Virus record (IMG/VR): IMGVR_UViG_3300008259_004318
Coordinates: 1 to 56,832 of that record
DNA length: 56,832 nucleotides
Direction: 5' to 3' (one strand)
Source: a virus
Taxonomy: Duplodnaviria; Caudoviricetes
Shown in pieces: positions 1 through 56,832 of this stretch. The notes beneath the pieces are model-generated. The model did no database searches. It saw only the letters and a program-made list of their open reading frames with translations, and had not been told where the DNA came from. The translations under genes were made by a program, and so were the position numbers. Every line of letters begins with the position of its first letter. Within the stretch, counting starts at the first letter, position 1.

Positions 1-195
1 GCCACTAAAAATGGTGAACCATGTGATATTGATGAAGCAATTTTACAATATTATGAAGAATTTTTACCTTCAAAAGAAACATATTGGGAATCTGAACACC
101 TTTATCAACATTTAGATCAAGTTTTATCGTCAATTCCTTCTATTGGTAACAACGACATACTACTAGAATACTCAACAGAGTTATTTCATAAGTGA
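1..195 (+). CDS. 3' end of a hypothetical protein (partial, begins before the window)
   Basis: Frame 1 is open from base 1 (ATKNGEPCDIDEAILQYY...) to TGA at 193-195 and converges on uvrC. Not in the ORF track. Confidence 0.6.
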   Translation, partial: ATKNGEPCDIDEAILQYYEEFLPSKETYWESEHLYQHLDQVLSSIPSIGNNDILLEYSTELFHK

Positions 196-1455
196 TTTAC
201 TACGTTTTTTACGGTGAAATGTAATAACAAACCTGTGAACCTCATCTTGAATGGTTGCAAGTAGGTTAAAAAACTTAGAATTCTCAAATTTTACCGTATT
301 TCCATCAATAAAATGTAAAATATCTGACTTGTGAGACGAATTTTTACTAATTGACACTAAATCTACCCTATCAAGTATAGAAAGTTCGTTAAAAACCCTA
401 TTTGCTACCCCTAATTGACCCTTACCACCATCAATTATAACCATATCAGGTAGTTTTTTCTTCTCTGATAGTAATCTTTGGAACCTACGACGTAAAACTT
501 CATCAAAAGAAGCATAGTCATCAGGACCTTCTACTGTTTTTATGTTGAATTTACGGTATTCAGAGGTGTTTTTCTTACCATTAGTATATCTAACTAAGGC
601 AGACACCTGACAATCACCCCCTGTATGGGAGTTATCATACATTTCTATGTCAATTGGGGTGTTTTTTAACCCATAAGTGGTCTTAAAGTCGTCTGCAAGT
701 ACCAAATAACCACCAATTCTTGTAGTTTCAACACATTTTTCATACTTATTTAGTGCATCTAACCTAAATTTGATGTCATTTGCCTTCTCAAACTCCATAT
801 TCTTACTGTATTTACCCATCAAACGGGATAACTTACCTCTATATTGATCAATTTTATAAGAAATTAGGTTTTTTAGGTCAGAAATGGTGGAGTTGTAGAC
901 AAATTTATTGATATTACCAACACATGGAGCGTCACATCTACCCATATGGTACTCTAAACAAGAGGAGAACTTAGTATTTTCGACATTTTCAGGTGTAATA
1001 TCATAAGAACATGACCGTAAATTAAATATATCATGTAATAAATCATACATTTCATAGCAAATATTACTACTTGTAACACAAATTAAGGGGTCTGAGTCTA
1101 AATTTGTCTCATTTTTTACTTCTAAACGTGGAAAAACCTCATTTGATAGGGTTAAATACCATTTTTTTGACCGATCATCCTTTAATTTGATGTTAAATTT
1201 AGGTTTATGGGTTTTAATTAAGTCATTTTCAAGTGTAAGAGCGGAATTTTCGTCCAAAGTTGTCAAAAAATCAACATCTGAGACGTTTTCTACTAATAAT
1301 TTGGTCTTATCTGAGTGATTTTTGTTAGAAAAGTACGATTTTACCCTGTTTGGAAGGTATTTTGCCTTACCAACATAGATAATTTGACCTTTTTTGTCTT
1401 TAAAAAGGTAGCAACCACTAGATTTTGGGATATTTTTAAGTTTTTCTTCTAACAT
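181..1455 (-). CDS. uvrC: UvrC-like excinuclease (GIY-YIG + UVR + RNase H-like endonuclease; no C-terminal HhH)
   Basis: N-terminal SSGCYLF...IIYVGKAKYLPNRVKSYF, Cys cluster, FEKANDIK UVR motif, YDNSH, GPDDYASF, IIDGGKGQL, IQDEVHRF. Confidence 0.9.
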   Translation of the reverse strand: MLEEKLKNIPKSSGCYLFKDKKGQIIYVGKAKYLPNRVKSYFSNKNHSDKTKLLVENVSDVDFLTTLDENSALTLENDLIKTHKPKFNIKLKDDRSKKWYLTLSNEVFPRLEVKNETNLDSDPLICVTSSNICYEMYDLLHDIFNLRSCSYDITPENVENTKFSSCLEYHMGRCDAPCVGNINKFVYNSTISDLKNLISYKIDQYRGKLSRLMGKYSKNMEFEKANDIKFRLDALNKYEKCVETTRIGGYLVLADDFKTTYGLKNTPIDIEMYDNSHTGGDCQVSALVRYTNGKKNTSEYRKFNIKTVEGPDDYASFDEVLRRRFQRLLSEKKKLPDMVIIDGGKGQLGVANRVFNELSILDRVDLVSISKNSSHKSDILHFIDGNTVKFENSKFFNLLATIQDEVHRFVITFHRKKRSKSLMK

Positions 1456-1512
1456 TTAGGCTAAAATACAACTTTTTTAGGTAAAAACCAACATTTTTGA
1501 CTATTTATTAGT

Positions 1513-2061
1513 ATGAAAATCATAATAACAGAGTCACAATGTCAAAAATTGGTCGAAAATATTGAAATAATTGACAATATTTTAGATAAATTAGGTAAAA
1601 TTGGGTACGAAAACCTTGAAAATGACGAAAAAATGACCCTAAATAGGTACTCAGAGTGGTTAAATTCGGGTAAAAAAGGTGAATTTATGGGTGAAATTAC
1701 CCCTAAAAACACCGATTTTGAGGCTAAAATAGGTGAAAAATTTACAACAAATATGAGTGATGATAGTGAATTAACTTTTACATATGATTACTCAGATATA
1801 TTAAAACACGAAAACATACATTACGGTACTGTAAAATGGCACGGAGAAGAATGGATAGGTCTAATTGCAACAGATAAGAATGATAAAATAACTGAAATTG
1901 ATTTTGTTATAGATCAAGATTTTTATTTAGATAGTGACGTAGAAAGTTTTAGTGAATATGACGACAGTAATGAAAAAAGATTACAAGACGAAATAGGAAA
2001 AGATTATAAAAGATTAGAATATTTCTTCCAAGAAGACGTTATACCTTTTTTAGTTGATTAA
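1513..2061 (+). CDS. hypothetical protein, putative virion-associated
   Basis: 182 aa ORF; MKIIITESQ leader; TATTTAT at 1502-1508. Confidence 0.7.
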   Translation: MKIIITESQCQKLVENIEIIDNILDKLGKIGYENLENDEKMTLNRYSEWLNSGKKGEFMGEITPKNTDFEAKIGEKFTTNMSDDSELTFTYDYSDILKHENIHYGTVKWHGEEWIGLIATDKNDKITEIDFVIDQDFYLDSDVESFSEYDDSNEKRLQDEIGKDYKRLEYFFQEDVIPFLVD

Positions 2062-2658
2062 ATCGTTAGTTTTAAGGTAATCAAATAAAGACTTAGCCAA
2101 CTTTTCACCAAATTTTATGTCGCTTGGGTAATGTGCCTTTGCCATTTGTCTTGAATAAACAATATCATCTTTAATTTTTTTTAATTCATTTTTTAATTTA
2201 GGGTATTTGTGAGATAAAACTAAATATATTAGATTAGATTGTGTTGAATGTCCTGACGGGTATGCAAAACCTTCCATAGATTTTAACATGGGGTCTGTTA
2301 AATTTGGATCAACCCTAAATGGTCTAGGTCTTTTATAGAAGTTTTTTAACTCTAATATTATATATCTTACATCATTAACTAATTTATTTATTAATTTAGT
2401 TTCATTTATGTTTTTTTCTTCTAAAAAGTCTATGAAGTTTTGTGGTATATTATCTTTTTCTTGTACAAATCTTTTTTTAAGATCTATTTGTTTTAAGTAT
2501 TGGATTTCTTTTTTTGTTTCTTTACTGTTGTCAGATGGGGGAGGTAAACTTTTGAAATTAGATAAATCAAATTTTTTAAATAAATTTTTTGTAATAATTT
2601 TATTTTCATTTAATGACATAAGTTTTTTAATTCTAAAAATTTCTTCTTTTAATTGCAT
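2050..2658 (-). CDS. PAP2-superfamily (acid phosphatase/haloperoxidase-type) phosphatase
   Basis: All three PAP2 motifs: KNFYKRPRP, YPSGH, SRQMAKAHYPSD. Confidence 0.88.
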   Translation of the reverse strand: MQLKEEIFRIKKLMSLNENKIITKNLFKKFDLSNFKSLPPPSDNSKETKKEIQYLKQIDLKKRFVQEKDNIPQNFIDFLEEKNINETKLINKLVNDVRYIILELKNFYKRPRPFRVDPNLTDPMLKSMEGFAYPSGHSTQSNLIYLVLSHKYPKLKNELKKIKDDIVYSRQMAKAHYPSDIKFGEKLAKSLFDYLKTNDLIN

Positions 2659-2687
2659 ATTTTATAAATATCAAAGTATTTATTATT

Positions 2688-3113
2688 ATGATTACAAAAA
2701 AAGATTTTTTGAATAGAGGTATTGTGCTAACAGAACAAAAAAATTCTAACAATGATTTTGCAACCATGATATCATTATTATTACATTCAAGAACGCAAGC
2801 ACATACATTACATCTTCAAACAGAATCATACCCTGAACATATGGCATTAAATGGTTATTATGATTCTATTGGTGATATTATAGACGGATTAGTAGAATCA
2901 TATCAAGGTAAATATGGTATTATTAAAGGTTATAAATCTTTTGACATTGTGGAATATAAATCTACTGAGTCAACAATAAAAATATTAAAAGAACTTTGTG
3001 AAAAAGTAGAAAAATTAAGAAATTGTTGTAAAGATTCTTACATACAAAACCAAATTGACACGGCCTGTGAGCTAATCAATTCAACATTATATAAACTAAA
3101 ATTTTTAAAATAA
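2688..3113 (+). CDS. ferritin/Dps-like four-helix protein (DUF5856-like)
   Basis: QAHTLHLQT...HMALNGYYD...DGLVESYQGKYG...IQNQID...TLYKLKFLK pattern, typical of this phage family. Confidence 0.7.
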   Translation: MITKKDFLNRGIVLTEQKNSNNDFATMISLLLHSRTQAHTLHLQTESYPEHMALNGYYDSIGDIIDGLVESYQGKYGIIKGYKSFDIVEYKSTESTIKILKELCEKVEKLRNCCKDSYIQNQIDTACELINSTLYKLKFLK

Positions 3114-3118
3114 AAAAA

Positions 3119-3682
3119 ATGAAAAAAAGACAAATTTTATTGAGCGAAAGAGAATTTTTCAATTTAATAAAAAGAATTGTAAAAGAAGCGCAAGAAGAAG
3201 AAATGGACATGGATATGGACATGGATATGGACATGGATATGGACATGGATATGGAAGATGAAGAAATGTCTCCTGTAGAAATGATTGCACAATGGTTTGA
3301 AGATGAGGGTATTTTAGATTTACCTGAAAGAAAACTTGACAGAATTGAAGATAAAATAGAGATGATTAAATCAAGATCTTTAAGAGAAAGAAAACTTTAT
3401 GAGGATGAAGATATGGGTAGAAAAAGACCTAGTTTCTCTTCAAGAATGATGCAATATGGTGGTGGAGTAATGACACTTGCTGGACTTATGGGAGTTGTTG
3501 GTAATGCAATGGGTTGGACCGACACCGAAGTTTCTCAAAAATTAAACGAACTTACAAGTGTCTTAGGTGATACATATGAAGTTGGTCCTTTGAGTGTTGC
3601 TATGTTGGCCGCAGGTATTGGTTTAGCGTTAGCGGGTAAAGCAAAGGCTTACAACGAAACTGAAAGAAATAAAAGAAAATAA
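3119..3682 (+). CDS. hypothetical membrane protein with (MD)n repeat
   Basis: 187 aa; two hydrophobic Gly/Ala-rich segments in the C-terminal half; LIKRIVKE leader. Confidence 0.7.
   Translation: MKKRQILLSEREFFNLIKRIVKEAQEEEMDMDMDMDMDMDMDMDMEDEEMSPVEMIAQWFEDEGILDLPERKLDRIEDKIEMIKSRSLRERKLYEDEDMGRKRPSFSSRMMQYGGGVMTLAGLMGVVGNAMGWTDTEVSQKLNELTSVLGDTYEVGPLSVAMLAAGIGLALAGKAKAYNETERNKRK
3203..3250 (+). repeat. coding tandem repeat (ATGGACATGGAT)x4
   Basis: Perfect 12-nt unit, four copies, encoding (MD)8. Confidence 0.95.
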
Positions 3683-3699
3683 ATTCAATCATTATTTTA

Positions 3700-3726
3700 A
3701 AAACCCTTCTTTATGAAGGGTTTTTT
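3700..3726. terminator. bidirectional intrinsic terminator
   Basis: AAAACCCTTC-TTTAT-GAAGGGTTTT hairpin with A and T tails between convergent genes. Confidence 0.75.
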
Positions 3727-4052
3727 GTTTCTCTTTCTTTTAAATAAGAATTTAAAATTTTTAAAACCTCATCTATTTCCTCTTTTTCTTCGTCACTAAC
3801 AATTTTTATTTTTTTCTTTTCATATAAAAACTTATGAAAGAAAAAATAATGAACAGTGATTATTGAAAAAAAAGACACTATACTTAAATTAAAAAAAATT
3901 AAAAAAGGTACAAACATAAAAAATAATGAGCTAAAAAAATTAAAGTTTTTTGAATTAGAATATGAAAGTAATTTATAATTTAAAATAACTCTTTTTAATT
4001 TAGGTGTTGAGCAATCTTTATAAAGTTCAGCTTCTTTTTGAATTTTTGACAT
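3711..4052 (-). CDS. hypothetical membrane protein
   Basis: 113 aa with a Phe-rich double hydrophobic segment; TATATTTG promoter element upstream. Confidence 0.65.
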   Translation of the reverse strand: MSKIQKEAELYKDCSTPKLKRVILNYKLLSYSNSKNFNFFSSLFFMFVPFLIFFNLSIVSFFSIITVHYFFFHKFLYEKKKIKIVSDEEKEEIDEVLKILNSYLKERETKNPS

Positions 4053-4067
4053 AATATTAATTTTCTA

Positions 4068-4075
4068 CAAATATA
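4068..4075 (-). promoter_or_regulatory. Bacteroidota housekeeping-sigma -7 element (TAnnTTTG)
   Basis: TATATTTG on the minus strand about 15 nt upstream of the ATG at 4052. Confidence 0.6.
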
Positions 4076-4099
4076 TAAATAATTTTTAAAACAAAAAAA

Positions 4100-5440
4100 T
4101 TATTGGAGATTTGCATCAATATTTTTTCCAATTTCTTTATATATTGGAAGGTGTCCGTGACAGTTTTCAACATTACCAATTGGTGGGTCAATTACCGTAA
4201 CTCCCAAATCCTCAAATTTTTTGTAATAGTTATCGACGGTTGATTGTTTTGTATTTTTAAGAATACAATACCCCGCAGAACTACATGGTATTTTATTACC
4301 GTATGTCCCTTGAACCACCAATAACTTAGCGTTAGGAAATTTTTTATTTATCACATTTACTAAGTTTTTTACATCATTTGGACAATTTTCTTGATAAAGA
4401 TCATTAGTTCCAATTGATATGACTACGTTTTTAACATGTGGTTCAACTAATGGATGATTATTAACATAATTGTAAAGAGTATCTTTATCCTTACTAACAC
4501 AAGAATAAATAGAAATTCCACCTTTTTGTAATTTACCAAACCCTTCAGTCCCCGGTCTTCTTTTTGCTCTTGTTTGTGCTTCAACGTAAGGACAAGTTGA
4601 GTCTCCGATTAATAAATCAACTGGAGTATCTGAAACAGCATCTTCTCCTGTATTAATGTCTGTACTTATGTTTGTATTATTACATGCACATTCTCTAACC
4701 CACTTTCCTTCTTTTTGTCTTCTTCCAGGATTCGCAGTTTTTGACGCTATAGCATCTGCGACTGCACAATAATCTTTATTTTTTGCGGCATCTAACATAT
4801 CTTGATACCTATATCTTAAACCAGTACCATAATTATACAATACGGAAACCATTGGTGCTAAAACACATGCTGGTATTTCATTATATATTTCTTCGCCAAA
4901 TTCTTTTTTTAAATCAGGAAGATAAACATCTTTTATTAGTCTTTTTAAATCTCTATCGGCGTCTTCTTTAGTAACCCTATAATCGATCCACTTTACTCCG
5001 TATTTATTTTCACCCGGTGGATGAGTACAATATTCATAACCTAAAGGTGAATCACAAGTATGGTTTGGAGGTCTTTGATTTGGTAAATACTCAAATGTCC
5101 CGTCACTATAAGTTGTGGTCATACTACCATGACCCATTCTAAAATTATTAATGTCCCATCTCATATATTCAATAAACCCTTCTTCTGCGATTAAGATAGT
5201 CTCTATTTGTTCATCTAAAGACGCGTCACAGGTTGTTTCGTAAACTTTTGATTCACCTAATTCACCACTCCATTTTCCAATAATTTTTCCAGGTACATCA
5301 GTATCTGATTTTGTAAAATCAATACCAACATTTTGATCAAATGGTTTTCCTGTGTCTGGATTTTTCACACCTGAAAGTCCACCTAAAACTATTTCAGTAA
5401 TAACACTGCTAAGACTATTTATTAATTTATATTTTGGCAT
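4100..5440 (-). CDS. lysozyme-like (GH24-type) domain fused to an SGNH/GDSL hydrolase-like domain
   Basis: N-half EEGF...RWD...GHG...YNYG...RRQKE resembles phage lysozymes; C-half has LLIGDS, ISIGTND and a late His. Confidence 0.65.
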   Translation of the reverse strand: MPKYKLINSLSSVITEIVLGGLSGVKNPDTGKPFDQNVGIDFTKSDTDVPGKIIGKWSGELGESKVYETTCDASLDEQIETILIAEEGFIEYMRWDINNFRMGHGSMTTTYSDGTFEYLPNQRPPNHTCDSPLGYEYCTHPPGENKYGVKWIDYRVTKEDADRDLKRLIKDVYLPDLKKEFGEEIYNEIPACVLAPMVSVLYNYGTGLRYRYQDMLDAAKNKDYCAVADAIASKTANPGRRQKEGKWVRECACNNTNISTDINTGEDAVSDTPVDLLIGDSTCPYVEAQTRAKRRPGTEGFGKLQKGGISIYSCVSKDKDTLYNYVNNHPLVEPHVKNVVISIGTNDLYQENCPNDVKNLVNVINKKFPNAKLLVVQGTYGNKIPCSSAGYCILKNTKQSTVDNYYKKFEDLGVTVIDPPIGNVENCHGHLPIYKEIGKNIDANLQ

Positions 5441-5488
5441 ATTAAATAAATATACATTAAAGTAAGTATTTATATAAATAAGATTTTT

Positions 5489-5821
5489 ATGGAAAAAGAA
5501 AACCTTTACGACCCAAACCCAAAATTAGAAAAACATGATAGAATAGTTTTGGTTAGTATGGATGGAGATGACGTTCCACCCCTTTCAAAAGGTGTTGTAA
5601 TAAAAAATCTTAATAACCCTGAAGAATTGAAGGGTGAAATGCAAGAAGATGCGTATTGGGTTGAATTTTATGATCCTGATACAAATGAATTTTTAAGTAA
5701 AATTAAATTATTGGCAGATGCAGATATTTGGTTATATGATATCGATTATTATCAAAATGAACATCTAAAGGAAAGTCTTTTTTTTATTACTAAAAAAAAT
5801 ATAAATAAAGTAAAATTATAG
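5489..5821 (+). CDS. hypothetical protein
   Basis: 110 aa ORF after TATTTAT (5467-5473); first gene of a tight operon. Confidence 0.7.
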   Translation: MEKENLYDPNPKLEKHDRIVLVSMDGDDVPPLSKGVVIKNLNNPEELKGEMQEDAYWVEFYDPDTNEFLSKIKLLADADIWLYDIDYYQNEHLKESLFFITKKNINKVKL

Positions 5822-5823
5822 TT

Positions 5824-6339
5824 ATGAGAGGTTTTGTTGGAATGACACCAAAAGAAAAAGAAGACATTATGAAGTTACACAGTAAACCTTATAATGGTTA
5901 TGCTATAGTAAACCCTAACCCAAATGTATATACACCAATTGAATATAGTTCTGCAAGAGACACAAAAGGTATAACGTTAGATAATAAAAATAACCCTTCT
6001 GTGTATAAAAATTTTGGGGTTAATGAAATTGCGGCAAAAAATCTTCATTATGATGAAATTGAACCGGCATATGAATTTGATTCAAGTGGACCTGGAGATG
6101 AAAATTTAGGTTATAATGTTTATTCACAAACAAAACCATCTTATGATTTTGATTCCAAAGGACCTTCAGATCCTTACTATGGTGGAGGATATCAAACAGG
6201 AGAGGAAGATTCAAAAAAACAAGAATTTGATTTTGATACAATAGATTTTGAAGAGTATATTGATGATGTCGATGGTATTGAAAATTTAAAAGAGAGTGTT
6301 TTTAAAACATTAAAAATGATTGAAAAAATTGATAGATAA
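5824..6339 (+). CDS. hypothetical protein
   Basis: 171 aa; internal repeat EPAYEFDSSGP / KPSYDFDSKGP; EKEDIMKLH leader. Confidence 0.7.
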   Translation: MRGFVGMTPKEKEDIMKLHSKPYNGYAIVNPNPNVYTPIEYSSARDTKGITLDNKNNPSVYKNFGVNEIAAKNLHYDEIEPAYEFDSSGPGDENLGYNVYSQTKPSYDFDSKGPSDPYYGGGYQTGEEDSKKQEFDFDTIDFEEYIDDVDGIENLKESVFKTLKMIEKIDR

Positions 6340-6342
6340 AAA

Positions 6343-6648
6343 ATGGAAGTTGTTGATATTATATCGCACCATATAGATAAACTACAAAATATTATTGTTG
6401 TTGAATTTAAATGTCTTGGTGATGATGAGGATATCGTAAGGGAAGATTTTATTGAATATTCTTTTTTTGAAGAATTTGGTTTTAATGAAAAAGAAAATTT
6501 TGAAATATTTGAATCAATGTTTGAAGATGATGTTGATGAATGGGAAACCGACGAATATGATTATGTTGATGAGTATAAACTAATTTCTTTTTTAAATGAA
6601 TATTACATTGTTTATCCAAAAAAAATACCAAAACCAGAATATAAATGA
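6343..6648 (+). CDS. hypothetical acidic protein
   Basis: 101 aa ORF tightly coupled to its neighbours. Confidence 0.7.
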   Translation: MEVVDIISHHIDKLQNIIVVEFKCLGDDEDIVREDFIEYSFFEEFGFNEKENFEIFESMFEDDVDEWETDEYDYVDEYKLISFLNEYYIVYPKKIPKPEYK

Positions 6649-6983
6649 AAAAAATAAATGAAGATATAATTAGGATTAAAAATCTAATGGACCTAAAAGA
6701 AAATGAGGATGGTTTAGAAGATTATTATAAACAAAAATATACCGGACAAGATGGTCCTCATGATGAAGATGATATGGCTCCTCACGGTATGGATGATGAT
6801 ACTGATTTAGGTGAAAATGAATTATCTGAAGATGACGCGGCTGCAGCATCAACAGGAGGGGCGGCATACCCAACTGTTACCAAATGGGATAGTGGGGTTG
6901 CAAGAGGAAAAGGAAACCCAATTGATTTTAAAAAAAAATGGGAAAGCGCATTAACAAGAGGTAAAGGAAATACTTTATTATGA
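6645..6983 (+). CDS. hypothetical protein with duplicated W-x-S-x3-RGKGN motif
   Basis: KWDSGVARGKGNPI / KWESALTRGKGNTL; ATGA overlaps on both sides. Confidence 0.7.
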   Translation: MKKINEDIIRIKNLMDLKENEDGLEDYYKQKYTGQDGPHDEDDMAPHGMDDDTDLGENELSEDDAAAASTGGAAYPTVTKWDSGVARGKGNPIDFKKKWESALTRGKGNTLL

Positions 6984-8926
6984 AAACACAAAAATTAAAT
7001 GAAGAAATAATTAATCAGTTAAGATTAATAAATTTTGATAGGTCTAAAACAATATTGGAGCAAAATCAAAGAAGAGTTTCCATAGAAGGTAGAATTTTTA
7101 ATGGAATTGACGGAAACCCTTGTGAATCATGTAATGTTACTTTATATGTAAACAACATTGATACAAATAAAGTTTTAAATCATGAATATTATGAAAATAA
7201 ATTTTATAGAACGTCCTCTGTTGCTGAAACCCAAACCACTTCTGAAGGTTATTATGGAATAACCACATATATTGAGCCGGGACCTTATGCCATCATAGCA
7301 AATGGTGCAACCACATATGATTACACTACTGTTTATTTTAATGTTGTAAAGTCTGGAACCTACAACATTGACATACAATTGGCAAAAGTTGTAAAAAACT
7401 TAGGGGAGATCACCGTATGGGGTGATCCTAAAATGAAGGCCTTACAAATAAAATTTGACGATTTACAAAAGTATTATAACATTTTAATGGATACTAATTG
7501 GTCAAATAATACCTATAATTATAGTTTCCCTGACCCATCAAAATTTGCGGACAATATAAATGGAGTAAAAGATATGAAACCATATGTCAATACTGTACAA
7601 AACGCAGTAAATGAGTTAAGTGTTAAAATTAAAAAAGGTGAAAAATATTTGAAGGGGGCTAAAGAATATGTTGATATTAAGGGATTGAAACCTCTTGATG
7701 TTCTAAGAGATTTTGGAACACAAAATGCGTATACTATTATGCATAGTCTTTATAGTGTTGGTGGAGACGCTGTGAATTTATGGAGAGAATGGCATAACAA
7801 TGACGGTCAATTTTTTGACCCAAATAGATACGAACTATCAAAAGAAGATATTGAGTATATAAAAAATATGGAGTCTAGAAAAAAGGCAGTTTTTGATAGA
7901 CAAGTTAAGTCGTTCGTAGAATTGTATCATAAGTACTCACCATATGTGGCATTAGTTTTATATTTTGTACCTGGAGGTCAGTGGTTTGCTGTTGGTATTG
8001 AAGCTGTTGACGCTATTTTATATGCAACATATGATGAAGATTATTATATGGCGGGATTATGTATAGCATTAACGGCAACAGGTGCTATTGATAACGTACT
8101 TTTATCGTATCCAGGAAGTAAACAAGCTATTGCCAATTACATTAAAAAAACAATGTCTAAGTCTTTGATAACTAAAGGTATGAGAGAAGGGGTAGAACTT
8201 TTAATTAAAAACGGAACACCAAAAGTGGTTTCTAATTCTTTAAAGTTCGCTGCTAAATTTATATTAGGGTTTTTTAAATTAATGAGTAAAAGTGTTGAAG
8301 CCTTTTTTATAGGATTCAAAAAACTTTGGAGTGTTTTAGATTATTGTCCTGGTTGGTTAAAGACATTATTAAATATGGTGAAGAATATGGCTTTTCAAAT
8401 CGGATCTGCGGTTTGGACATGGGATTTAATTGCCGATTATATGGGGTTATGTAATACTTCTCCTTTTGCTGATGCTGCTAAAAATTGGAACGATTCTGAA
8501 CATTGGTGGATAACTAATCTTCTTTTAGGTGATATAATAGTACCTTATATGGGTTGGGCACAGGCTTGGACAGATTCGTGTCAAAAACTACAAATTTTAA
8601 AGGCGGCAGATGGTTTTATTTCCGATTTATCTGAAGATAGAAAAACAGCATTAAAAGACGCATCAAACGCAGAACAAAGAACTAAAGAACAACAAGAATT
8701 GATAACTTCGGCGGCGACAAATATAAACTTAACAAAAAAGGCATATTCTGATAGTTTGGATTTAGCAAAAAACCAAGCACTAAAACAGTGGGAGACAGAC
8801 TCGACCGCTATAGCCGACCAAGTAATAAACGACACCGAAATATTTAATATAGTTTTAATAGAATCATTGTATAGTGGAGGTTCAGAATTAGAAAAAAGTA
8901 CAGGTCTAAAAATAAAAGACCAATAA
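6980..8926 (+). CDS. large putative virion protein (transthyretin/carboxypeptidase-regulatory-like N-domain, hydrophobic helical C-half)
   Basis: SIEGRIF...CNVTLY...TTSEGYY...PGPY beta-sandwich pattern; amphipathic/hydrophobic segments at about aa 320-500. Confidence 0.6.
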   Translation: MKTQKLNEEIINQLRLINFDRSKTILEQNQRRVSIEGRIFNGIDGNPCESCNVTLYVNNIDTNKVLNHEYYENKFYRTSSVAETQTTSEGYYGITTYIEPGPYAIIANGATTYDYTTVYFNVVKSGTYNIDIQLAKVVKNLGEITVWGDPKMKALQIKFDDLQKYYNILMDTNWSNNTYNYSFPDPSKFADNINGVKDMKPYVNTVQNAVNELSVKIKKGEKYLKGAKEYVDIKGLKPLDVLRDFGTQNAYTIMHSLYSVGGDAVNLWREWHNNDGQFFDPNRYELSKEDIEYIKNMESRKKAVFDRQVKSFVELYHKYSPYVALVLYFVPGGQWFAVGIEAVDAILYATYDEDYYMAGLCIALTATGAIDNVLLSYPGSKQAIANYIKKTMSKSLITKGMREGVELLIKNGTPKVVSNSLKFAAKFILGFFKLMSKSVEAFFIGFKKLWSVLDYCPGWLKTLLNMVKNMAFQIGSAVWTWDLIADYMGLCNTSPFADAAKNWNDSEHWWITNLLLGDIIVPYMGWAQAWTDSCQKLQILKAADGFISDLSEDRKTALKDASNAEQRTKEQQELITSAATNINLTKKAYSDSLDLAKNQALKQWETDSTAIADQVINDTEIFNIVLIESLYSGGSELEKSTGLKIKDQ

Positions 8927-8947
8927 TATTTATAAAATAAAATTGTT

Positions 8948-11900
8948 ATGGAGAAAAATACATTAAATGAATTAGAAAGGATTAATATTTTGATGGGTAA
9001 TAAAAAATCAATAAAAGAAATTAGAACGTTCGCTAAAATAGGTGTTGCTGAAGCCATTGCGGAAATTAAAATAGTGATGAGAGAAAGTGCCGAAATGGTT
9101 AGAAGAGGAACTATGAGTATTGACGATTTTAAATTAAAACTTAAAGAAGATATTAAAGTTTTTGAAGAATATATTCCTGCAGAAAAATATAAACAAATCA
9201 CTCAAGAAATTGACGATACCGCCAATCTTATGGCATCACAGAAAAGGTTTAGTGACTTAGCCGACCAATTAGATAATCAATTAGATAATTTAGAAAATGA
9301 GTTAGCGCAAGTAAAAAAGAATTTTAACATTGACCTTGCTAAATTTAAAAAAGAATTGGCCGAAAGGACCCTTAGATATTATAAAAAAGCATTAAGTGCA
9401 TCTAATTTGGCTGATTATGTTGATGAAATGGTTGGTAATTTGGACGGTATTAACCCAAATTCTGGTAACCGTTATGTTGATGATGTGATAGAATTACCTA
9501 GAAATAATACAGTTCAAGCAACAGACACATGGGTAGATAATTTTGTAGAAACTTTTGTAATGAGAAGAAAGGCCAAAATAGATGCTGACCCTAATCTTTC
9601 CCAAAGTGCAAAAGACACTATGAAACAAAAGTTAGATTTAACAAAAGAAGACATAAAAAACGCAATTAAAAGAAAGATTCGTCAAGAACCTTCATATCAA
9701 GAAAAACACTTTCCTCAAGAAACCGCAAAACAAAAACAAACATCTTTGGCTATTGAACATTTGGAGGCTGATGAGGCTCAACTTTATAATGAGTTAAAAA
9801 ACAAACCTGAAAGTGAATTAACATCCGGTGAAAAACAATATATTAAAAATTGTGAAACAATAATGAATAATCCTAATAATAAAAAAGTAGTACCGGATAT
9901 AAGAATAAAGGTTAGGGATTTTAAAAATAAATACATAAACCTAACAGAGCCATGGTATAAAAATAATTTTTTAATGGATTTTTATACAAAAATTATAGAA
10001 CCAAAATTTAGATTTGTTAGACAAAGATTGTATAAATTAATTTTTGGTAGAACTACTTTTACAAAAGCATCAAAAGATAAAATATTACAAAAAATGTATT
10101 CTTCTTTTGAAAGTTTTAGATCTGACAAAATAGTTGAAATGGATTTTGCAAGAACAAAAAGAATGTTAAGGGAATTATTAGCATATAGTGAAGATGTTGC
10201 CGAATTAGAAATTAAAAATTTTGATGATTTATTTAATGACTTAGTTGAGGATTTAAGAAACCACATACCAAAAAGTGAAATGGCTAATTTTAATGAATGG
10301 GTTAAACAAGTTAAAAATACAAAAAGAACTAGAACTGATATTGGTTTTGATGAGTTATTACCACGAGCGCAAAATTCGGTAAAAGAAAGTGATGAAGCAA
10401 TAAAAGATTTAAGTAAAGACGCAAAACAAGTTGTAACAGATTTAGTATTTTTAGATATTAAAAGAATTGTAAAACCTAAATGGTGGGAATTTATAAAAAG
10501 AAAAACTTTTCAAAATCTTTTTTTAGAAGGAAAATACAGAACACCTGCAGATTACCAATTAGATATTTATAAAAAGGCGGTAGAAAACGGGTTTGATGGT
10601 ACTTTAGGTGATTTTACTAAAACTCAAGCGTCTATTGGTTTGATGCAACATTACGCATTTAAAATGGTTGTAATACCACCACTTGTTTGTGCTACTTATT
10701 TTTTATATGAATTTATCATAGAAGAAGTCATATTAAGAAGAGGAAAAGATGCGATATCTTCAGCTGATGAATATTTAGCCCTTTTAACTAAATGGTCACT
10801 TTTAGGTGTACCATTTTTAAATTTACTTGGTGAAGAAGAACAAACTTGGTTAGATACTTTTACAGGTTTTTTTCCTGGTGTATTAGACGATACTCTTTAT
10901 AATGTTGCTGATTGGGCATTTAATACAAACGCTAATGATTACGCTAATCCAGGTGAAAGAATAAAGGCAGAAACCGGAAAAGATATAACTAATTATTGGA
11001 ACCAAAATAAAGCTGAAATTAAAGACCTAAACATTGAAGATCCGAAAGACGTATATAGTAAATTAACTGCTCCCGGAATTAACGCAACTCCATTTGGTAT
11101 TGTTAATGGTAAATTTTCATTTTCTAGAAGTAACAGTCCGTGGGTTAGGGATGGTTTGATAGAAAAAAACATCGCTGAAAAAATAAGAAATCTACCTTAT
11201 AGAATAAAACAATCACCACTTACCGCTAACCCTGTAATTCTATTGACTGTTTATAAAAAAAGAGTTTTGGATAGAATGAAAGAAGAGGGCTCAGATGAAC
11301 CAAAATTAATAAAATATAAAGATGATTTTTTAAAATTTATACAAAATCCCGAAGAAGTAATAAAGCAGGTTGAAGAGATGTCTGAATTTAAAGAAAATAG
11401 CTCACCAACAATACAACCACAATTAGAAATAAATGGGAAGTGGTATACATTAACTTTAATTAAAGATAACATTTATTATTATCCAATTAGTTATAATTAC
11501 ATGATATCTATGTTAGAATCAGGTGATTTTGCAAAAACAGAAGAAGCTATTAAACCATTACAAATAAACGATCTATTTACGGTTAAAGAAAATAAAATAA
11601 TAGATATGATTAAAAAATTAATTTTAGAACAAGATGACGATAAAACCCTTAAAATGGGTAAATGGAATGGAATATTCAGTTTTCAAAAAGTCGATGAAAA
11701 AAATCCAGGTAAATTTTTAGATGTAAAAATTAAAATGGATGAAGTTATGGATAGAATGCCACATTGGAGAGAAAAATATAGCAAATTATGTAAAGAGTTA
11801 GAAAACTGTGATGATGACGGAGAAGACGATTCATTTGTAAGAGCGGTTATTGATACTCACCCCGATGTTGTTAGAATATTATTTACAAAAGGTTTGGCTC

Positions 11901-12550
11901 ATTTAACATCTAGTGAAGAACAAGAAGAATTGAATGAAGGTTTACACCGTCTATTATCTTTAATTAGAGAATCTAAAAATGTTGAGGTAGAAGTGTGGTC
12001 AGTATATAGACATCCGTCAAGTCCTGATAAGATTTGGTCATTAGTAAAAGGCGATTATAAACCAAAGGAGTTAGCGTCAATGGACGTTAAAATGCAACAG
12101 TCACCAGGTAATAAGGTAGAAAAAAAAAAGAACTCACTAGATGAGTTAAAAAAAAAAGAGTATGATGCTATAAAACTTTTATCTACTGACGAAAAAAAAG
12201 GAATAACTGAATTACCTATAAAACTAAGAAACAAGGTCAAAGAAAAAATTAAAAAAGGTTGGACAACCGAAAAACCAACGTCTAACCTTTTAAAATTTCA
12301 TAAAGAAGAGGATTTGGATTCTGTTTTAACAGATCCAATAAAACTATATAAATTAAAACCAAATAAAAGTTTTTTAGAATTTATTAAATCATCTAAAATT
12401 TCTGAAAATGTCGGTAGAGGTTTTTGTAGGGCCATACATTATGTAAAAAAAGAAATAGACATGGATACTACCGAAAATAAAAAAATAAATGAGATTTTAA
12501 AAATTTGTGAAAATAAGTTTGATGGTAAATATGGCCAAAACTATATTTAA
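8948..12550 (+). CDS. large coiled-coil hypothetical protein, putative internal virion/ejection protein
   Basis: 1200 aa, helical, central hydrophobic segments; TATTTAT at 8927-8933; LNELERINILM leader. Confidence 0.65.
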   Translation: MEKNTLNELERINILMGNKKSIKEIRTFAKIGVAEAIAEIKIVMRESAEMVRRGTMSIDDFKLKLKEDIKVFEEYIPAEKYKQITQEIDDTANLMASQKRFSDLADQLDNQLDNLENELAQVKKNFNIDLAKFKKELAERTLRYYKKALSASNLADYVDEMVGNLDGINPNSGNRYVDDVIELPRNNTVQATDTWVDNFVETFVMRRKAKIDADPNLSQSAKDTMKQKLDLTKEDIKNAIKRKIRQEPSYQEKHFPQETAKQKQTSLAIEHLEADEAQLYNELKNKPESELTSGEKQYIKNCETIMNNPNNKKVVPDIRIKVRDFKNKYINLTEPWYKNNFLMDFYTKIIEPKFRFVRQRLYKLIFGRTTFTKASKDKILQKMYSSFESFRSDKIVEMDFARTKRMLRELLAYSEDVAELEIKNFDDLFNDLVEDLRNHIPKSEMANFNEWVKQVKNTKRTRTDIGFDELLPRAQNSVKESDEAIKDLSKDAKQVVTDLVFLDIKRIVKPKWWEFIKRKTFQNLFLEGKYRTPADYQLDIYKKAVENGFDGTLGDFTKTQASIGLMQHYAFKMVVIPPLVCATYFLYEFIIEEVILRRGKDAISSADEYLALLTKWSLLGVPFLNLLGEEEQTWLDTFTGFFPGVLDDTLYNVADWAFNTNANDYANPGERIKAETGKDITNYWNQNKAEIKDLNIEDPKDVYSKLTAPGINATPFGIVNGKFSFSRSNSPWVRDGLIEKNIAEKIRNLPYRIKQSPLTANPVILLTVYKKRVLDRMKEEGSDEPKLIKYKDDFLKFIQNPEEVIKQVEEMSEFKENSSPTIQPQLEINGKWYTLTLIKDNIYYYPISYNYMISMLESGDFAKTEEAIKPLQINDLFTVKENKIIDMIKKLILEQDDDKTLKMGKWNGIFSFQKVDEKNPGKFLDVKIKMDEVMDRMPHWREKYSKLCKELENCDDDGEDDSFVRAVIDTHPDVVRILFTKGLAHLTSSEEQEELNEGLHRLLSLIRESKNVEVEVWSVYRHPSSPDKIWSLVKGDYKPKELASMDVKMQQSPGNKVEKKKNSLDELKKKEYDAIKLLSTDEKKGITELPIKLRNKVKEKIKKGWTTEKPTSNLLKFHKEEDLDSVLTDPIKLYKLKPNKSFLEFIKSSKISENVGRGFCRAIHYVKKEIDMDTTENKKINEILKICENKFDGKYGQNYI

Positions 12551-12566
12551 AAAATATTTATTTTAA

Positions 12567-14876
12567 ATGAAAAAAAGATTTATTATATCTGAGTCTGAAA
12601 AAAAGACAATACTTGGTTTGTATAAGTTAATAAAAGAAGACACCAATACTTTTACTTATGATGTTGGGGATTATTTTAAAGTTAATAGTTACTCAAGTGA
12701 CATGGTTTACGAAATCACTAAAAAAGACGAAACTAAAGACAAATATATTTTAAATAAATATACAAAAGAAAGTGATGGTAAAATAGAAAAAATACAACAA
12801 GAACTGTCCAGAGATGGTTTTGAGGATCTCGTTACTGACGAAGTACTCATAAAAATGAAAGATAAAACGGAATTTGATGACTGGTATAATAACAAAACCA
12901 TTAATATTAAAAAAGTTGTAAGTACATCTAATGATGTAAAAATTGGTGATGCTTATAAAAACGCTAAGGATTATGGTCAACATTACAAAATTTTATCTTT
13001 AGATGAGACCACAAAAGACTATAAAGTTAATTTTTCAGGTTATGATGGTGGAGGTAATTTTGATACTACGGAAATACAATTATCACCTGATTGGTTTGAA
13101 AAAAACTTAAAATCTAATGAGATTATAAAAATTACTGAAGAAGAATATAATAGTTTTATTGAAAAACATAAGTACGATAGTATTGGTTGTGGTTATGATA
13201 AGACTAAAGGAACTATTTTAGGAGATGTTACAGAAATACCAAGAAATGGAATTGCTAAATTTGAAGGAACAATAAACGGTAAAGAAGTTTCAATAAATGG
13301 TTGTTTTAACAAAGGAAGTGCTATTTTAACTTACGACGAAGGTGAAACAGGATCGAGAGGAAATTTTAAAGGACATTATTATTCTAACGACACCACAGAA
13401 CCATTTTCTTTTAGTGGTAATTCTGGATTTTCTAATAATTTTTTAGCAGGTACTTTAGATAATGATAATGAAACAGATATTGAAGAATATAGAGGTAATT
13501 TTCATACAAGAACATGGACTTATAGTGGGTATTTTACAAAAGAAGGAAAAATCGGAGAGTCGAATCCTGAAATTTTAATCCCTGATAGTGGATCATTTAA
13601 GATTAATAAAACACCAACAATTTTATTTGCTTTAGGTGATTATTATTATGGAGAATTTAAAGATTCTAAAATTGACGGAAAAGGTGTTTATTATTTTGCA
13701 GATAATGGACTAAAATTACAAGGAGAGTTTAAAACAGTAGAGGAGGAAGGTGGCGTTTCATATTCATGTAAGTTAACTTCAGGAGAAGATATTCCTAATA
13801 TATTTGAATACAAAGAAAGGTATGATTTAGAAAAAAATAAGAAAAAAGAAGATAAAAGTTTTGGAGTTTTAAAAAAAGGAAAACTTAAAGGAACGACTTT
13901 TTTTGAAACTACTATAAAAAATACTGAAACTAAGGAAGAAAAAAAATTAAACGGAATATTACCTTATGTTAACATAAAAGTTCAAAACAAAAGGTACAAA
14001 GACATTATATTTGAAATAAAAAGTGATGAAAATGGGAATTTTGAATTTGAAGATTTGCCTTTTGGTGTGTATAAAATTCTTGCTGCTTACGATAAAGGTA
14101 ACGGGTTAGGTTTTGTATTACCAAGTCAGGGAATTTTCAAAAAAAATGAAGTTACTTTTGATGTTGATGGGAAAAGAAAAAATTTAACCTTATCACCAAC
14201 AAGAGGGACAAAAAAAATAGATAACCAAGAAGCAACCGAAATCCCTGAGTTTTTTAAAAACATAAATTCAAAAAATTATGTAGAACAAAGATTAAATCTT
14301 GAGTATTCTAAATATGAATATGAAAAATATTTAAAATCATCTAAACAAGAAATTGAGGACTATACAGATAAAAAAACTTTACAATTTTGTAAAAAAGAAA
14401 CGACATTATATGCTAAAATGGTTAGAGATCTATATAATGGAGTAATTACAAAAGAAATGGTAAAGTCCCCACAAAACCTACAACCAACAAAAGACTTTTT
14501 AAAAAGTTGTTATATGAGATATAAAAATGATTCTAAATTTTTTAATTATAAAAAGAATGAAGACTTAGTTTTATTAATGAATCCTGGTAATGATTTGTAT
14601 GGTTTTAAGATTGTTTTAGAACATAAAGATATTTATAGAAAAAATACAGACATGAGTATTACTAACTCAATAAGAAAAGTCATTAAAGAACACAGTCAAG
14701 TTAAAAAAGATTCTTTAATTGAAAATGAAATAATAAGAAATAGAATAAATTTTGTTATTAGAAATTCTAATAATCAAAATGTTAGAAAAAAATTAATAGA
14801 AGAATCAAAAAAATTAATTCACAACGGTTATAATGAAAAATTTGTAAAAAGTTTATTGAAAAAATTATTAAATTAA
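12567..14876 (+). CDS. hypothetical protein with MORN-like repeats and a carboxypeptidase-regulatory-like domain
   Basis: YYGEFKDSKIDGKGVYYFADNG (MORN-like); IKSDENGNFEFEDLPFGVYKI; TATTTAT at 12555-12561. Confidence 0.65.
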   Translation: MKKRFIISESEKKTILGLYKLIKEDTNTFTYDVGDYFKVNSYSSDMVYEITKKDETKDKYILNKYTKESDGKIEKIQQELSRDGFEDLVTDEVLIKMKDKTEFDDWYNNKTINIKKVVSTSNDVKIGDAYKNAKDYGQHYKILSLDETTKDYKVNFSGYDGGGNFDTTEIQLSPDWFEKNLKSNEIIKITEEEYNSFIEKHKYDSIGCGYDKTKGTILGDVTEIPRNGIAKFEGTINGKEVSINGCFNKGSAILTYDEGETGSRGNFKGHYYSNDTTEPFSFSGNSGFSNNFLAGTLDNDNETDIEEYRGNFHTRTWTYSGYFTKEGKIGESNPEILIPDSGSFKINKTPTILFALGDYYYGEFKDSKIDGKGVYYFADNGLKLQGEFKTVEEEGGVSYSCKLTSGEDIPNIFEYKERYDLEKNKKKEDKSFGVLKKGKLKGTTFFETTIKNTETKEEKKLNGILPYVNIKVQNKRYKDIIFEIKSDENGNFEFEDLPFGVYKILAAYDKGNGLGFVLPSQGIFKKNEVTFDVDGKRKNLTLSPTRGTKKIDNQEATEIPEFFKNINSKNYVEQRLNLEYSKYEYEKYLKSSKQEIEDYTDKKTLQFCKKETTLYAKMVRDLYNGVITKEMVKSPQNLQPTKDFLKSCYMRYKNDSKFFNYKKNEDLVLLMNPGNDLYGFKIVLEHKDIYRKNTDMSITNSIRKVIKEHSQVKKDSLIENEIIRNRINFVIRNSNNQNVRKKLIEESKKLIHNGYNEKFVKSLLKKLLN

Positions 14877-15008
14877 TATCGCTTAGTCATCGGCGATTAA
14901 TAAGGACGATGACGGGGTTTTTGAGTAGTTTCTTAAATCCATAAACCTTAAAGAAAGGGAGGTGTTCCAAAATCTAAGAAAGGTGTTTCGAAAGAAACAC
15001 CTTTTCTT
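14877..15008 (+). ncRNA. candidate structured ncRNA with an extended 16S rRNA 3'-end-complementary tract
   Basis: Pairings ATCGC/GCGAT, GTCATCG/CGATGAC (pseudoknot) and TAAGG/CCTTA; AGAAAGGGAGGTGTTCCA at 14952-14969; no start codon follows; terminator downstream. Confidence 0.55.
14979..15008 (+). terminator. intrinsic terminator
   Basis: AAAGGTGTTTC-GAAA-GAAACACCTTT perfect 11-bp stem, GNRA loop, pyrimidine tail. Confidence 0.75.
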
Positions 15009-15029
15009 CTATTAGGGTATTTATTATAT

Positions 15030-15800
15030 ATGGAATTTAATATCAGAAAAAAAGCAACGTTACCATATTTAGAATTAGATTTACATAAATCAGGTAGGTT
15101 AGATTATAATTTAAAAAATACTAACTTGTCAGATGCAACAATCTATTTATACATGAAAAATGTAGAAACAGGTGTGTATAAAATCGCAAAAGGTTTATGT
15201 ACATATTCACAAGAAAACAATTCCATTTATTATCAATTTACAAAAAAAAATACATCGGACATTGGAAGATTTGAAATCGAGTTTAGGGTTTCAAACGATC
15301 AAGGTGAAATTATTTTACCATTAACTGAAAAAATATTTGTCAATATTTTAGAGTCTTTCTCGAATAGTGATTTTTGTTGTGGACCAAATGCGATTATACC
15401 ACCAACACCGGTAACACCTACTCCGACTCCGACACCGACTCCAACACCGACTCCAACACCTGGACCTGAACCTCCTAAATTCTACTACGGTAAATTTACA
15501 GGTACGACAGTAACTTCAGGAGATGTGTTAACATTAAATGTTATAAGTACAAATAGTGCTGTTGGTAAATATGTTGAGTTCTTACCTGGTTTAGGATATG
15601 GTTATACGATTATACCAACATCGTTTACACAACCTGATAGATTTGTTAATAGTACTAATGGTTGTGATGGTATAATAATTCCAACAAATAATATTGGAAC
15701 TGTCGTAGTTAACGACATAAACGGATTCCCTGTAACGTATAATGTTTATAGAACATTCTACAAATTTAACGGACAATCTTATAGTTACATGTGTTTATAA
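15030..15800 (+). CDS. putative baseplate/tail appendage protein (BppU_N-like N-terminus, PT linker)
   Basis: FNIRKKATLPYL...YQF...DIGRFEIEF pattern, then (PT)n linker and a beta-rich C-domain. Confidence 0.55.
   Translation: MEFNIRKKATLPYLELDLHKSGRLDYNLKNTNLSDATIYLYMKNVETGVYKIAKGLCTYSQENNSIYYQFTKKNTSDIGRFEIEFRVSNDQGEIILPLTEKIFVNILESFSNSDFCCGPNAIIPPTPVTPTPTPTPTPTPTPTPGPEPPKFYYGKFTGTTVTSGDVLTLNVISTNSAVGKYVEFLPGLGYGYTIIPTSFTQPDRFVNSTNGCDGIIIPTNNIGTVVVNDINGFPVTYNVYRTFYKFNGQSYSYMCL
15400..15477 (+). repeat. (Pro-Thr)n coding linker
   Basis: PPTPVTPTPTPTPTPTPTPTPGPEPP encoded by CCN-ACN repeats. Confidence 0.9.
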
Positions 15801-15803
15801 AAA

Positions 15804-16227
15804 ATGGGAAGTTTTAGTTTAGGTTGTCGGTGTTAGTGGTGGTACACAATACTTTAAATTAAAACAATCACCTTGGAATTACACAATTAGTGATTGGTCT
15901 GATTTTAACCCTGGTGGTTCTTTTACGGGTGGTACAGGAAGTTGTATTACTGAACTTTATATTGAAAATTTATATGACTGTGTTAGTGGTATAACTTTAC
16001 ATGGTGATATTATACCTGTTACAGATGATACGATAAATTTAGGAACACCATTAAAAAGATTTAGAGACATAAATACGGTTAGTGGGACAACAACAGTTTG
16101 GACTGCAACAACAAGAGTATATACACCCGAATTAGATTTAGGTTTAGACGGTTTAGGAAACCAAAGAACGATAACTGCAAATAATTCAGTAATTCAAAAC
16201 GACACTTTAAATGGTGGTGCATTTTGA
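15804..16227 (+). pseudogene. broken tail-associated gene (start codon out of frame with the body)
   Basis: ATG at 15804 (MGSFSL...) stops at 15836. A different frame is open 15823-16227 (VVGVSGGTQYFKLKQSPW...QNDTLNGGAF) with no start codon and resembles the neighbouring fibre proteins. Confidence 0.75.
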
Positions 16228-16258
16228 AAGTAAATAATATTTATTAAAAAAAGAAAAA

Positions 16259-17422
16259 ATGGCAATAAGACAAACCCGATTTCAGATAAAAAGCAATCAA
16301 AACTCGGCAGCACCATTTTCAGGTGCAACACTTTTAGTTGGGGAACCAATTGTTAATACCGCAGCAGGTATTATGATGTTTTCAGGGGTAACCACAGGAA
16401 CAAATGATTGGACACCTGCAGGTCTTGGTGGGAACGCAAACTTTTTTGAAGTCGGTTCAAATCTATATGATTTAAGATTAAGAAATAGAATAACTCAATA
16501 TGAGGGTGTTTCAGGCGTCGGATTACAAGGAAAAATTCTTTCAGGTACCACAAACGGATTTGTATTAGTAGATGCAAATAATATTAATGGTATTAGCGCA
16601 TTTACCTACAACGAATTAACAAACACTTTTACAATTTTTGATAGTAATGGTACAGAATATCCAGCAACTATTCAGTCTGTTAGTGGTCTTACAATAAATG
16701 GTAATTTAAGTGTTACGGGAAATAGTGTTTTAAACTTTTTAACCGCAACAACAATTAGCGCAACAACAATAAATGTTGATAACATTAATTCTAATGGTGA
16801 TTTAACAATTAATAATCTAACAGTAACAGGTAACACTTCATTACAAGCAACATCTGCAACAACATTTAGCGCAACTAGTGTTAATATTGGTGGTTTAGGT
16901 ACAAATAGGGTTATATATACAACAGGATCAGGACAATTAACCACTGAAAGTAATTTCACATATGATGAAGGTGCGGACACTTTAGGTGTTAATAATATTG
17001 AAGTATCAAATGATGTTACAATTCAAGGTAGTTTAACCGTATTTGGTCAATCCGTATCCGCTTTTACATCAAACCTTTATGTTGAGGATCCAAACATTAC
17101 TTTAAATTATAACCCAACAGGATCAACAACAGTGACTTCAGTTAATTCAGGGTTTGTAATTCAAGATGGAAATGGTGTTTCTTTGGGTGATGTAAATTGG
17201 GACGTTGTAAGAATGCAAAACCTAACAGGGTTGACTGCAACACAAATACCTTCTGTTAGTGAATATACGGGACCAACAGGTTATGAAAATAGAGGTTGGA
17301 TTACACAATTAAACGATATTGTAATTAGAAGTACAGATCCTACTGATGGTGGTGTTGCGGGTGATATCACAGGTGTTAGAGTTCTTACGGAATTTGATAC
17401 GCTCGATGGGGGGACTTACTAA
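16259..17422 (+). CDS. tail fibre/appendage-like protein
   Basis: LLVGEPIVNT N-motif, T/G/N-rich beta repeats, LYVEDPNITLN, C-terminal LDGGTY. Confidence 0.7.
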   Translation: MAIRQTRFQIKSNQNSAAPFSGATLLVGEPIVNTAAGIMMFSGVTTGTNDWTPAGLGGNANFFEVGSNLYDLRLRNRITQYEGVSGVGLQGKILSGTTNGFVLVDANNINGISAFTYNELTNTFTIFDSNGTEYPATIQSVSGLTINGNLSVTGNSVLNFLTATTISATTINVDNINSNGDLTINNLTVTGNTSLQATSATTFSATSVNIGGLGTNRVIYTTGSGQLTTESNFTYDEGADTLGVNNIEVSNDVTIQGSLTVFGQSVSAFTSNLYVEDPNITLNYNPTGSTTVTSVNSGFVIQDGNGVSLGDVNWDVVRMQNLTGLTATQIPSVSEYTGPTGYENRGWITQLNDIVIRSTDPTDGGVAGDITGVRVLTEFDTLDGGTY

Positions 17423-17439
17423 AATATTTATTTTATAAA

Positions 17440-17455
17440 AAGGTTATATAACCTT
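17440..17455. promoter_or_regulatory. perfect 16-bp palindrome AAGGTTATATAACCTT
   Basis: Lies between TATTTAT (17425-17431) and the ATG at 17478; function unknown. Confidence 0.4.
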
Positions 17456-17477
17456 AATACATAATTAAGTCATAAAT

Positions 17478-20400
17478 ATGGCAAATAGACAAAATACTCT
17501 CTTATTAAAGAGATCTAATATTATTGGAAAAATACCACCTCTGAGTGGTTTAACATTAGGGGAAATGGCCCTTAATACCGCAGATGCCAAATTATATTCA
17601 TTATACACATCAGGATCACCTTCACCATCTGAAGTAAGACAAATTGGTTGGGATAGAATATCAAGAACAGGTGATACCGTTTTTGGTGATTTTGCAATTA
17701 GTGGTTCTTCTTTACCTTCAGGGTATGCTTTATCGGTAACCGGTGACACTAATTTTGTTGGTGATATCTATGTTGAAGGTGATATTGATTATGACGGAAA
17801 TTTAGTAGTAAGTGGAAGTGCCGTATTTCAAAGCGGAATAACTGCAAACACAATATATACAGATTATATAGATTTTAATACAGGGGCTACTGTACCACAA
17901 TCGGTTGGTAGAGTAAGTTGGGATTCAGGTACGGGAACATTAAATATTGCTGTTGGTGATAGTGGTACTGGATTAATTGACTTACAAGTAGGTCAAGAAG
18001 AAATTGTTAGAGTTTTTAATGATGAAGCAACAACACTCCAAAAAGGTGAAATTGTATATGTGTCAGGATCAAATGGTAATAGACCAAGAGTAAAAAGAGC
18101 ACAAGCAACAAGTGACGGTTATTCGGTTACCACTCTTGGTATGGTTGATAGAAATATTGCATCAGGGGATGAAGGTTATGTTACAACATTTGGTATAATA
18201 AGTAATTTAAATACATTAGGATTAACAGGAGGAACGCCTGTTTGGTTATCGGGGACGGTTCCTGGTGGATACACATCAACAAAACCAATTGCGCCCTTAC
18301 ATACGGTCCTTATTGGTTATGTTGTAAGAGTAAGTGCAACTGTAGGTTCAATATTTGTTAACATTTCAAATGGTTGGGAATTAGATGAAATTCACGATGT
18401 TAGAATAAGTGCAGCCACTGAAGGTGATTTATTAATGCGAAGTTCATTTAGTGGTACGCCTTTATGGGTCAATACTAAAACACTAAACGGTTCTTACACA
18501 ATAACAGGAAATACAAATATTGGTGGAAATTTAACGGTTAGTGGTACAACATTTTTACAAGGGTTATCTGCAACGACAATAAGTGCAACAACAATAGGTA
18601 CGAGTGGTGATTGTATTGATGACATTTATGTGTCAAATATTCATTCTTGCTCTCCTTTAAATATAAATCCTTTAGATGAAGGAAATGTATATTTTGGTTC
18701 AACAAGTGGTGTTACTATTGATTTGGCAAATAATAGGGTCGGTATTGGAACAATAACACCAACCGCAAAACTTCATATTAATAATACGACATCAGGTAAT
18801 ACATTTTTAGCTGAAGATAACACAAATCCGGACTCGTCACCATTTGTTATTGACGCTAGTGGAAATACGGGTATTGGAACAACAACGCCACAAGCAAAAT
18901 TAGATGTAAGAGCACAAGGTAATTTGTCAACAGATATTGCATTTAGAGTTAGAAATAGTGCCGATACTGTAAATTATTTGGTTGTTAATGGTGCTGGTGA
19001 TGTTTACAATAATGGTGCTGGAGGGGTAATTAGTAACACGTTTTATGGTGAGAATGTAGGTAGAAATAATACTGGAACCTTTAATACTTTTATAGGATAT
19101 CTTGCTGGATCAACTAGTGGTACGACTAGTGATTCTACTTTTATAGGTTATAATGCTGGAAGATCACACGCTTCAGGAATAAGAAATACATACGTTGGTT
19201 CAGAAGCCGGATCAGCAAATACAAATGGAAGTCAAAACACATTTATTGGAAGGGGTGCTGGTGGAAGTATAATAGGTTCATCCAATACGTCTGTTGGTGG
19301 TCAATCATTTTCATTTGTTACAACAGGATCAAATAACGTAACTTTAGGTTCAGAGGCTGGTTTAAGAATATCTGCCGGAACCAACACGATTACTTCAAAC
19401 AATTCAATATTTATAGGATTTGACACGAGGGCAAACGCAAATAATGAAACCAACCAAATAGTAATAGGACATACCGCAATAGGGTTAGGTTCAAATACTA
19501 CCGTAATAGGTAATACCGGAACTACATTATTTAGACCTTATGGAAATGTTGTTATTGATGGAAACTTAACCGTTAGTGGAATAACAGGTACGACATGGTT
19601 TAGTGGTAATTCGTCATCTGATTTAGTAAGAGTAACGCAAACAGGTTCAGGTAATGCTTTTGTTGTTGAAGATAACACAAATCCTGATTCTTCACCATTT
19701 GTTATTGATGCAAGTGGAAATACCGCCATAGGAGTAACAACATCTCCTTTATCTTTCAAGTTAGAAGTCAATGGAACGTCTATGTTTAGAAACAATATGT
19801 TTTTAAATGGGGGAGTATTTTCTGAAACTTATACATATAATTCATTTACCGATCCTAATAAAGTTAATTTAGATGTTGGTAGATTTCATGATCACAATGA
19901 TGGTCCTGTTGATGTTGGATATACATCTCGATTTCGTTGGGATAAAAGGCAGAGTTCCAATATATCTCTTGCTCGTTCTATTGATATACCAGTAAATTTT
20001 ACATCCGGATCATCGGGAACGGTAGGTCAATTCAATTCAATTAATACTTTTTTACAAATATTAGAAGGGTCAACCGTGACAACACCGTTTGTTGCACACG
20101 CTGTTTCTGCAACAAAAGGAACAACAGGTACCGTTACATCATTCACAGGATTTGACGTTCAAGATAATTCAGTGTCAAATACAACATATGGATTTAGATC
20201 TAGATTAACATCAGGATCGGGTAAGTATGGTTTGTATTTTGATGGCACTGCCAATAATTATTTTAATGGAAATGTTGGTATTGGAACTTTAACACCAAGA
20301 GAAAGTTTAGACGTTAGTGGAAATACAATTATTTCTAGTGGATTAACCGCAACAACAATTAACGTACCACCATTAGCTGACGACAAAATAGTATACACAA

Positions 20401-21512
20401 CAAATAATGGTAGATTAACAACCACAAGTAATTTTACATATAACGAATCTAATAATACATTTTCTGTAAATAATATTAATGCCAACGGTAATTTTAATAT
20501 TACAGGAAACACAACTCAATCAGGAAATACAACACAAACAGGTAATTTCCATATAACCGGTAACACAAGTCAGTTAGGTGACTCTACTCAAACAGGAAAC
20601 GTTACGTTAAGTGGTGATACATTTATTACTGGAAACACAACTCAGTTAGGTAATACGTCACAAACAGGCACCACATCTCAAATAGGGAATTTTATTATCA
20701 CCGGAAATACCACACAATCGGGTAGTACAACACAGGTAGGTGACTATAATGTGACAGGAAACACAAATCAATTAGGTTATAATTATATTGTTAGTGCAAC
20801 AACAGGATGTACTTTGGCCGTTACAGGAACAACTTGTTTGACAGGGCCGGTAAATATTACAGGACCTACTTTTATGTCAGGTAATTTCTGTATGAATAAT
20901 ATGAATACCGGACAAACAGGTACAAATTGTTTTGACACTTCTTTAATACCAACGGGGACAACAATAATACATCAATTTCAATCAGAAGGTGGTGTATTGG
21001 CACATTTAGGTGATTTAGCAAGTGGAGAACCAAATTCTAGGGGTTATACTTATTTTGAAAATAATACAGTTTTAACTTCGTTTGTTGCGGTAGGAACTGG
21101 AGTATATACACCTGTAATTGGTGCTCCTCAAACAGTTGCGGGGTATGCTAATTTATTTATTGTTACAACAGGAGCAACAACTGCAACAACAAATAAATTA
21201 ACCTATAACTACCCACCAGCATCTGGTACTTCTTTTACTTTTTTGAAATTTACAGTATCTCTATCTGTTGAAGTTGCACAAAATCAACAATTAACTTTTC
21301 AGATACGAAGAACAAGGGGTGTATCTGTCACTACTATACCAATAGGTATGAGTATAACACCAAACGGTAATACGGCAAACGGAATATCTTTTAATGGTAT
21401 TGCTGAAGCACTGCATCTAGACGAGTTTGTTCTTGTTGTTAGAAACGCCACTGGGTCAGGAGCCTCTAACTCAGTAAGAATAACCGACTTATCATTTTCA
21501 ATGTTTACTTAA
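17478..21512 (+). CDS. long tail fibre/spike-like protein
   Basis: LTLGEMALNTADAKLY N-motif; GNVGIGT fibre motifs; NTFIG..AG beta-helix repeats; GNTTQ repeats; 1344 aa. Confidence 0.75.
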   Translation: MANRQNTLLLKRSNIIGKIPPLSGLTLGEMALNTADAKLYSLYTSGSPSPSEVRQIGWDRISRTGDTVFGDFAISGSSLPSGYALSVTGDTNFVGDIYVEGDIDYDGNLVVSGSAVFQSGITANTIYTDYIDFNTGATVPQSVGRVSWDSGTGTLNIAVGDSGTGLIDLQVGQEEIVRVFNDEATTLQKGEIVYVSGSNGNRPRVKRAQATSDGYSVTTLGMVDRNIASGDEGYVTTFGIISNLNTLGLTGGTPVWLSGTVPGGYTSTKPIAPLHTVLIGYVVRVSATVGSIFVNISNGWELDEIHDVRISAATEGDLLMRSSFSGTPLWVNTKTLNGSYTITGNTNIGGNLTVSGTTFLQGLSATTISATTIGTSGDCIDDIYVSNIHSCSPLNINPLDEGNVYFGSTSGVTIDLANNRVGIGTITPTAKLHINNTTSGNTFLAEDNTNPDSSPFVIDASGNTGIGTTTPQAKLDVRAQGNLSTDIAFRVRNSADTVNYLVVNGAGDVYNNGAGGVISNTFYGENVGRNNTGTFNTFIGYLAGSTSGTTSDSTFIGYNAGRSHASGIRNTYVGSEAGSANTNGSQNTFIGRGAGGSIIGSSNTSVGGQSFSFVTTGSNNVTLGSEAGLRISAGTNTITSNNSIFIGFDTRANANNETNQIVIGHTAIGLGSNTTVIGNTGTTLFRPYGNVVIDGNLTVSGITGTTWFSGNSSSDLVRVTQTGSGNAFVVEDNTNPDSSPFVIDASGNTAIGVTTSPLSFKLEVNGTSMFRNNMFLNGGVFSETYTYNSFTDPNKVNLDVGRFHDHNDGPVDVGYTSRFRWDKRQSSNISLARSIDIPVNFTSGSSGTVGQFNSINTFLQILEGSTVTTPFVAHAVSATKGTTGTVTSFTGFDVQDNSVSNTTYGFRSRLTSGSGKYGLYFDGTANNYFNGNVGIGTLTPRESLDVSGNTIISSGLTATTINVPPLADDKIVYTTNNGRLTTTSNFTYNESNNTFSVNNINANGNFNITGNTTQSGNTTQTGNFHITGNTSQLGDSTQTGNVTLSGDTFITGNTTQLGNTSQTGTTSQIGNFIITGNTTQSGSTTQVGDYNVTGNTNQLGYNYIVSATTGCTLAVTGTTCLTGPVNITGPTFMSGNFCMNNMNTGQTGTNCFDTSLIPTGTTIIHQFQSEGGVLAHLGDLASGEPNSRGYTYFENNTVLTSFVAVGTGVYTPVIGAPQTVAGYANLFIVTTGATTATTNKLTYNYPPASGTSFTFLKFTVSLSVEVAQNQQLTFQIRRTRGVSVTTIPIGMSITPNGNTANGISFNGIAEALHLDEFVLVVRNATGSGASNSVRITDLSFSMFT

Positions 21513-21523
21513 TTTTTATTATC

Positions 21524-22150
21524 ATGAAACTACAGGCATATATATTAAATGGAAAACCATTAACAGAATACCCTAGTTGGTCTTCAGGTGACGTTAACGG
21601 TATAGAGTTTATTGTTAACAACATAACCCAAACAAATTATCAAGACGTTAGTTCCATCACTAATTGGGATAACTACGGTAGTAGATTAAAAGATTACAAT
21701 TATATAAGAGAACAAATAAAAGAAATAACAAATTTAATAGGTTTTAATAATCTTTCTTTTGAAGAAAAGGTAATTTCATCAAAATACTTCGTTGTTGGAA
21801 AATCAGAAAGAGATAGTGTTATGTCCGAAAACGAACAATATGAATTTTGGGACACATTAGTAACGAACTCACAACATTCTAGATTTATTAGATGGGAGCA
21901 TGCAAAAAAATACATATCATACGTTTTATCACCTATTAACTCTTCAGACTTAGCAAAATCAACATCTGAACTATGTAATGACTATATTAACTATAACATA
22001 ATTACAAAAGTAAAAGACGGTATTTCAGGTCTTTTTGATTATTTGAAAGGTGAGGGTGATTATACAACAAATGGGTACCCTTCTAAACCATATTGGACAC
22101 AACAAGACCAAGATAAACTTATGGATATATTAGAAAACGGTAACTACTAA
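21524..22150 (+). CDS. hypothetical protein (possible fibre chaperone)
   Basis: 208 aa directly after the fibre gene; role inferred from position only. Confidence 0.6.
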   Translation: MKLQAYILNGKPLTEYPSWSSGDVNGIEFIVNNITQTNYQDVSSITNWDNYGSRLKDYNYIREQIKEITNLIGFNNLSFEEKVISSKYFVVGKSERDSVMSENEQYEFWDTLVTNSQHSRFIRWEHAKKYISYVLSPINSSDLAKSTSELCNDYINYNIITKVKDGISGLFDYLKGEGDYTTNGYPSKPYWTQQDQDKLMDILENGNY

Positions 22151-22185
22151 TTATATCATTCGCTATATTTATTAAATAAAGTTTC

Positions 22186-25100
22186 ATGGCGAATAAAAAA
22201 ATCTCCGAATTACCATATATAAATGGCGGTCAAATCTCAGGAAACACTCTTGTTCCTTTGGTTACGTATTTTAGTGCTGCGACAGGTGACACTGTCCATA
22301 CATACATATCCGATTTTCAAGGGTATGTTTTAAGTGGTCAAACAATTACTGGTGGAACTTATAATTCTACATCAGGAAATATCACATTTTTTAATAATAG
22401 TGGAGGAACATTTATTGTTTCAGGTATAACAACAACAGGTTCTAGTGGGACTTCAGGGTCTTCTGGAACTAGTGGTATAAATGGAACATCAGGAACTTCA
22501 GGTGTTGATGGGACTAGCGGAATAGACGGGACTTCAGGTGTGAATGGCACATCAGGAATTAACGGTACTTCAGGTATAGATGGAACAAGTGGAATAAATG
22601 GTACTTCAGGTACTAGTGGTGTAAGCGGTATTGACGGAACATCAGGAACTTCAGGTTTAGATGGTACTTCAGGTACTAGCGGAATTGATGGTACTAGTGG
22701 TACATCTGGCGTAGACGGAACATCAGGAACTAGTGGAATAGACGGTACAAGTGGTTCTTCAGGTACGAGCGGAACTAGTGGAATAGATGGTACAAGTGGC
22801 AGTTCAGGTACATCTGGTACTAGCGGATTAGATGGAACATCGGGTACTAGCGGAATTAATGGTACATCAGGTACTAGTGGGACTTCAGGATTATCAGGAA
22901 CAAGCGGGACTTCAGGTATTAATGGAACTTCAGGAACCAGCGGAATAAATGGTACATCAGGTATTGATGGTACAAATGGTACATCAGGAACTAGCGGAAT
23001 TGATGGAACAAGTGGTTCGTCAGGAACTAGCGGAATTGATGGAACATCAGGATTAGATGGTACTAGTGGGACTTCCGGTATAAGTGGTACATCAGGATCT
23101 AGTGGTACATCAGGATCTAGTGGTACTTCAGGTATAAGCGGAATTTTAAGTGGACAAACATTAGGTGTAGGATTACCAATATTTAATTCAGGAACAACCG
23201 ATACCTTATTTTTTAATTCAATTACAGGAGATAGTTTAAATAAAATTACAACAACAACTAACAACGATACAATCGAAATTGGTATTAATGAACAAAATTT
23301 AACTCTTTGGGATTTAGTCGTTCAAGGTAATAGATTATTAAGTGGTAATGTTTCTTATATTAGTGGATTAACATTTAGTGTAAGTCCTTTAGAATATTTA
23401 ATTAATGGTACAATATACGATATAACTTCGGCAACTACAGTTACATTAAATAGTGGTGACTCTACCTATGATAGAATTGATGTAATTTATGCCGATATTA
23501 GTGGTAATACAGGTGTTTTAGAAGGGACTCCTTCCGAAAACCCTGAAAAACCTTTGGTGGATGGGGATATCCAGGTTGAGGTCACATTCGTTTTGGTTCC
23601 TGCTAATTCAACAACTGCAGATATAACGTCATTTATAATTTATAATGAAAATTTAGGATCACCAACAGAATGGACATTTGGTTCAGTAGGTCTACAACCG
23701 ACAAGAATTATTGGTTCATCTACAGGACAAACCTATAGTGGTTCTACATCCATTAGAGTGAGTGGGGTTACTGGGGTATTTACAACTTCATTTAGGTTGA
23801 CAGGATCCACAACACTAGATACGAATCAATACGCAACTTTACAATTTGCCATGAGAAATTTATCGGCAAATACGACAACAAGTCAAATAAGAATACGGTT
23901 TTTAAATACTGGTGGCACACAAAACGGTAATGCGGTTTTAATGAATGCTGCGGGGTCTTCAGGGTTTGTTCAGTATAGTAGCACAAACACGTCATCTTGG
24001 CAATTAATATCAATTCCATTATGGAGATTTTATTTAACAAATACAAATGTTCAGGTTGTTGAATTTTCATTTTATCCTGTTGGTGGCGGAGCTCAAGCAA
24101 GATATTATTTTGACTTATTAGAGTTTGTTGAAGGTACCGCATCTTCACCACCATCAAACAGTTGGACAACAATAAAAGGTGACGGCGCAACGACTATAAC
24201 GGCACCTAATCCAAACGCAACACTTACAATTTCAGGTGGAACAAATATCGGTTCATTTATATCAGGAACATCTACAGTTGTTTTAAACTTGGATAATAAT
24301 ATAACTTTAGGTAGTGTTTCTGCAACAACAATAACAGCAAACACTTTAAATGTTAGATCTATTGGTTCAGGAACATCTATAACTAATTTAGGTATAGATG
24401 TTAATGGAAATATTGTTTCAGGATCAACAGGTACGAGTGGTGGCGGTTCAGGTACTTCGGGTACTAGTGGTATCAACGGAACATCAGGTACTAGTGGAAT
24501 AAATGGAACTAGTGGTACGTCAGGAATAGATGGTACTAGCGGTACTTCTGGTATCAACGGAACATCAGGTACTAGTGGAACTTCAGGCATCAACGGCACA
24601 TCAGGTACTAGCGGAATATCTGGCACATCAGGTACAAGCGGAATTGATGGGACAAGCGGTACAAGCGGAATTTCGGGTACATCAGGTACTAGTGGTTTAT
24701 CAGGTACTAGTGGTATTGATGGGACAAGCGGCACATCAGGAATAAATGGTACTAGTGGTATTGATGGTACCTCTGGAACAAGTGGTTCTTCAGGTACGTC
24801 AGGAACTTCAGGTACGTCAGGAATAAGTGGTACATCAGGTACATCAGGTATTAATGGTACTTCGGGTACTAGCGGAATTAATGGAACAAGTGGTGTCAAC
24901 GGTACATCAGGTACTAGCGGTTCTTCAGGGACAAGCGGAACATCAGGTTCTTCCGGCACAAGTGGTATTAACGGACTTAACGGTATATCAAGTGGTTTAG
25001 TTTACTACTACGATGGTAGTGGAACAACACAAACAGTTCCAATTGCGTCCTTAGTTACAGATAATTTATTATTATCACCAAACATAGGAACACAAACCTT

Positions 25101-27936
25101 AATAACAACATCTAGTTTTAATGAAGCTGACGGAGATACAAAAATAATTCAATATATAACACCCGCAGTATCTTTACAAACAACAACAATTTTACCTGGT
25201 ATATGGATAAATAACTTAATTGCACAAAAAACTTCAGGTACAGGAAATCTTGTTTATTGGATTGTTATTGATGAGATTGGTTCTGACGGCACAACGTTTA
25301 TAGGTAATATTGCAACAGGTAATGTTGGTTCAGGAACATTAATATCAACAACCCAATCAAATTACATATATAACCAATTTGTCTCATCATATCTTTTAGC
25401 GTCTGTAAATTCAAGAATTAGAGTTAGTATATACGCTAACACAACAGGTACCAATAACGCATTCAATATTGAAATGAGAGATTCTACCCTTTCTAATATT
25501 GTTACAACATTGGCGGCTAACCTTTCGGGAACATCAGGTATAGATGGAACTAGTGGTACTTCTGGTATCAACGGAACATCGGGAACTAGTGGCACATCAG
25601 GAATAAACGGGACTTCTGGAATTAACGGTACTTCAGGTACTAGTGGAACAAGTGGATCTTCAGGAACTAGTGGTACTTCGGGTATTTCAGGAACGAGCGG
25701 TACGTCTGGGGTTAATGGTACATCAGGTACGAGCGGTACGTCTGGGGTTAATGGAACTTCGGGAACAAGCGGAACATCAGGTATCAACGGTACATCGGGT
25801 ACTAGCGGATCAAGTGGCACATCAGGAACAAGTGGTATTAACGGAACTTCAGGAACAAGCGGAAGTAGTGGAACTTCAGGTAGTTCAGGAACTAGCGGGT
25901 CAAGTGGTACATCAGGAACAAGCGGATCAAGTGGCACATCAGGAACTTCAGGTTCTTCAGGAACTTCGGGTACGAGCGGTATTAGTGGTACATCAGGAAC
26001 GAGTGGTACGTCAGGTACTAGCGGTACAAGTGGAATAAACGGTACATCAGGAACTAGTGGTACAAGCGGTGTAAATGGAACTAGCGGCACTTCTGGAACT
26101 AGCGGTTCTAGCGGCACATCAGGAACTTCAGGAACATCGGGTACTAGTGGTGTTAATGGATTAAATGGTACGAATGGAACATCAGGAACTAGTGGAATTA
26201 ATGGTACGAGCGGAACAAGTGGATCTTCAGGCACTTCAGGTACTAGTGGTGTTAACGGAACGAGTGGTACATCAGGAACGAGCGGTATAAATGGTACAAA
26301 CGGGACTTCAGGTACTAGTGGTGTTAACGGAACGAGTGGTACATCAGGGACTAGCGGAGTAAATGGGACTTCGGGAACGAGCGGCACATCGGGAAGTTCG
26401 GGTACGAGTGGTACTTCAGGGACTAGTGGTAAATCAGGAACTAGCGGCACATCAGGAGTTAACGGCACAAGTGGTACTTCAGGGACTAGTGGTAAATCAG
26501 GTAATGATGGGTCAAATTCATCAAGATACCTATATAAAAATAATGAATCGGCGCCTACAGATCCAGGGTCGACTCAATTTGTTGCTGACACTAACACTAT
26601 CGGTAGTGTGACATTGTTCTCAATCAGTAAAGATGATATAAATAATGTCGACTTATACAGTTGGTGGCAAGTTTTAGTTGACCAATTTAACGTTTCAGGT
26701 AGACCCGCATTTTTACAAATTATAGAAGTTAACGACAATAGTAAATTTGGGTATTTTAATATTGATAATATTACCGATCAGACAACTTATTTTGATATAA
26801 ATGTTACGTATTTGGCGGGTAATACTACTTTAGGTAATAATGTTGTGTTTACCATAACTTGGAATACTGACGGAGCAAATGGATCTAACGGTATTAATGG
26901 ATCTTCAGGAACATCAGGTACTAGTGGAACTTCAGGTTCTTCGGGAACAAGTGGTAGTAGCGGAACATCAGGAACGAGCGGGTCAAGTGGTACTAGCGGA
27001 ACATCAGGATCTTCAGGTACTAGTGGAGTTGCAATTATATTAAATAACACAAATAATAATGTATTAACGGCAACAGGGACTTCGGGAGTCATAACAGGAG
27101 AACCTAATTTTACTTTTGATGGTACAACCGCAGTAATTACAGGTAATTTAACTGTTAGTGGAAATTCAGGAATAAATTGGTTTAGTGCAAATACAACGAC
27201 AGACGCCTTTAGAATAACACAAGCAGGTACAGGAAACGCATTTGTTGTTGAGGACTCAACAAATCCCGATTCAACACCTTTTGTTATAAATAATTCAGGA
27301 AGTGTCGGTATTGGTACATCTAATCCACAATTTCTACTTCAGGCATTTAGTGGAAATAGTACTTTCTATTATGATCCGACTAGTGTTGGCGGTAGATTCA
27401 ATATTAGTGGTAGTACCGGAATACCAAGAATTGACGTAGCGATTGGACCTTACCTTACAAAAGTGGCTACAGGTGGTAGTGTAGGAATGAGGACTTGGGA
27501 CGATGCCACCAATGGTGGTTATGGTAAAGTTGGGGACATGTTCATATATGCCGGTAATGAAACAAACGGAATAGTCATAATTAATCAAGGTCCCGGTACT
27601 GGCACCGACGATTACATTAGATTTTATGCTGGACGAGACACCACGAATACGTCAGATATACATATCCAAGGAACTGGAACCACAAGAGGTTTTGTTGGTA
27701 TTGGAACAGAATCACCAAGACAAAGATTAGACGTAAATGGAAGTACAATTGTTTCAAATACTTTAAGTGCCTCTACCATGGTTATAACTACACAACCAAC
27801 CAGCGGTTACACATCGACTCAAATATTAATGAGAAATTCAACAACGGGAACTGTTGAAATTACAGATAGTACGTCACCGGCTATTTATAATTATGGAATG
27901 ACTTACGCGATGACAAACTTTAACTATTTAACATAA
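22186..27936 (+). CDS. collagen-like (Gly-X-Y; GTS/GSS/GIN/GID) fibre protein
   Basis: Four long G-X-Y blocks separated by beta-rich globular domains; MANKKISELP N-motif; C-terminal GFVGIGTESPRQRLDVNG. Confidence 0.85.
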   Translation: MANKKISELPYINGGQISGNTLVPLVTYFSAATGDTVHTYISDFQGYVLSGQTITGGTYNSTSGNITFFNNSGGTFIVSGITTTGSSGTSGSSGTSGINGTSGTSGVDGTSGIDGTSGVNGTSGINGTSGIDGTSGINGTSGTSGVSGIDGTSGTSGLDGTSGTSGIDGTSGTSGVDGTSGTSGIDGTSGSSGTSGTSGIDGTSGSSGTSGTSGLDGTSGTSGINGTSGTSGTSGLSGTSGTSGINGTSGTSGINGTSGIDGTNGTSGTSGIDGTSGSSGTSGIDGTSGLDGTSGTSGISGTSGSSGTSGSSGTSGISGILSGQTLGVGLPIFNSGTTDTLFFNSITGDSLNKITTTTNNDTIEIGINEQNLTLWDLVVQGNRLLSGNVSYISGLTFSVSPLEYLINGTIYDITSATTVTLNSGDSTYDRIDVIYADISGNTGVLEGTPSENPEKPLVDGDIQVEVTFVLVPANSTTADITSFIIYNENLGSPTEWTFGSVGLQPTRIIGSSTGQTYSGSTSIRVSGVTGVFTTSFRLTGSTTLDTNQYATLQFAMRNLSANTTTSQIRIRFLNTGGTQNGNAVLMNAAGSSGFVQYSSTNTSSWQLISIPLWRFYLTNTNVQVVEFSFYPVGGGAQARYYFDLLEFVEGTASSPPSNSWTTIKGDGATTITAPNPNATLTISGGTNIGSFISGTSTVVLNLDNNITLGSVSATTITANTLNVRSIGSGTSITNLGIDVNGNIVSGSTGTSGGGSGTSGTSGINGTSGTSGINGTSGTSGIDGTSGTSGINGTSGTSGTSGINGTSGTSGISGTSGTSGIDGTSGTSGISGTSGTSGLSGTSGIDGTSGTSGINGTSGIDGTSGTSGSSGTSGTSGTSGISGTSGTSGINGTSGTSGINGTSGVNGTSGTSGSSGTSGTSGSSGTSGINGLNGISSGLVYYYDGSGTTQTVPIASLVTDNLLLSPNIGTQTLITTSSFNEADGDTKIIQYITPAVSLQTTTILPGIWINNLIAQKTSGTGNLVYWIVIDEIGSDGTTFIGNIATGNVGSGTLISTTQSNYIYNQFVSSYLLASVNSRIRVSIYANTTGTNNAFNIEMRDSTLSNIVTTLAANLSGTSGIDGTSGTSGINGTSGTSGTSGINGTSGINGTSGTSGTSGSSGTSGTSGISGTSGTSGVNGTSGTSGTSGVNGTSGTSGTSGINGTSGTSGSSGTSGTSGINGTSGTSGSSGTSGSSGTSGSSGTSGTSGSSGTSGTSGSSGTSGTSGISGTSGTSGTSGTSGTSGINGTSGTSGTSGVNGTSGTSGTSGSSGTSGTSGTSGTSGVNGLNGTNGTSGTSGINGTSGTSGSSGTSGTSGVNGTSGTSGTSGINGTNGTSGTSGVNGTSGTSGTSGVNGTSGTSGTSGSSGTSGTSGTSGKSGTSGTSGVNGTSGTSGTSGKSGNDGSNSSRYLYKNNESAPTDPGSTQFVADTNTIGSVTLFSISKDDINNVDLYSWWQVLVDQFNVSGRPAFLQIIEVNDNSKFGYFNIDNITDQTTYFDINVTYLAGNTTLGNNVVFTITWNTDGANGSNGINGSSGTSGTSGTSGSSGTSGSSGTSGTSGSSGTSGTSGSSGTSGVAIILNNTNNNVLTATGTSGVITGEPNFTFDGTTAVITGNLTVSGNSGINWFSANTTTDAFRITQAGTGNAFVVEDSTNPDSTPFVINNSGSVGIGTSNPQFLLQAFSGNSTFYYDPTSVGGRFNISGSTGIPRIDVAIGPYLTKVATGGSVGMRTWDDATNGGYGKVGDMFIYAGNETNGIVIINQGPGTGTDDYIRFYAGRDTTNTSDIHIQGTGTTRGFVGIGTESPRQRLDVNGSTIVSNTLSASTMVITTQPTSGYTSTQILMRNSTTGTVEITDSTSPAIYNYGMTYAMTNFNYLT
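22438..23143 (+). repeat. G-X-Y coding repeat block 1
   Basis: 9-nt periodic, synonymously diverged (GTS/GID/GIN)n; boundaries approximate. Confidence 0.9.
24430..24995 (+). repeat. G-X-Y coding repeat block 2
   Basis: Same pattern as block 1; boundaries approximate. Confidence 0.9.
25527..26512 (+). repeat. G-X-Y coding repeat block 3 (longest)
   Basis: About 1 kb of (GTS/GSS/GVN)n; boundaries approximate. Confidence 0.9.
26872..27027 (+). repeat. G-X-Y coding repeat block 4
   Basis: Short (GTS/GSS)n block; boundaries approximate. Confidence 0.85.
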
Positions 27937-27962
27937 AAATAAACTTAATATATTAAAATAAA

Positions 27963-28385
27963 ATGGCAAATAACCAACCAATATTTACAAGACAAGGAGA
28001 TGTTCAATGGACAATATCTGCAATGACGACCGCTAACACAACTAAAGATTTAACTTCAGGTACAATTTATTTGGCATATAGTGCCGATACAACAGAAGGT
28101 GGTTATGTGCAAAGAATTAGATTTAGACCGTTAGGTACAAACTCAAATGCAACAGTTGCAAGGGTATGGCTTAATAATGGTAATGCAACAACAACAGCCG
28201 CCAATAACGCTTTGTTTGATGAAATAACATTACCAACAATAACAAACTCTGAAGTTTCAGCACAAGCAAATTATGAATTACCATTAAATTTTGCTTTACC
28301 CCCTGGAGATAGAATATATGTGACAGTAGGTACTGCACCTACATCTGCAGGATGGCAAGCAACAGTAATAGGAGGAAAATACTAA
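27963..28385 (+). CDS. small tail-associated beta protein
   Basis: MANNQPIF...VARVWLNNG...LFDEITLP...VIGGKY; follows the fibre gene. Confidence 0.65.
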   Translation: MANNQPIFTRQGDVQWTISAMTTANTTKDLTSGTIYLAYSADTTEGGYVQRIRFRPLGTNSNATVARVWLNNGNATTTAANNALFDEITLPTITNSEVSAQANYELPLNFALPPGDRIYVTVGTAPTSAGWQATVIGGKY

Positions 28386-28389
28386 AGTT

Positions 28390-28569
28390 ATGAAATATAG
28401 TTTATGTCAATTCGAATATGGTTATGAGGGTCAATTCTATCAAGAAAGTAATGAAGGAGGACTAGTTAGATTTTTAGATCTTAATTGTAATACTATGAAT
28501 TTAATCCCACCATATGGGTATTTTGTTGTTGAAGATAACGTACCAAAACCTGATTGTATAACAGAATAA
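28390..28569 (+). CDS. small hypothetical protein (59 aa, absent from the ORF track)
   Basis: MKYSLCQFEYGYEGQFYQ...PKPDCITE* exactly fills the gap between flanking genes. Confidence 0.7.
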   Translation: MKYSLCQFEYGYEGQFYQESNEGGLVRFLDLNCNTMNLIPPYGYFVVEDNVPKPDCITE

Positions 28570-28574
28570 TATGT

Positions 28575-29504
28575 ATGATAGATTACTCAAATATACCATC
28601 AATTACAAATCACCAAACTTTTTTTGCAACAGGTACTGATGTTTGGCAAACTTGGCAAAAACCAAGAAACTGTAATTTTGTTTATATTACAGCAATTGGT
28701 GGCGGTGGAGGTGGTGGTTCTGCTCAAGTTACATCAGGTGATGGTGGAGGAGGTGGAGGTGGAGGTTCATCATCTATAACAAGTATTTTAGTTCCTTCAG
28801 TTTTAATACCTGATACTCTTTATGTTTATGTTGGTCTTGGGGGTGATGGTGGTACTGCTGGTGGTGATGGTAGTGCTGGTCAACTATCTTACGTTACAAT
28901 TTTACCAAATACCACAACATCAAATACATTAATTAGGTCTGGTTCATCTAGTGCTAGTGGTGGACAAGTAGGGACAACGTTATCTGCCGGGTTAGGAGGA
29001 AGTGGAGGTTTAGGTTTTGTTAGTCCTCAAAATGGGTTTTTTTCAAGTTTAGGTATAATCACTACCACTACTGGTGATGATGGTGCAAATGGAGGAGCGC
29101 CAGGTTTTAACGCAGGTAATACCAAAACCGCTTTGTCTACTTTACCTTTAACAGGTGGAGGTGGAGGTGGAGGTAAATCAAACACAAATGGTGGTGCTGG
29201 TGGTAGTATTTTGGCTGGTGGTGTTTTAGGGAGAGTTGCTGGTGGTGTCGGTGCAACAACCGGTGGCCCTGGAGGTAATGGAGTACAAACAATAACCCCT
29301 CAAAATCTAACTTATTCATCAACAGAGTTTCCTTTTGCAACAACAGGAGGTGCTGGTGGCGGTGGTAGGTCTAGTGGTGTTGCAGGTAATGGTGGTATCG
29401 GGTCAATTGGTTCAGGTGGAGGAGGTGGAGGTGCCGGTTCGGGTAACCCAAACGCAAATGGAGGTCGAGGTGGTAACGGGTTAGTAATAATAAGCGCTTT
29501 TTAA
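28575..29504 (+). CDS. glycine-rich tail-associated protein, paralog 1
   Basis: WQTWQKP...IGGGGGGG...GGNGLVIISAF; start moved to ATG 28575 by comparison with paralog 2. Confidence 0.75.
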   Translation: MIDYSNIPSITNHQTFFATGTDVWQTWQKPRNCNFVYITAIGGGGGGGSAQVTSGDGGGGGGGGSSSITSILVPSVLIPDTLYVYVGLGGDGGTAGGDGSAGQLSYVTILPNTTTSNTLIRSGSSSASGGQVGTTLSAGLGGSGGLGFVSPQNGFFSSLGIITTTTGDDGANGGAPGFNAGNTKTALSTLPLTGGGGGGGKSNTNGGAGGSILAGGVLGRVAGGVGATTGGPGGNGVQTITPQNLTYSSTEFPFATTGGAGGGGRSSGVAGNGGIGSIGSGGGGGGAGSGNPNANGGRGGNGLVIISAF

Positions 29505-29513
29505 ATTTAAATT

Positions 29514-30470
29514 ATGATAGATATATTTAATTTACCAAATATTAATAATAGTCAAGTATTTTATACACAAGGTAGTGGTATTTGGCAAACTTGGCAAAAA
29601 CCAAGAAACTGTAAATTTATTCACTTTACATTAATTGGTGGTGGAGGAGGTGGTGGCGGTGGAAGAGGGTCGAATTCTAACACCGCAGGTGGTGGTGCTG
29701 GTGGTGGATCATCTTCAGTGACTTCAGGGATTTTTCAAGCAAATCTTTTACCTGATACAATTTATGTTTTAGTAGATTCAGGAGGTCCTGGAGGTCTTGG
29801 AGGATCACCAGGCTTAGCCGGTAATAGCGGCTCAATCGGTAATTTATCTTTTGTTTCAGTTTCTACATCAACAGGTTCTACTGATGTTATTTTATCTAGC
29901 GGTGATGTTGCAGCGACTGGTGGTGGTGGTGGACTAATATCACTAGCATCAACTGCAGGTTCTGCGGGTACAACATTTAACGGTACTTCGGATGGTGTTT
30001 TTTCTTCTTTAGGTTTATTTTCAACAACCGCAGGTCAGGCAGGTGGTACAGGCATTAACAACGCTGCCGGTGGTAGTATAACAATTTCAAGAATTACAAC
30101 AGGAGGTGCTGGAGGTGGTGGTACGTCATCAGCTATATCATCATTTTCAGGTGGATCAATTATATCATCAGGGATTGTTCCACAAATTAATGGTGGAGCA
30201 TTAGGTTTAGGCGCAAACGGATCTGTTGGTTCCACAGGGTTTATAAGTTTAACCCCTTCAGACTTGGTTAGTGTAAAAAACCCTCTGATAACAACAGGTG
30301 GTGCTGGTGGAGGTGGGGGAACAAATAACGGTGCAGGTTCTTTTAATGGTGGTAATGGTGCAATAGGTGGTTTTGGTTCTGGCGGTGGAGGTGGCGGTGG
30401 TGCGTATAATGGTACAGGAGGTAATGGTGGCAAAGGGGGGGACGGTTTAGTAATTATAACCTGTTTTTAA
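29514..30470 (+). CDS. glycine-rich tail-associated protein, paralog 2
   Basis: Same architecture as paralog 1; 34 nt identical (28642-28675 vs 29581-29614). Confidence 0.75.
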   Translation: MIDIFNLPNINNSQVFYTQGSGIWQTWQKPRNCKFIHFTLIGGGGGGGGGRGSNSNTAGGGAGGGSSSVTSGIFQANLLPDTIYVLVDSGGPGGLGGSPGLAGNSGSIGNLSFVSVSTSTGSTDVILSSGDVAATGGGGGLISLASTAGSAGTTFNGTSDGVFSSLGLFSTTAGQAGGTGINNAAGGSITISRITTGGAGGGGTSSAISSFSGGSIISSGIVPQINGGALGLGANGSVGSTGFISLTPSDLVSVKNPLITTGGAGGGGGTNNGAGSFNGGNGAIGGFGSGGGGGGGAYNGTGGNGGKGGDGLVIITCF

Positions 30471-30519
30471 ATAACCATATTCATTTACTTAAAAATACAA
30501 TTTTTTTATTTTTCATAGT

Positions 30520-33500
30520 ATGATTCATGAAAAATGCTATGTTTATTACGCTACAGAAAACTATTTTGAGGTTGTAAAGAAATCTATAGAGTCGGTTCGT
30601 AAATATTCCAACTTACCAGTATACGTTTACTTTTTAAATTCAGAATTAAAACTAGATATTGAAAATACATTCACAATAAATTGGAATTGTGACATTTATT
30701 TAGATCCCCAAATGTACGAAGTTTTAGGTAACAAAAATTTTTATATAGAAAGAAGAAATAAAAATATATATAATATTTTAATTCAAAGACCATTAATAGT
30801 TAAACATTGTTTAGAAAATTATTCAAAAATGGTTTGTTATGTAGATAGTGATTCAATATCAACACCATATGTTGATACAATTTTTGATTACTACAACGAT
30901 GAGATTAATTACCCCTATTTTACATTAGGTGTTTATGATTACTTATATTTTTATGGAAGAGGTGGTGTTGCAATTGATGAAGAACAAACAAATACTTTAG
31001 AATATCCACTTTGTGAGTTATTAAATACAAATCAAAAAAATAGAAACTCATACAGACAAACAGGGTATTTTGTTTCTAATCAAAACTGTATTCCATTTTT
31101 AAACGAGTGGTGGAATACTTGTAATCATCCTGAAATATTAAATAATCCTGCACATTACACACCATATCACGAAGAAACGGTTGCAAACGTACTATTATGG
31201 AAATACAATTATCAAGAAAGTTTACCATACATTTATGTTAATGGCTCAATAGAAAGGGTTGACGAAATATATAATAAAATTAAATTTATCGGAAGTGATA
31301 ATTTAGTTTCAGACCTTTATAAAATACCAAAAACAAAAGAAACCTTATTATTTTTTCATGGAGAAAAAAGACCAAACGTGATGGAAGAAATGATAGATAA
31401 TATTGAAAAAAATTATAAAATGAAAATACTTTTTGTTGCGCCACACCTCTCAACAGGAGGAATGCCATCATTTTTACTAAAAAGAATTGAAGAATTATTA
31501 AAACATAATAATGATATTGAAATATTTGTTGTTGAGTATTCATACTATGGTCCAGCTTATGTTGTTCATAGAAATAAAATAATTGATCTTATAGGTAATG
31601 ATCATTTTTTTGAACTAGGTCCAAATAAGGATAATTTAATTAATATTATAAATGATAATAATATTGATATTGTTCATTTTGATGAAAACGTTGAGATGTT
31701 AAATGACAAATTATCAAAAAATGCAATCTCAAAACTTTTTGATAATAATAGAAATTATAGAATAGTTGAGACTTGTCATAATATTTGGTTTGATGGAAAT
31801 AGTAATAAATTATACCACCCAGACGGTTATATTTTTTGTACACCTTGGCATCAACACAACACTTTTTCAGGACTACCTTCACAAAAAATAACTTCTCAAT
31901 TTCCTATAGAAAATAAAATACCTACAAGTGAAGAGAAATTAGAATCAAGAAAACTTCTTGGTTTTGAAAACAATAAAATACACGTCATTAATGTTGGGTT
32001 ATGGACAAGAGGAAAAAATCAAGGTGAGTTGGTTGAGGTTGCTAAAAAAATGAAAGACAAAAATATTATATTTCATTTTATAGGTAACCAAGCTCCAAAT
32101 TTTTTAGATTACTGGGAACCAATAATGAAAGATATTCCCTCAAATGTTAGAGTTTGGGGAGAAAGAGATGATGTTAGTGATTTTTTAATTGCTGGAGATA
32201 TTATGTCATTTAATTCAACATTAGAATGTAATCCTCTTGTTTTAAGAGAAGCAATATCCCATGGTTTAAAGATAATAGCAAGACCACTTAGTCAATATAT
32301 GGGAATTTATAATGATTACCTTTTTCCTATTGAAACTAATGACACAAATATTTTAGTTAATTTACTAAATAAAGTTATAGAGTCAGATAACAAATACCAA
32401 AGATATAACTATGAAAATGAAAAATTTTCAAAAGAACATATAAACTTTTATAATAAAATTTTATTAGAAAAACCAATTATGCAAAATTTAGAAAAAAGTA
32501 ATATACAAATTATTAAACACTTTGTTGAAAACCCTTTTATTGAAATTAAAGGTGATAGTGAATCGGAATACTTAATTAAGTTTTTTGATGAAAATAACAT
32601 TTTATCATATCAGTCAACTTTAAAGGTAAATCATTGGTCAAAGTTAAATAGACAATATTATACAAAATGGAGAACTGAAGTCTATGAAGATGGTAATTTA
32701 ATATTAAATGAAGTTTTAGATTTGAAGGATAAGAGAGTGTACATTTCTTTTGAAAGTAAGTCATTAGGTGATACTTTATCTTGGATACCTTACGTTGAGG
32801 AGTTTAGAAAAAAACACGAATGTAAAGTTATTCTATCAACATTTTTAAATGAACTATTAAGGGACCAATACCCTGAAATTGAATTTGTAAACCCTAACAC
32901 TACTGTACATAATTTATATGCACTTTATAGAATAGGTTGGTTTTATACTGAAGAAGGTAAATACGATACAAATAGACACCCGTATGATCCAAAATCACAA
33001 CCATTACAAAAAACAGCATCCGATATTTTAGGTTTAGAGTATAAAGAAATTAGACCCAAAATTAAAAGACCTTATTTACCAAAAAATAAAAAAGTAGGTA
33101 TTGGAATACATGGTACCGCTCAAGCAAAATATTGGAATAACGAAAATGGGTGGCAAGAGGTTATAAATTATTTAAAATCAAAAGGTTATGAAGTTGTAAT
33201 TTATTCAAAAGAAAATGATGGATATATGGGTAACAAACATCCGTATGGTGCAACAAAATTCAAAGAAGGACCATTACGTGATCTTATAAGTGATATGATA
33301 ACTTGTGAATTTTTTATAGGTATTGGTTCAGGACTTTCTTGGTTAGCGTGGTCATTAGATTTGCCCGTTATTTTAATTTCAGGATTTAGTCACAAATGGA
33401 CGGAAACTCAATCTGACACATATAGGGTTATAAATGACAATGTTTGTCATGGTTGTTTTAATATGTGTAGATTAGATGCGAATGATTGGAAATGGTGTCC

Positions 33501-33567
33501 TTTATTAAAGGACACCAATAGAATGTTTGAATGTACTAAAAGTATAACATCAGAAATGGTTATTTGA
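30520..33567 (+). CDS. three-domain glycosyltransferase (GT-A-like + GT4-like + autotransporter O-heptosyltransferase-like); C-terminus apparently clipped
   Basis: YVDSD (DxD); KILFVAPHLSTGG...KNQ...ECNPLVLREA (GT-B); SKSLGDTLSW...FFIGIGSGLSWLAW...CHGC...WCP...FEC. Confidence 0.82.
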   Translation: MIHEKCYVYYATENYFEVVKKSIESVRKYSNLPVYVYFLNSELKLDIENTFTINWNCDIYLDPQMYEVLGNKNFYIERRNKNIYNILIQRPLIVKHCLENYSKMVCYVDSDSISTPYVDTIFDYYNDEINYPYFTLGVYDYLYFYGRGGVAIDEEQTNTLEYPLCELLNTNQKNRNSYRQTGYFVSNQNCIPFLNEWWNTCNHPEILNNPAHYTPYHEETVANVLLWKYNYQESLPYIYVNGSIERVDEIYNKIKFIGSDNLVSDLYKIPKTKETLLFFHGEKRPNVMEEMIDNIEKNYKMKILFVAPHLSTGGMPSFLLKRIEELLKHNNDIEIFVVEYSYYGPAYVVHRNKIIDLIGNDHFFELGPNKDNLINIINDNNIDIVHFDENVEMLNDKLSKNAISKLFDNNRNYRIVETCHNIWFDGNSNKLYHPDGYIFCTPWHQHNTFSGLPSQKITSQFPIENKIPTSEEKLESRKLLGFENNKIHVINVGLWTRGKNQGELVEVAKKMKDKNIIFHFIGNQAPNFLDYWEPIMKDIPSNVRVWGERDDVSDFLIAGDIMSFNSTLECNPLVLREAISHGLKIIARPLSQYMGIYNDYLFPIETNDTNILVNLLNKVIESDNKYQRYNYENEKFSKEHINFYNKILLEKPIMQNLEKSNIQIIKHFVENPFIEIKGDSESEYLIKFFDENNILSYQSTLKVNHWSKLNRQYYTKWRTEVYEDGNLILNEVLDLKDKRVYISFESKSLGDTLSWIPYVEEFRKKHECKVILSTFLNELLRDQYPEIEFVNPNTTVHNLYALYRIGWFYTEEGKYDTNRHPYDPKSQPLQKTASDILGLEYKEIRPKIKRPYLPKNKKVGIGIHGTAQAKYWNNENGWQEVINYLKSKGYEVVIYSKENDGYMGNKHPYGATKFKEGPLRDLISDMITCEFFIGIGSGLSWLAWSLDLPVILISGFSHKWTETQSDTYRVINDNVCHGCFNMCRLDANDWKWCPLLKDTNRMFECTKSITSEMVI

Positions 33568-33893
33568 GATGAATGAAAATCTTCACAACCTAACCAATGA
33601 GGTAAGATAAATTCACCTTCAATAACTTCGTATTCCATAGTATTTTTGAAGCCACGAGATTTCCATACGTCAATAGAATCGTTGTAATATTGTTTAAGAG
33701 CATTTACATAATCACGCCACATTACAGAACATGGATGATTTAACCAACCCTTATAAGGTTTACCATCTTTACGTAAACGACCTGTGATTGCAGATATGAT
33801 TTGGTAAGCCTCAACACGTTGTTTACCTAAACGTTTGTTATCAAGAGATTCTAATGATTTTCTAAAATCTGAATAAGGAAGAAATGTTTGCAT
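33447..33893 (-). CDS. pyrimidine dimer DNA glycosylase-like (MSMEG_6728 family); aberrant C-terminus
   Basis: MQTFLPY..F..S...LDNKRLGKQRVEA.QI...GWLNHP...MW...LPHWLG; after DFHSS the frame reads into the antisense of the glycosyltransferase. Confidence 0.8.
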   Translation of the reverse strand: MQTFLPYSDFRKSLESLDNKRLGKQRVEAYQIISAITGRLRKDGKPYKGWLNHPCSVMWRDYVNALKQYYNDSIDVWKSRGFKNTMEYEVIEGEFILPHWLGCEDFHSSQITISDVILLVHSNILLVSFNKGHHFQSFASNLHILKQP

Positions 33894-33897
33894 AATA

Positions 33898-33905
33898 CAA
33901 AGATA
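33898..33905 (-). promoter_or_regulatory. Bacteroidota -7 promoter element
   Basis: TATCTTTG 4 nt upstream of the ATG at 33893. Confidence 0.6.
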
Positions 33906-33987
33906 AGAAAATAATTTGAATGTAGTGTTGAATATTTGAAAAAAAAGAAGTATATATTAATATAATAAACGTTTAATTTAATAAAAA

Positions 33988-34173
33988 ATGAAAAAATTAG
34001 TATTAGTGTGTGTTACGATTTTGACCACAATTTCTCTAATGACTTCTTGTGGTGAAAAAACAGCAACTCAAAATGCTACTGAAGTGGCTACACCTACAGC
34101 GTCACCTGAAGCAACTGCGGTTGATTCTACGGCAACTGCTACAGACGTTGTTGTTGACACAACAGAAAATTAA
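33988..34173 (+). CDS. small lipoprotein
   Basis: MKK + hydrophobic core + LMTS-C lipobox; T/A/D-rich low-complexity mature part. Confidence 0.75.
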   Translation: MKKLVLVCVTILTTISLMTSCGEKTATQNATEVATPTASPEATAVDSTATATDVVVDTTEN

Positions 34174-34194
34174 TTAGGAACTAACCTAAAAAAG

Positions 34195-34223
34195 AAAACC
34201 CACTTCAAAAGAGTGGGTTTTTT
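34195..34223. terminator. bidirectional terminator between the lipoprotein gene and tmRNA
   Basis: AAAACCCACTT...GAGTGGGTTTT hairpin with A and T tails. Confidence 0.75.
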
Positions 34224-34226
34224 AAT

Positions 34227-34439
34227 TGGTGGAGGTGGAGGGGCTCGAACCCTCGTCCATAACATCCTGTCAGATAAGGACTACACGTTTAGGTTAACAT
34301 TTTCTAATTTAAACCAACCACTGAAAGGTTATCAAGTACGTTGCCGTATATAAATGTGAATCAGTTTTTAAAGAGATTAACTCAGTCCCTACGTGCCCTT
34401 ATTCTTCAGCCGATACCTGTCAAATCCAAAAACACCCCC
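34227..34439 (-). ncRNA. ssrA: tmRNA, abnormally short (213 nt)
   Basis: 5' GGGGGTG...GGATTTGAC; 3' GACGAGGGTTCGAGCCCCTCCACCTCCACCA; acceptor stem with G3.U; helix-2 pairing ATAAGGGC/GTCCTTAT; candidate tag frame 34345-34304. Confidence 0.9.
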
Positions 34440-34459
34440 ATATTTTCAAAGAACTTATA

Positions 34460-34467
34460 CAAAGATA
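34460..34467 (-). promoter_or_regulatory. Bacteroidota -7 promoter element for tmRNA
   Basis: TATCTTTG about 20 nt upstream of the mature 5' end. Confidence 0.65.
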
Positions 34468-34505
34468 ATATATTTGTTTCTATTATCCAATATATTTATA
34501 TAAAT

Positions 34506-35627
34506 ATGTTGAAAAAAAAGTTTATTTTTGAAAACGATCATGAAGAAGATCCTGACGACTGGTCTGATTATAAAAACATCATGCATTTAGCAAAAAATAG
34601 AATCAGTCCATATAGAGTTACTTTTGAAACATCTGATGGTAAAAGTTTTGATGATATTATTGAAGTTACTCGCGATGGTATAATTTTTACTTTTGATGGT
34701 TTAGATGAATACTTAAAATTTTTCTTTCCTGATGTTTATGCTGAAGATGATGATGGTGAATATGATGCTAGATATTATGATGCAATGTATAATGGTAGAT
34801 GGGAGTGGTATGATGACTTTTATAATAGAGATAGTGATGATTGGGGAGAAGGTTATGTTACTGATAGATTAAGAAAAAATCATTTAGAATTAATTAGAGA
34901 TATATCAAAAACTATTTCACCAAGATTATATACGAAACTATCAAAAATGTTAGAAGAAGGAACTCCTCTTGATTCAGAATTAAATATTGAAATAAGAGAT
35001 TTTTTAGAGACAATAAATATTGGTGATGAAATAACAGAAGCCTACACAGATGCAAATTATGCTGCAGTTGTGGATGAAGTACCAAAAGGAATTAAAGATA
35101 CGTATTGTGATTGTTTAAGAAATGTTGGAGTTGAAAGATATAGTAAAAAATATTGTTTTTGGAAATATGAAATGGATTGGGGATCTTGTATGATGTTATA
35201 TGCTCGTTTTGGAACTGATGAAGATAAACTTTTAGATTTATTATTTGAAGCAATTAGAAAAGATAATATTAGACATTTGCCAGTTTATTATGAAATGCAA
35301 TATGAATTTTGGGAATTGGAAGAAATACAAAGTGATTCTGAAAAATATGATGAAAAATATTTTGAAGTTTTAGATAAAGTAATGGAACTTGGTGGTGTTA
35401 ATACTTGGATTACAACAAAAGATAGAAAATATGAAATAAAAATTGATAATATTGAACCAACCAATAGTTTAATAACATATAAAATTAAAGAACCTTATAA
35501 GTGGCAAACTAAAGTAGGAAAAACTGATATTGATAGTTTAATTAGTATGATTTATAATGAAAAGTTATTTAACATGATGGAGCATCTTGATAAATTTTCA
35601 ATACTTAGAAATAAGACGTTCCTTTAA
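34506..35627 (+). CDS. hypothetical acidic/aromatic-rich protein
   Basis: Start moved to ATG 34506 (MLKKKFIFEND) after TATTTAT 34493-34499; the track extension overlaps the tmRNA. Confidence 0.7.
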   Translation: MLKKKFIFENDHEEDPDDWSDYKNIMHLAKNRISPYRVTFETSDGKSFDDIIEVTRDGIIFTFDGLDEYLKFFFPDVYAEDDDGEYDARYYDAMYNGRWEWYDDFYNRDSDDWGEGYVTDRLRKNHLELIRDISKTISPRLYTKLSKMLEEGTPLDSELNIEIRDFLETINIGDEITEAYTDANYAAVVDEVPKGIKDTYCDCLRNVGVERYSKKYCFWKYEMDWGSCMMLYARFGTDEDKLLDLLFEAIRKDNIRHLPVYYEMQYEFWELEEIQSDSEKYDEKYFEVLDKVMELGGVNTWITTKDRKYEIKIDNIEPTNSLITYKIKEPYKWQTKVGKTDIDSLISMIYNEKLFNMMEHLDKFSILRNKTFL

Positions 35628-36518
35628 TATTTCATAAAGATATACCAAATCATCATCATTTATAAAAAGATTATTACCATCAAATATATCTGATATTATA
35701 ATGCCATCTTTTTCTTCAATTACATCAATACTTTCTAATTGATGAACAGGGTAATCTTCAATTTCTTCATCATCTTGAAATTGTAATAAAGAGTTCATAA
35801 CAGTTTGTGGTGTGTATACGATTGGTTTATATTCGTATTTATATTTTTTCAAACCCAATTCTTTAACCATATTTAATCCTGCTGTAATTGCATTTTCAAC
35901 ATCTTCTATTGAAACAAATTCTTGGTTTGAGTGCATATTATAATAACCACAAGACATATTAATACAACAAACATCAATTTTCTTTTTTAATTGTGATATA
36001 TCAGTATAAGGGTGTGATTGAACAAGCATTTCATTTCCAAACGCATTTTCAATAACATCTAATGTTTTAATAAAAAATTCACTATCACGTTCAAATAAAC
36101 GAACTCCCGAGCAAATCTCGGATATTAAATGATTACCAGGTGCGTCATATTGAGTGATATAACCAACATCTTGTAAAAAGTTTTCATCACATTTTGAAGA
36201 TCCGTGACATCCTGTTTCTTCTGAAACAAATAGACCAATTTTTACTTTATCTAAAGTTTTTAATAACTCTAAACAAATAAAAATACCACATTTATCATCA
36301 CCACCAATACCTGTTGGGTTACCATCTTCGGTGTATGCTTTTAAACATGGGACTTTAACCTCATCAAACTTTTTTCCAAATGTATTAGGTCTGATGAGGT
36401 TTTCTTCTTTTACGATGATTTTATCTACCTTATGATGAACGGTGTCCGTATGGGCAATAAACATTGGGTAATATTCACCTTCATTTAATTTGCCTTTAGT
36501 TGCGTATATATTCATCAT
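35598..36518 (-). CDS. M20/M28-type zinc peptidase, N-terminally truncated
   Basis: IAHTDTVH, GGDDKCG, SEETG, QYD, YYNMHS metal-ligand motifs; the frame continues 12 codons upstream to an in-frame TAA. Confidence 0.8.
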   Translation of the reverse strand: MMNIYATKGKLNEGEYYPMFIAHTDTVHHKVDKIIVKEENLIRPNTFGKKFDEVKVPCLKAYTEDGNPTGIGGDDKCGIFICLELLKTLDKVKIGLFVSEETGCHGSSKCDENFLQDVGYITQYDAPGNHLISEICSGVRLFERDSEFFIKTLDVIENAFGNEMLVQSHPYTDISQLKKKIDVCCINMSCGYYNMHSNQEFVSIEDVENAITAGLNMVKELGLKKYKYEYKPIVYTPQTVMNSLLQFQDDEEIEDYPVHQLESIDVIEEKDGIIISDIFDGNNLFINDDDLVYLYEILKERLISKY

Positions 36519-36592
36519 ATCATCTCGGTAGTAGGAGACGCCTGGAATTGTGTCTTACAAAGATAATATATTTATTTAATAAAACAAATTTT

Positions 36593-38122
36593 ATGAAAAA
36601 TATTTTATTAAGTCTTAATGATGGTGAAAAGAAACGAATACTTGAAATGCATTATAACGCGGCAGGTAAAACATTAATATCTAATTATAATGAAAAAAGT
36701 GGTAGATTTAGTATAAATGAAGATAATTTGAATTTACCTGAAGTAAGATTGAATTTTCCTGCTGGAGAATATAGACCAACAGAAGCAATTAAAGTAAAAT
36801 TAAAGGGAGATTTGGCATCTTTAGTTAATTTTATAAAAAATCCCGACCCTGGTTTTAAAAATCATTACATTCAAATTAATGTTGAAGCAAGTGCTGACGC
36901 ATCTAGACTTAGCCAAAGCGCATTACAATTATGTACTGATTTAGGTATAACATCAAGTATGTCGGCTCAAGAACAAAACGAAGTACTATCAAGGGCCAGA
37001 ATGCAAACTGCTGTTGATTTAATAAAGAAAATTTTAACAGAAGATTTGGGTATCACCCAAGACGAGTTAGATAAGTCAGTGATAATTAATGGAACAAATA
37101 AGGTTAGTACCTCTCAAAACAATCCAAATGATAGATATGTAAAGGCCACTTTTTCTAAAGGAAAAGAAAAAGAAGATGATGTACCACCACCAATTACAGG
37201 AGATACGCCACCTGTAATATTAAAATGTAATTTACCTAGTACAAAGTACGAAGGTTATGAAAATAGAAAAACTCCTTATGTGGGGTATCAATCAACATTC
37301 TCAACACCAATAGGGGTTGGAGATAAAATGACCGTATATTTTGATCCGTGGGATTATCCAGATGCTTTTTATATTAAAGTAGGTGATGGAGGTGAAGGAA
37401 GAGAAGGATTTAGTGGGTTTATTGGTAAAACTTCAATAAATAAACCAGGACAATCAAACTATAGAAATTTTGTAAGAGAACTAGCAAATTTAAAAACTAA
37501 AGGAATTAAAACAGATATTGATAACTTTATTAAATCTGTTGGTGGGACATTAACAACTAAAGATGAAGATTATGTGCCGACTGGTAATTTACCTGAACTT
37601 AAAAAGAACATTAAAGATACTGCGATTTCTTTTTTAAAGAATGAAAAATGGGCACCATTTTTAACTGCGATGGTTGGAATTAATGATAAAACAAAATGGG
37701 ATAAAACATCGTTACCTGGTTTTTACGTCGATATGAATTATTTTGAAAAAAGTAACTGGAAAGTAATTAGAAAACTAATTAGAAATGGGGGATTTGGAAT
37801 ACCAAAAGAATGGGATAAAAAGAAAAAAAATGCTTTCTTAAATACGATAAAAAATAGGGAAACAGGGTTGGATGGTGTAAAATTAGAACAAATGAAAATT
37901 ACTCCAGATGTGTTAGTTGAATTGGTTAAATCTGGTACAATATATTCGTTAGTTTTACTTAGATCAAAATTTGATATAGTTGAAACAGGGAAAAGAAATG
38001 CGGAATTAAAGTGGCAATTTACTTTTGATAAACAAACAGAAAACGAAACTATAAAACTTTATGTCTTCTCCCCATTGAAAGGTACTGTATTTTATATGTC
38101 CACAAAATGTGAAGTATCATAA
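36593..38122 (+). CDS. hypothetical protein with an OmpA-like-looking N-terminal domain
   Basis: Start moved to ATG 36593 after TATTTAT 36569-36575; LNFPAGEY...IQINVEASAD...NEVLSRARMQTAVDLI...RYVKATF. Confidence 0.6.
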   Translation: MKNILLSLNDGEKKRILEMHYNAAGKTLISNYNEKSGRFSINEDNLNLPEVRLNFPAGEYRPTEAIKVKLKGDLASLVNFIKNPDPGFKNHYIQINVEASADASRLSQSALQLCTDLGITSSMSAQEQNEVLSRARMQTAVDLIKKILTEDLGITQDELDKSVIINGTNKVSTSQNNPNDRYVKATFSKGKEKEDDVPPPITGDTPPVILKCNLPSTKYEGYENRKTPYVGYQSTFSTPIGVGDKMTVYFDPWDYPDAFYIKVGDGGEGREGFSGFIGKTSINKPGQSNYRNFVRELANLKTKGIKTDIDNFIKSVGGTLTTKDEDYVPTGNLPELKKNIKDTAISFLKNEKWAPFLTAMVGINDKTKWDKTSLPGFYVDMNYFEKSNWKVIRKLIRNGGFGIPKEWDKKKKNAFLNTIKNRETGLDGVKLEQMKITPDVLVELVKSGTIYSLVLLRSKFDIVETGKRNAELKWQFTFDKQTENETIKLYVFSPLKGTVFYMSTKCEVS

Positions 38123-38124
38123 AA

Positions 38125-38649
38125 CTAATTGTTTGATAAAACACATTTTTCTAATTCAGGAACGTTTTTAATTGATGTTATAATAACATCATACGTTAAA
38201 TAACTTTTTTGATAGTCACTTGTTTTATTCGTTACACAAATACCCAATATAATTGGCTTTGAGTATTTATTGTTGTCGAAACTAAACCATTTAACGTGTG
38301 TATAATTGTATTTTGAAATTAAAATTTTAAAAACTGAATCCACAAGATTAATAACGTTTTTTTCTGATTTACTAATATTTAATGTAAATTTTTGATAATC
38401 GTATGATGCCCATTCATTACTATACCCCGTTTCAAAAATAATTTTGTCTTTATCGATTTTATCATACAATTTATAAAATATTGAACTAATAAAATTAGAC
38501 TCGTAAGTAGTGTCTATTTTGCCTAAGTTTTTATCTAAACGAATTTGATTTATTGAACTTAATATTGATTCTTTAATCAAATACTCATTTGATTGTGAAA
38601 AAACAAAATTTAAAAATAAACAAGAAATTAAGGTTAATAACGTTTTCAT
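38125..38649 (-). CDS. secreted hypothetical protein
   Basis: Signal peptide ...NFVFS|Q; TAAGTTTG promoter element at 38676-38683. Confidence 0.65.
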   Translation of the reverse strand: MKTLLTLISCLFLNFVFSQSNEYLIKESILSSINQIRLDKNLGKIDTTYESNFISSIFYKLYDKIDKDKIIFETGYSNEWASYDYQKFTLNISKSEKNVINLVDSVFKILISKYNYTHVKWFSFDNNKYSKPIILGICVTNKTSDYQKSYLTYDVIITSIKNVPELEKCVLSNN

Positions 38650-38699
38650 AATAGTGTATTTAATTATTTATAATACAAACTTACGAAAACTTTTAGAAT

Positions 38700-40745
38700 C
38701 TACAAAATGTTTTTTCTTTTTTTTGTAGGTTTTTTTATTTTAACCTCTGTTTTTTTATCTTTTTCGTTATAAGATAATGTAAATTTAGATCCTTTTTCTG
38801 GGCTGTCAGATATTATTTTATCAGTTACCGCATCATCAACCCACTTTTGAATTGTTCTTTTTAGTATTCTCGCACCAAACCTTGTGTCTGTACCCACAGA
38901 AATAATGTGTTTTTTCAAACTTTCTTCCACTTCTAATTCAAATTCAATTGATTTTATCCTTTCATAAACTTTTTCAAGTTCCAAGTCAACAATTTTCATT
39001 AGATCGGATTCATCTAAATCTTTAAAGTATATAATCTCATCGAATCTATTAATAAACTCAGGCGCAAATTTTTTAAATAACTCTTTTTCTAAAACAGATT
39101 TTACTTCTTCTTCCTTTTTTTCAATTTTTGAATTTGTAGAAAACCCAACACCCGTACCAAAATCTTGAACTATTTTTGTACCAACATTAGAGGTCATTAA
39201 AATTATACAGTTTTTGAAATTAATTTTTCTTCCGTGTCCGTCAGTTAAAAGCCCTTCATCTAAAATCTGTAAAAAGACGTTAAAAATTTCAGGGTGAGCC
39301 TTTTCAATTTCATCTAATAAAATAACAGAATAAGGTTTATTTTTAATTTTATTTAAAAATGGTGAACCGTCTTCATAACCAACATATCCAGGTGATGTTC
39401 CTGTTAATTTTGATGTTGCGATCTTATCTGAAAATTCACTCATATCTAACCTAATAAGTGCGTCCTCACTATTAAACATATGTTTTGCTAATTGTTTTGC
39501 TAATTCAGTTTTACCGACACCTGAATTACCAATTAATAATCCACTAAATATTGGTTTTTTAGGGTCGTTTAATCCGACCTTATTTCTTTGTATTGCTTTT
39601 GTTATTTTTGCAACTGCGTCACCTTGACCAATAACTTTTGTTGATAAAGTGTCTTTTAATGTTTTAAGTATTTCTGTTTCATCAGTTGAGATTTTAGATA
39701 TCGGAATTTTTGTTATTAATGATGCAACATCATAAACAACATCTTCAGTGACTTCTCTTTTAAATAAATTTCTATTCTTCTCAAACTCAGACTTTTCTCT
39801 TTCTAAGTCATTTAAAATTTTTCTTTCTTTATCTCTAAGATTTGCTGCCTCCTCATACCTTTGGCTATTAATAACTTTTACTTTTTCTTCTTTAATCTCT
39901 TGTGCCTGTCTTTTTAGATCTTCAATAATTTCAGGTAATTTAATCTCAACTTGTGATCTTGCACCAACCTCATCAATAATATCAAATGCCTTATCGGGAA
40001 ACTCTCTATCTGTAATATATCTATCAGCCAATTCAACACATAGTTTTAATATATCATCACTATATTTTACTTTATGGTGGTTTTCATATCTATCTTTTAC
40101 GTTTTTAAGTATTTGTAATGTTTCTTCTTTTGTTGATGGATCAACCATTACTTTTTGGAATCTTCTTTCTAATGCTCCGTCCTTCTCAATGTTTTTTCTA
40201 TATTCTTCTAACGTTGTTGCTCCGATACATTGTAATTCACCTCTTGATAGTGCTGGTTTAAATATATTTGACGCATCCATTGATCCTGATGAATTTCCAG
40301 CACCAATCATTGTATGGATTTCATCAATAAAAACAATAATATCTGGATTGTTATATAATTCTTCCATAATAACTTTCATTCTTTCTTCAAACTGACCCCT
40401 ATATTTTGTTCCCGCAACAATTGATGTCATATCTAAAGAAACAATTCTCTTACCTGATAAATTTTGTGGACAATCACCCTCAAATATTTTTTTAGCTAAA
40501 CCTTCAACAATCGCGGTTTTACCACAACCAGGTTCTCCTAATATTATTGGGTTGTTCTTTTTTCTTCTTGATAGAATTTGTGCAATTCTATTAATTTCAT
40601 TTTCTCTACCGACAACAGGATCTAATTTTCCTTCTTCTGCTAGTTTTATAAGGTCTCTTGAAAAGTTATCTAAAACAGGTGTTTTTGATTTTAATTCAGT
40701 ATTTTTATTTTTAGATTTTTCTGATTCGTCAAATGATTCAATCAT
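38700..40745 (-). CDS. clpC: ClpC/ClpA-type AAA+ protease ATPase lacking the Clp N-terminal repeats
   Basis: GEPGCGKT and GNSGVGKT Walker A; IVFIDEIH and ILLDEIEKAH Walker B; central UVR YEEAANLRDKE; GVGF ClpP-docking loop. Confidence 0.92.
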   Translation of the reverse strand: MIESFDESEKSKNKNTELKSKTPVLDNFSRDLIKLAEEGKLDPVVGRENEINRIAQILSRRKKNNPIILGEPGCGKTAIVEGLAKKIFEGDCPQNLSGKRIVSLDMTSIVAGTKYRGQFEERMKVIMEELYNNPDIIVFIDEIHTMIGAGNSSGSMDASNIFKPALSRGELQCIGATTLEEYRKNIEKDGALERRFQKVMVDPSTKEETLQILKNVKDRYENHHKVKYSDDILKLCVELADRYITDREFPDKAFDIIDEVGARSQVEIKLPEIIEDLKRQAQEIKEEKVKVINSQRYEEAANLRDKERKILNDLEREKSEFEKNRNLFKREVTEDVVYDVASLITKIPISKISTDETEILKTLKDTLSTKVIGQGDAVAKITKAIQRNKVGLNDPKKPIFSGLLIGNSGVGKTELAKQLAKHMFNSEDALIRLDMSEFSDKIATSKLTGTSPGYVGYEDGSPFLNKIKNKPYSVILLDEIEKAHPEIFNVFLQILDEGLLTDGHGRKINFKNCIILMTSNVGTKIVQDFGTGVGFSTNSKIEKKEEEVKSVLEKELFKKFAPEFINRFDEIIYFKDLDESDLMKIVDLELEKVYERIKSIEFELEVEESLKKHIISVGTDTRFGARILKRTIQKWVDDAVTDKIISDSPEKGSKFTLSYNEKDKKTEVKIKKPTKKRKNIL

Positions 40746-40818
40746 AATACTTTTTTTATTTTTTTATTTGTTCAAAAGTTAAATGAAACTAAACTAATAA
40801 TCAATATTTTTTTATTAT

Positions 40819-40880
40819 TGTCATATAGTCAGTATGGTACTGACATTTTGTCATGTTTTTATGTTTGGCATTTTATTAGT
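40819..40880. promoter_or_regulatory. TGACA/TGTCA inverted repeats plus a sigma54-like TGGCA element
   Basis: GTCAGTA-TGG-TACTGAC (40828-40844), TGACA-TTT-TGTCA (40841-40853), TTGGCA (40865-40870), in the divergent intergenic region. Confidence 0.45.
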
Positions 40881-40921
40881 GTAAAATAATACCAAAATAA
40901 ACTTATAAAAAAAATAAAATT

Positions 40922-41287
40922 ATGTTTAGTAAAAATTTTGAAAAATTATTTAATGAACTATGGTCATCAGATCCATTTTTAAATGGTGATAATTGGGAAA
41001 GAAAAAACTATAAGTCTGAAGATGGTTCTATTTCATTTACCTACATAACAAATAAACGTGGGGGACTGAATAAACAAGATGAAATATCTTTACTGAAACA
41101 AAAATTAGATATTTCCGTTGATGAACAAAATTTTGAGGAAGCAGTAGAACTGAGAGACAAAATTAAAAATTTAGAAAAAAATAAAGAAGAAATTACAAAA
41201 CTTAATAAAGAACTAAATGAATGTGTAAAAAAACAAGATTTTGAAAATGCAATAATAATTAGAGACAAAATTAAAAATTTAAAATAA
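40922..41287 (+). CDS. double UVR (UvrB/UvrC motif) coiled-coil protein
   Basis: EQNFEEAVELRDKIKNL and KQDFENAIIIRDKIKNL. Confidence 0.8.
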   Translation: MFSKNFEKLFNELWSSDPFLNGDNWERKNYKSEDGSISFTYITNKRGGLNKQDEISLLKQKLDISVDEQNFEEAVELRDKIKNLEKNKEEITKLNKELNECVKKQDFENAIIIRDKIKNLK

Positions 41288-41307
41288 TTCGTTCTTTTTG
41301 AGTTTTG

Positions 41308-41336
41308 AATCCACCCAAAAGGTGGATTTTTTTTTT
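41308..41336 (+). terminator. intrinsic terminator
   Basis: AATCCACC-CAAAA-GGTGGATT followed by a T-run. Confidence 0.85.
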
Positions 41337-41364
41337 AATTAATATATTTTATAAATAAAAGATT

Positions 41365-41613
41365 ATGGCAATTAAAAAAACCGACATCATTGGAACAAAA
41401 ATTATTTGCGAGGTAGAATCAAGTAATTTGAAAAAAACTGAATATGATTTAGATACAAAAAAACTAGTTGTTGAATTTAAAAATGGTATGTCGTATGAAT
41501 ATGAGGAAGTACCTCATAACATATTTACACAATTTAGGTTATCTGATTCACAAGGAAAATTCTTCAATACACAAATATCAAAAACGTATAAATACAAAAA
41601 ATTAAATAATTAA
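41365..41613 (+). CDS. KTSC domain protein
   Basis: VESSNL...YD...LVVEFKNG..YEY..VP.......SDSQGKFFN..I. Confidence 0.88.
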   Translation: MAIKKTDIIGTKIICEVESSNLKKTEYDLDTKKLVVEFKNGMSYEYEEVPHNIFTQFRLSDSQGKFFNTQISKTYKYKKLNN

Positions 41614-41635
41614 ATTTTTTGCCATATTTATTGTT

Positions 41636-42394
41636 ATGGCGATTAGTAAAAAAATTATAAATAGTTTTTATTTACAGGACGAATTGAATCCTGATGTTTG
41701 GGACTTACCAGATGAGAGATATATGGGTGATGAGGACGCCCAAAATTATAAATTAAAACCATTAATCAGAGAGCGACTATTAAAAGTTGCTGAAATTTTC
41801 ATAGATTATTTAGACACCGATTTATTTATTCAAGATGTTATTTTTGTTGGTTCTTTAGTTGGATATAATTGGAGTGAGTTTTCTGATTTTGATTTACACA
41901 TTTTAATTGACTTAGACGAAGCGGGTGAAGATAAAGAAATGTACGAAGAATTATTTAGACTAAAAAAATCAATATTCAACGCAGCACACGATATTTCTAT
42001 TAGAGGTTTTGAAACGGAACTTTATGTTCAAGATTTAAATGAAAAAAATGAAAGTCAAGGTGTTTACTCTATTTTAAACGACAAATGGTTAAAGACACCT
42101 AAAAAAGAAGATTTTAAAATAGATGAAAAAAAATTAAAAGAAAAAATTAAACAATGGACTGATATTATTGATGGGGTTTTAGAAAATGCTGAAGATGAAG
42201 ATATTGAGGGAGCACTAAAACTGGTGAAGAAATATAGGGAAAAACTTAGAAAGTATAGAACCTGTGGGTTAAAAAGAGAAGGAGAGTATTCTTATGAAAA
42301 TTTGGTTTTTAAATATCTAAGAAGAAACGGTTATATTGGAAAACTTGAAAACTTTAAAAATAAATTTGTAGATAAAAAATTATCTTTAAAGTAA
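41636..42394 (+). CDS. Pol-beta superfamily nucleotidyltransferase
   Basis: VGSLVGYNWSEFSDFDLHI (GS...DxD) and a third acidic residue in ELYVQD. Confidence 0.78.
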   Translation: MAISKKIINSFYLQDELNPDVWDLPDERYMGDEDAQNYKLKPLIRERLLKVAEIFIDYLDTDLFIQDVIFVGSLVGYNWSEFSDFDLHILIDLDEAGEDKEMYEELFRLKKSIFNAAHDISIRGFETELYVQDLNEKNESQGVYSILNDKWLKTPKKEDFKIDEKKLKEKIKQWTDIIDGVLENAEDEDIEGALKLVKKYREKLRKYRTCGLKREGEYSYENLVFKYLRRNGYIGKLENFKNKFVDKKLSLK

Positions 42395-42503
42395 TAAAAT
42401 ATAAAGAATAATATAAAATACAAATTAACCGTATATTTATATAAAAAAATATTTTATCACATAATTTGTGTAAATAATATATTAAATAACAAAAAAAAAT
42501 AAT

Positions 42504-43886
42504 ATGGCAGATTTAAGACCACTTGGTAGCGAGAAATTACAAGGAATGGATAAAATTAGAAGGATTTTAGAAATCGCTCAATACAAAGAAACACCAAAAC
42601 AAAATATAAATGAAACCTCATCTACTGATTACACAATCACGTTAGCCGATGGTTATACATATGGTATTGTTAAAGAAAGATCGGGTTACATAATTAAAAA
42701 AGGGTTGAATGAAACTGCTTTGGGTTATTCAGAACCAATACCACAAAGAAAATATTTCAGATCTTATTCTGAAGCGATGAAAAAACTTAATTTGACCGCA
42801 GCTGAACTTAATAGAATTTATGAAAATGAGGAAGGTATTGCGTTAATTGGCGAACAAGCCGGTCAAAAAAAAAAGTTCGTACTAAAAGTACCTAAAAAAG
42901 GTGGAAACAAAACACCTGATGTTGGGGGATCTGCTCCTGAGGCGTCACCACCAGCACCCGCAGCACCAACAACCCCTCCACCTACAACACCTATGGGAGG
43001 CGAAGAAGGTCCGGTAGGTGAACCTACATCTGATACTGGCGGATTACCTGAATTAAGTACAGAACCAACCGCAACACCCGAAAGCGGAGCACCAACAGGA
43101 GAACCAGGTGGTGATATGGGAACGACACCTGAATTAAGCACAGAACCGATGGGAGAACCGGGTGGTGATATGGGAACAACACCTGAAGGTGGTGAAGAAC
43201 CAATGGGAGAACCGATGGGAGAACCTGAAGGTGGTGACGATTTAGATTTAGAAGGTGGAGCAAGACCCCCAAGTTTTAAATCTATTCAAAGATTAACAGG
43301 TAAATTAAGTCAAAGACTAAGAACTATAGAAAAAGAAAAAAGTTTAGAATCTGACGACATTAAATACGTTATAAATTCAATTATATCGGCATTAAATTTA
43401 GATAATTTAGAAGAAGATGATAGAGATGATATTCTTTCTAAATTTGATGAAGATGAATCAGAATACGGTGCGGAAGGTGAAGGAGATCTTGATATGTCTT
43501 CAGAAGATGATTTTGATATGGGTGGATCGGGAGATATGGGGGGACCTGAAGATACAGGAGGTCCTGTTGAGGAACCAATGGAGATGTACAATAGATTTAA
43601 CGAATCTGTTGTTGAAAAAGTTTTAGGAGGATATTTCAAGTATAAACCTAATGAAAAGAAAATATTAGAAGAAAAAAGAAAAAAGGAATTCTTAAAAAAT
43701 CAATTAAAAAATGCTGAAATAAAAAAAGAGATAAGAAAAATGTCGGAAAGTATTGAACAGATGAACGCATCTTTTAAACTTTTAAATGAAAATGCTAAGT
43801 TTGTTGGAAAAACAAATAAAGAAAATTTAATTTTTACTAAAAACGGAAAACAAATTAAAGTAACTCAAAGAGGAAGAATTATATGA
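42504..43886 (+). CDS. hypothetical head-module protein with a Pro/Gly/Glu-rich disordered centre
   Basis: 460 aa; EPGGDMGTTPE repeats; TATTTAT 42434-42440; upstream of terminase. Confidence 0.7.
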   Translation: MADLRPLGSEKLQGMDKIRRILEIAQYKETPKQNINETSSTDYTITLADGYTYGIVKERSGYIIKKGLNETALGYSEPIPQRKYFRSYSEAMKKLNLTAAELNRIYENEEGIALIGEQAGQKKKFVLKVPKKGGNKTPDVGGSAPEASPPAPAAPTTPPPTTPMGGEEGPVGEPTSDTGGLPELSTEPTATPESGAPTGEPGGDMGTTPELSTEPMGEPGGDMGTTPEGGEEPMGEPMGEPEGGDDLDLEGGARPPSFKSIQRLTGKLSQRLRTIEKEKSLESDDIKYVINSIISALNLDNLEEDDRDDILSKFDEDESEYGAEGEGDLDMSSEDDFDMGGSGDMGGPEDTGGPVEEPMEMYNRFNESVVEKVLGGYFKYKPNEKKILEEKRKKEFLKNQLKNAEIKKEIRKMSESIEQMNASFKLLNENAKFVGKTNKENLIFTKNGKQIKVTQRGRII

Positions 43887-44296
43887 AATTAGTATACATC
43901 AACGAATTGGGTCCAAATTATAAAGGAGACAATATATACGAATTTATTTTTTCAGATATGGATGATGTTTGGGGTGAGGATTGGGACGCCGAACCTGCCG
44001 CTGGAAAACCACTTCCACCTAATATTGATTACATAGAAAAAGTTGGTGTTTTAAAAAATTCTGAAATAGAATTAATTTTGATTCAAAATTCAGATTATTT
44101 TGGTGTTTACGATGCTATAGATGGTGTCATTTCTTTGGGTTGGGAAAATGCGAATAGTGATGATATATTAGTACATAAGAGAAAAAGATTAGTTTTTAAT
44201 TATGGTGAAAGTGTAAAATCAATAGAAGATAAATTATATGAACGAGACATCGTATTAAATTGGGAAAAAAGTTTTGTTAAAAATGAATCACATTAA
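43883..44296 (+). CDS. hypothetical protein
   Basis: 137 aa, ATGA-coupled within the head operon. Confidence 0.7.
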   Translation: MKLVYINELGPNYKGDNIYEFIFSDMDDVWGEDWDAEPAAGKPLPPNIDYIEKVGVLKNSEIELILIQNSDYFGVYDAIDGVISLGWENANSDDILVHKRKRLVFNYGESVKSIEDKLYERDIVLNWEKSFVKNESH

Positions 44297-44828
44297 TTAT
44301 AAAATAGGAGTGTTATTACACGAAGGGTTTTCTATGAAAACTTTAGAGAATTTCAATAATAAACAAATTGATTTATTATATGAAAAAGTAAAAAAAGAAA
44401 AGTCTAAAGAAGTTGATGAGCAGCTAGATATGGTTGTAAAAAAAGAAGACTTAACAAAACCTGAAACGGTTGATGCAATGAAGAAAGTCACCCCCGGTAC
44501 AAAAGTAACTATCGAAACTGAAGTTACCGAAAAGTCTGTATCAAGAAAACAACAAAAAGCCATGGGAATCGCATTAGCGGCAAAAAAAGGAGATATACCT
44601 AAAAGTGAACTGAAAGGATCATCTAAAGAAATGGTTAAAATGTCAAAAAGTGATTTAGAAGATTTTGCATCAACAAAACATAAAGGATTACCGGAGAAAA
44701 AAACAAAAAGTAAAAAATCTGAAGTTAAAAAACTTGAAGAGAATATTTTAAAAATAGTGGAAAATCATTTACCTCCACACACAACAAAGGCGGAACTACT
44801 TAAAGTTATTAAAGGATACAAAAGATAA
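44283..44828 (+). CDS. DUF3008-like domain protein
   Basis: SRKQQKAMGIALAAKKG...ELKGSSKEM...DLEDFASTKHKGLPEK; start moved to ATG 44283. Confidence 0.65.
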   Translation: MNHINYKIGVLLHEGFSMKTLENFNNKQIDLLYEKVKKEKSKEVDEQLDMVVKKEDLTKPETVDAMKKVTPGTKVTIETEVTEKSVSRKQQKAMGIALAAKKGDIPKSELKGSSKEMVKMSKSDLEDFASTKHKGLPEKKTKSKKSEVKKLEENILKIVENHLPPHTTKAELLKVIKGYKR

Positions 44829-44831
44829 TGA

Positions 44832-46610
44832 ATGTCTTTATCAAAAGAACAAGCACTTTTAGAATATGCTAAATGCGTAAATGACACACCATACGCGTTA
44901 AAAACGTATTTACAAACTTACGACAATACACAATCACAGTACGTACCTTTAGAATTATTTAATGACCAAGTAACCCTTGTAAAAGATTATGATACTTGTG
45001 AGGAAAATATAGCACTAAAATACCGACAAGCGGGAGTATCAACAGTAACATCCGCATGGGCATCAAAAAGGTTGGTATTTGCAAACAAGAAAAAACCCGA
45101 AAAAATCCTAATCATTGCAAACAAAATGGATACTGCCGTTGAGATGGCGAATAAAGTTAGATCATTTGTTGACCAATGGCCAAAATGGATGGGTGTTGGG
45201 TTTTCATCAGAAAAAAACTCACAAAGACACTTTAAATTAACGAATGGTTGTGAGGTTAAGGCGGTTGCAACATCAAAAGATGCCTTACGTGGTTATACAC
45301 CAACAATACTTATTTTTGATGAGGCAGCATACATCAATGCAGATGAAGACTTTTGGTCTGCATGTATGGCATCCCTTTCAACAGGAGGTAAAGTTATTGT
45401 AATTTCAACACCAAATGGATTTGACCCAATTTATTATTCTATTTACAGTCAGGCGGTTAAAGGTATGAATGACTTTAGAATTACTGAAATGTATTGGTTT
45501 AGGGATCCAAGATATTCTAAAGATTTAAAATTGGTTAAATGTGATGATATTGTTCATTACATGTTAAATAGAGGTGACTATGAAGATAATGAAATTACAA
45601 TAGATTATAGTAATATAAAAGTTAGTGAGAGAAACTTTGAAGAAATAAAACAAAAAATAGAAAACGAAGGGTATAAACCTTATAGTTCTTGGTTTGAGGC
45701 CATGGCCAAAAAATTAAAGTTTGATAAGAGAAAGATTTCACAAGAGTTGGAATGTAATTTTTTAGGTTCGGGGGATAATGTTATACCTGCTGAAACTATG
45801 AAAAAAATTAAAGAAAAACATATTAAAGAACCCGAAAATAAATTTATGGGTGGTGCCCTTTGGCAATGGAAAGAACCCGTTGTTGGTCACAGATACATAA
45901 TGGGTGTTGACGTTTCAAGAGGTGATAGTGAAGATTTTAGCACTTTATCTATAATTGATTTTGATGAAAGAGAACAAGTATTAGAATATATTGGTAAAGT
46001 TCCTCCTGATATTTTAGCAGAAATTGCCTATAAATGGGGTACCATGTATAACGCATTTATTGTGACCGATATTACTGGTGGAATGGGTGTTTCGACATCA
46101 AGAAAACTACAAGAACTTGGTTATAAAAATTTATACGTTGATGGTGTTAATCCTGCAGATAAATGGAAGTGGGATCCTAAAAATCAAGATAAAATACCAG
46201 GAATTAACTTTAACTCAAAGAGGGTTTTAATAATACAGGCATTTGAAGAAGCGTTAAGATTTGATTTTGTTATGAGGTCACAAAGGTTGTTTAACGAATT
46301 AAATACCTTTGTCTATGTAAACGGTAGGCCTGACCACCAAAAAGGACAACATGATGATTTAATAATGGCATTTGCTATGGCAGTTTATGTTGGGGAAACT
46401 TCATTCGCACAATTAGAAAAGGCTACGGAGCATGCAAAGGCGATGTTAGAGTCTTGGTCTGTAGAATCTAATAAATATACTGGAGATTATACAAGTTTTA
46501 ATCCTGGATTACCAATTTCAACATCACAAAACGAAGTTTATAATAGAAGTCAAGTTACTAAAAGTGATTATGAAAAGTATTTATGGTTATTCGGACCTAA
46601 AAGGGTTTAA
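44832..46610 (+). CDS. terL: terminase large subunit (T4 gp17-like)
   Basis: LKYRQAGVST Walker A variant, LIFDEAA Walker B, ISTPNG, QELECNF, GVDVSRG, HDDLIMA. Confidence 0.93.
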   Translation: MSLSKEQALLEYAKCVNDTPYALKTYLQTYDNTQSQYVPLELFNDQVTLVKDYDTCEENIALKYRQAGVSTVTSAWASKRLVFANKKKPEKILIIANKMDTAVEMANKVRSFVDQWPKWMGVGFSSEKNSQRHFKLTNGCEVKAVATSKDALRGYTPTILIFDEAAYINADEDFWSACMASLSTGGKVIVISTPNGFDPIYYSIYSQAVKGMNDFRITEMYWFRDPRYSKDLKLVKCDDIVHYMLNRGDYEDNEITIDYSNIKVSERNFEEIKQKIENEGYKPYSSWFEAMAKKLKFDKRKISQELECNFLGSGDNVIPAETMKKIKEKHIKEPENKFMGGALWQWKEPVVGHRYIMGVDVSRGDSEDFSTLSIIDFDEREQVLEYIGKVPPDILAEIAYKWGTMYNAFIVTDITGGMGVSTSRKLQELGYKNLYVDGVNPADKWKWDPKNQDKIPGINFNSKRVLIIQAFEEALRFDFVMRSQRLFNELNTFVYVNGRPDHQKGQHDDLIMAFAMAVYVGETSFAQLEKATEHAKAMLESWSVESNKYTGDYTSFNPGLPISTSQNEVYNRSQVTKSDYEKYLWLFGPKRV

Positions 46611-46650
46611 ATTAAATTAATTGGTCTTATTTTTTAAATAAAAAAAAATT

Positions 46651-48462
46651 ATGGCAGAACAAAAATATACAGTTTGGCAAAGGTTAGGTAGGGTTTTCGG
46701 ACCTAACGCAACAATGGACCAGCAAGCACCGGTTTTTAAATTCGATAAAAAACAATTATTAAAAACCGCAGATAAAAATGAATACGAGAAAGAAAAACTT
46801 GAAGCCCAACAAACAATGTATGTTGGTAAACAATGGCAAAGAGTTGAGACAAATCTATACCAACAGGCGGTTTATTATGAACCAACAAGAATGGCATCAT
46901 ATTATGATTATGAGTCTATGGAATACACACCTGAAATTTCAGCCGCTTTAGATATATACGCCGAAGAATCAACAACACCCGATCAAGACGGTTTAATTTT
47001 GAGGGTTTATTCTGAATCTAAAAGAATAAAACAAGTATTAACCGATCTATTCACAAACAAACTTGACATAAACACTAATTTACCTATGTGGACAAGAAAC
47101 ACATGTAAATTTGGTGATAATTTTATTTATTTAAAATTAGATCCCGAAAATGGGGTTGTTGGGTGTCAACAATTACCTAACATACAAATAGAAAGATTAG
47201 AAAAGGGTATGAGATTCCAACCTGACAAATACTCTCAAGAAATGGAAAACGATGCTTTGAAGTTTGTGTGGAAAGAAAAAAACATGGAGTTTAATACTTG
47301 GGAAGTTGCTCACTTTAGAATATTGGGAGACGATAGAAAACTACCTTATGGTACTTCTATGTTGGAAAAGGCTAGACGTATTTGGAAGCAATTATTACTT
47401 TCAGAAGATGCGATGTTGGTATATAGGGTTTCAAGGGCACCTGAAAGAAGAGTATTCAAAATTTTTGTAGGTAACATGGACGATAAAGATGTCGATGCAT
47501 ATGTTCAAAAAGTCGCAAATAAATTTAAAAGGGATCAAATTGCGGACCCACAAACAGGGAATGTAGATTTAAGATATAATCAATTGGCGGTTGATCAAGA
47601 TTATTTTATTCCTGTTAGAGATGCCGCTGCGGGTAATCCAATTGACACATTACCGGCAGGTCAAAACTTGGCGGAAATTGCGGACATTGAGTATATCCAA
47701 AAGAAATTAGTTACTGCACTTAGAATACCAAAGGCGTATTTAGGATTTGAAGAGGCTGTTGGTGACGGTAAAAATTTATCATTATTAGATATTAGATTTG
47801 CAAGAACTATTAATAGAATTCAAAAATCTATGATTGCGGAATTAAACAAAATTGCAATCATACATTTATTTTTATTGGGGTTTGAAGATGAGCTTACAAA
47901 CTTTACGTTGAGTCTAAATAACCCATCAAAACAAGGTGAACTTTTATCTATTGAAATTTGGAAAGAAAAAATAACTCTTTATAAAGATGCGGTTGCTGAA
48001 GTTGCTAATTCATTAGCACCGACATCAGCATCCTGGGCTAAAAAACACATTTTAGGGTTTTCTGATGAAGAAATAAGGTTAGATATCCAACAACAAAGAA
48101 TAGAAAGGGCAGTTTATGGTGAGTTAGCAAAAACACCTGAAGTTATTACAAAAACAGGAATATTCGATAATATTGACCAATTATATACTAAAAAAGATGC
48201 GGGAGCGGCTCCTGGTGGGGCACCTGCACCTGGTGGAGCACCTGCACCTGGTGGAGAACCTGCACCTGGTGGGGCACCACCTGCACCTGAACCACCAGCA
48301 CCTGGTGGAAGTGAGGTAACACCTGAAAGTTTTAAAAAAAATGATTTAAATTTAATATTAGAAGATAGTATTTTTTATGGTAAAACTTCATTAGATTTAT
48401 CAAAAGGAAGACTATCTTTAGATCAAGTAGACAAAAAATTGAAAGATTTAATTGATAAGTGA
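46651..48462 (+). CDS. portal protein (T4 gp20-like)
   Basis: PEISAALDIYAEE, LSEDAMLVYRVSRAPERRVF, QDYFIPVR, IDTLPAGQNL, ALRIPKAYL; PGGAPA tail repeats. Confidence 0.92.
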   Translation: MAEQKYTVWQRLGRVFGPNATMDQQAPVFKFDKKQLLKTADKNEYEKEKLEAQQTMYVGKQWQRVETNLYQQAVYYEPTRMASYYDYESMEYTPEISAALDIYAEESTTPDQDGLILRVYSESKRIKQVLTDLFTNKLDINTNLPMWTRNTCKFGDNFIYLKLDPENGVVGCQQLPNIQIERLEKGMRFQPDKYSQEMENDALKFVWKEKNMEFNTWEVAHFRILGDDRKLPYGTSMLEKARRIWKQLLLSEDAMLVYRVSRAPERRVFKIFVGNMDDKDVDAYVQKVANKFKRDQIADPQTGNVDLRYNQLAVDQDYFIPVRDAAAGNPIDTLPAGQNLAEIADIEYIQKKLVTALRIPKAYLGFEEAVGDGKNLSLLDIRFARTINRIQKSMIAELNKIAIIHLFLLGFEDELTNFTLSLNNPSKQGELLSIEIWKEKITLYKDAVAEVANSLAPTSASWAKKHILGFSDEEIRLDIQQQRIERAVYGELAKTPEVITKTGIFDNIDQLYTKKDAGAAPGGAPAPGGAPAPGGEPAPGGAPPAPEPPAPGGSEVTPESFKKNDLNLILEDSIFYGKTSLDLSKGRLSLDQVDKKLKDLIDK

Positions 48463-48482
48463 TATTTATAAATAAAAATTAT

Positions 48483-49214
48483 ATGAACACTTTTGGTACA
48501 ATTAAAACAAAAATAGAAAACACGTCAGTTGAACTCGCAAAAAAACCTGAATTTAAAAGATTTATATTTGAATTAAATTCATTGATATTAAAAAATAAAG
48601 ATCTGTGTGAATTATATTACATATATGATGATTTATCATCTAATAAAGGTTTACCTTCAGATATTGCGAATGATTATATAAATGAAACTGTTGAATATTC
48701 CCAAGTATTACTTGAAAGTCAATCTAAAAGATTAGAAGATGTTTCTTTTTGGATAAACTCTTGGAACAATAAAAATCAAAACAATTATTCAGACATTGAT
48801 AACGCGATATACACTACGGGGATTAGAAATTTAGAAAGTATTTTAGAATCTAAAAAAAATATAAAAAATACAATTACAAAAGAAGAAAATAAAACACCCG
48901 TAATTGAGAGTGTTAATTTACCAATATCTTCAATGGTAAAAATTGCAAACGAAAATTTAAAAAAAGAATTAGGATCTTTAAATGAAAATGATAAAAACCA
49001 ACTGGATGAAATATTATCATTAACAGGAGAAGAATTAAAAGAAAATTTTAATGAAGTAAAAAAAATTGTTTTGGAAAATCTTAAACAATCCTTAAACGAG
49101 TCTGTGGATAATGATTTACAAAACACTATAAACAAAACAATTAATAAGATAATGGATACCAAGTGTAATCATTATGATTATTATAAACTAAAAAAATTAA
49201 GTTTGGGACTATGA
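48483..49214 (+). CDS. hypothetical head-module protein
   Basis: Start moved to ATG 48483 after TATTTAT 48463-48469. Confidence 0.7.
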   Translation: MNTFGTIKTKIENTSVELAKKPEFKRFIFELNSLILKNKDLCELYYIYDDLSSNKGLPSDIANDYINETVEYSQVLLESQSKRLEDVSFWINSWNNKNQNNYSDIDNAIYTTGIRNLESILESKKNIKNTITKEENKTPVIESVNLPISSMVKIANENLKKELGSLNENDKNQLDEILSLTGEELKENFNEVKKIVLENLKQSLNESVDNDLQNTINKTINKIMDTKCNHYDYYKLKKLSLGL

Positions 49215-49480
49215 AAAAATTTTTTAAAGGAATCGGTAGATTGTTTATGGACAGTCAAGGAAACGCATCTTCAAAAAGGTTTGTAGGGATTCTTTGTGGT
49301 GTTTCTCTTTGCATTACTTTATATGCGAACAGTTATACACACGGAGATATCAAACCTTCAGACACATTAGTAAATGCTGTTGCTATGTTGGCGTTTGGTT
49401 GTTTAGGTCTTACCTCTACAGAAAAGATTTTTGGAAAAAAATCAGAAGAGAAAAAAGAAGAAACTCAAGAAGAAATTTGA
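49211..49480 (+). CDS. small two-TM membrane protein (holin-like)
   Basis: SSKRFVGIL + two hydrophobic helices + charged C-tail. Confidence 0.55.
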   Translation: MKKFFKGIGRLFMDSQGNASSKRFVGILCGVSLCITLYANSYTHGDIKPSDTLVNAVAMLAFGCLGLTSTEKIFGKKSEEKKEETQEEI

Positions 49481-49653
49481 TTTTTCTGCTTATATTGAGC
49501 CTTTTTAATTTGAGCCCTTCGTTTAACGGAGGGTTTTTTATATTCTTGACGTTCTTGTAATTTTTGGATTTGTTTTGTTTTATATATTTTAAACTTATAT
49601 GTTTTTAATGCTTGTTCAAGAGACTTTTCATTTTTTACGTGTACTATAATCAT
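49465..49653 (-). CDS. rpsU: ribosomal protein bS21 (Bacteroidota-like)
   Basis: MIIVHVKNEKSLEQALKTYK...ERQEYKKPSVKRRAQIKKAQYKQ; 62 aa from ATG 49653. Confidence 0.9.
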   Translation of the reverse strand: MIIVHVKNEKSLEQALKTYKFKIYKTKQIQKLQERQEYKKPSVKRRAQIKKAQYKQKNQISS

Positions 49654-49759
49654 AAGTTTTTTTGGTTTTACAATATAAATAGTAAGTATTTTTTTAATTT
49701 TTGACAAGTTTATCATTTTTAATTATAATTGTTAAAAATAAACTCGAAAGAAATGAAAA

Positions 49760-50209
49760 ATGAAAAAAGGAAAAACATCAAAATTAAATATTTTTGATGA
49801 TGCAAAATGTCACTATGGTACAGTCGACTCTAAAGAATTAAAATCAATTTATTTAGTATTACAAACATGGGTTGAACCAATAGTTGATGACGATAATTGG
49901 ACCAAAATAACAGGATTAATAAAAAGACAAATTTTACATACATTATTAGAAGTTGTTGATTTTACATTATTTGAAAGGAAACAAATAGTCGATCTTGATT
50001 TAAGAACCAGCGGAATTCAAAAAAACAAAAAAAGTTTTTTAAATTTAGAAATAACTTTATTTGTTCATGAAAAAAATGTTGATTTTAAATCGTTAATTCT
50101 AAGGTCAAAAATAAAAAAAATAATATCTTCAGTTTATTATGATGACCTAAAAAAATCTAAGTATTTTATTTTAAGTAAAACAAAAATAAAAGAAACCGAA
50201 TTAATATAA
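49760..50209 (+). CDS. hypothetical protein
   Basis: 149 aa, divergent from rpsU. Confidence 0.7.
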   Translation: MKKGKTSKLNIFDDAKCHYGTVDSKELKSIYLVLQTWVEPIVDDDNWTKITGLIKRQILHTLLEVVDFTLFERKQIVDLDLRTSGIQKNKKSFLNLEITLFVHEKNVDFKSLILRSKIKKIISSVYYDDLKKSKYFILSKTKIKETELI

Positions 50210-50229
50210 TATTTATCATAAAAAACATT

Positions 50230-50940
50230 ATGAAAATATTAGGACCAAACGACACAGGTAAAGGAATTTTAGTTGAGTGGGATGCGGGGACAATCAATCC
50301 CAATGAATTTAGGAATAGTCAAGTTATAAAAGAATCTTATGGTCAATTAGACCATTCTAAACCTTTTGTTTTTTATGCTACATTACAAAAATATGGAGTA
50401 CCAAATAGAAATGGTAGAATTTATCCTGAAAAAATATTAAAAAGAGAAGCCGACAGATATAAAGAAATGATTAATAAAGGTATGTCAATATCTGAACTTA
50501 ATCACCCCGAATCATCTCTTATTGATTTAGATAGGGTGGCTCACTTAATTACTGATGTGTGGTGGGAGGATAATGTATTGATGGGTAAGATTAAATTACT
50601 AACCACTCCAGGGTTTCATGAAAGAGGTATTGTTTCTTCTAAAGGCGATGTTGCTGCTAACATGATGAGACAGGGTGTTACAATGGGGGTTTCTTCAAGA
50701 GGTGTGGGTTCGTTAGTAAAAAAAGGAGAACAGAATGAAGTGCAAGAAGATTTTGAACTTATATGTTTTGATTTAGTTTCCTCACCTTCAACTCCAGGAG
50801 CATACCTTTATTTAAATAAAGAAGATAGGCCAAATTACGAAGAAAAACTAACGGAGAATGAAAATATAGAATCAAATTCTAATCCACTTAGTAAATCTAT
50901 TGACTTAATGAAAAGATTATCCGATTATTTGGATAAATAA
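50230..50940 (+). CDS. prohead core protease (T4 gp21-like)
   Basis: NRNGRIYP, ELNHP, GVSSRGVGS, FDLVSSPSTPGA. Confidence 0.92.
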   Translation: MKILGPNDTGKGILVEWDAGTINPNEFRNSQVIKESYGQLDHSKPFVFYATLQKYGVPNRNGRIYPEKILKREADRYKEMINKGMSISELNHPESSLIDLDRVAHLITDVWWEDNVLMGKIKLLTTPGFHERGIVSSKGDVAANMMRQGVTMGVSSRGVGSLVKKGEQNEVQEDFELICFDLVSSPSTPGAYLYLNKEDRPNYEEKLTENENIESNSNPLSKSIDLMKRLSDYLDK

Positions 50941-50952
50941 AATTATTAAGAC

Positions 50953-51162
50953 ATGGACGAAAAATATTTTGTAGCTAGAGTAACTACCGATATGGTAGAT
51001 GAAAACACAGGAAAAATTAAAAAAATTAAAGAAGAAAAATTAGTTAAAGGGTATTCACCAACAGATGTTGAGGCTAAGGTAACAAAGGCTTATGAAACAT
51101 ACACAATGGATTGGAGAATAACTGCTATTGTTGAGAGTAAAATCGACGAAGTAATAGAATAA
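50953..51162 (+). CDS. small hypothetical protein (DUF4494-like)
   Basis: YFVARV...ENTGKIKKIKEEKLV...TDVEAKV...ITAIVESKIDEVI. Confidence 0.6.
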   Translation: MDEKYFVARVTTDMVDENTGKIKKIKEEKLVKGYSPTDVEAKVTKAYETYTMDWRITAIVESKIDEVIE

Positions 51163-51189
51163 AATAATTTTTTTATAGTGAATTAATTT

Positions 51190-51221
51190 AACGGGAGTCA
51201 TAACGACTCCCGTTTTTTTTT
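51190..51221 (+). terminator. intrinsic terminator
   Basis: AACGGGAGTC-ATAAC-GACTCCCGTT followed by a T-run. Confidence 0.9.
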
Positions 51222-51302
51222 GTTTAAACTTAGTTTTTTTCAAAGGGCAGTATATTTATTTATAAAATAAACAATAATAAAGCAAAAAATATTGCATTTT
51301 TT

Positions 51303-52733
51303 ATGGAAAAAAACAAATCTGTAGTTGAACAAACTTTATTGCAAATTAAGGCAGTAGAGGATGCTATCAGTGAAAACGCAAAAGGAATACTTGCTTCTAC
51401 AATGAAACAAGAAATCAGTGAACTAGTAAAAGAATCCCTAAAAGGGAGAAAAAATCTACACGAACAAGATGAAAATGATCCTGAAATGGATGAACCAGAA
51501 ATTGAAGGTGAAGATCAGCCCGCGACTGACATAGACCCTGAAATGAGTGGAGAAGAAGACGGTGTAGAAGATTCGGAGGTAACGGACGTAGATGTTGCGA
51601 TGGGAGCCGAAGAAGATAATCAAGAAGAATTACCACCATTAGATATGACTCAGGCTTCTCCAGAAGAAGTATTACGAGTATTTAAGGCAATGGGAGATCA
51701 AGACGGTATAATTGTTAAAAAACAAGATGATGGTGACATCCATTTAGTTGATAGTAACAACAATACCGAATACTTAATTTCATTTGGTGGTGAATCTGAA
51801 CCAACACAAGATAATGTAATGGAAAATGAAGATAAAGATGATTTTTTAAGTGCACTAAACGATTCTTTGTATGGTAGTGAAATGGGAGAACAGTTTGATG
51901 ATGAAGATTTTATGTCTTTTGATGATGAATTTAGTGAAGGTTATGAAGAAATGGGTGAAAATGAAAATTTTTACGAAATGTCTGAAGATGACTTAGAAGC
52001 GGTTATGGAAACATTTAAATATGGTAAAAAACCTAACATGGAAGGAGGATTCAACGAAAAAATGAAGGAAGCACCTAAAAGACATGGAAAAAATGGTAAC
52101 GCTAAAAGTGCTACTAAATACCCTTCTAAAATGAAACACGGTGTTACTGAAACTGATTACGAAGAAGAAGAGTTTGAAGCTTGGGAAGAAGAAGAGTATG
52201 AAGATGTTATGGCTTATGAACAAGATGCTGAAATAGAAACTACTGAAGCATCAAGAACTTTAGGTAATGGTAAATATTGGGGTAGAAAAGGTTTACCTAA
52301 ACCAAGAACTGCACCTAAACACCTAAGAGTAGAATCGGTTAATAAAGAATTGGTAGTTTTAAGAGAAAAAAATGAAGAATATAAAAAGGCGTTAGACTTC
52401 TTTAGAAATAAATTAAATGAAGTTGCTGTTTTTAATTCTAATCTTGCTTATTCTACAAGATTATTTACAGAACATTCAACAACAAAACAAGAAAAGATTA
52501 ATATTCTTAGAAGATTTGACAACGTTGAAACTTTAAAAGAATCAAAAAATCTTTACAAAACAATCAAAAACGAATTAGATGGAGAAGGGACTAAAAATGT
52601 TGTTAAGGAGTCAATAACTGAAAAAGTTATTAAAACACCTAAAACAGGATCGGCAACAAATCTAATCGAAAGTAAAACGTATGAGAATCCTCAGTTCATG
52701 AGAATGAAGGATTTAATGGCAAAAATTAAATAA
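51303..52733 (+). CDS. prohead scaffolding/core protein
   Basis: Highly acidic, coiled-coil C-terminus, located between protease and major capsid. Confidence 0.7.
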   Translation: MEKNKSVVEQTLLQIKAVEDAISENAKGILASTMKQEISELVKESLKGRKNLHEQDENDPEMDEPEIEGEDQPATDIDPEMSGEEDGVEDSEVTDVDVAMGAEEDNQEELPPLDMTQASPEEVLRVFKAMGDQDGIIVKKQDDGDIHLVDSNNNTEYLISFGGESEPTQDNVMENEDKDDFLSALNDSLYGSEMGEQFDDEDFMSFDDEFSEGYEEMGENENFYEMSEDDLEAVMETFKYGKKPNMEGGFNEKMKEAPKRHGKNGNAKSATKYPSKMKHGVTETDYEEEEFEAWEEEEYEDVMAYEQDAEIETTEASRTLGNGKYWGRKGLPKPRTAPKHLRVESVNKELVVLREKNEEYKKALDFFRNKLNEVAVFNSNLAYSTRLFTEHSTTKQEKINILRRFDNVETLKESKNLYKTIKNELDGEGTKNVVKESITEKVIKTPKTGSATNLIESKTYENPQFMRMKDLMAKIK

Positions 52734-52759
52734 AAAATAAACTTTTTTAAAAAACTGTA

Positions 52760-52766
52760 TATTTAT
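52760..52766 (+). promoter_or_regulatory. putative late promoter TATTTAT (representative copy, before the major capsid gene)
   Basis: The same 7-mer sits 4-65 nt upstream of about 20 starts in the window. Confidence 0.65.
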
Positions 52767-52809
52767 ATACAAAATAATAAAAAAATAAACTCTAATTAAA
52801 AATTAAAAA

Positions 52810-54684
52810 ATGGGAGCATTATTAGAATCAGGTCTTGTTGGTAATATCGGGTTAAAACACCTTAAAGTTATCAAAGAAGATACAATTAACAAATGGGATA
52901 AATTAGGATTCCTAGACGGTCTTAAAGGACACGTTAAAGAGAACATGGCACAATTATATGAAAACCAAGCGTCTCACCTAATAAACGAAGCAGCATCTAC
53001 TGATAGTTCAGGTTCATTCGAAACTGTAGTATTTCCTATCGTTAGACGCGTATTCTCTAAATTGTTGGCTAACGATTTAGTTTCTGTACAAGCAATGAAC
53101 TTACCTATCGGTAAATTGTTCTACTTTGTACCAAGAATCCAAGGTTATTCTTCTTCAACCGATCAAACTGCGGCTAATGCTTACGGTGGTAACGCATATC
53201 ACTATTCACCTGTTGGATCTCCATCTAATACAGGTACTACAGGTGTTGGTGCTGGTTACCCACCTAACGCAAACGCGTTTTCTAAAAGTCTTTATGATTT
53301 ATTTTATGAAGGTGCTGAAGGTCAATTAAGCCCTCCAGGATTATTTGATTACTCAAAAGGAAAATGGTCAGCGGTTACTTCAACTGCAACCGTTAAAGTT
53401 TGGAGTAATGGTTCATTAACTAGTGCAACAAACCAATACCCAAGTGGAACTAACGTAAGAAAAGTTATCTTGGAACTTGGTGGATTTACTCAAGCAGGTA
53501 CAGGAAAATTAATTGGTCCTGATGGTAGTGAAGTTGATTCTGAAACTTTCCTTTCTGATTTAAGAGTTTTCTCTAACGTTGCAAAGGCTTCTTCAGTTCT
53601 ATCAGCATCTACACCATGTAATGTTGTTTATAACTCAGACGGTAATCCTAATTCATTATTGTTTAGAGTTGTTACTCAACAATATGGTAAAGGTATTGTA
53701 ACACCTACATCTACTCAAACACCAACATCATGGGCATCAACAGGAAATGGTGGTTCATATGATAATATCTGTTCTCAAGATGGTAAAATCTTGTTAGAAG
53801 TGGATCTTTCTTGTCCTGTATGTGCTGATTGTGATGCTACATCATTAGACGGATACACAGGAACTACTTTAACAGGTGGTTTAAGTGGTACTCCATTCTC
53901 AGCAGTTTGGAGAAGATACGCTAACTTAGAATTTGAAGACCAAATTGGTGAGGTTTCTTTTGATTTAGAATCAGTAACTGTTTCTGTAACTGAAAGAAAA
54001 CTAAGAGCACAATGGTCACCTGAATTGGCACAAGACGTTTCTGCATTCCATAACATCGACGCTGAGGCTGAATTAACAGCATTATTGTCTGAGCAAGTGG
54101 CGGCAGAAATCGATAGAGAAATCTTGAGAGACCTTAGAAAGGGAGCGGCTTGGAACCTAAGATGGGATTACAACGGATGGAGAAGAATTTCTCAAACAAC
54201 ATCATACACTCAAAAAGATTGGAATCAAACTTTGATTACAGCAATCAACCAATTGTCAGCACAAATCCACAAATCTACTTTAAGAGGTGGTGCTAACTGG
54301 ATCGTTGTTTCTTCTGAAGTTTCTGCAATCTTTGATGACCTTGAGTACTTCCACGTATCTAACGCTTCTCCGGAGCAAGATCAGTACAACATGGGTATCG
54401 AAAGAGTTGGTACATTAGCAGGTCGTTACCAAGTGTATAGAGATCCATACTTCCCAGCTAACCAAATCCTTATCGGACACAAAGGTTCATCTTTGTTAGA
54501 CACAGGATATGTATATGCTCCGTATGTACCTCTACAATTAACACCTACAATGTATAACCCATTCAACTTTACACCGATCAAAGGTATAATGACGAGATAC
54601 GCTAAGAAAATGGTTAACAACCGTTTCTATGGTAGAGTTACAGTTGATGGAGTTAGAACATTCGACTTACAAGAATTGAGATAA
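52810..54684 (+). CDS. major capsid protein (T4 gp23-like)
   Basis: FPIVRRVF..LLANDLVSVQAM, RKLRAQWSPELAQD..AFH.IDAEAELT, EIDREI, YAPYVPL, PIKGIMTRYA. Confidence 0.95.
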   Translation: MGALLESGLVGNIGLKHLKVIKEDTINKWDKLGFLDGLKGHVKENMAQLYENQASHLINEAASTDSSGSFETVVFPIVRRVFSKLLANDLVSVQAMNLPIGKLFYFVPRIQGYSSSTDQTAANAYGGNAYHYSPVGSPSNTGTTGVGAGYPPNANAFSKSLYDLFYEGAEGQLSPPGLFDYSKGKWSAVTSTATVKVWSNGSLTSATNQYPSGTNVRKVILELGGFTQAGTGKLIGPDGSEVDSETFLSDLRVFSNVAKASSVLSASTPCNVVYNSDGNPNSLLFRVVTQQYGKGIVTPTSTQTPTSWASTGNGGSYDNICSQDGKILLEVDLSCPVCADCDATSLDGYTGTTLTGGLSGTPFSAVWRRYANLEFEDQIGEVSFDLESVTVSVTERKLRAQWSPELAQDVSAFHNIDAEAELTALLSEQVAAEIDREILRDLRKGAAWNLRWDYNGWRRISQTTSYTQKDWNQTLITAINQLSAQIHKSTLRGGANWIVVSSEVSAIFDDLEYFHVSNASPEQDQYNMGIERVGTLAGRYQVYRDPYFPANQILIGHKGSSLLDTGYVYAPYVPLQLTPTMYNPFNFTPIKGIMTRYAKKMVNNRFYGRVTVDGVRTFDLQELR

Positions 54685-54704
54685 TCAATATCTTTAGAAT
54701 AAGG

Positions 54705-54732
54705 AAAAGGTCAGAGAAATCTGACCTTTTTT
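54705..54732 (+). terminator. intrinsic terminator after the major capsid gene
   Basis: AAAAGGTCAGA-GAAA-TCTGACCTTTT. Confidence 0.9.
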
Positions 54733-54896
54733 GTTTTTATAAAAAATTAGTTTTTTTTACGTATAAGTGTACGTATTTTCACACATACTATATTAGTACA
54801 CATGTCGTAAATTGACTGTTTATGGGGTACCAAAAAAGGGTTTTTCTTTATATATAGGACTATCTATTGGTGTAAACAAAATAAAACCAATAGAAA

Positions 54897-56351
54897 ATGA
54901 AAAACTTAAAAACAACAATCACAACACTTTTAATCAGTTTAGTAACTGTAATATCTTTCGGACAAAAAAGTTCAGTATGGGCTACCGTAGAAAATGTAGA
55001 ACAACTTCAAAAAAATCAACAATTTATTTCAATACTTACGGACTTACATACTGACTTAACATACTATAAAGCATTTGCATCTTCAAAACAAGAAAAATTA
55101 CAAAATGTATATGAATTTACTTGTGCTAATTGTGACGTAACCGATTTATACGTATCATTAAGTAGAGTTAGTGGATTAAAAGGTGTTGAGTATGGTCCTA
55201 CATATGAAACATTAGAAGTACCAAATGACTATAGTTTAGTTTCTACAACAAATTGGGCTTTAGATTTAATCGGGGCTGAAAACGCTTGGGTTTATACAAC
55301 AGGGGACTCAACAATAAACGTGGCGGTATCAGATCAAAACTTTTACACAAATCACGAAGAATTAACAGGTAAAATCAATTATTATGACAACACAAACACG
55401 GCAACAAAAACTCACGGTACGGCCGTGGCAACAATAGTTGCAGGAAACACAAATAATTCAGTAGGTCTTGCATCAATCGGTTATAACACAACACTTAACC
55501 TTTATAGAATGAACTATAATGATATGTTAATTGCTTCTTACAACGGTGCTAGAGTAATTAACTTATCTTGGGCATCAGGGTGTAATTATAACACATATGC
55601 TCAAATGGCGATAGATGAGGTTTATAATAACGGAACATTTATCGTTGCATCGGCAGGAAACGGAACAACATGTGGAAGTCCTAACGCATTAGTATACCCA
55701 GCATCTTACAATCACGTATTCGCAGTAACAAGTGTTGGTTCACAAGATAATATTGAAAAAACAATCGGTAATCCAAACACAAGACACCAAACAAATTCAA
55801 GTGTAGATATTTGTGCACCTGGTCACAACGTACCTTTAACAGCAGCACCAGGATGGTATTTGAATTCTTCAGGAACATCATTCGCAGCACCTTACGTTAC
55901 AGGAACTGTGGCTCTTATGTTATCTGTTAAACCTGATTTAACAAATCAAGAAATAGATTCAATTTTAAGATTAACGGCAACTAACATAGATATTTTAAAT
56001 CCAAACTATATTGGTAAAATAGGTTCAGGAAGATTAAACTCAGGATTGGCAGTTCAAACAGTATGGAATATGATTCAAGAAGTAGAAGACGGAAATAACG
56101 GTCATGGTAACGACGCTGACGGTGTAGATGGTTCTAACCCTGGACAAGGTGGAGGAAACAACGGTAATCAAGGTGGAAATGGAAATCACTTCGGGTGGGA
56201 TAACAAAGATAAAGTAACTTTAGGTGATGACTTATCAGATGTGACAGTAATTGATATAAATGGTAAAATAACAAACATAGAAAACGCATTACCTGGATTC
56301 TACTTTGTTGTTAGCAATAATTTAATAATCAAAAAAATATACAAAAATTAA
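54897..56351 (+). CDS. secreted S8 (subtilisin-like) serine peptidase with a T9SS-like C-terminal domain
   Basis: Signal ...ISFG|Q; VAVSD, HGTAVA, SAGNG, SGTSFAAP; C-terminal VIDING...LPGFYFV...KKIYKN. Confidence 0.88.
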   Translation: MKNLKTTITTLLISLVTVISFGQKSSVWATVENVEQLQKNQQFISILTDLHTDLTYYKAFASSKQEKLQNVYEFTCANCDVTDLYVSLSRVSGLKGVEYGPTYETLEVPNDYSLVSTTNWALDLIGAENAWVYTTGDSTINVAVSDQNFYTNHEELTGKINYYDNTNTATKTHGTAVATIVAGNTNNSVGLASIGYNTTLNLYRMNYNDMLIASYNGARVINLSWASGCNYNTYAQMAIDEVYNNGTFIVASAGNGTTCGSPNALVYPASYNHVFAVTSVGSQDNIEKTIGNPNTRHQTNSSVDICAPGHNVPLTAAPGWYLNSSGTSFAAPYVTGTVALMLSVKPDLTNQEIDSILRLTATNIDILNPNYIGKIGSGRLNSGLAVQTVWNMIQEVEDGNNGHGNDADGVDGSNPGQGGGNNGNQGGNGNHFGWDNKDKVTLGDDLSDVTVIDINGKITNIENALPGFYFVVSNNLIIKKIYKN

Positions 56352-56352
56352 T

Positions 56353-56451
56353 ATGAAAAAGTTTTTAGATAATCTAAAATTGTTCTCTTTAGTCTTTATG
56401 ACCGTGTTTTCAATAACAACAGTATTCAAGATAATCATTATAGGAGTGTAA
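56353..56451 (+). CDS. 32-aa hydrophobic small protein
   Basis: MKKFLDNLKLFSLVFMTVFSITTVFKIIIIGV*, starting 1 nt after the S8 stop. Confidence 0.45.
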   Translation: MKKFLDNLKLFSLVFMTVFSITTVFKIIIIGV

Positions 56452-56562
56452 ATATAAAAGATTTCCCCACAAATATTCATTTACACATTAAAATGGTTGA
56501 CCAATAAGTAGTTCCCCTATATTTATTTATAGGGGAAATCTTATTTTTAAAAAAATACTTTA

Positions 56563-56832
56563 ATGAAAAAACTGTTTTTTATTCTAACACTTCTAATTTC
56601 TTTGGGGGTAAAATCACAATGTAATCAATATTTAATTTACGAAAGTTTTACAAGTACATTAACAACACAAGGAGGTACATGGGGTGTAAATTCCATACTT
56701 GCATCGACTTCACCAACTAGAACCGGTAATTATGCCGCAGGATTTAATGGTACCGGAGATTGGATTAGAACACCACAAATTGCAAATCCTGGGGTTCTTT
56801 CTTTTTGGTATAGAAGAAGTAGTAACTCAACT
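56563..56832 (+). CDS. secreted protein, partial (runs off the window)
   Basis: MKKLFFILTLLISLGVKS|QCNQ...DWIRTPQIANPGVLSFWYRR; frame open to the end. Confidence 0.8.
   Translation, partial: MKKLFFILTLLISLGVKSQCNQYLIYESFTSTLTTQGGTWGVNSILASTSPTRTGNYAAGFNGTGDWIRTPQIANPGVLSFWYRRSSNST

What the first reader, a model, noticed from the sequence alone, without database searches (positions are those of the whole stretch)
14877..15008. Candidate phage ncRNA carrying an orphan 'super-Shine-Dalgarno' complementary to the host 16S rRNA 3' end
Seen: a GC-richer island in AT-rich intergenic DNA. It has hairpin ATCGC(14878-82)/GCGAT(14893-97), whose loop GTCATCG(14886-92) pairs with CGATGAC(14907-13) as a pseudoknot, a closing helix TAAGG(14901-05)/CCTTA(14946-50), then AGAAAGGGAGGTGTTCCA (14952-69) and a terminator. 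Known: Bacteroidota 16S rRNA ends ...UGGAACACCUCCUUUCU, whose reverse complement is AGAAAGGAGGTGTTCCA. The phage tract matches 12 nt perfectly and 17 of 18 with one bulged G, including the Bacteroidota-type GTGTTCCA rather than the E. coli-type GTGATCCA. No start codon lies at SD distance, and I saw no SD at gene starts in the window. Inference: a 30S-binding decoy or sensor RNA that captures ribosomes with an exposed anti-SD (for example lacking bS21), or a 3' element that protects the transcript with a bound ribosome.
Basis: partly seen in the sequence, partly recalled or inferred. Interest (0 to 1): 0.9.

Follow-up and report, generated by a model that had tools for sequence, protein, structure and literature searches.

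The report
Phage RNA carrying orphan ribosome-binding site
Giant lake phages of Bacteroidota that encode their own ribosomal protein S21 also carry a conserved, folded RNA of about 135 bases whose open stretch is a near-perfect match to the tail of the host's 16S ribosomal RNA yet starts no gene, so it probably grips ribosomal small subunits rather than making protein.

Summary
Window 14876-15013 (+) is a real, conserved, structured RNA element with no Rfam match. In order it has an H-type pseudoknot, a hairpin with a GUAG loop, a single-stranded CAUAAAC, an extended Shine-Dalgarno (SD) tract, an invariant AUC-UAA, and an intrinsic terminator. Three helices and the pseudoknot covary: 94.5% of cells are paired, and 21 pairs carry double changes against 11.0±1.9 in shuffles. 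G·U versus A·C counts (65 vs 2) show the + strand is the RNA.

The tract stays nearly constant (GGRGGUGUUC) while neighbouring stems covary. It pairs with all 17 nt of a Flavobacterium 16S tail at -26.9 kcal/mol. The family median is -24.6, against -19.8 for host rpsU leaders, which the literature describes as the only strongly SD-led host genes. None of 43 phage gene starts has an SD, and none of 69 family members has a start codon behind the tract.

The element is single-copy and sits at a transcript's 3' end, in one clade between convergent genes. It is not universal among bS21 phages.

Most likely it docks 30S subunits whose 16S tail is free (bS21-less), as a decoy competing with host rpsU. 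Binding and transcription are untested.

The parts
14878..14897 (+). P1 hairpin: 14878-82 pairs with 14893-97. Its loop supplies the 5' strand of the pseudoknot.
   Evidence: All 5 pairs show double changes in 15 sequences, with 85.3% of cells paired. In relatives this region is the last codons of the upstream ORF, or lies just behind its stop.
14886..14913 (+). Pseudoknot helix: 14886-91 pairs with 14908-13, plus G14892-C14907 in the window. Together with P1 this is an H-type pseudoknot (L1 3 nt, L2 0 nt, L3 9 nt).
   Evidence: All 6 pairs show double changes. In 60 distinct sequences 95.9% of cells are paired.
14915..14940 (+). Hairpin: 14915-20 pairs with 14935-40 and 14923-24 with 14931-32. 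It has a 2x2 internal loop and an apical loop GUAGUU with invariant GUAG.
   Evidence: 6 of 8 pairs show double changes. GUAG is invariant in 15 of 15 sequences.
14940..14946 (+). Single-stranded CAUAAAC, conserved even in the distant copies.
   Evidence: Invariant in A1. ATAAAC is also kept in L367, L368 and L369.
14952..14969 (+). Extended orphan Shine-Dalgarno tract AGAAAGGGAGGUGUUCCA, with core GGAGG at 14958-62.
   Evidence: It pairs with all 17 nt of the Flavobacterium 16S tail at -26.9 kcal/mol. The core GGRGGUGUUC is present in 68 of 69 distinct family segments (TGTTC was part of the search pattern). It is constant in the protein-anchored set, where downstream protein identity falls to 53%.
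14972..14977 (+). Invariant AUC-UAA, 9 nt after the SD core (8-9 nt across the family). Its role is unexplained.
   Evidence: ATCTAAG is invariant in the protein-anchored set. AUCUA is kept in the distant copies, as AUC UAU UAA in L368 and L369.
14976..15008 (+). Intrinsic terminator. The upper stem is 14982-89 / 14994-15001 with loop GAAA. The invariant lower stem is AAGAAAGG / CCUUUUCUU, followed by a U-tract reaching 15013.
   Evidence: Terminator scan. 4 upper-stem pairs covary, 9 lower pairs never vary, and 100% of cells are paired.
12567..14876 (+). Upstream ORF (769 aa, unannotated) whose mRNA 3' end most likely carries the element.
   Evidence: ORF list. No solid family match. In relatives the ORF ends inside the element's first 45 nt or so.
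15017..15024 (+). GTATTTAT, a promoter-like motif 5 nt before the ATG of the next gene (15030-15800). It is not part of the RNA.
   Evidence: A TATTTAT-type motif recurs before many gene starts. It is kept before homologues of this gene in relatives that lack the element.
49465..49653 (-). Phage bS21 gene, the presumed functional partner. It has no SD upstream.
   Evidence: PF01165 match at 41.7 bits. Upstream sequence; ORF.

Best explanation
The element is the structured 3' end of a late structural-gene transcript, possibly released as a small RNA of about 135 nt. Its function is to base-pair, through its unpaired extended SD, with the free 3' tail of host 16S rRNA.

In Bacteroidia that tail is normally buried under bS21, bS18 and bS6. 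The RNA should therefore dock selectively on 30S subunits that lack bS21. There is no start codon, and the terminator hairpin begins 13 nt after the SD core. A docked subunit would be held without initiating.

The tract imitates the extended SD of the host bS21 gene (rpsU) and is thermodynamically stronger. The most likely outcome is that it acts as a decoy. It would outcompete rpsU mRNA for bS21-free subunits, blunting the host's bS21 autoregulation while the phage supplies its own SD-less bS21.

Shown here: the conserved structure, the strand, the constancy and complementarity of the tract, the absence of an ORF, the 3'-end position and the single copy.

Inferred: transcription, 30S binding, selectivity for bS21-free subunits, and the competition with rpsU.
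For: (1) Real RNA. In 15 sequences 94.5% of cells are paired, and 21 pairs carry changes on both sides against 11.0±1.9 in shuffles (0 of 500 reach it) and 3-11 when partners are slid. In 60 distinct sequences 96.1% are paired, with 16 of 27 pairs doubly changed. G·U/U·G versus A·C/C·A cells are 65 vs 2.

(2) The tract has no covarying partner and stays constant while adjacent stems covary. An A-to-G change in the core (GGAGG to GGGGG) keeps pairing with CCUCC as G·U. The same variant occurs in a host rpsU leader whose own genome has a CCUCC tail (L190 and L130).

(3) Strength. The window scores -26.9 kcal/mol and 69 family members have a median of -24.6. Thirty-one Flavobacteriaceae rpsU leaders have a median of -19.8 and a best of -22.2. 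Sixty of 69 phage tracts beat every host leader sampled.

(4) Conservation stops at the C that pairs with the base just after helix 45; the next base varies among C, T and A.

(5) None of 69 members has ATG, GTG or TTG 4-17 nt downstream. None of 43 phage gene starts pairs at -10 kcal/mol or stronger. Phage bS21 has no SD.

(6) Position at a 3' end. The upstream ORF ends inside or just before the 5' hairpin. In G015 the copy lies between convergent genes, and in G012 and G013 it has a different downstream gene.

(7) Single copy in each of 5 large relatives and in the window.

(8) Literature (passages read). F. johnsoniae ribosomes ignore SDs unless bS21 or its C-terminus is missing. rpsU is the one gene with an extended SD, with up to 13 bp of pairing (PMC9976891). 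The oligo AGAAAGGAGGU was used as the SD ligand for the tail ACCUCCUUUCU (PMC7797042).
Against: There is no transcript evidence. Four RNA runs gave no contig over the element.

No binding data exist.

The hosts are unknown. The tail used for energies comes from one Flavobacterium.

Thermodynamic folding, which is blind to pseudoknots, leaves the core only about 0.45 unpaired on average. RNAalifold proposes two weak local helices over parts of the tract. They are 98% paired but show no double changes.

Most members carry a one-base bulge relative to the perfect complement. One member has GGAGA and scores -15.6. The distant copies L368 and L369 keep only the 5' half, at -14.0 and -12.5.

The element is not tied to bS21. 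It is present in G006 (96% complete), where bS21 was not detected. It is absent from G011 (100% complete, bS21 present), which also has no other orphan extended SD.

The lower terminator stem never varies and is itself SD:anti-SD-like. That hints at a different or additional ligand.

The patterns used to enlarge the family fixed CATAAAC, TGTTC and TCTAAGAAAGG. Invariance of those blocks in the large set is therefore partly due to ascertainment.
Confidence: 0.4

Rival explanations
1. Cis-acting transcript protector. A 30S subunit parked on the orphan SD, together with the 5' pseudoknot and the terminator hairpin, shields the 3' end of the upstream late mRNA from nucleases. This resembles STAB-SD, moved to the 3' end. 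It has no trans effect on host translation.
For: It rests on the same pairing evidence as the main reading. The element always sits at the end of a coding transcript, and the upstream ORF overlaps it. STAB-SD shows that a non-initiating SD can stabilise mRNA through 30S binding (PMC4113751, passage read).
Against: Only one transcript in a genome of about 290 kb carries it. The upstream gene differs between clades: a 391-aa protein in L367 shows no BLASTP similarity to the window's 769-aa protein, best E 0.035. That fits a portable trans-acting module better than a gene-specific stabiliser. A terminator hairpin alone usually protects 3' ends. Wild-type Bacteroidia ribosomes do not bind SDs (PMC9976891), so protection would depend on a rare subpopulation.
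Confidence: 0.2
2. bS21-protein ligand. The invariant lower terminator stem (AAGAAAGGU paired with ACCUUUUCUU; in L367 AGAAAGGGGGUC paired with GACCCCCUUUU) imitates the duplex between an SD and the 16S tail and binds bS21 directly, as stem P6 of OLE RNA does. It would act as a sponge for host bS21 or as a loading platform for phage bS21. The upstream tract would be a second, competing SD strand.
For: Nine lower-stem pairs never vary, while the upper stem covaries freely. The 3' arm resembles the 16S tail, and the 5' arm repeats AGAAAGG from the tract. There is a precedent: bS21 binds an intramolecular SD:anti-SD mimic in OLE RNA (PMC12054373, passages read).
Against: The 3' arm lacks the CCUCC core that defines the OLE mimic. 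An A-tract/U-tract lower stem is also what an intrinsic terminator needs, so its invariance has a simpler reading. This model does not explain why the upstream tract matches the tail over 15-17 nt and stays constant. No Rfam OLE match was found.
Confidence: 0.12
3. The likeness to an SD is incidental. The purine-rich tract, CAUAAAC and AUCUAAG would be contact sites for another factor, such as a phage RNA-binding protein or RNA polymerase in a put-like or antitermination element. Alternatively the tract alternates with the terminator's 5' arm for the same 3' arm to tune termination.
For: Several other single-stranded blocks (CAUAAAC, AUCUAAG) are as conserved as the tract and have no 16S explanation. 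The tract can pair with the terminator's 3' arm in most members, by inspection.
Against: The tract does not covary with the terminator. In L055 and L199 the upper stem is GGTGACTC/GAGTCACC and the tract is unchanged. Either pairing would leave a hairpin plus U-tract, so there is no switch logic. A 10-nt core that matches the 16S tail exactly, tolerates only G·U-compatible changes, and ends at the helix-45 boundary is hard to get by chance. In L367 there is no downstream gene to regulate.
Confidence: 0.15
4. Ribosome-dependent read-through device, or a minimal 'start-stop' site. A subunit bound at the SD places AUC (14972-74) in the P site and UAA in the A site and covers the terminator's 5' arm. 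Ribosome binding during transcription would then suppress termination and let polymerase run into the downstream genes.
For: AUC-UAA is invariant at 8-9 nt from the core, whereas host rpsU has its AUG 7-10 nt from GGAGG. The terminator's 5' arm starts within the footprint expected for a P-site-positioned ribosome; this is inference from general knowledge of ribosome footprints.
Against: AUC is a poor start codon. The downstream gene has its own promoter-like motif, which relatives lacking the element also keep. In L367 the element faces a convergent gene. In L368 and L369 the sequence reads AUC UAU UAA.
Confidence: 0.08

Closest known systems
STAB-SD 5' mRNA stabiliser of Bacillus thuringiensis cry3A
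   Same: An SD sequence complementary to the 16S 3' end that does not direct initiation. It is thought to work by binding a 30S subunit (PMC4113751, passage read).
   Different: STAB-SD lies near the 5' end of a long leader and blocks 5'-to-3' decay by RNase J1 in an SD-using Firmicute. Here the tract lies at a transcript's 3' end, directly before a terminator, inside a pseudoknotted structured RNA. The host lineage has ribosomes that ignore SDs, and the complementarity covers the whole free tail (15-17 nt).
Extended-SD leader of rpsU (bS21) in Flavobacteriales
   Same: The same kind of sequence, (A/G)GAAAGG(A/G)GGUG, complementary to the 16S tail far beyond the core. It includes the same GGGGG variant. 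It is recognised only by bS21-lacking ribosomes (PMC9976891).
   Different: The host element is a leader of about 25 nt followed by an AUG 7-10 nt away and the bS21 ORF. The phage element has no AUG and no ORF, pairs more strongly (median -24.6 vs -19.8 kcal/mol), carries about 75 nt of upstream structure, and is followed by a terminator. The phage's own bS21 gene is 35 kb away and has no SD.
P6 SD:anti-SD mimic of OLE RNA that binds bS21
   Same: A non-coding RNA that borrows the SD/anti-SD sequence logic and is linked to bS21 (PMC12054373, passages read). The element's terminator stem is a loosely similar duplex.
   Different: OLE carries the anti-SD copy CCUCCU paired inside a stem and binds the protein. 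Here the perfect element is the SD strand, left unpaired. The paired 3' arm lacks CCUCC. There is no sequence or Rfam relationship. OLE is a roughly 600-nt RNA of Bacillota.
RNA decoys of cellular machines (6S RNA for RNA polymerase; CsrB/RsmZ for CsrA). These names are recalled and come from no call.
   Same: The concept is the same: an abundant structured RNA presents an imitation of the natural nucleic-acid target and titrates the machine or protein.
   Different: The target here would be the 16S rRNA tail of a ribosome subpopulation. None of my searches turned up such a decoy.

Membership tests
Any Rfam 15 family | Covariance-model match at or near the gathering score | tested here: not met
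   The whole window at gathering threshold returned only tmRNA at 34227-34439. For 14700-15150 at E up to 10, the best hit was 20.9 bits against an 80-bit cut-off.
STAB-SD-type stabiliser | SD-like tract complementary to the 16S 3' end | tested here: met
   -26.9 kcal/mol with all 17 tail bases paired.
STAB-SD-type stabiliser | Does not direct initiation (no start codon at SD distance) | tested here: met
   0 of 69 members have ATG, GTG or TTG 4-17 nt downstream.
STAB-SD-type stabiliser | Lies in the 5' untranslated region, upstream of the protected coding sequence | tested here: not met
   It is followed at once by a terminator. The upstream ORF runs into it. In L367 a convergent gene follows.
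STAB-SD-type stabiliser | 30S binding blocks a 5'-to-3' exonuclease | not testable with these tools
   Needs biochemistry.
rpsU extended-SD autoregulatory leader | Extended complementarity to the 16S tail (up to 13 bp in hosts) | tested here: met
   Phage median -24.6 against host median -19.8 kcal/mol.
rpsU extended-SD autoregulatory leader | AUG 7-10 nt downstream, opening a bS21 ORF | tested here: not met
   AUC UAA follows. bS21 is at 49465-49653(-) with no SD.
OLE-type SD:anti-SD mimic | Intramolecular duplex containing an exact copy of the anti-SD (CCUCC) | tested here: not met
   The 3' arm reads ACACCUUUUCUU. In L367 it reads ACCCCCUUUU.
OLE-type SD:anti-SD mimic | Binds bS21 | not testable with these tools
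   Complex prediction handles protein-protein pairs only, so no job was sent.
Intrinsic (Rho-independent) terminator | G+C-rich hairpin followed by a U-tract, with the hairpin maintained by compensatory change | tested here: met
   Scan hit at 14978-15005. 100% of cells are paired and 4 pairs are doubly changed. Termination itself is not shown.
Riboswitch or attenuator leader | Lies 5' of the regulated gene and has a conserved alternative (antiterminator) pairing | tested here: not met
   No covarying alternative helix was found; the tract does not covary with the terminator. In L367 there is no downstream gene on the same strand.
H-type pseudoknot | Two helices in which the loop of the first pairs downstream, both supported by covariation, with loop lengths that can span the grooves | tested here: met
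   P1 has 5 of 5 and the second helix 6 of 6 pairs with double changes. Loops are 3, 0 and 9 nt. In the L052/L054/L056 subgroup P1 does not align well and a nested hairpin seems to replace it, by inspection.

The most novel reading that the evidence does not exclude
The RNA is the phage's tool for re-equipping host ribosomes. Its complementarity is longer than that of any host mRNA, so it invades and pulls the 16S 3' tail out of the bS21/bS18/bS6 pocket, or captures the tail the moment host bS21 leaves. That loosens host bS21, holds the subunit idle with no start codon, starves host rpsU mRNA of the only ribosomes able to translate it, and hands the subunit to phage bS21. In short, it would be an RNA exchange factor and decoy aimed at a ribosome subpopulation. 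[quoted passage not shown]
Probability: 0.2. Interest if true: 0.92.

Novelty: new variant of a known kind. Interest (0 to 1): 0.78.

Why it matters
Bacteroidia ribosomes hide their anti-SD, and one host gene, rpsU, exploits the rare bS21-free ribosomes through an extended SD. How bS21-encoding phages take over these ribosomes is an open question. The 2022 description of this phage group does not mention UTRs, intergenic elements, promoters or terminators in its main text.

A conserved, single-copy, structured phage RNA that presents a stronger copy of the rpsU signal without any gene behind it gives that question a concrete handle. It predicts selective binding to bS21-less 30S and competition with rpsU. 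The published F. johnsoniae strains, reporters and filter-binding assays can test both directly.

It would also be the first natural RNA I could find that is aimed at the 16S tail as a decoy rather than as a start signal. Independent of mechanism, it is a new covariation-supported RNA motif with 69 distinct examples.

Tried and rejected
- Rfam gave nothing for the element.
- The supplements of PMC9723584 and PMC9976891 (rpsU SD lists, phage genome tables) could not be seen and may bear on host range and SD statistics.

**Transcription**
- One RNA run held 10% of the sampled words; three more runs came from another study.
- When laid, there was no contig over 14877-15029. One 204-nt contig matched 15425-15600 at 100%. 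The rest were short, low-identity hits to a Pro/Thr-rich repeat. This says nothing about transcription either way.

**Host link through bS21**
- A protein-pattern scan of genome contigs with the phage bS21 found no relative.

**SD for the downstream gene: rejected**
- The core lies 67 nt from the ATG.
- The gene keeps its own GTATTTAT motif in the relatives without the element that were printed.
- Other clades have a different or convergent downstream gene.

**Hidden ORF: rejected**
- GTG at 14961 opens 17 codons in the window, but one-base spacer indels in relatives break the frame (for example L046 reads GTG TTC TAA).
- No canonical start lies at SD distance in any of 69 members.

**Minus-strand RNA or DNA palindrome: rejected**
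- 65 G·U cells against 2 A·C cells.

**Extra copies: rejected**
- The G008 hit at 32.9 bits is a tRNA plus terminator.
- The G006 hit at 40.5 bits is an A/U-rich stretch plus terminator with no tract.

**Host origin**
- 3 of 121 Flavobacteriaceae genomes gave hits of 36-37 bits, driven by terminators and A-rich runs. None is convincing.

**Homology of upstream proteins across clades**
- BLASTP gave a best E of 0.035 (L367) and 0.061 (L369). Homology is not established.

**Accessibility by folding**
- The result was ambiguous, with mean unpaired probability 0.45 for the core.

**Obligatory partner of bS21: rejected**
- See G006 and G011.

**Chance hits**
- Only 3 of 39 viral loci with the exact 15-mer are relatives.
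- 9 of the 81 loci given to the model (80 from the metagenome scan, 1 from a viral scan) were unrelated sequences without the tract.
Full report
**What is there**

The window is a 56.8-kb fragment of an IMG/VR virus record, rated 18% complete by CheckV. It encodes the following:
- a tail fibre (22186-27936);
- a large terminase (44832-46610);
- a portal (46651-48462);
- a major head protein (52810-54684);
- a protease (54897-56351);
- a ribosomal protein bS21 on the reverse strand, at 49465-49653.

This matches the conserved region described for bS21-encoding huge phages of freshwater Bacteroidetes (PMC9723584, abstract and passages read).

The finding lies in the 153-nt gap between a 769-aa ORF (12567-14876) and a 256-aa ORF (15030-15800). 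Both are on the + strand and neither has an informative family match. The stretch is GC-richer than its flanks, 0.36 against 0.15-0.29.

**Relatives**

I collected relatives in four ways.
- A protein-anchored search with the downstream ORF gave 11 loci, with downstream protein identity of 53-90%. All of them carry the same upstream sequence.
- DNA-pattern scans of viral contigs gave 17 and 18 stretches.
- One metagenome scan reported 87 stretches, of which 80 loci were listed.
- A covariance model (R1) matched 72 of the 81 loci given to it. The 9 misses are unrelated sequences without the tract.

Together these give 69 distinct family segments.

A profile search with the N-terminal domain of the downstream protein is not biased by my DNA patterns. 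It kept 80 of 130 loci.
- The 22 loci with identity of 55% or more lie on contigs that carry the element. Four of these were new and were confirmed with R1. The other 18 are contigs already seen.
- None of the 58 loci with identity of 46% or less has the element upstream.

**Structure**

On 15 sequences the following structure was tested: an H-type pseudoknot (P1 14878-82/14893-97; second helix 14886-91/14908-13), a hairpin (14915-20/14935-40 plus 14923-24/14931-32, loop GUAG) and a terminator (14976-15008).
- 94.5% of cells are paired.
- 21 pairs change on both sides, against 11.0±1.9 in column shuffles (0 of 500 reach it) and 3-11 when partners are slid.

On 60 distinct sequences aligned to the model, which favours the model somewhat, 96.1% of cells are paired and 16 of 27 pairs are doubly changed.

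G·U/U·G cells outnumber A·C/C·A cells by 65 to 2. The folded molecule is therefore RNA read from the + strand.

The window's sequence folds at -38.2 kcal/mol, z = -3.3. Two small local helices that RNAalifold draws over parts of the tract are compatible with the data but show no double changes. No Rfam family matches.

**The tract**

Between the covarying helices lie constant single-stranded blocks: CAUAAAC, the tract AAAGAAAGGGAGGUGUUC, and AUCUAAG.

*Sequence variation*
- The core is GG(A/G)GGUGUUC in 68 of 69 segments. TGTTC was required by the search pattern. The same holds in the protein-anchored set, and the two extra members found by protein search have GUGUUU.
- The observed core changes are A-to-G and C-to-U. 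Both keep pairing with a CCUCC...G partner as G·U.
- The purine run 5' of the core varies more.

*The host tail*
- The 17-mer TGGAACACCTCCTTTCT is the 3' end of the 16S gene in Flavobacterium laiguense.
- It occurs mainly in Bacteroidota genomes.
- Jha et al. used AGAAAGGAGGU as the SD ligand for the F. johnsoniae tail ACCUCCUUUCU (PMC7797042, passage read).

*Pairing strength*
- RNAduplex pairs all 17 tail bases with the window's tract, with one bulged G, at -26.9 kcal/mol.
- This is the strongest site on either strand of the window. The next is -18.9, inside an ORF. Shuffled 40-mers give -5.4±2.2.
- Conservation ends at the C opposite the first unpaired base after helix 45. The numbering and the helix boundary are from general knowledge of 16S structure, not from a call.

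**No gene behind it**

None of 69 members has ATG, GTG or TTG 4-17 nt after the core. What follows is an invariant AUC UAA, 8-9 nt from the core, and then the terminator.

None of 43 gene starts in the window pairs with the tail at -10 kcal/mol or better; the median is -2.0. The phage bS21 gene has no SD.

The downstream ORF keeps a GTATTTAT motif 5-6 nt before its ATG. A TATTTAT-type motif stands before many genes of the window, and before homologues of this ORF in relatives that lack the element. I read it as a phage promoter; this is inference only.

**Where it sits**

In many relatives the upstream ORF ends inside the first 45 nt or so of the element. In L040 the P1 region is translated as ...YRSVGGD*. 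In the window a stop precedes the equivalent YRLVIGD. In L048 a stop interrupts it. The 5' hairpin is therefore kept as RNA whether or not it is coding.

R1 finds exactly one strong copy (118.8-133 bits) in each of five large relatives, including a 281-kb, 96%-complete genome, and one in the window. Weaker hits are a tRNA plus terminator and a terminator.

Diverged copies lie elsewhere in the genomes of more distant bS21 phages, scoring 50.1, 40.7 and 39.8 bits with R1 and 66-69 bits with a 3'-module model R2.
- In G012 and G013 the copy follows a small helical protein and has a different downstream gene.
- In G015 it lies between convergent genes.

The element therefore behaves as a portable module at the 3' end of a transcript, not as a leader.

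**Comparison with the host signal**

McNutt et al. show three things (PMC9976891, passages read). F. johnsoniae ribosomes use SDs only when bS21 or its C-terminus is missing. rpsU is the one gene with an extended SD. This constitutes bS21 autoregulation.

I extracted 31 rpsU leaders from Flavobacteriaceae genomes.
- 26 of the 31 have an extended SD such as AAAGAAAGGAGGUG or GAAAGGGGGUG, placed 7-10 nt before AUG. Their median is -19.8 kcal/mol and the best is -22.2.
- The phage family median is -24.6, and 60 of 69 members exceed every sampled host leader.

The element thus presents the host's unique bS21-feedback signal in a stronger form and with nothing to translate.

**Mechanism**

My best reading, at confidence 0.4, is a trans-acting dock or decoy for 30S subunits whose tail is free. 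It would compete with rpsU mRNA while the phage makes its own SD-independent bS21.
- Shown: structure, strand, constancy, complementarity, absence of an ORF, position and copy number.
- Inferred: transcription, binding, selectivity and the effect on rpsU.

Rivals are as follows.
- A cis-acting 3'-end protector with a parked subunit (0.2).
- A bS21-protein ligand in which the invariant lower terminator stem imitates the SD:tail duplex, as OLE RNA's P6 does (PMC12054373) (0.12).
- An unrelated factor site or termination tuner (0.15).
- A ribosome-dependent read-through or start-stop device (0.08).

**Evidence that cuts against a simple story**
- RNA data are uninformative.
- Folding leaves the core only about 0.45 unpaired.
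- One member has GGAGA, at -15.6. Two distant copies keep only half of the complementarity, at -14.0 and -12.5.
- G006 has the element but no detectable bS21.
- G011 is complete and has bS21, but it has neither the element nor any other orphan extended SD. Its best tail-matching sites, at -22 to -20, all lie inside open frames.
- Among ten large records, bS21 was found in 4 of 5 with the canonical element and in 4 of 5 distant ones.

**Novelty**

Full-text searches and term look-ups in the 2022 phage paper found no description of this element. In that paper 'UTR', 'intergenic', 'terminator' and 'promoter' each occur 0 times in the main text.

The nearest known things are STAB-SD (PMC4113751), the rpsU leader and the OLE P6 mimic. 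The element fails a defining feature of each; see the membership table. I rate it a new variant of the 'non-initiating SD that binds 30S' kind, with a bolder decoy or exchange-factor reading still open.

Noticed in passing
window 34227-34439 (-): A 213-nt minimal tmRNA. It matches Rfam RF00023 at 93.9 bits, with an intact tRNA-like domain ending ...CCACCA and a first pseudoknot, but most of the region for pseudoknots 2-4 is missing. ARAGORN did not call it. It is a second ribosome-directed RNA in the same phage.
   Followed up: partly
window, many gene starts (e.g. 2676-2683, 5466-5473, 15017-15024; also before 8948, 12567, 16259, 22186, 41636, 50230): A recurrent (A/T)TATTTAT motif lies 4-25 nt before start codons. 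It is probably the phage's promoter element and implies very short leaders. The exact 8-mer GTATTTAT is not enriched on its own: 10 found against 7.3 expected. It is conserved before homologues of the 256-aa gene in distant relatives.
   Followed up: partly
window 14874-14903; L040, L048: The codons under the 5' hairpin read as a conserved C-terminal peptide, (Y/F)R.V.G(D/G), in relatives. In the window a stop codon lies one codon before it, and in L048 a stop interrupts it. RNA structure, not coding, seems to hold this stretch.
   Followed up: partly
L042, L046, L049, L052, L056, L298 versus window, L040, L044, L048, L053, L306: The protein upstream of the element comes in two forms. One has an extra helical C-terminal region ending ...DAVGG..., and the other lacks it. 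In G012 and G013 a separate protein of about 220 aa with a similar tail precedes the diverged element.
   Followed up: no
L190 / L130 (one Flavobacterium laiguense genome): The host rpsU leader uses GAAAGGGGGUG although the same genome's 16S tail has CCUCC. An A-to-G change that pairs as G·U is therefore tolerated in a natural extended SD, as in many phage tracts.
   Followed up: partly
L395, L396, L399, L401, L402 and the table: Many Flavobacteriaceae genomes hold 2-3 bS21 genes. Five of the best-scoring copies have no SD at all, at -3.7 to -7.3 kcal/mol.
   Followed up: no
L196 1540-1660 (G008 about 217.2 kb): A tRNA-like gene directly followed by the terminator AAAAAAGGTGTTGG...CCAACACCTTTTTTT, whose stem resembles the terminator of the element.
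   Followed up: no
window 15400-15470: A Pro/Thr-rich linker (TPTPTPTP...) in the 256-aa protein lies in a GC-rich stretch (0.46-0.48). Short RNA-run contigs from other organisms match this repeat.
   Followed up: no
L009, L019, L032 (unrelated viral contigs): The same 15-mer AAGGGAGGTGTTCCA sits directly before an ATG. In other phages it serves as an ordinary, very strong SD.
   Followed up: no

Follow-up and report, generated by a model that had tools for sequence, protein, structure and literature searches.

Why would a phage carry a gene for the ribosomal protein bS21 antisense among its head genes, and does that gene answer to the feedback by which Flavobacteriales control their own rpsU? 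The question is raised by a stretch of 56,832 nucleotides of viral DNA (Caudoviricetes; IMG/VR record IMGVR_UViG_3300008259_004318), referred to here as the window. A sequence-only reading had proposed that the phage copy escapes the host feedback and that, together with a distant "decoy RNA" complementary to 16S rRNA, it forms a two-part system controlling the availability of the anti-Shine-Dalgarno (anti-SD) sequence. The features that bear on this proposal are collected in Table 1.

Table 1. Features of the bS21 locus and of the folded RNA, in window coordinates
Feature	Position	Strand	Remarks
89-aa membrane-like gene, convergent with bS21	49211..49480	(+)	From ORF list; end overlaps bS21 end by 16 nt
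bS21 (rpsU) coding sequence	49465..49653	(-)	62 aa; ATG 49653-49651; TGA 49467-49465; Tyr54
Hairpin with T run, intrinsic-terminator-like	49512..49546	(+)	Inside the bS21 ORF (KPSVKRRA codons)
A-rich leader without SD	49654..49674	(-)	-2.0 kcal/mol against the 16S tail
TATTTAT, candidate phage promoter core for bS21	49675..49681	(-)	79/79 loci
Conserved TTGTCAAAA box	49699..49707	(-)	Plus-strand reading TTTTGACAA is the first hexamer of the divergent promoter
TTGACA-17 nt-TATAAT promoter-like site	49701..49729	(+)	Faces gene 49760-50209 and prohead protease
Conserved structured RNA	14878..15008	(+)	16 distinct sequences aligned
RNA pseudoknot helices	14878-14882 with 14893-14897; 14886-14892 with 14907-14913	(+)
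RNA hairpin	14915-14920 with 14935-14940	(+)
16S-tail complement AGAAAGGGAGGTGTTCC	14952..14968	(+)	17 nt, one extra G; then ATC-TAA 14972-14977
RNA terminator	14976-14989 with 14994-15008	(+)
TATTTAT	15018..15024	(+)	5 nt before ATG of gene 15030-15800, after RNA terminator

A Phage-Encoded bS21 Gene

The longest open reading frame over the gene (49465..49716, minus strand) spans 83 aa; the start given in Table 1 is common to all relatives, being the same in 79 related loci. The protein matches the Pfam family PF01165 (Ribosomal_S21) with 42.7 bits (cut-off 27, E 4.5e-11), its residues 4-56 covering profile positions 2-54 of 55, and a six-frame search returned the same family at 41.7 bits. 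With phmmer, residues 1-57 aligned without gaps on residues 1-57 of chain z of 7JIL (E 7.7e-10), the F. johnsoniae ribosome according to Chen et al. (2022, PMC9723584), so that Tyr54 falls on Tyr54 and KAQY on KAAY. Both the assignment as rpsU and the placing of tyrosine exactly at residue 54, made before any database search, are thus borne out. Among 80 bS21 ORFs, position 54 is Tyr in 71, His in 6 and Phe in 2, and in the remaining ORF a deletion has moved the Tyr one position towards the N-terminus. In the N-terminal helix, F21, I23, Y24 and Q28 stand in place of the R, F, D and T of the 7JIL chain. In the GenBank phage collection a DNA query (44832-54684) found no match and a protein query only six distant bS21 genes, with 39-52% identity, while a genome scan with the phage protein as query found no bacterial relative.

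What the phage carries is therefore its own version of ribosomal protein bS21, and this kind has been described before in freshwater Bacteroidota phages of about 300 kb. With 31.7% GC and a record that is 18% complete at 56.8 kb, the present phage fits the ranges given in PMC9723584 (293-331 kb; 31-34% GC). As described there, those jumbo phages likewise come from freshwater samples, with GC near 32%, and have bS21 in the same reverse-strand slot, between terminase/portal and prohead protease/capsid, an aromatic residue (mostly Tyr) at position 54 and the phage-type changes of the N-terminal helix; on that description there is no difference in kind. Their bS21 is reported there as co-expressed late. 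The bS21 gene alone thus adds little, as clade, gene order, Tyr54 and late expression have all been published.

In the host protein, bS21 including Tyr54 occludes the anti-SD, and the Y54A substitution raises expression of rpsU'-gfp 3-fold (Jha et al., 2021, PMC7797042; McNutt et al., 2023, PMC9976891). Tyr54 stacks on A1534 (PMC7797042). In the phage protein, Tyr54 and the KPSV region would hold the 16S tail in its pocket; since both are kept, phage bS21 would be expected to enter host 30S subunits and to keep the anti-SD hidden. The changes in the N-terminal helix may alter the choice of mRNA.

The Gene Fills an Insulated Antisense Slot

The genes flanking bS21 encode a T4-type large terminase (TerL), a T4-type portal, an S77 prohead protease and a gp23-type capsid protein. 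All lie on the plus strand, as the sequence-only reading had it in placing rpsU antisense within a head module, and the same layout recurs in related records. The convergent gene 49211-49480 belongs to no Pfam or PHROG family and is possibly the "bS21_CN" neighbour of PMC9723584. Thirty-two nucleotides past its stop codon begins the terminator-like site within the bS21 ORF, a GC-containing hairpin followed by a T run, as is the terminator of the folded RNA at 14976-15008. The scan around bS21 returned four such sites against 0.5 expected from shuffles, and a strict pattern finds the hairpin and T run inside 61 of the 80 bS21 ORFs. On the other side of the gene, the divergent promoter-like site matches the consensus at 12/12 positions and is the only perfect one among 12 sites in 48300-50400, a region in which the total is no higher than in shuffles. 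The conserved TTGTCAAA was present in all 79 loci.

As read from its sequence, bS21 is a self-contained antisense cassette between two plus-strand head-module units. The unit that ends with gene 49211-49480 would stop at the hairpin within the bS21 ORF, and the next would restart at TTGACA-N17-TATAAT. A slot insulated in this way by terminator and promoter can be refilled: in one relative (G013, 281 kb, 96% complete) a different ORF of 71 aa, small, very basic and lipoprotein-like, sits under the same control region where bS21 should be. This genome retains the TTGTCAAAA box, TATTTAT and the folded RNA, and the ORF that there occupies the slot of gene 49211-49480 is weakly similar to that gene (E 0.009). 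The variant is represented by three contigs from three samples.

This replacement, together with the place of the gene among head genes, would suit a phage bS21 that does not act in late host ribosomes at all, and is instead a packaged entry protein or an RNA-binding protein with another target; packaging is raised as a possibility in PMC9723584. We consider this very unlikely, since the full-length ungapped match takes in the rRNA-contacting C-terminal helix as well as the tyrosine at position 54, which is so widely kept. Moreover, a pelagiphage bS21 enters E. coli ribosomes (cited in PMC9976891). The bS21 of pelagiphage HTVC008M (Mizuno et al., 2019, PMC6375957) is likewise phage-encoded and thought to enter host ribosomes, but its host phylum uses SD sequences, and neither anti-SD occlusion nor the logic of Tyr54 applies to it.

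TATTTAT and an SD-less Leader Precede bS21

The minus-strand TATTTAT, pointed out in the sequence-only reading as a late promoter, is 21 nt ahead of the bS21 ATG, and 18-22 nt 5' of it in every one of the 79 loci with 60 nt of upstream sequence (43 distinct upstream sequences). The motif is found in sense orientation within 60 nt upstream of 20 of the 49 window genes, which are crude calls, whereas 1000 shuffles of the upstream regions that kept base composition only gave 3.3 on average and never more than 11. The protease (50230), scaffold, capsid (52810) and tail-module genes share it with bS21, and 51303 is among the gene positions that it precedes. In co-directional spacers it is gene-oriented in 13 cases and reverse-complemented in 3; in divergent spacers the two orientations are equally frequent (9 and 8). 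The late promoter word of phage T4 is TATAAATA. T4 late promoters likewise consist of a short AT-rich motif without a -35 box ahead of structural genes, and the head genes here are of T4 type; they differ in that the gene-oriented word here, TATTTAT(A/T), is the reverse complement of the T4 word and stands 4-46 nt before the ATG. Because TATTTATA is the reverse complement of TATAAATA, the strand that the motif serves in a divergent spacer cannot be proved by sequence alone.

TATTTAT precedes the protease gene in all 14 relatives whose start was found by pattern (17 loci in all), and the gene after the protease in none of 13. This matches the transcription unit of protease and downstream gene in PMC9723584, where phage bS21 RNA was also found together with structural-gene RNA; bS21 would accordingly be expected to be transcribed together with the structural genes. 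Our search of the open-access literature brought up no description of TATTTAT as a phage promoter.

Pairing energies were computed against the 3' tail of Bacteroidota 16S rRNA, in what we take to be its sequence. Seven positions of this tail agree with residue names in PMC7797042. The bS21 leader, ATTGTAAAACCAAAAAAACTT, is as poor in SD character as had been claimed, and close to the median of the 49 window genes (-1.5 kcal/mol). Among relatives, the bS21 leaders have a median of -2.0 and a strongest value of -6.2 kcal/mol; none holds a strong SD, and a weak AGGA occurs in only 10 of 79. A-rich leaders without SD are the rule in this genome, so the missing SD of bS21 may be a matter of phage style rather than a selected escape. 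It is not general among phage bS21 genes either, since the distant megaphage bS21 gene in LR756501 has AAAGGAGGA 4 nt ahead of its ATG.

Phage bS21 Lacks Both Controls of Host rpsU

The 80 Flavobacteriaceae rpsU loci used for comparison were located with a single bacterial-type bS21 representative as query. Their leaders carry an extended SD (median -17.6, best -21.5 kcal/mol against the 16S tail), and in 79 of the 80 loci there is a TAnnTTTG box, the host-type -7 promoter box, about 35-37 nt before the ATG. In the window this box lies within 90 nt of nine genes, bS21 not among them. The autoregulated rpsU of Flavobacteriales (McNutt et al., 2023; Jha et al., 2021) thus encodes the same protein family with the same Tyr54 signature, but both the extended SD and TAnnTTTG are missing from the phage gene. 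Since both host controls are missing and Tyr54 is kept, it is a sound inference from these features that phage bS21 escapes the host rpsU feedback loop. On this point the sequence-only reading stands as to the leader, the promoter class and the residue, and the escape itself is what they would imply.

In the host loop, only bS21-free ribosomes read rpsU well. The phage mRNA, by contrast, would be translated by ordinary bS21-carrying ribosomes, as other SD-less phage messages would be, and this would uncouple phage bS21 from the loop. Our best overall explanation of the locus is therefore a phage bS21 that is probably expressed from its own TATTTAT, without SD, as an antisense cassette uncoupled from the host loop; we put it at somewhat better than even, about 0.55. 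What is new here is TATTTAT in 79/79 loci, the lack of a strong SD as opposed to the extended SD of the host, and the plus-strand terminator inside the bS21 ORF. The main text of PMC9723584 is silent on TATTTAT, the missing SD, the terminator within the ORF, the divergent promoter and the 16S-complementary RNA. The use of these findings is that they give a testable picture of how phage bS21 may be rewired relative to host rpsU, with another promoter class and no extended SD.

A Conserved Folded RNA Carries a Complement of the 16S Tail

The second part of the proposed system, the decoy RNA, is real and folded. In the alignment, 93.9% of the cells in its helices are paired, a share that falls to 44-55% on sliding the partners, and both sides change in 19 of the 31 pairs; 17 of these covarying pairs lie in the pseudoknot and hairpin. 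The G-U pairs fit the plus strand. In the terminator 100% of cells are paired; the pairs of the upper stem covary, while the lower stem, AAGAAAGGT with ACCTTTTCTT, is invariant in 16/16 sequences. No Rfam family reached its gathering score over the element, the best match below threshold being BTnc060 with 23.9 bits as against 228.9.

The complement pairs with the 16S tail at 16 of its 17 positions (-26.2 kcal/mol). This is the strongest site in the window, where the next (-18.4 kcal/mol) lies within coding sequence, and it is stronger than all 80 host leaders. It has the complementarity of at least 13 nt to the 16S tail of an rpsU-like start region, is unpaired in the centroid fold, and occurs as one copy per record in 5/5 large related records. 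The ATC-TAA behind it occupies the place of the host rpsU ATG, with ATC 7-8 nt past GGAGGT in the aligned relatives. The G-run varies among relatives (GGGAGG, GGGGGG, GGGGGGGG, AGGAGA). No ORF follows the complement: ATC is followed by TAA, and the relatives differ by 1 nt in length, so no reading frame is shared; a small ORF from GTG 14962 was rejected on the same ground. A recoding role of the pseudoknot was also rejected, as the upstream stop codon stands at differing places relative to it.

The element is part of the tail-gene module and lies directly past a stop codon, and the ORF ahead of it enters the pseudoknot in some relatives. It is present in 11/11 loci that hold the downstream gene. 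These facts, the terminator-like site and the presence of the RNA in G013 would agree with an RNA unrelated to bS21, namely the folded 3' end and terminator of gene 12567-14876, or an attenuator that senses ribosomes. In the latter variant, a 30S subunit on 14952-14968 with AUC 14972 in its P site would cover the 5' arm of the terminator and permit read-through into tail-module genes. Read-through is, however, not needed, since a TATTTAT of its own precedes the downstream gene; each of the 16 aligned relatives keeps this motif, in the form GTATTTAT or ATATTTAT. Nor would an ordinary 3' end account for 17 nt matching the 16S tail when SD sequences are avoided in the host phylum, or for a pseudoknot and hairpin with so many covarying pairs. 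On balance we regard an RNA without connection to bS21 as possible, if somewhat doubtful.

Do bS21 and the RNA Act Together?

In the two-part proposal, the RNA would imitate the start region of host rpsU in its extended SD and its spacing, with AUC-UAA standing for AUG. It would capture bS21-free 30S subunits, or else bind bS21, and the host could then not replenish its bS21 while the late, SD-less phage bS21 would fill the ribosomes. Several observations point this way. The 80 host rpsU leaders have the same SD wording as the RNA (AAAGAAAGG..GGAGGT is common to both), and complexes of rpsU mRNA are very stable even without initiator tRNA (PMC9976891). The phage sequence differs from its host counterpart in that it is longer, is followed by ATC-TAA with no ORF, and lies about 34.5 kb from bS21. 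The strength of the complement, its single copy per genome, its exposure within a covarying fold and the spacing of ATC all suit such a role. Furthermore, gene 12567-14876 upstream of the RNA has a TATTTAT, and the scanned part of it (14300-14876) contains no terminator-like site, so the RNA may share the promoter class of bS21.

The sequence-only reading would have had the two elements occur together across related phages, and this holds in part: bS21 is present in 16 of 17 informative contigs bearing the RNA. All 17 belong to one related phage clade in the tree, however, so shared descent explains the 16, and the exception, G013, keeps the RNA and the promoter region with bS21 absent. In different records the two lie about 20-38 kb apart and are thus not a cassette. 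Five further bS21-bearing contigs are uninformative on this point: three hold only a paralogue (34-36% identical) of the gene downstream of the RNA, elsewhere and with no RNA element ahead of it, and two hold nothing. In three other megaphages with bS21, a scan with the SD-like 11-mer found no intergenic site; its two matches were both in coding sequence and no commoner than those of a control pattern. A decoy also seems redundant if phage bS21 saturates the ribosomes, and the varying length and wording of the G-run speak against it. In two metatranscriptome runs, which held 13% and 7% of sampled words, the contigs over 6001-26000, a range that leaves bS21 outside, were scattered and 150-250 nt long, with strand and ends unreadable from them, and none was listed over the RNA. 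A partnership of bS21 and the RNA is plausible from their sequences, but the RNA appears as a separate, clade-wide module whose retention does not need phage bS21, and that the two jointly seize control of the anti-SD by way of a super-SD trap we consider unlikely.

The version in which the RNA binds bS21, host or phage, at its terminator stem, through arms resembling SD and 16S tail, would account for the invariant lower stem beneath a covarying top and for the 5' arm of the terminator, a near-copy of the 17-mer without GAG. It has a precedent in OLE RNA of Bacillota, which binds bS21 at an internal SD-anti-SD mimic (PMC12054373). Both are non-coding RNAs with SD- or anti-SD-like sequence and a link to bS21. 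OLE RNA nevertheless differs in phylum, size and fold, and its mimic is an internal duplex with a CCUCCU core, whereas the phage RNA keeps its full complement single-stranded and its duplex is without the CCUCC/GGAGG core. Invariance of the stem may equally reflect terminator strength or duplication, and on comparison with OLE we judge such binding highly improbable.

The significance of the RNA would depend on which of these readings is right. McNutt et al. speculate that the host autoregulates rpsU as a counter-defence to phage bS21 (PMC9976891). If true, the two-part system would be the phage answer to it, and it would be the first viral system to act on anti-SD occlusion and on the bS21 feedback. 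If the two act apart, the RNA still stands by itself as a new and unexplained element, a conserved fold with the strongest possible match to a 16S tail that the host phylum otherwise hides, carried by the same phages. Their coupling is directly testable with existing F. johnsoniae strains and reporters. No phage RNA that is complementary to the 16S tail turned up in the open-access literature search.

The exact 17-mer was also seen in five unrelated viral loci, three of them in coding sequence; these were not counted, as they may be chance at this database size. In two of the unrelated loci (L004 and L008), the 17-mer sits in a hairpin loop between convergent genes.

Phage bS21 gene and its genomic setting

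The minus strand carries an 83-codon frame at 49465-49716, and the ATG common to all relatives (49653-49651) gives a protein of 62 residues, which matches Pfam Ribosomal_S21 at 42.7 bits (cut-off 27). Its residues 1-57 align without a gap on residues 1-57 of the bS21 chain of PDB 7JIL, a Flavobacterium johnsoniae ribosome according to PMC9723584. Tyr54 falls on Tyr54 (KAQY over KAAY), which bears out the sequence-only reading, where a tyrosine had been placed exactly at this residue. The other sequence details of that reading (ORF, TATTTAT, leader) were also all correct: TATTTAT is seen at 49675-81 on the minus strand, and rpsU lies antisense within the head module, the terminase, portal, protease and capsid genes around it all being on the plus strand. 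In the N-terminal helix, F21, I23, Y24 and Q28 of the window protein correspond to R, F, D and T in the 7JIL chain.

The window is an entire IMG/VR virus record; it is rated 18% complete at 56,832 bases, which implies a genome of about 300 kb, and its GC content is 31.7%. The DNA runs containing its stretch carry the labels freshwater or lake water, and several others "fungus metagenome". Chen et al. 2022 (PMC9723584) describe a group of phages with genomes of 293-331 kb and 31-34% GC in which the terminase-portal-protease-capsid block contains bS21, in every case on the reverse strand; position 54 is Tyr in 54 of 61 proteins and another aromatic residue in the remainder, and bS21 RNA was detected alongside structural-gene RNA. 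The window agrees with these phages in setting, GC and implied size, and the N-terminal helix of its bS21 shares their phage-type changes. The phage bS21 gene is thus a further member of a published kind, and the core of the finding is already in print.

Features of the window and their coordinates
Feature	Position	Strand	Remark
UvrC-like GIY-YIG nuclease	181-1455	-	
RNA element	14878-15008	+	
17-mer AGAAAGGGAGGTGTTCC	14952-14968	+	within conserved unpaired stretch of the RNA element
Two adjacent GGAGGTG-rich genes	28554-30470	+	
tmRNA gene	34227-34439	-	short, 213 nt
ClpB-like double AAA+ chaperone	38700-40745	-	
T4-type large terminase	44832-46610	+	
T4-type portal	46651-48462	+	
bS21 (rpsU)	49465-49653	-	
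Terminator-like hairpin + T run	49512-49546	+	inside bS21 ORF, KPSVKRRA codons
Leader ATTGTAAAACCAAAAAAACTT		-	21 nt, between TATTTAT and bS21 ATG
TATTTAT	49681-49675	-	upstream of bS21 ATG
Perfect TTGACA-17-TATAAT	49701-49729	+	faces gene 49760 and protease
S77 prohead protease	50230-50940	+	
gp23-type capsid protein	52810-54684	+	
Subtilase-family protease	54897-56351	+	directly 3' of capsid gene

Phage bS21 lacks the host rpsU leader

From the 117 confirmed relatives of the window bS21 in IMG/VR, the best 80 were taken; with two from another search, 82 ids were read, yielding 79 full ORFs. The window brings the ORF set to 80, and for 79 of these the sequence extends 60 nt or more upstream. 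Among these loci (best 80 of 117, plus two, plus the window), TATTTAT lies 18-22 nt 5' of the ATG in 79/79, with 43 distinct upstream sequences, and a TTGTCAAA box is found farther upstream in 79/79. No strong Shine-Dalgarno (SD) sequence occurs in any of the 79, the window gene included, as the sequence-only reading had claimed for the leader. These leaders pair with the 3' end of 16S rRNA (16S tail) at a median of -2.0 kcal/mol, the strongest reaching -6.2, and a weak AGGA is the sole SD-like sequence in 10 loci. Of the 80 ORFs, 71 have Tyr at position 54, 6 have His and 2 Phe, and in one the Tyr is displaced one place by a deletion.

According to PMC7797042 and PMC9976891, the F. johnsoniae 16S tail is held in a bS21/bS18/bS6 pocket where Tyr54 stacks on A1534, and Y54A or bS21 loss raises translation of strong-SD reporters about 3-fold; rpsU is the sole gene with an extended SD and is best read by ribosomes lacking bS21. 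In 80 Flavobacteriaceae genomes we found that the rpsU leaders place AAAGAAAGGAGGT or AAAGAGAGGAGGT about 10 nt 5' of the ATG, with a median pairing of -17.6 kcal/mol, and that 79/80 loci have TAnnTTTG about 35-37 nt upstream of the ATG. By contrast, the phage gene has neither the extended SD nor TAnnTTTG. Given this lack of a host-type leader, it is reasonable that ordinary ribosomes would make phage bS21, whatever the number of bS21-free ribosomes, and that the protein would keep the 16S tail hidden. That phage bS21 may escape host feedback appears well grounded in the sequence. An SD-less bS21 gene is not general: in that of a 735-kb megaphage (GenBank LR756501; L220 1441-1500), AAAGGAGGA stands 4 nt upstream of the ATG.

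TATTTAT as a candidate promoter motif

Sense TATTTAT lies within 60 nt of the start in 20 of 49 crudely called window genes, against 3.3 on average and 11 at most over 1000 composition-preserving shuffles of the 49 upstream regions. In co-directional spacers it is gene-oriented 13 times versus 3 for the reverse complement, and in divergent spacers the orientations number 9 versus 8, as expected of two diverging promoters. Genes with the motif ahead of them include the protease, scaffold-like gene 51303, the capsid gene and several genes of the tail module. Among the relatives (17 loci), it has a fixed place before the protease in 14/14 with a pattern-found start and precedes the gene 3' of the protease in 0/13, which fits the co-transcription of these two genes described in PMC9723584. 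We read TATTTAT as the probable core of a phage-specific promoter class common to bS21 and structural genes, and infer that this class is late. The motif differs from the host box, TAnnTTTG, which is missing from phage bS21. TATTTATA is the reverse complement of TATAAATA, the T4 late promoter word, so the strand assignment in the divergent spacer of bS21 depends on the genome-wide orientation bias. No paper on TATTTAT as a phage promoter motif was found in the open-access literature.

In eight cases (genes 1513, 2050, 2688, 4100, 12567, 15030, 34506 and 41636), TATTTAT ends only 4-6 nt from the ATG; should it act as a -10-like element, the resulting mRNAs would have almost no leader or none. 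A few genes have sense TATAAATA instead, as upstream of 5824 and of 41365, in the latter case directly 3' of a terminator-like hairpin, and may form a second promoter class.

The antisense slot of bS21

The plus-strand terminator-like hairpin inside the bS21 ORF lies 32 nt 3' of the stop of gene 49211-49480, and together with the plus-strand promoter-like site it places bS21 between two plus-strand units, where one ends and the next starts. In reverse complement, the first hexamer of this promoter-like site gives the conserved TTGTCAAAA box. Gene 49211-49480 and bS21 overlap by 16 nt, and the sole minus-strand terminator-like site downstream of bS21 is at 48914-48893, so the bS21 transcript may run antisense across that gene. 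Chen et al. (PMC9723584) describe similar RNA levels for bS21 and its opposite-strand neighbour, which antisense read-through combined with unstranded RNA data could explain.

A folded RNA complementary to the 16S tail

The RNA element, which the sequence-only reading had called a decoy, is present in 11/11 viral loci holding its downstream gene, and a pattern scan found it in 18 contigs. The fold drawn from 16 distinct aligned sequences comprises an H-type pseudoknot, a GUAG-loop hairpin, a conserved unpaired stretch and a terminator. Paired cells amount to 93.9%, versus 44-55% with the partners slid; 19 of the 31 pairs change on both sides, and 0/500 shuffles reach the observed covariation score. 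G-U pairs assign the element to the plus strand. It is a real, folded RNA, and no Rfam family fits it.

Its 17-mer equals the complement of the 16-nt sequence of the 16S tail, plus one extra G. Seven tail positions are consistent with residue names printed in PMC7797042. The 17-mer is the window's strongest 16S-tail site (-26.2 versus -18.4 kcal/mol for the next), pairs more strongly than each of the 80 host rpsU leaders, and occurs once per record in 5/5 large relatives. ATC-TAA follows at the position of the host rpsU ATG, and no reading frame after the 17-mer is shared among the aligned relatives. The 5' arm of the terminator is a near-copy of the 17-mer minus GAG, and the lower stem of the terminator is invariant in the 16 sequences. 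In the open-access literature, no paper on a phage RNA complementary to the 16S tail was found.

AGAAAGGGAGGTGTTCC also occurs in two unrelated large viral contigs (L004 5882-5898 and L008 1606-1622), where it forms part of the loop of a 7-bp hairpin that separates convergent genes; bS21 was not found on these fragments, and the match may be due to chance.

Do bS21 and the RNA element act together?

The element and bS21 had been proposed to form a two-part system, with co-occurrence across related phages as a check. Among the 19 contigs with the RNA element, 17 also cover the prohead protease; bS21 is present in 16 of these, the window has both, and no contig with bS21 that covers the RNA site lacks the element (in five further bS21 contigs this site is outside their span). 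The one exception, G013, keeps the element and has no bS21. All records belong to one phage group in the head-protein tree, so that the co-occurrence amounts to about one evolutionary event.

G013 (281 kb, 96% complete) has a protease 89% identical to the window's and keeps the TTGTCAAAA box and TATTTAT. Its bS21 slot holds a 71-residue ORF (L127 704-919, minus strand) that has a lipoprotein-like signal and a strongly basic tail, and no S21 or Pfam match was found for this protein. The variant is seen in three contigs from three samples (L127, L229 and L230), and is therefore not an assembly accident. An unrooted tree built from three head proteins (454 columns) has a single strong split (100/99), with G013 on the window's side and bS21-bearing phages on both sides, which makes loss or replacement of bS21 the simpler reading.

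A true two-part system, in its decoy or its protein-binder version, has several points in its favour. Both parts concern the same few host-ribosome nucleotides, and the gene upstream of the RNA element has TATTTAT, with no terminator-like site in its scanned 14300-14876. In PMC9976891 the feedback on host rpsU is proposed to be a counter-defence against phage bS21, which an rpsU-like decoy would defeat, and OLE RNA is described in PMC12054373 as binding bS21 at an SD-anti-SD mimic. However, the co-occurrence is limited to one phage group, the element persists without bS21 in G013, and the distance between the two features is about 20-38 kb, depending on the record. Taking the decoy and protein-binder versions together, we consider a two-part system rather unlikely.

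Other features of the window

Short contigs from two freshwater metatranscriptome runs match the window exactly in 6001-26000 (16 listed pieces, 0 differing letters), indicating that this phage or a near-identical one was present in the RNA libraries, with DNA carry-over possible. The two GGAGGTG-rich genes hold 12 of the window's 16 copies of this word, which suggests glycine-rich repeat proteins of the tail module. The tmRNA gene was missed by ARAGORN; it spans the whole Rfam tmRNA model (93.9 bits, gathering 47), its CCA end is encoded, and a terminator-like hairpin comes next.
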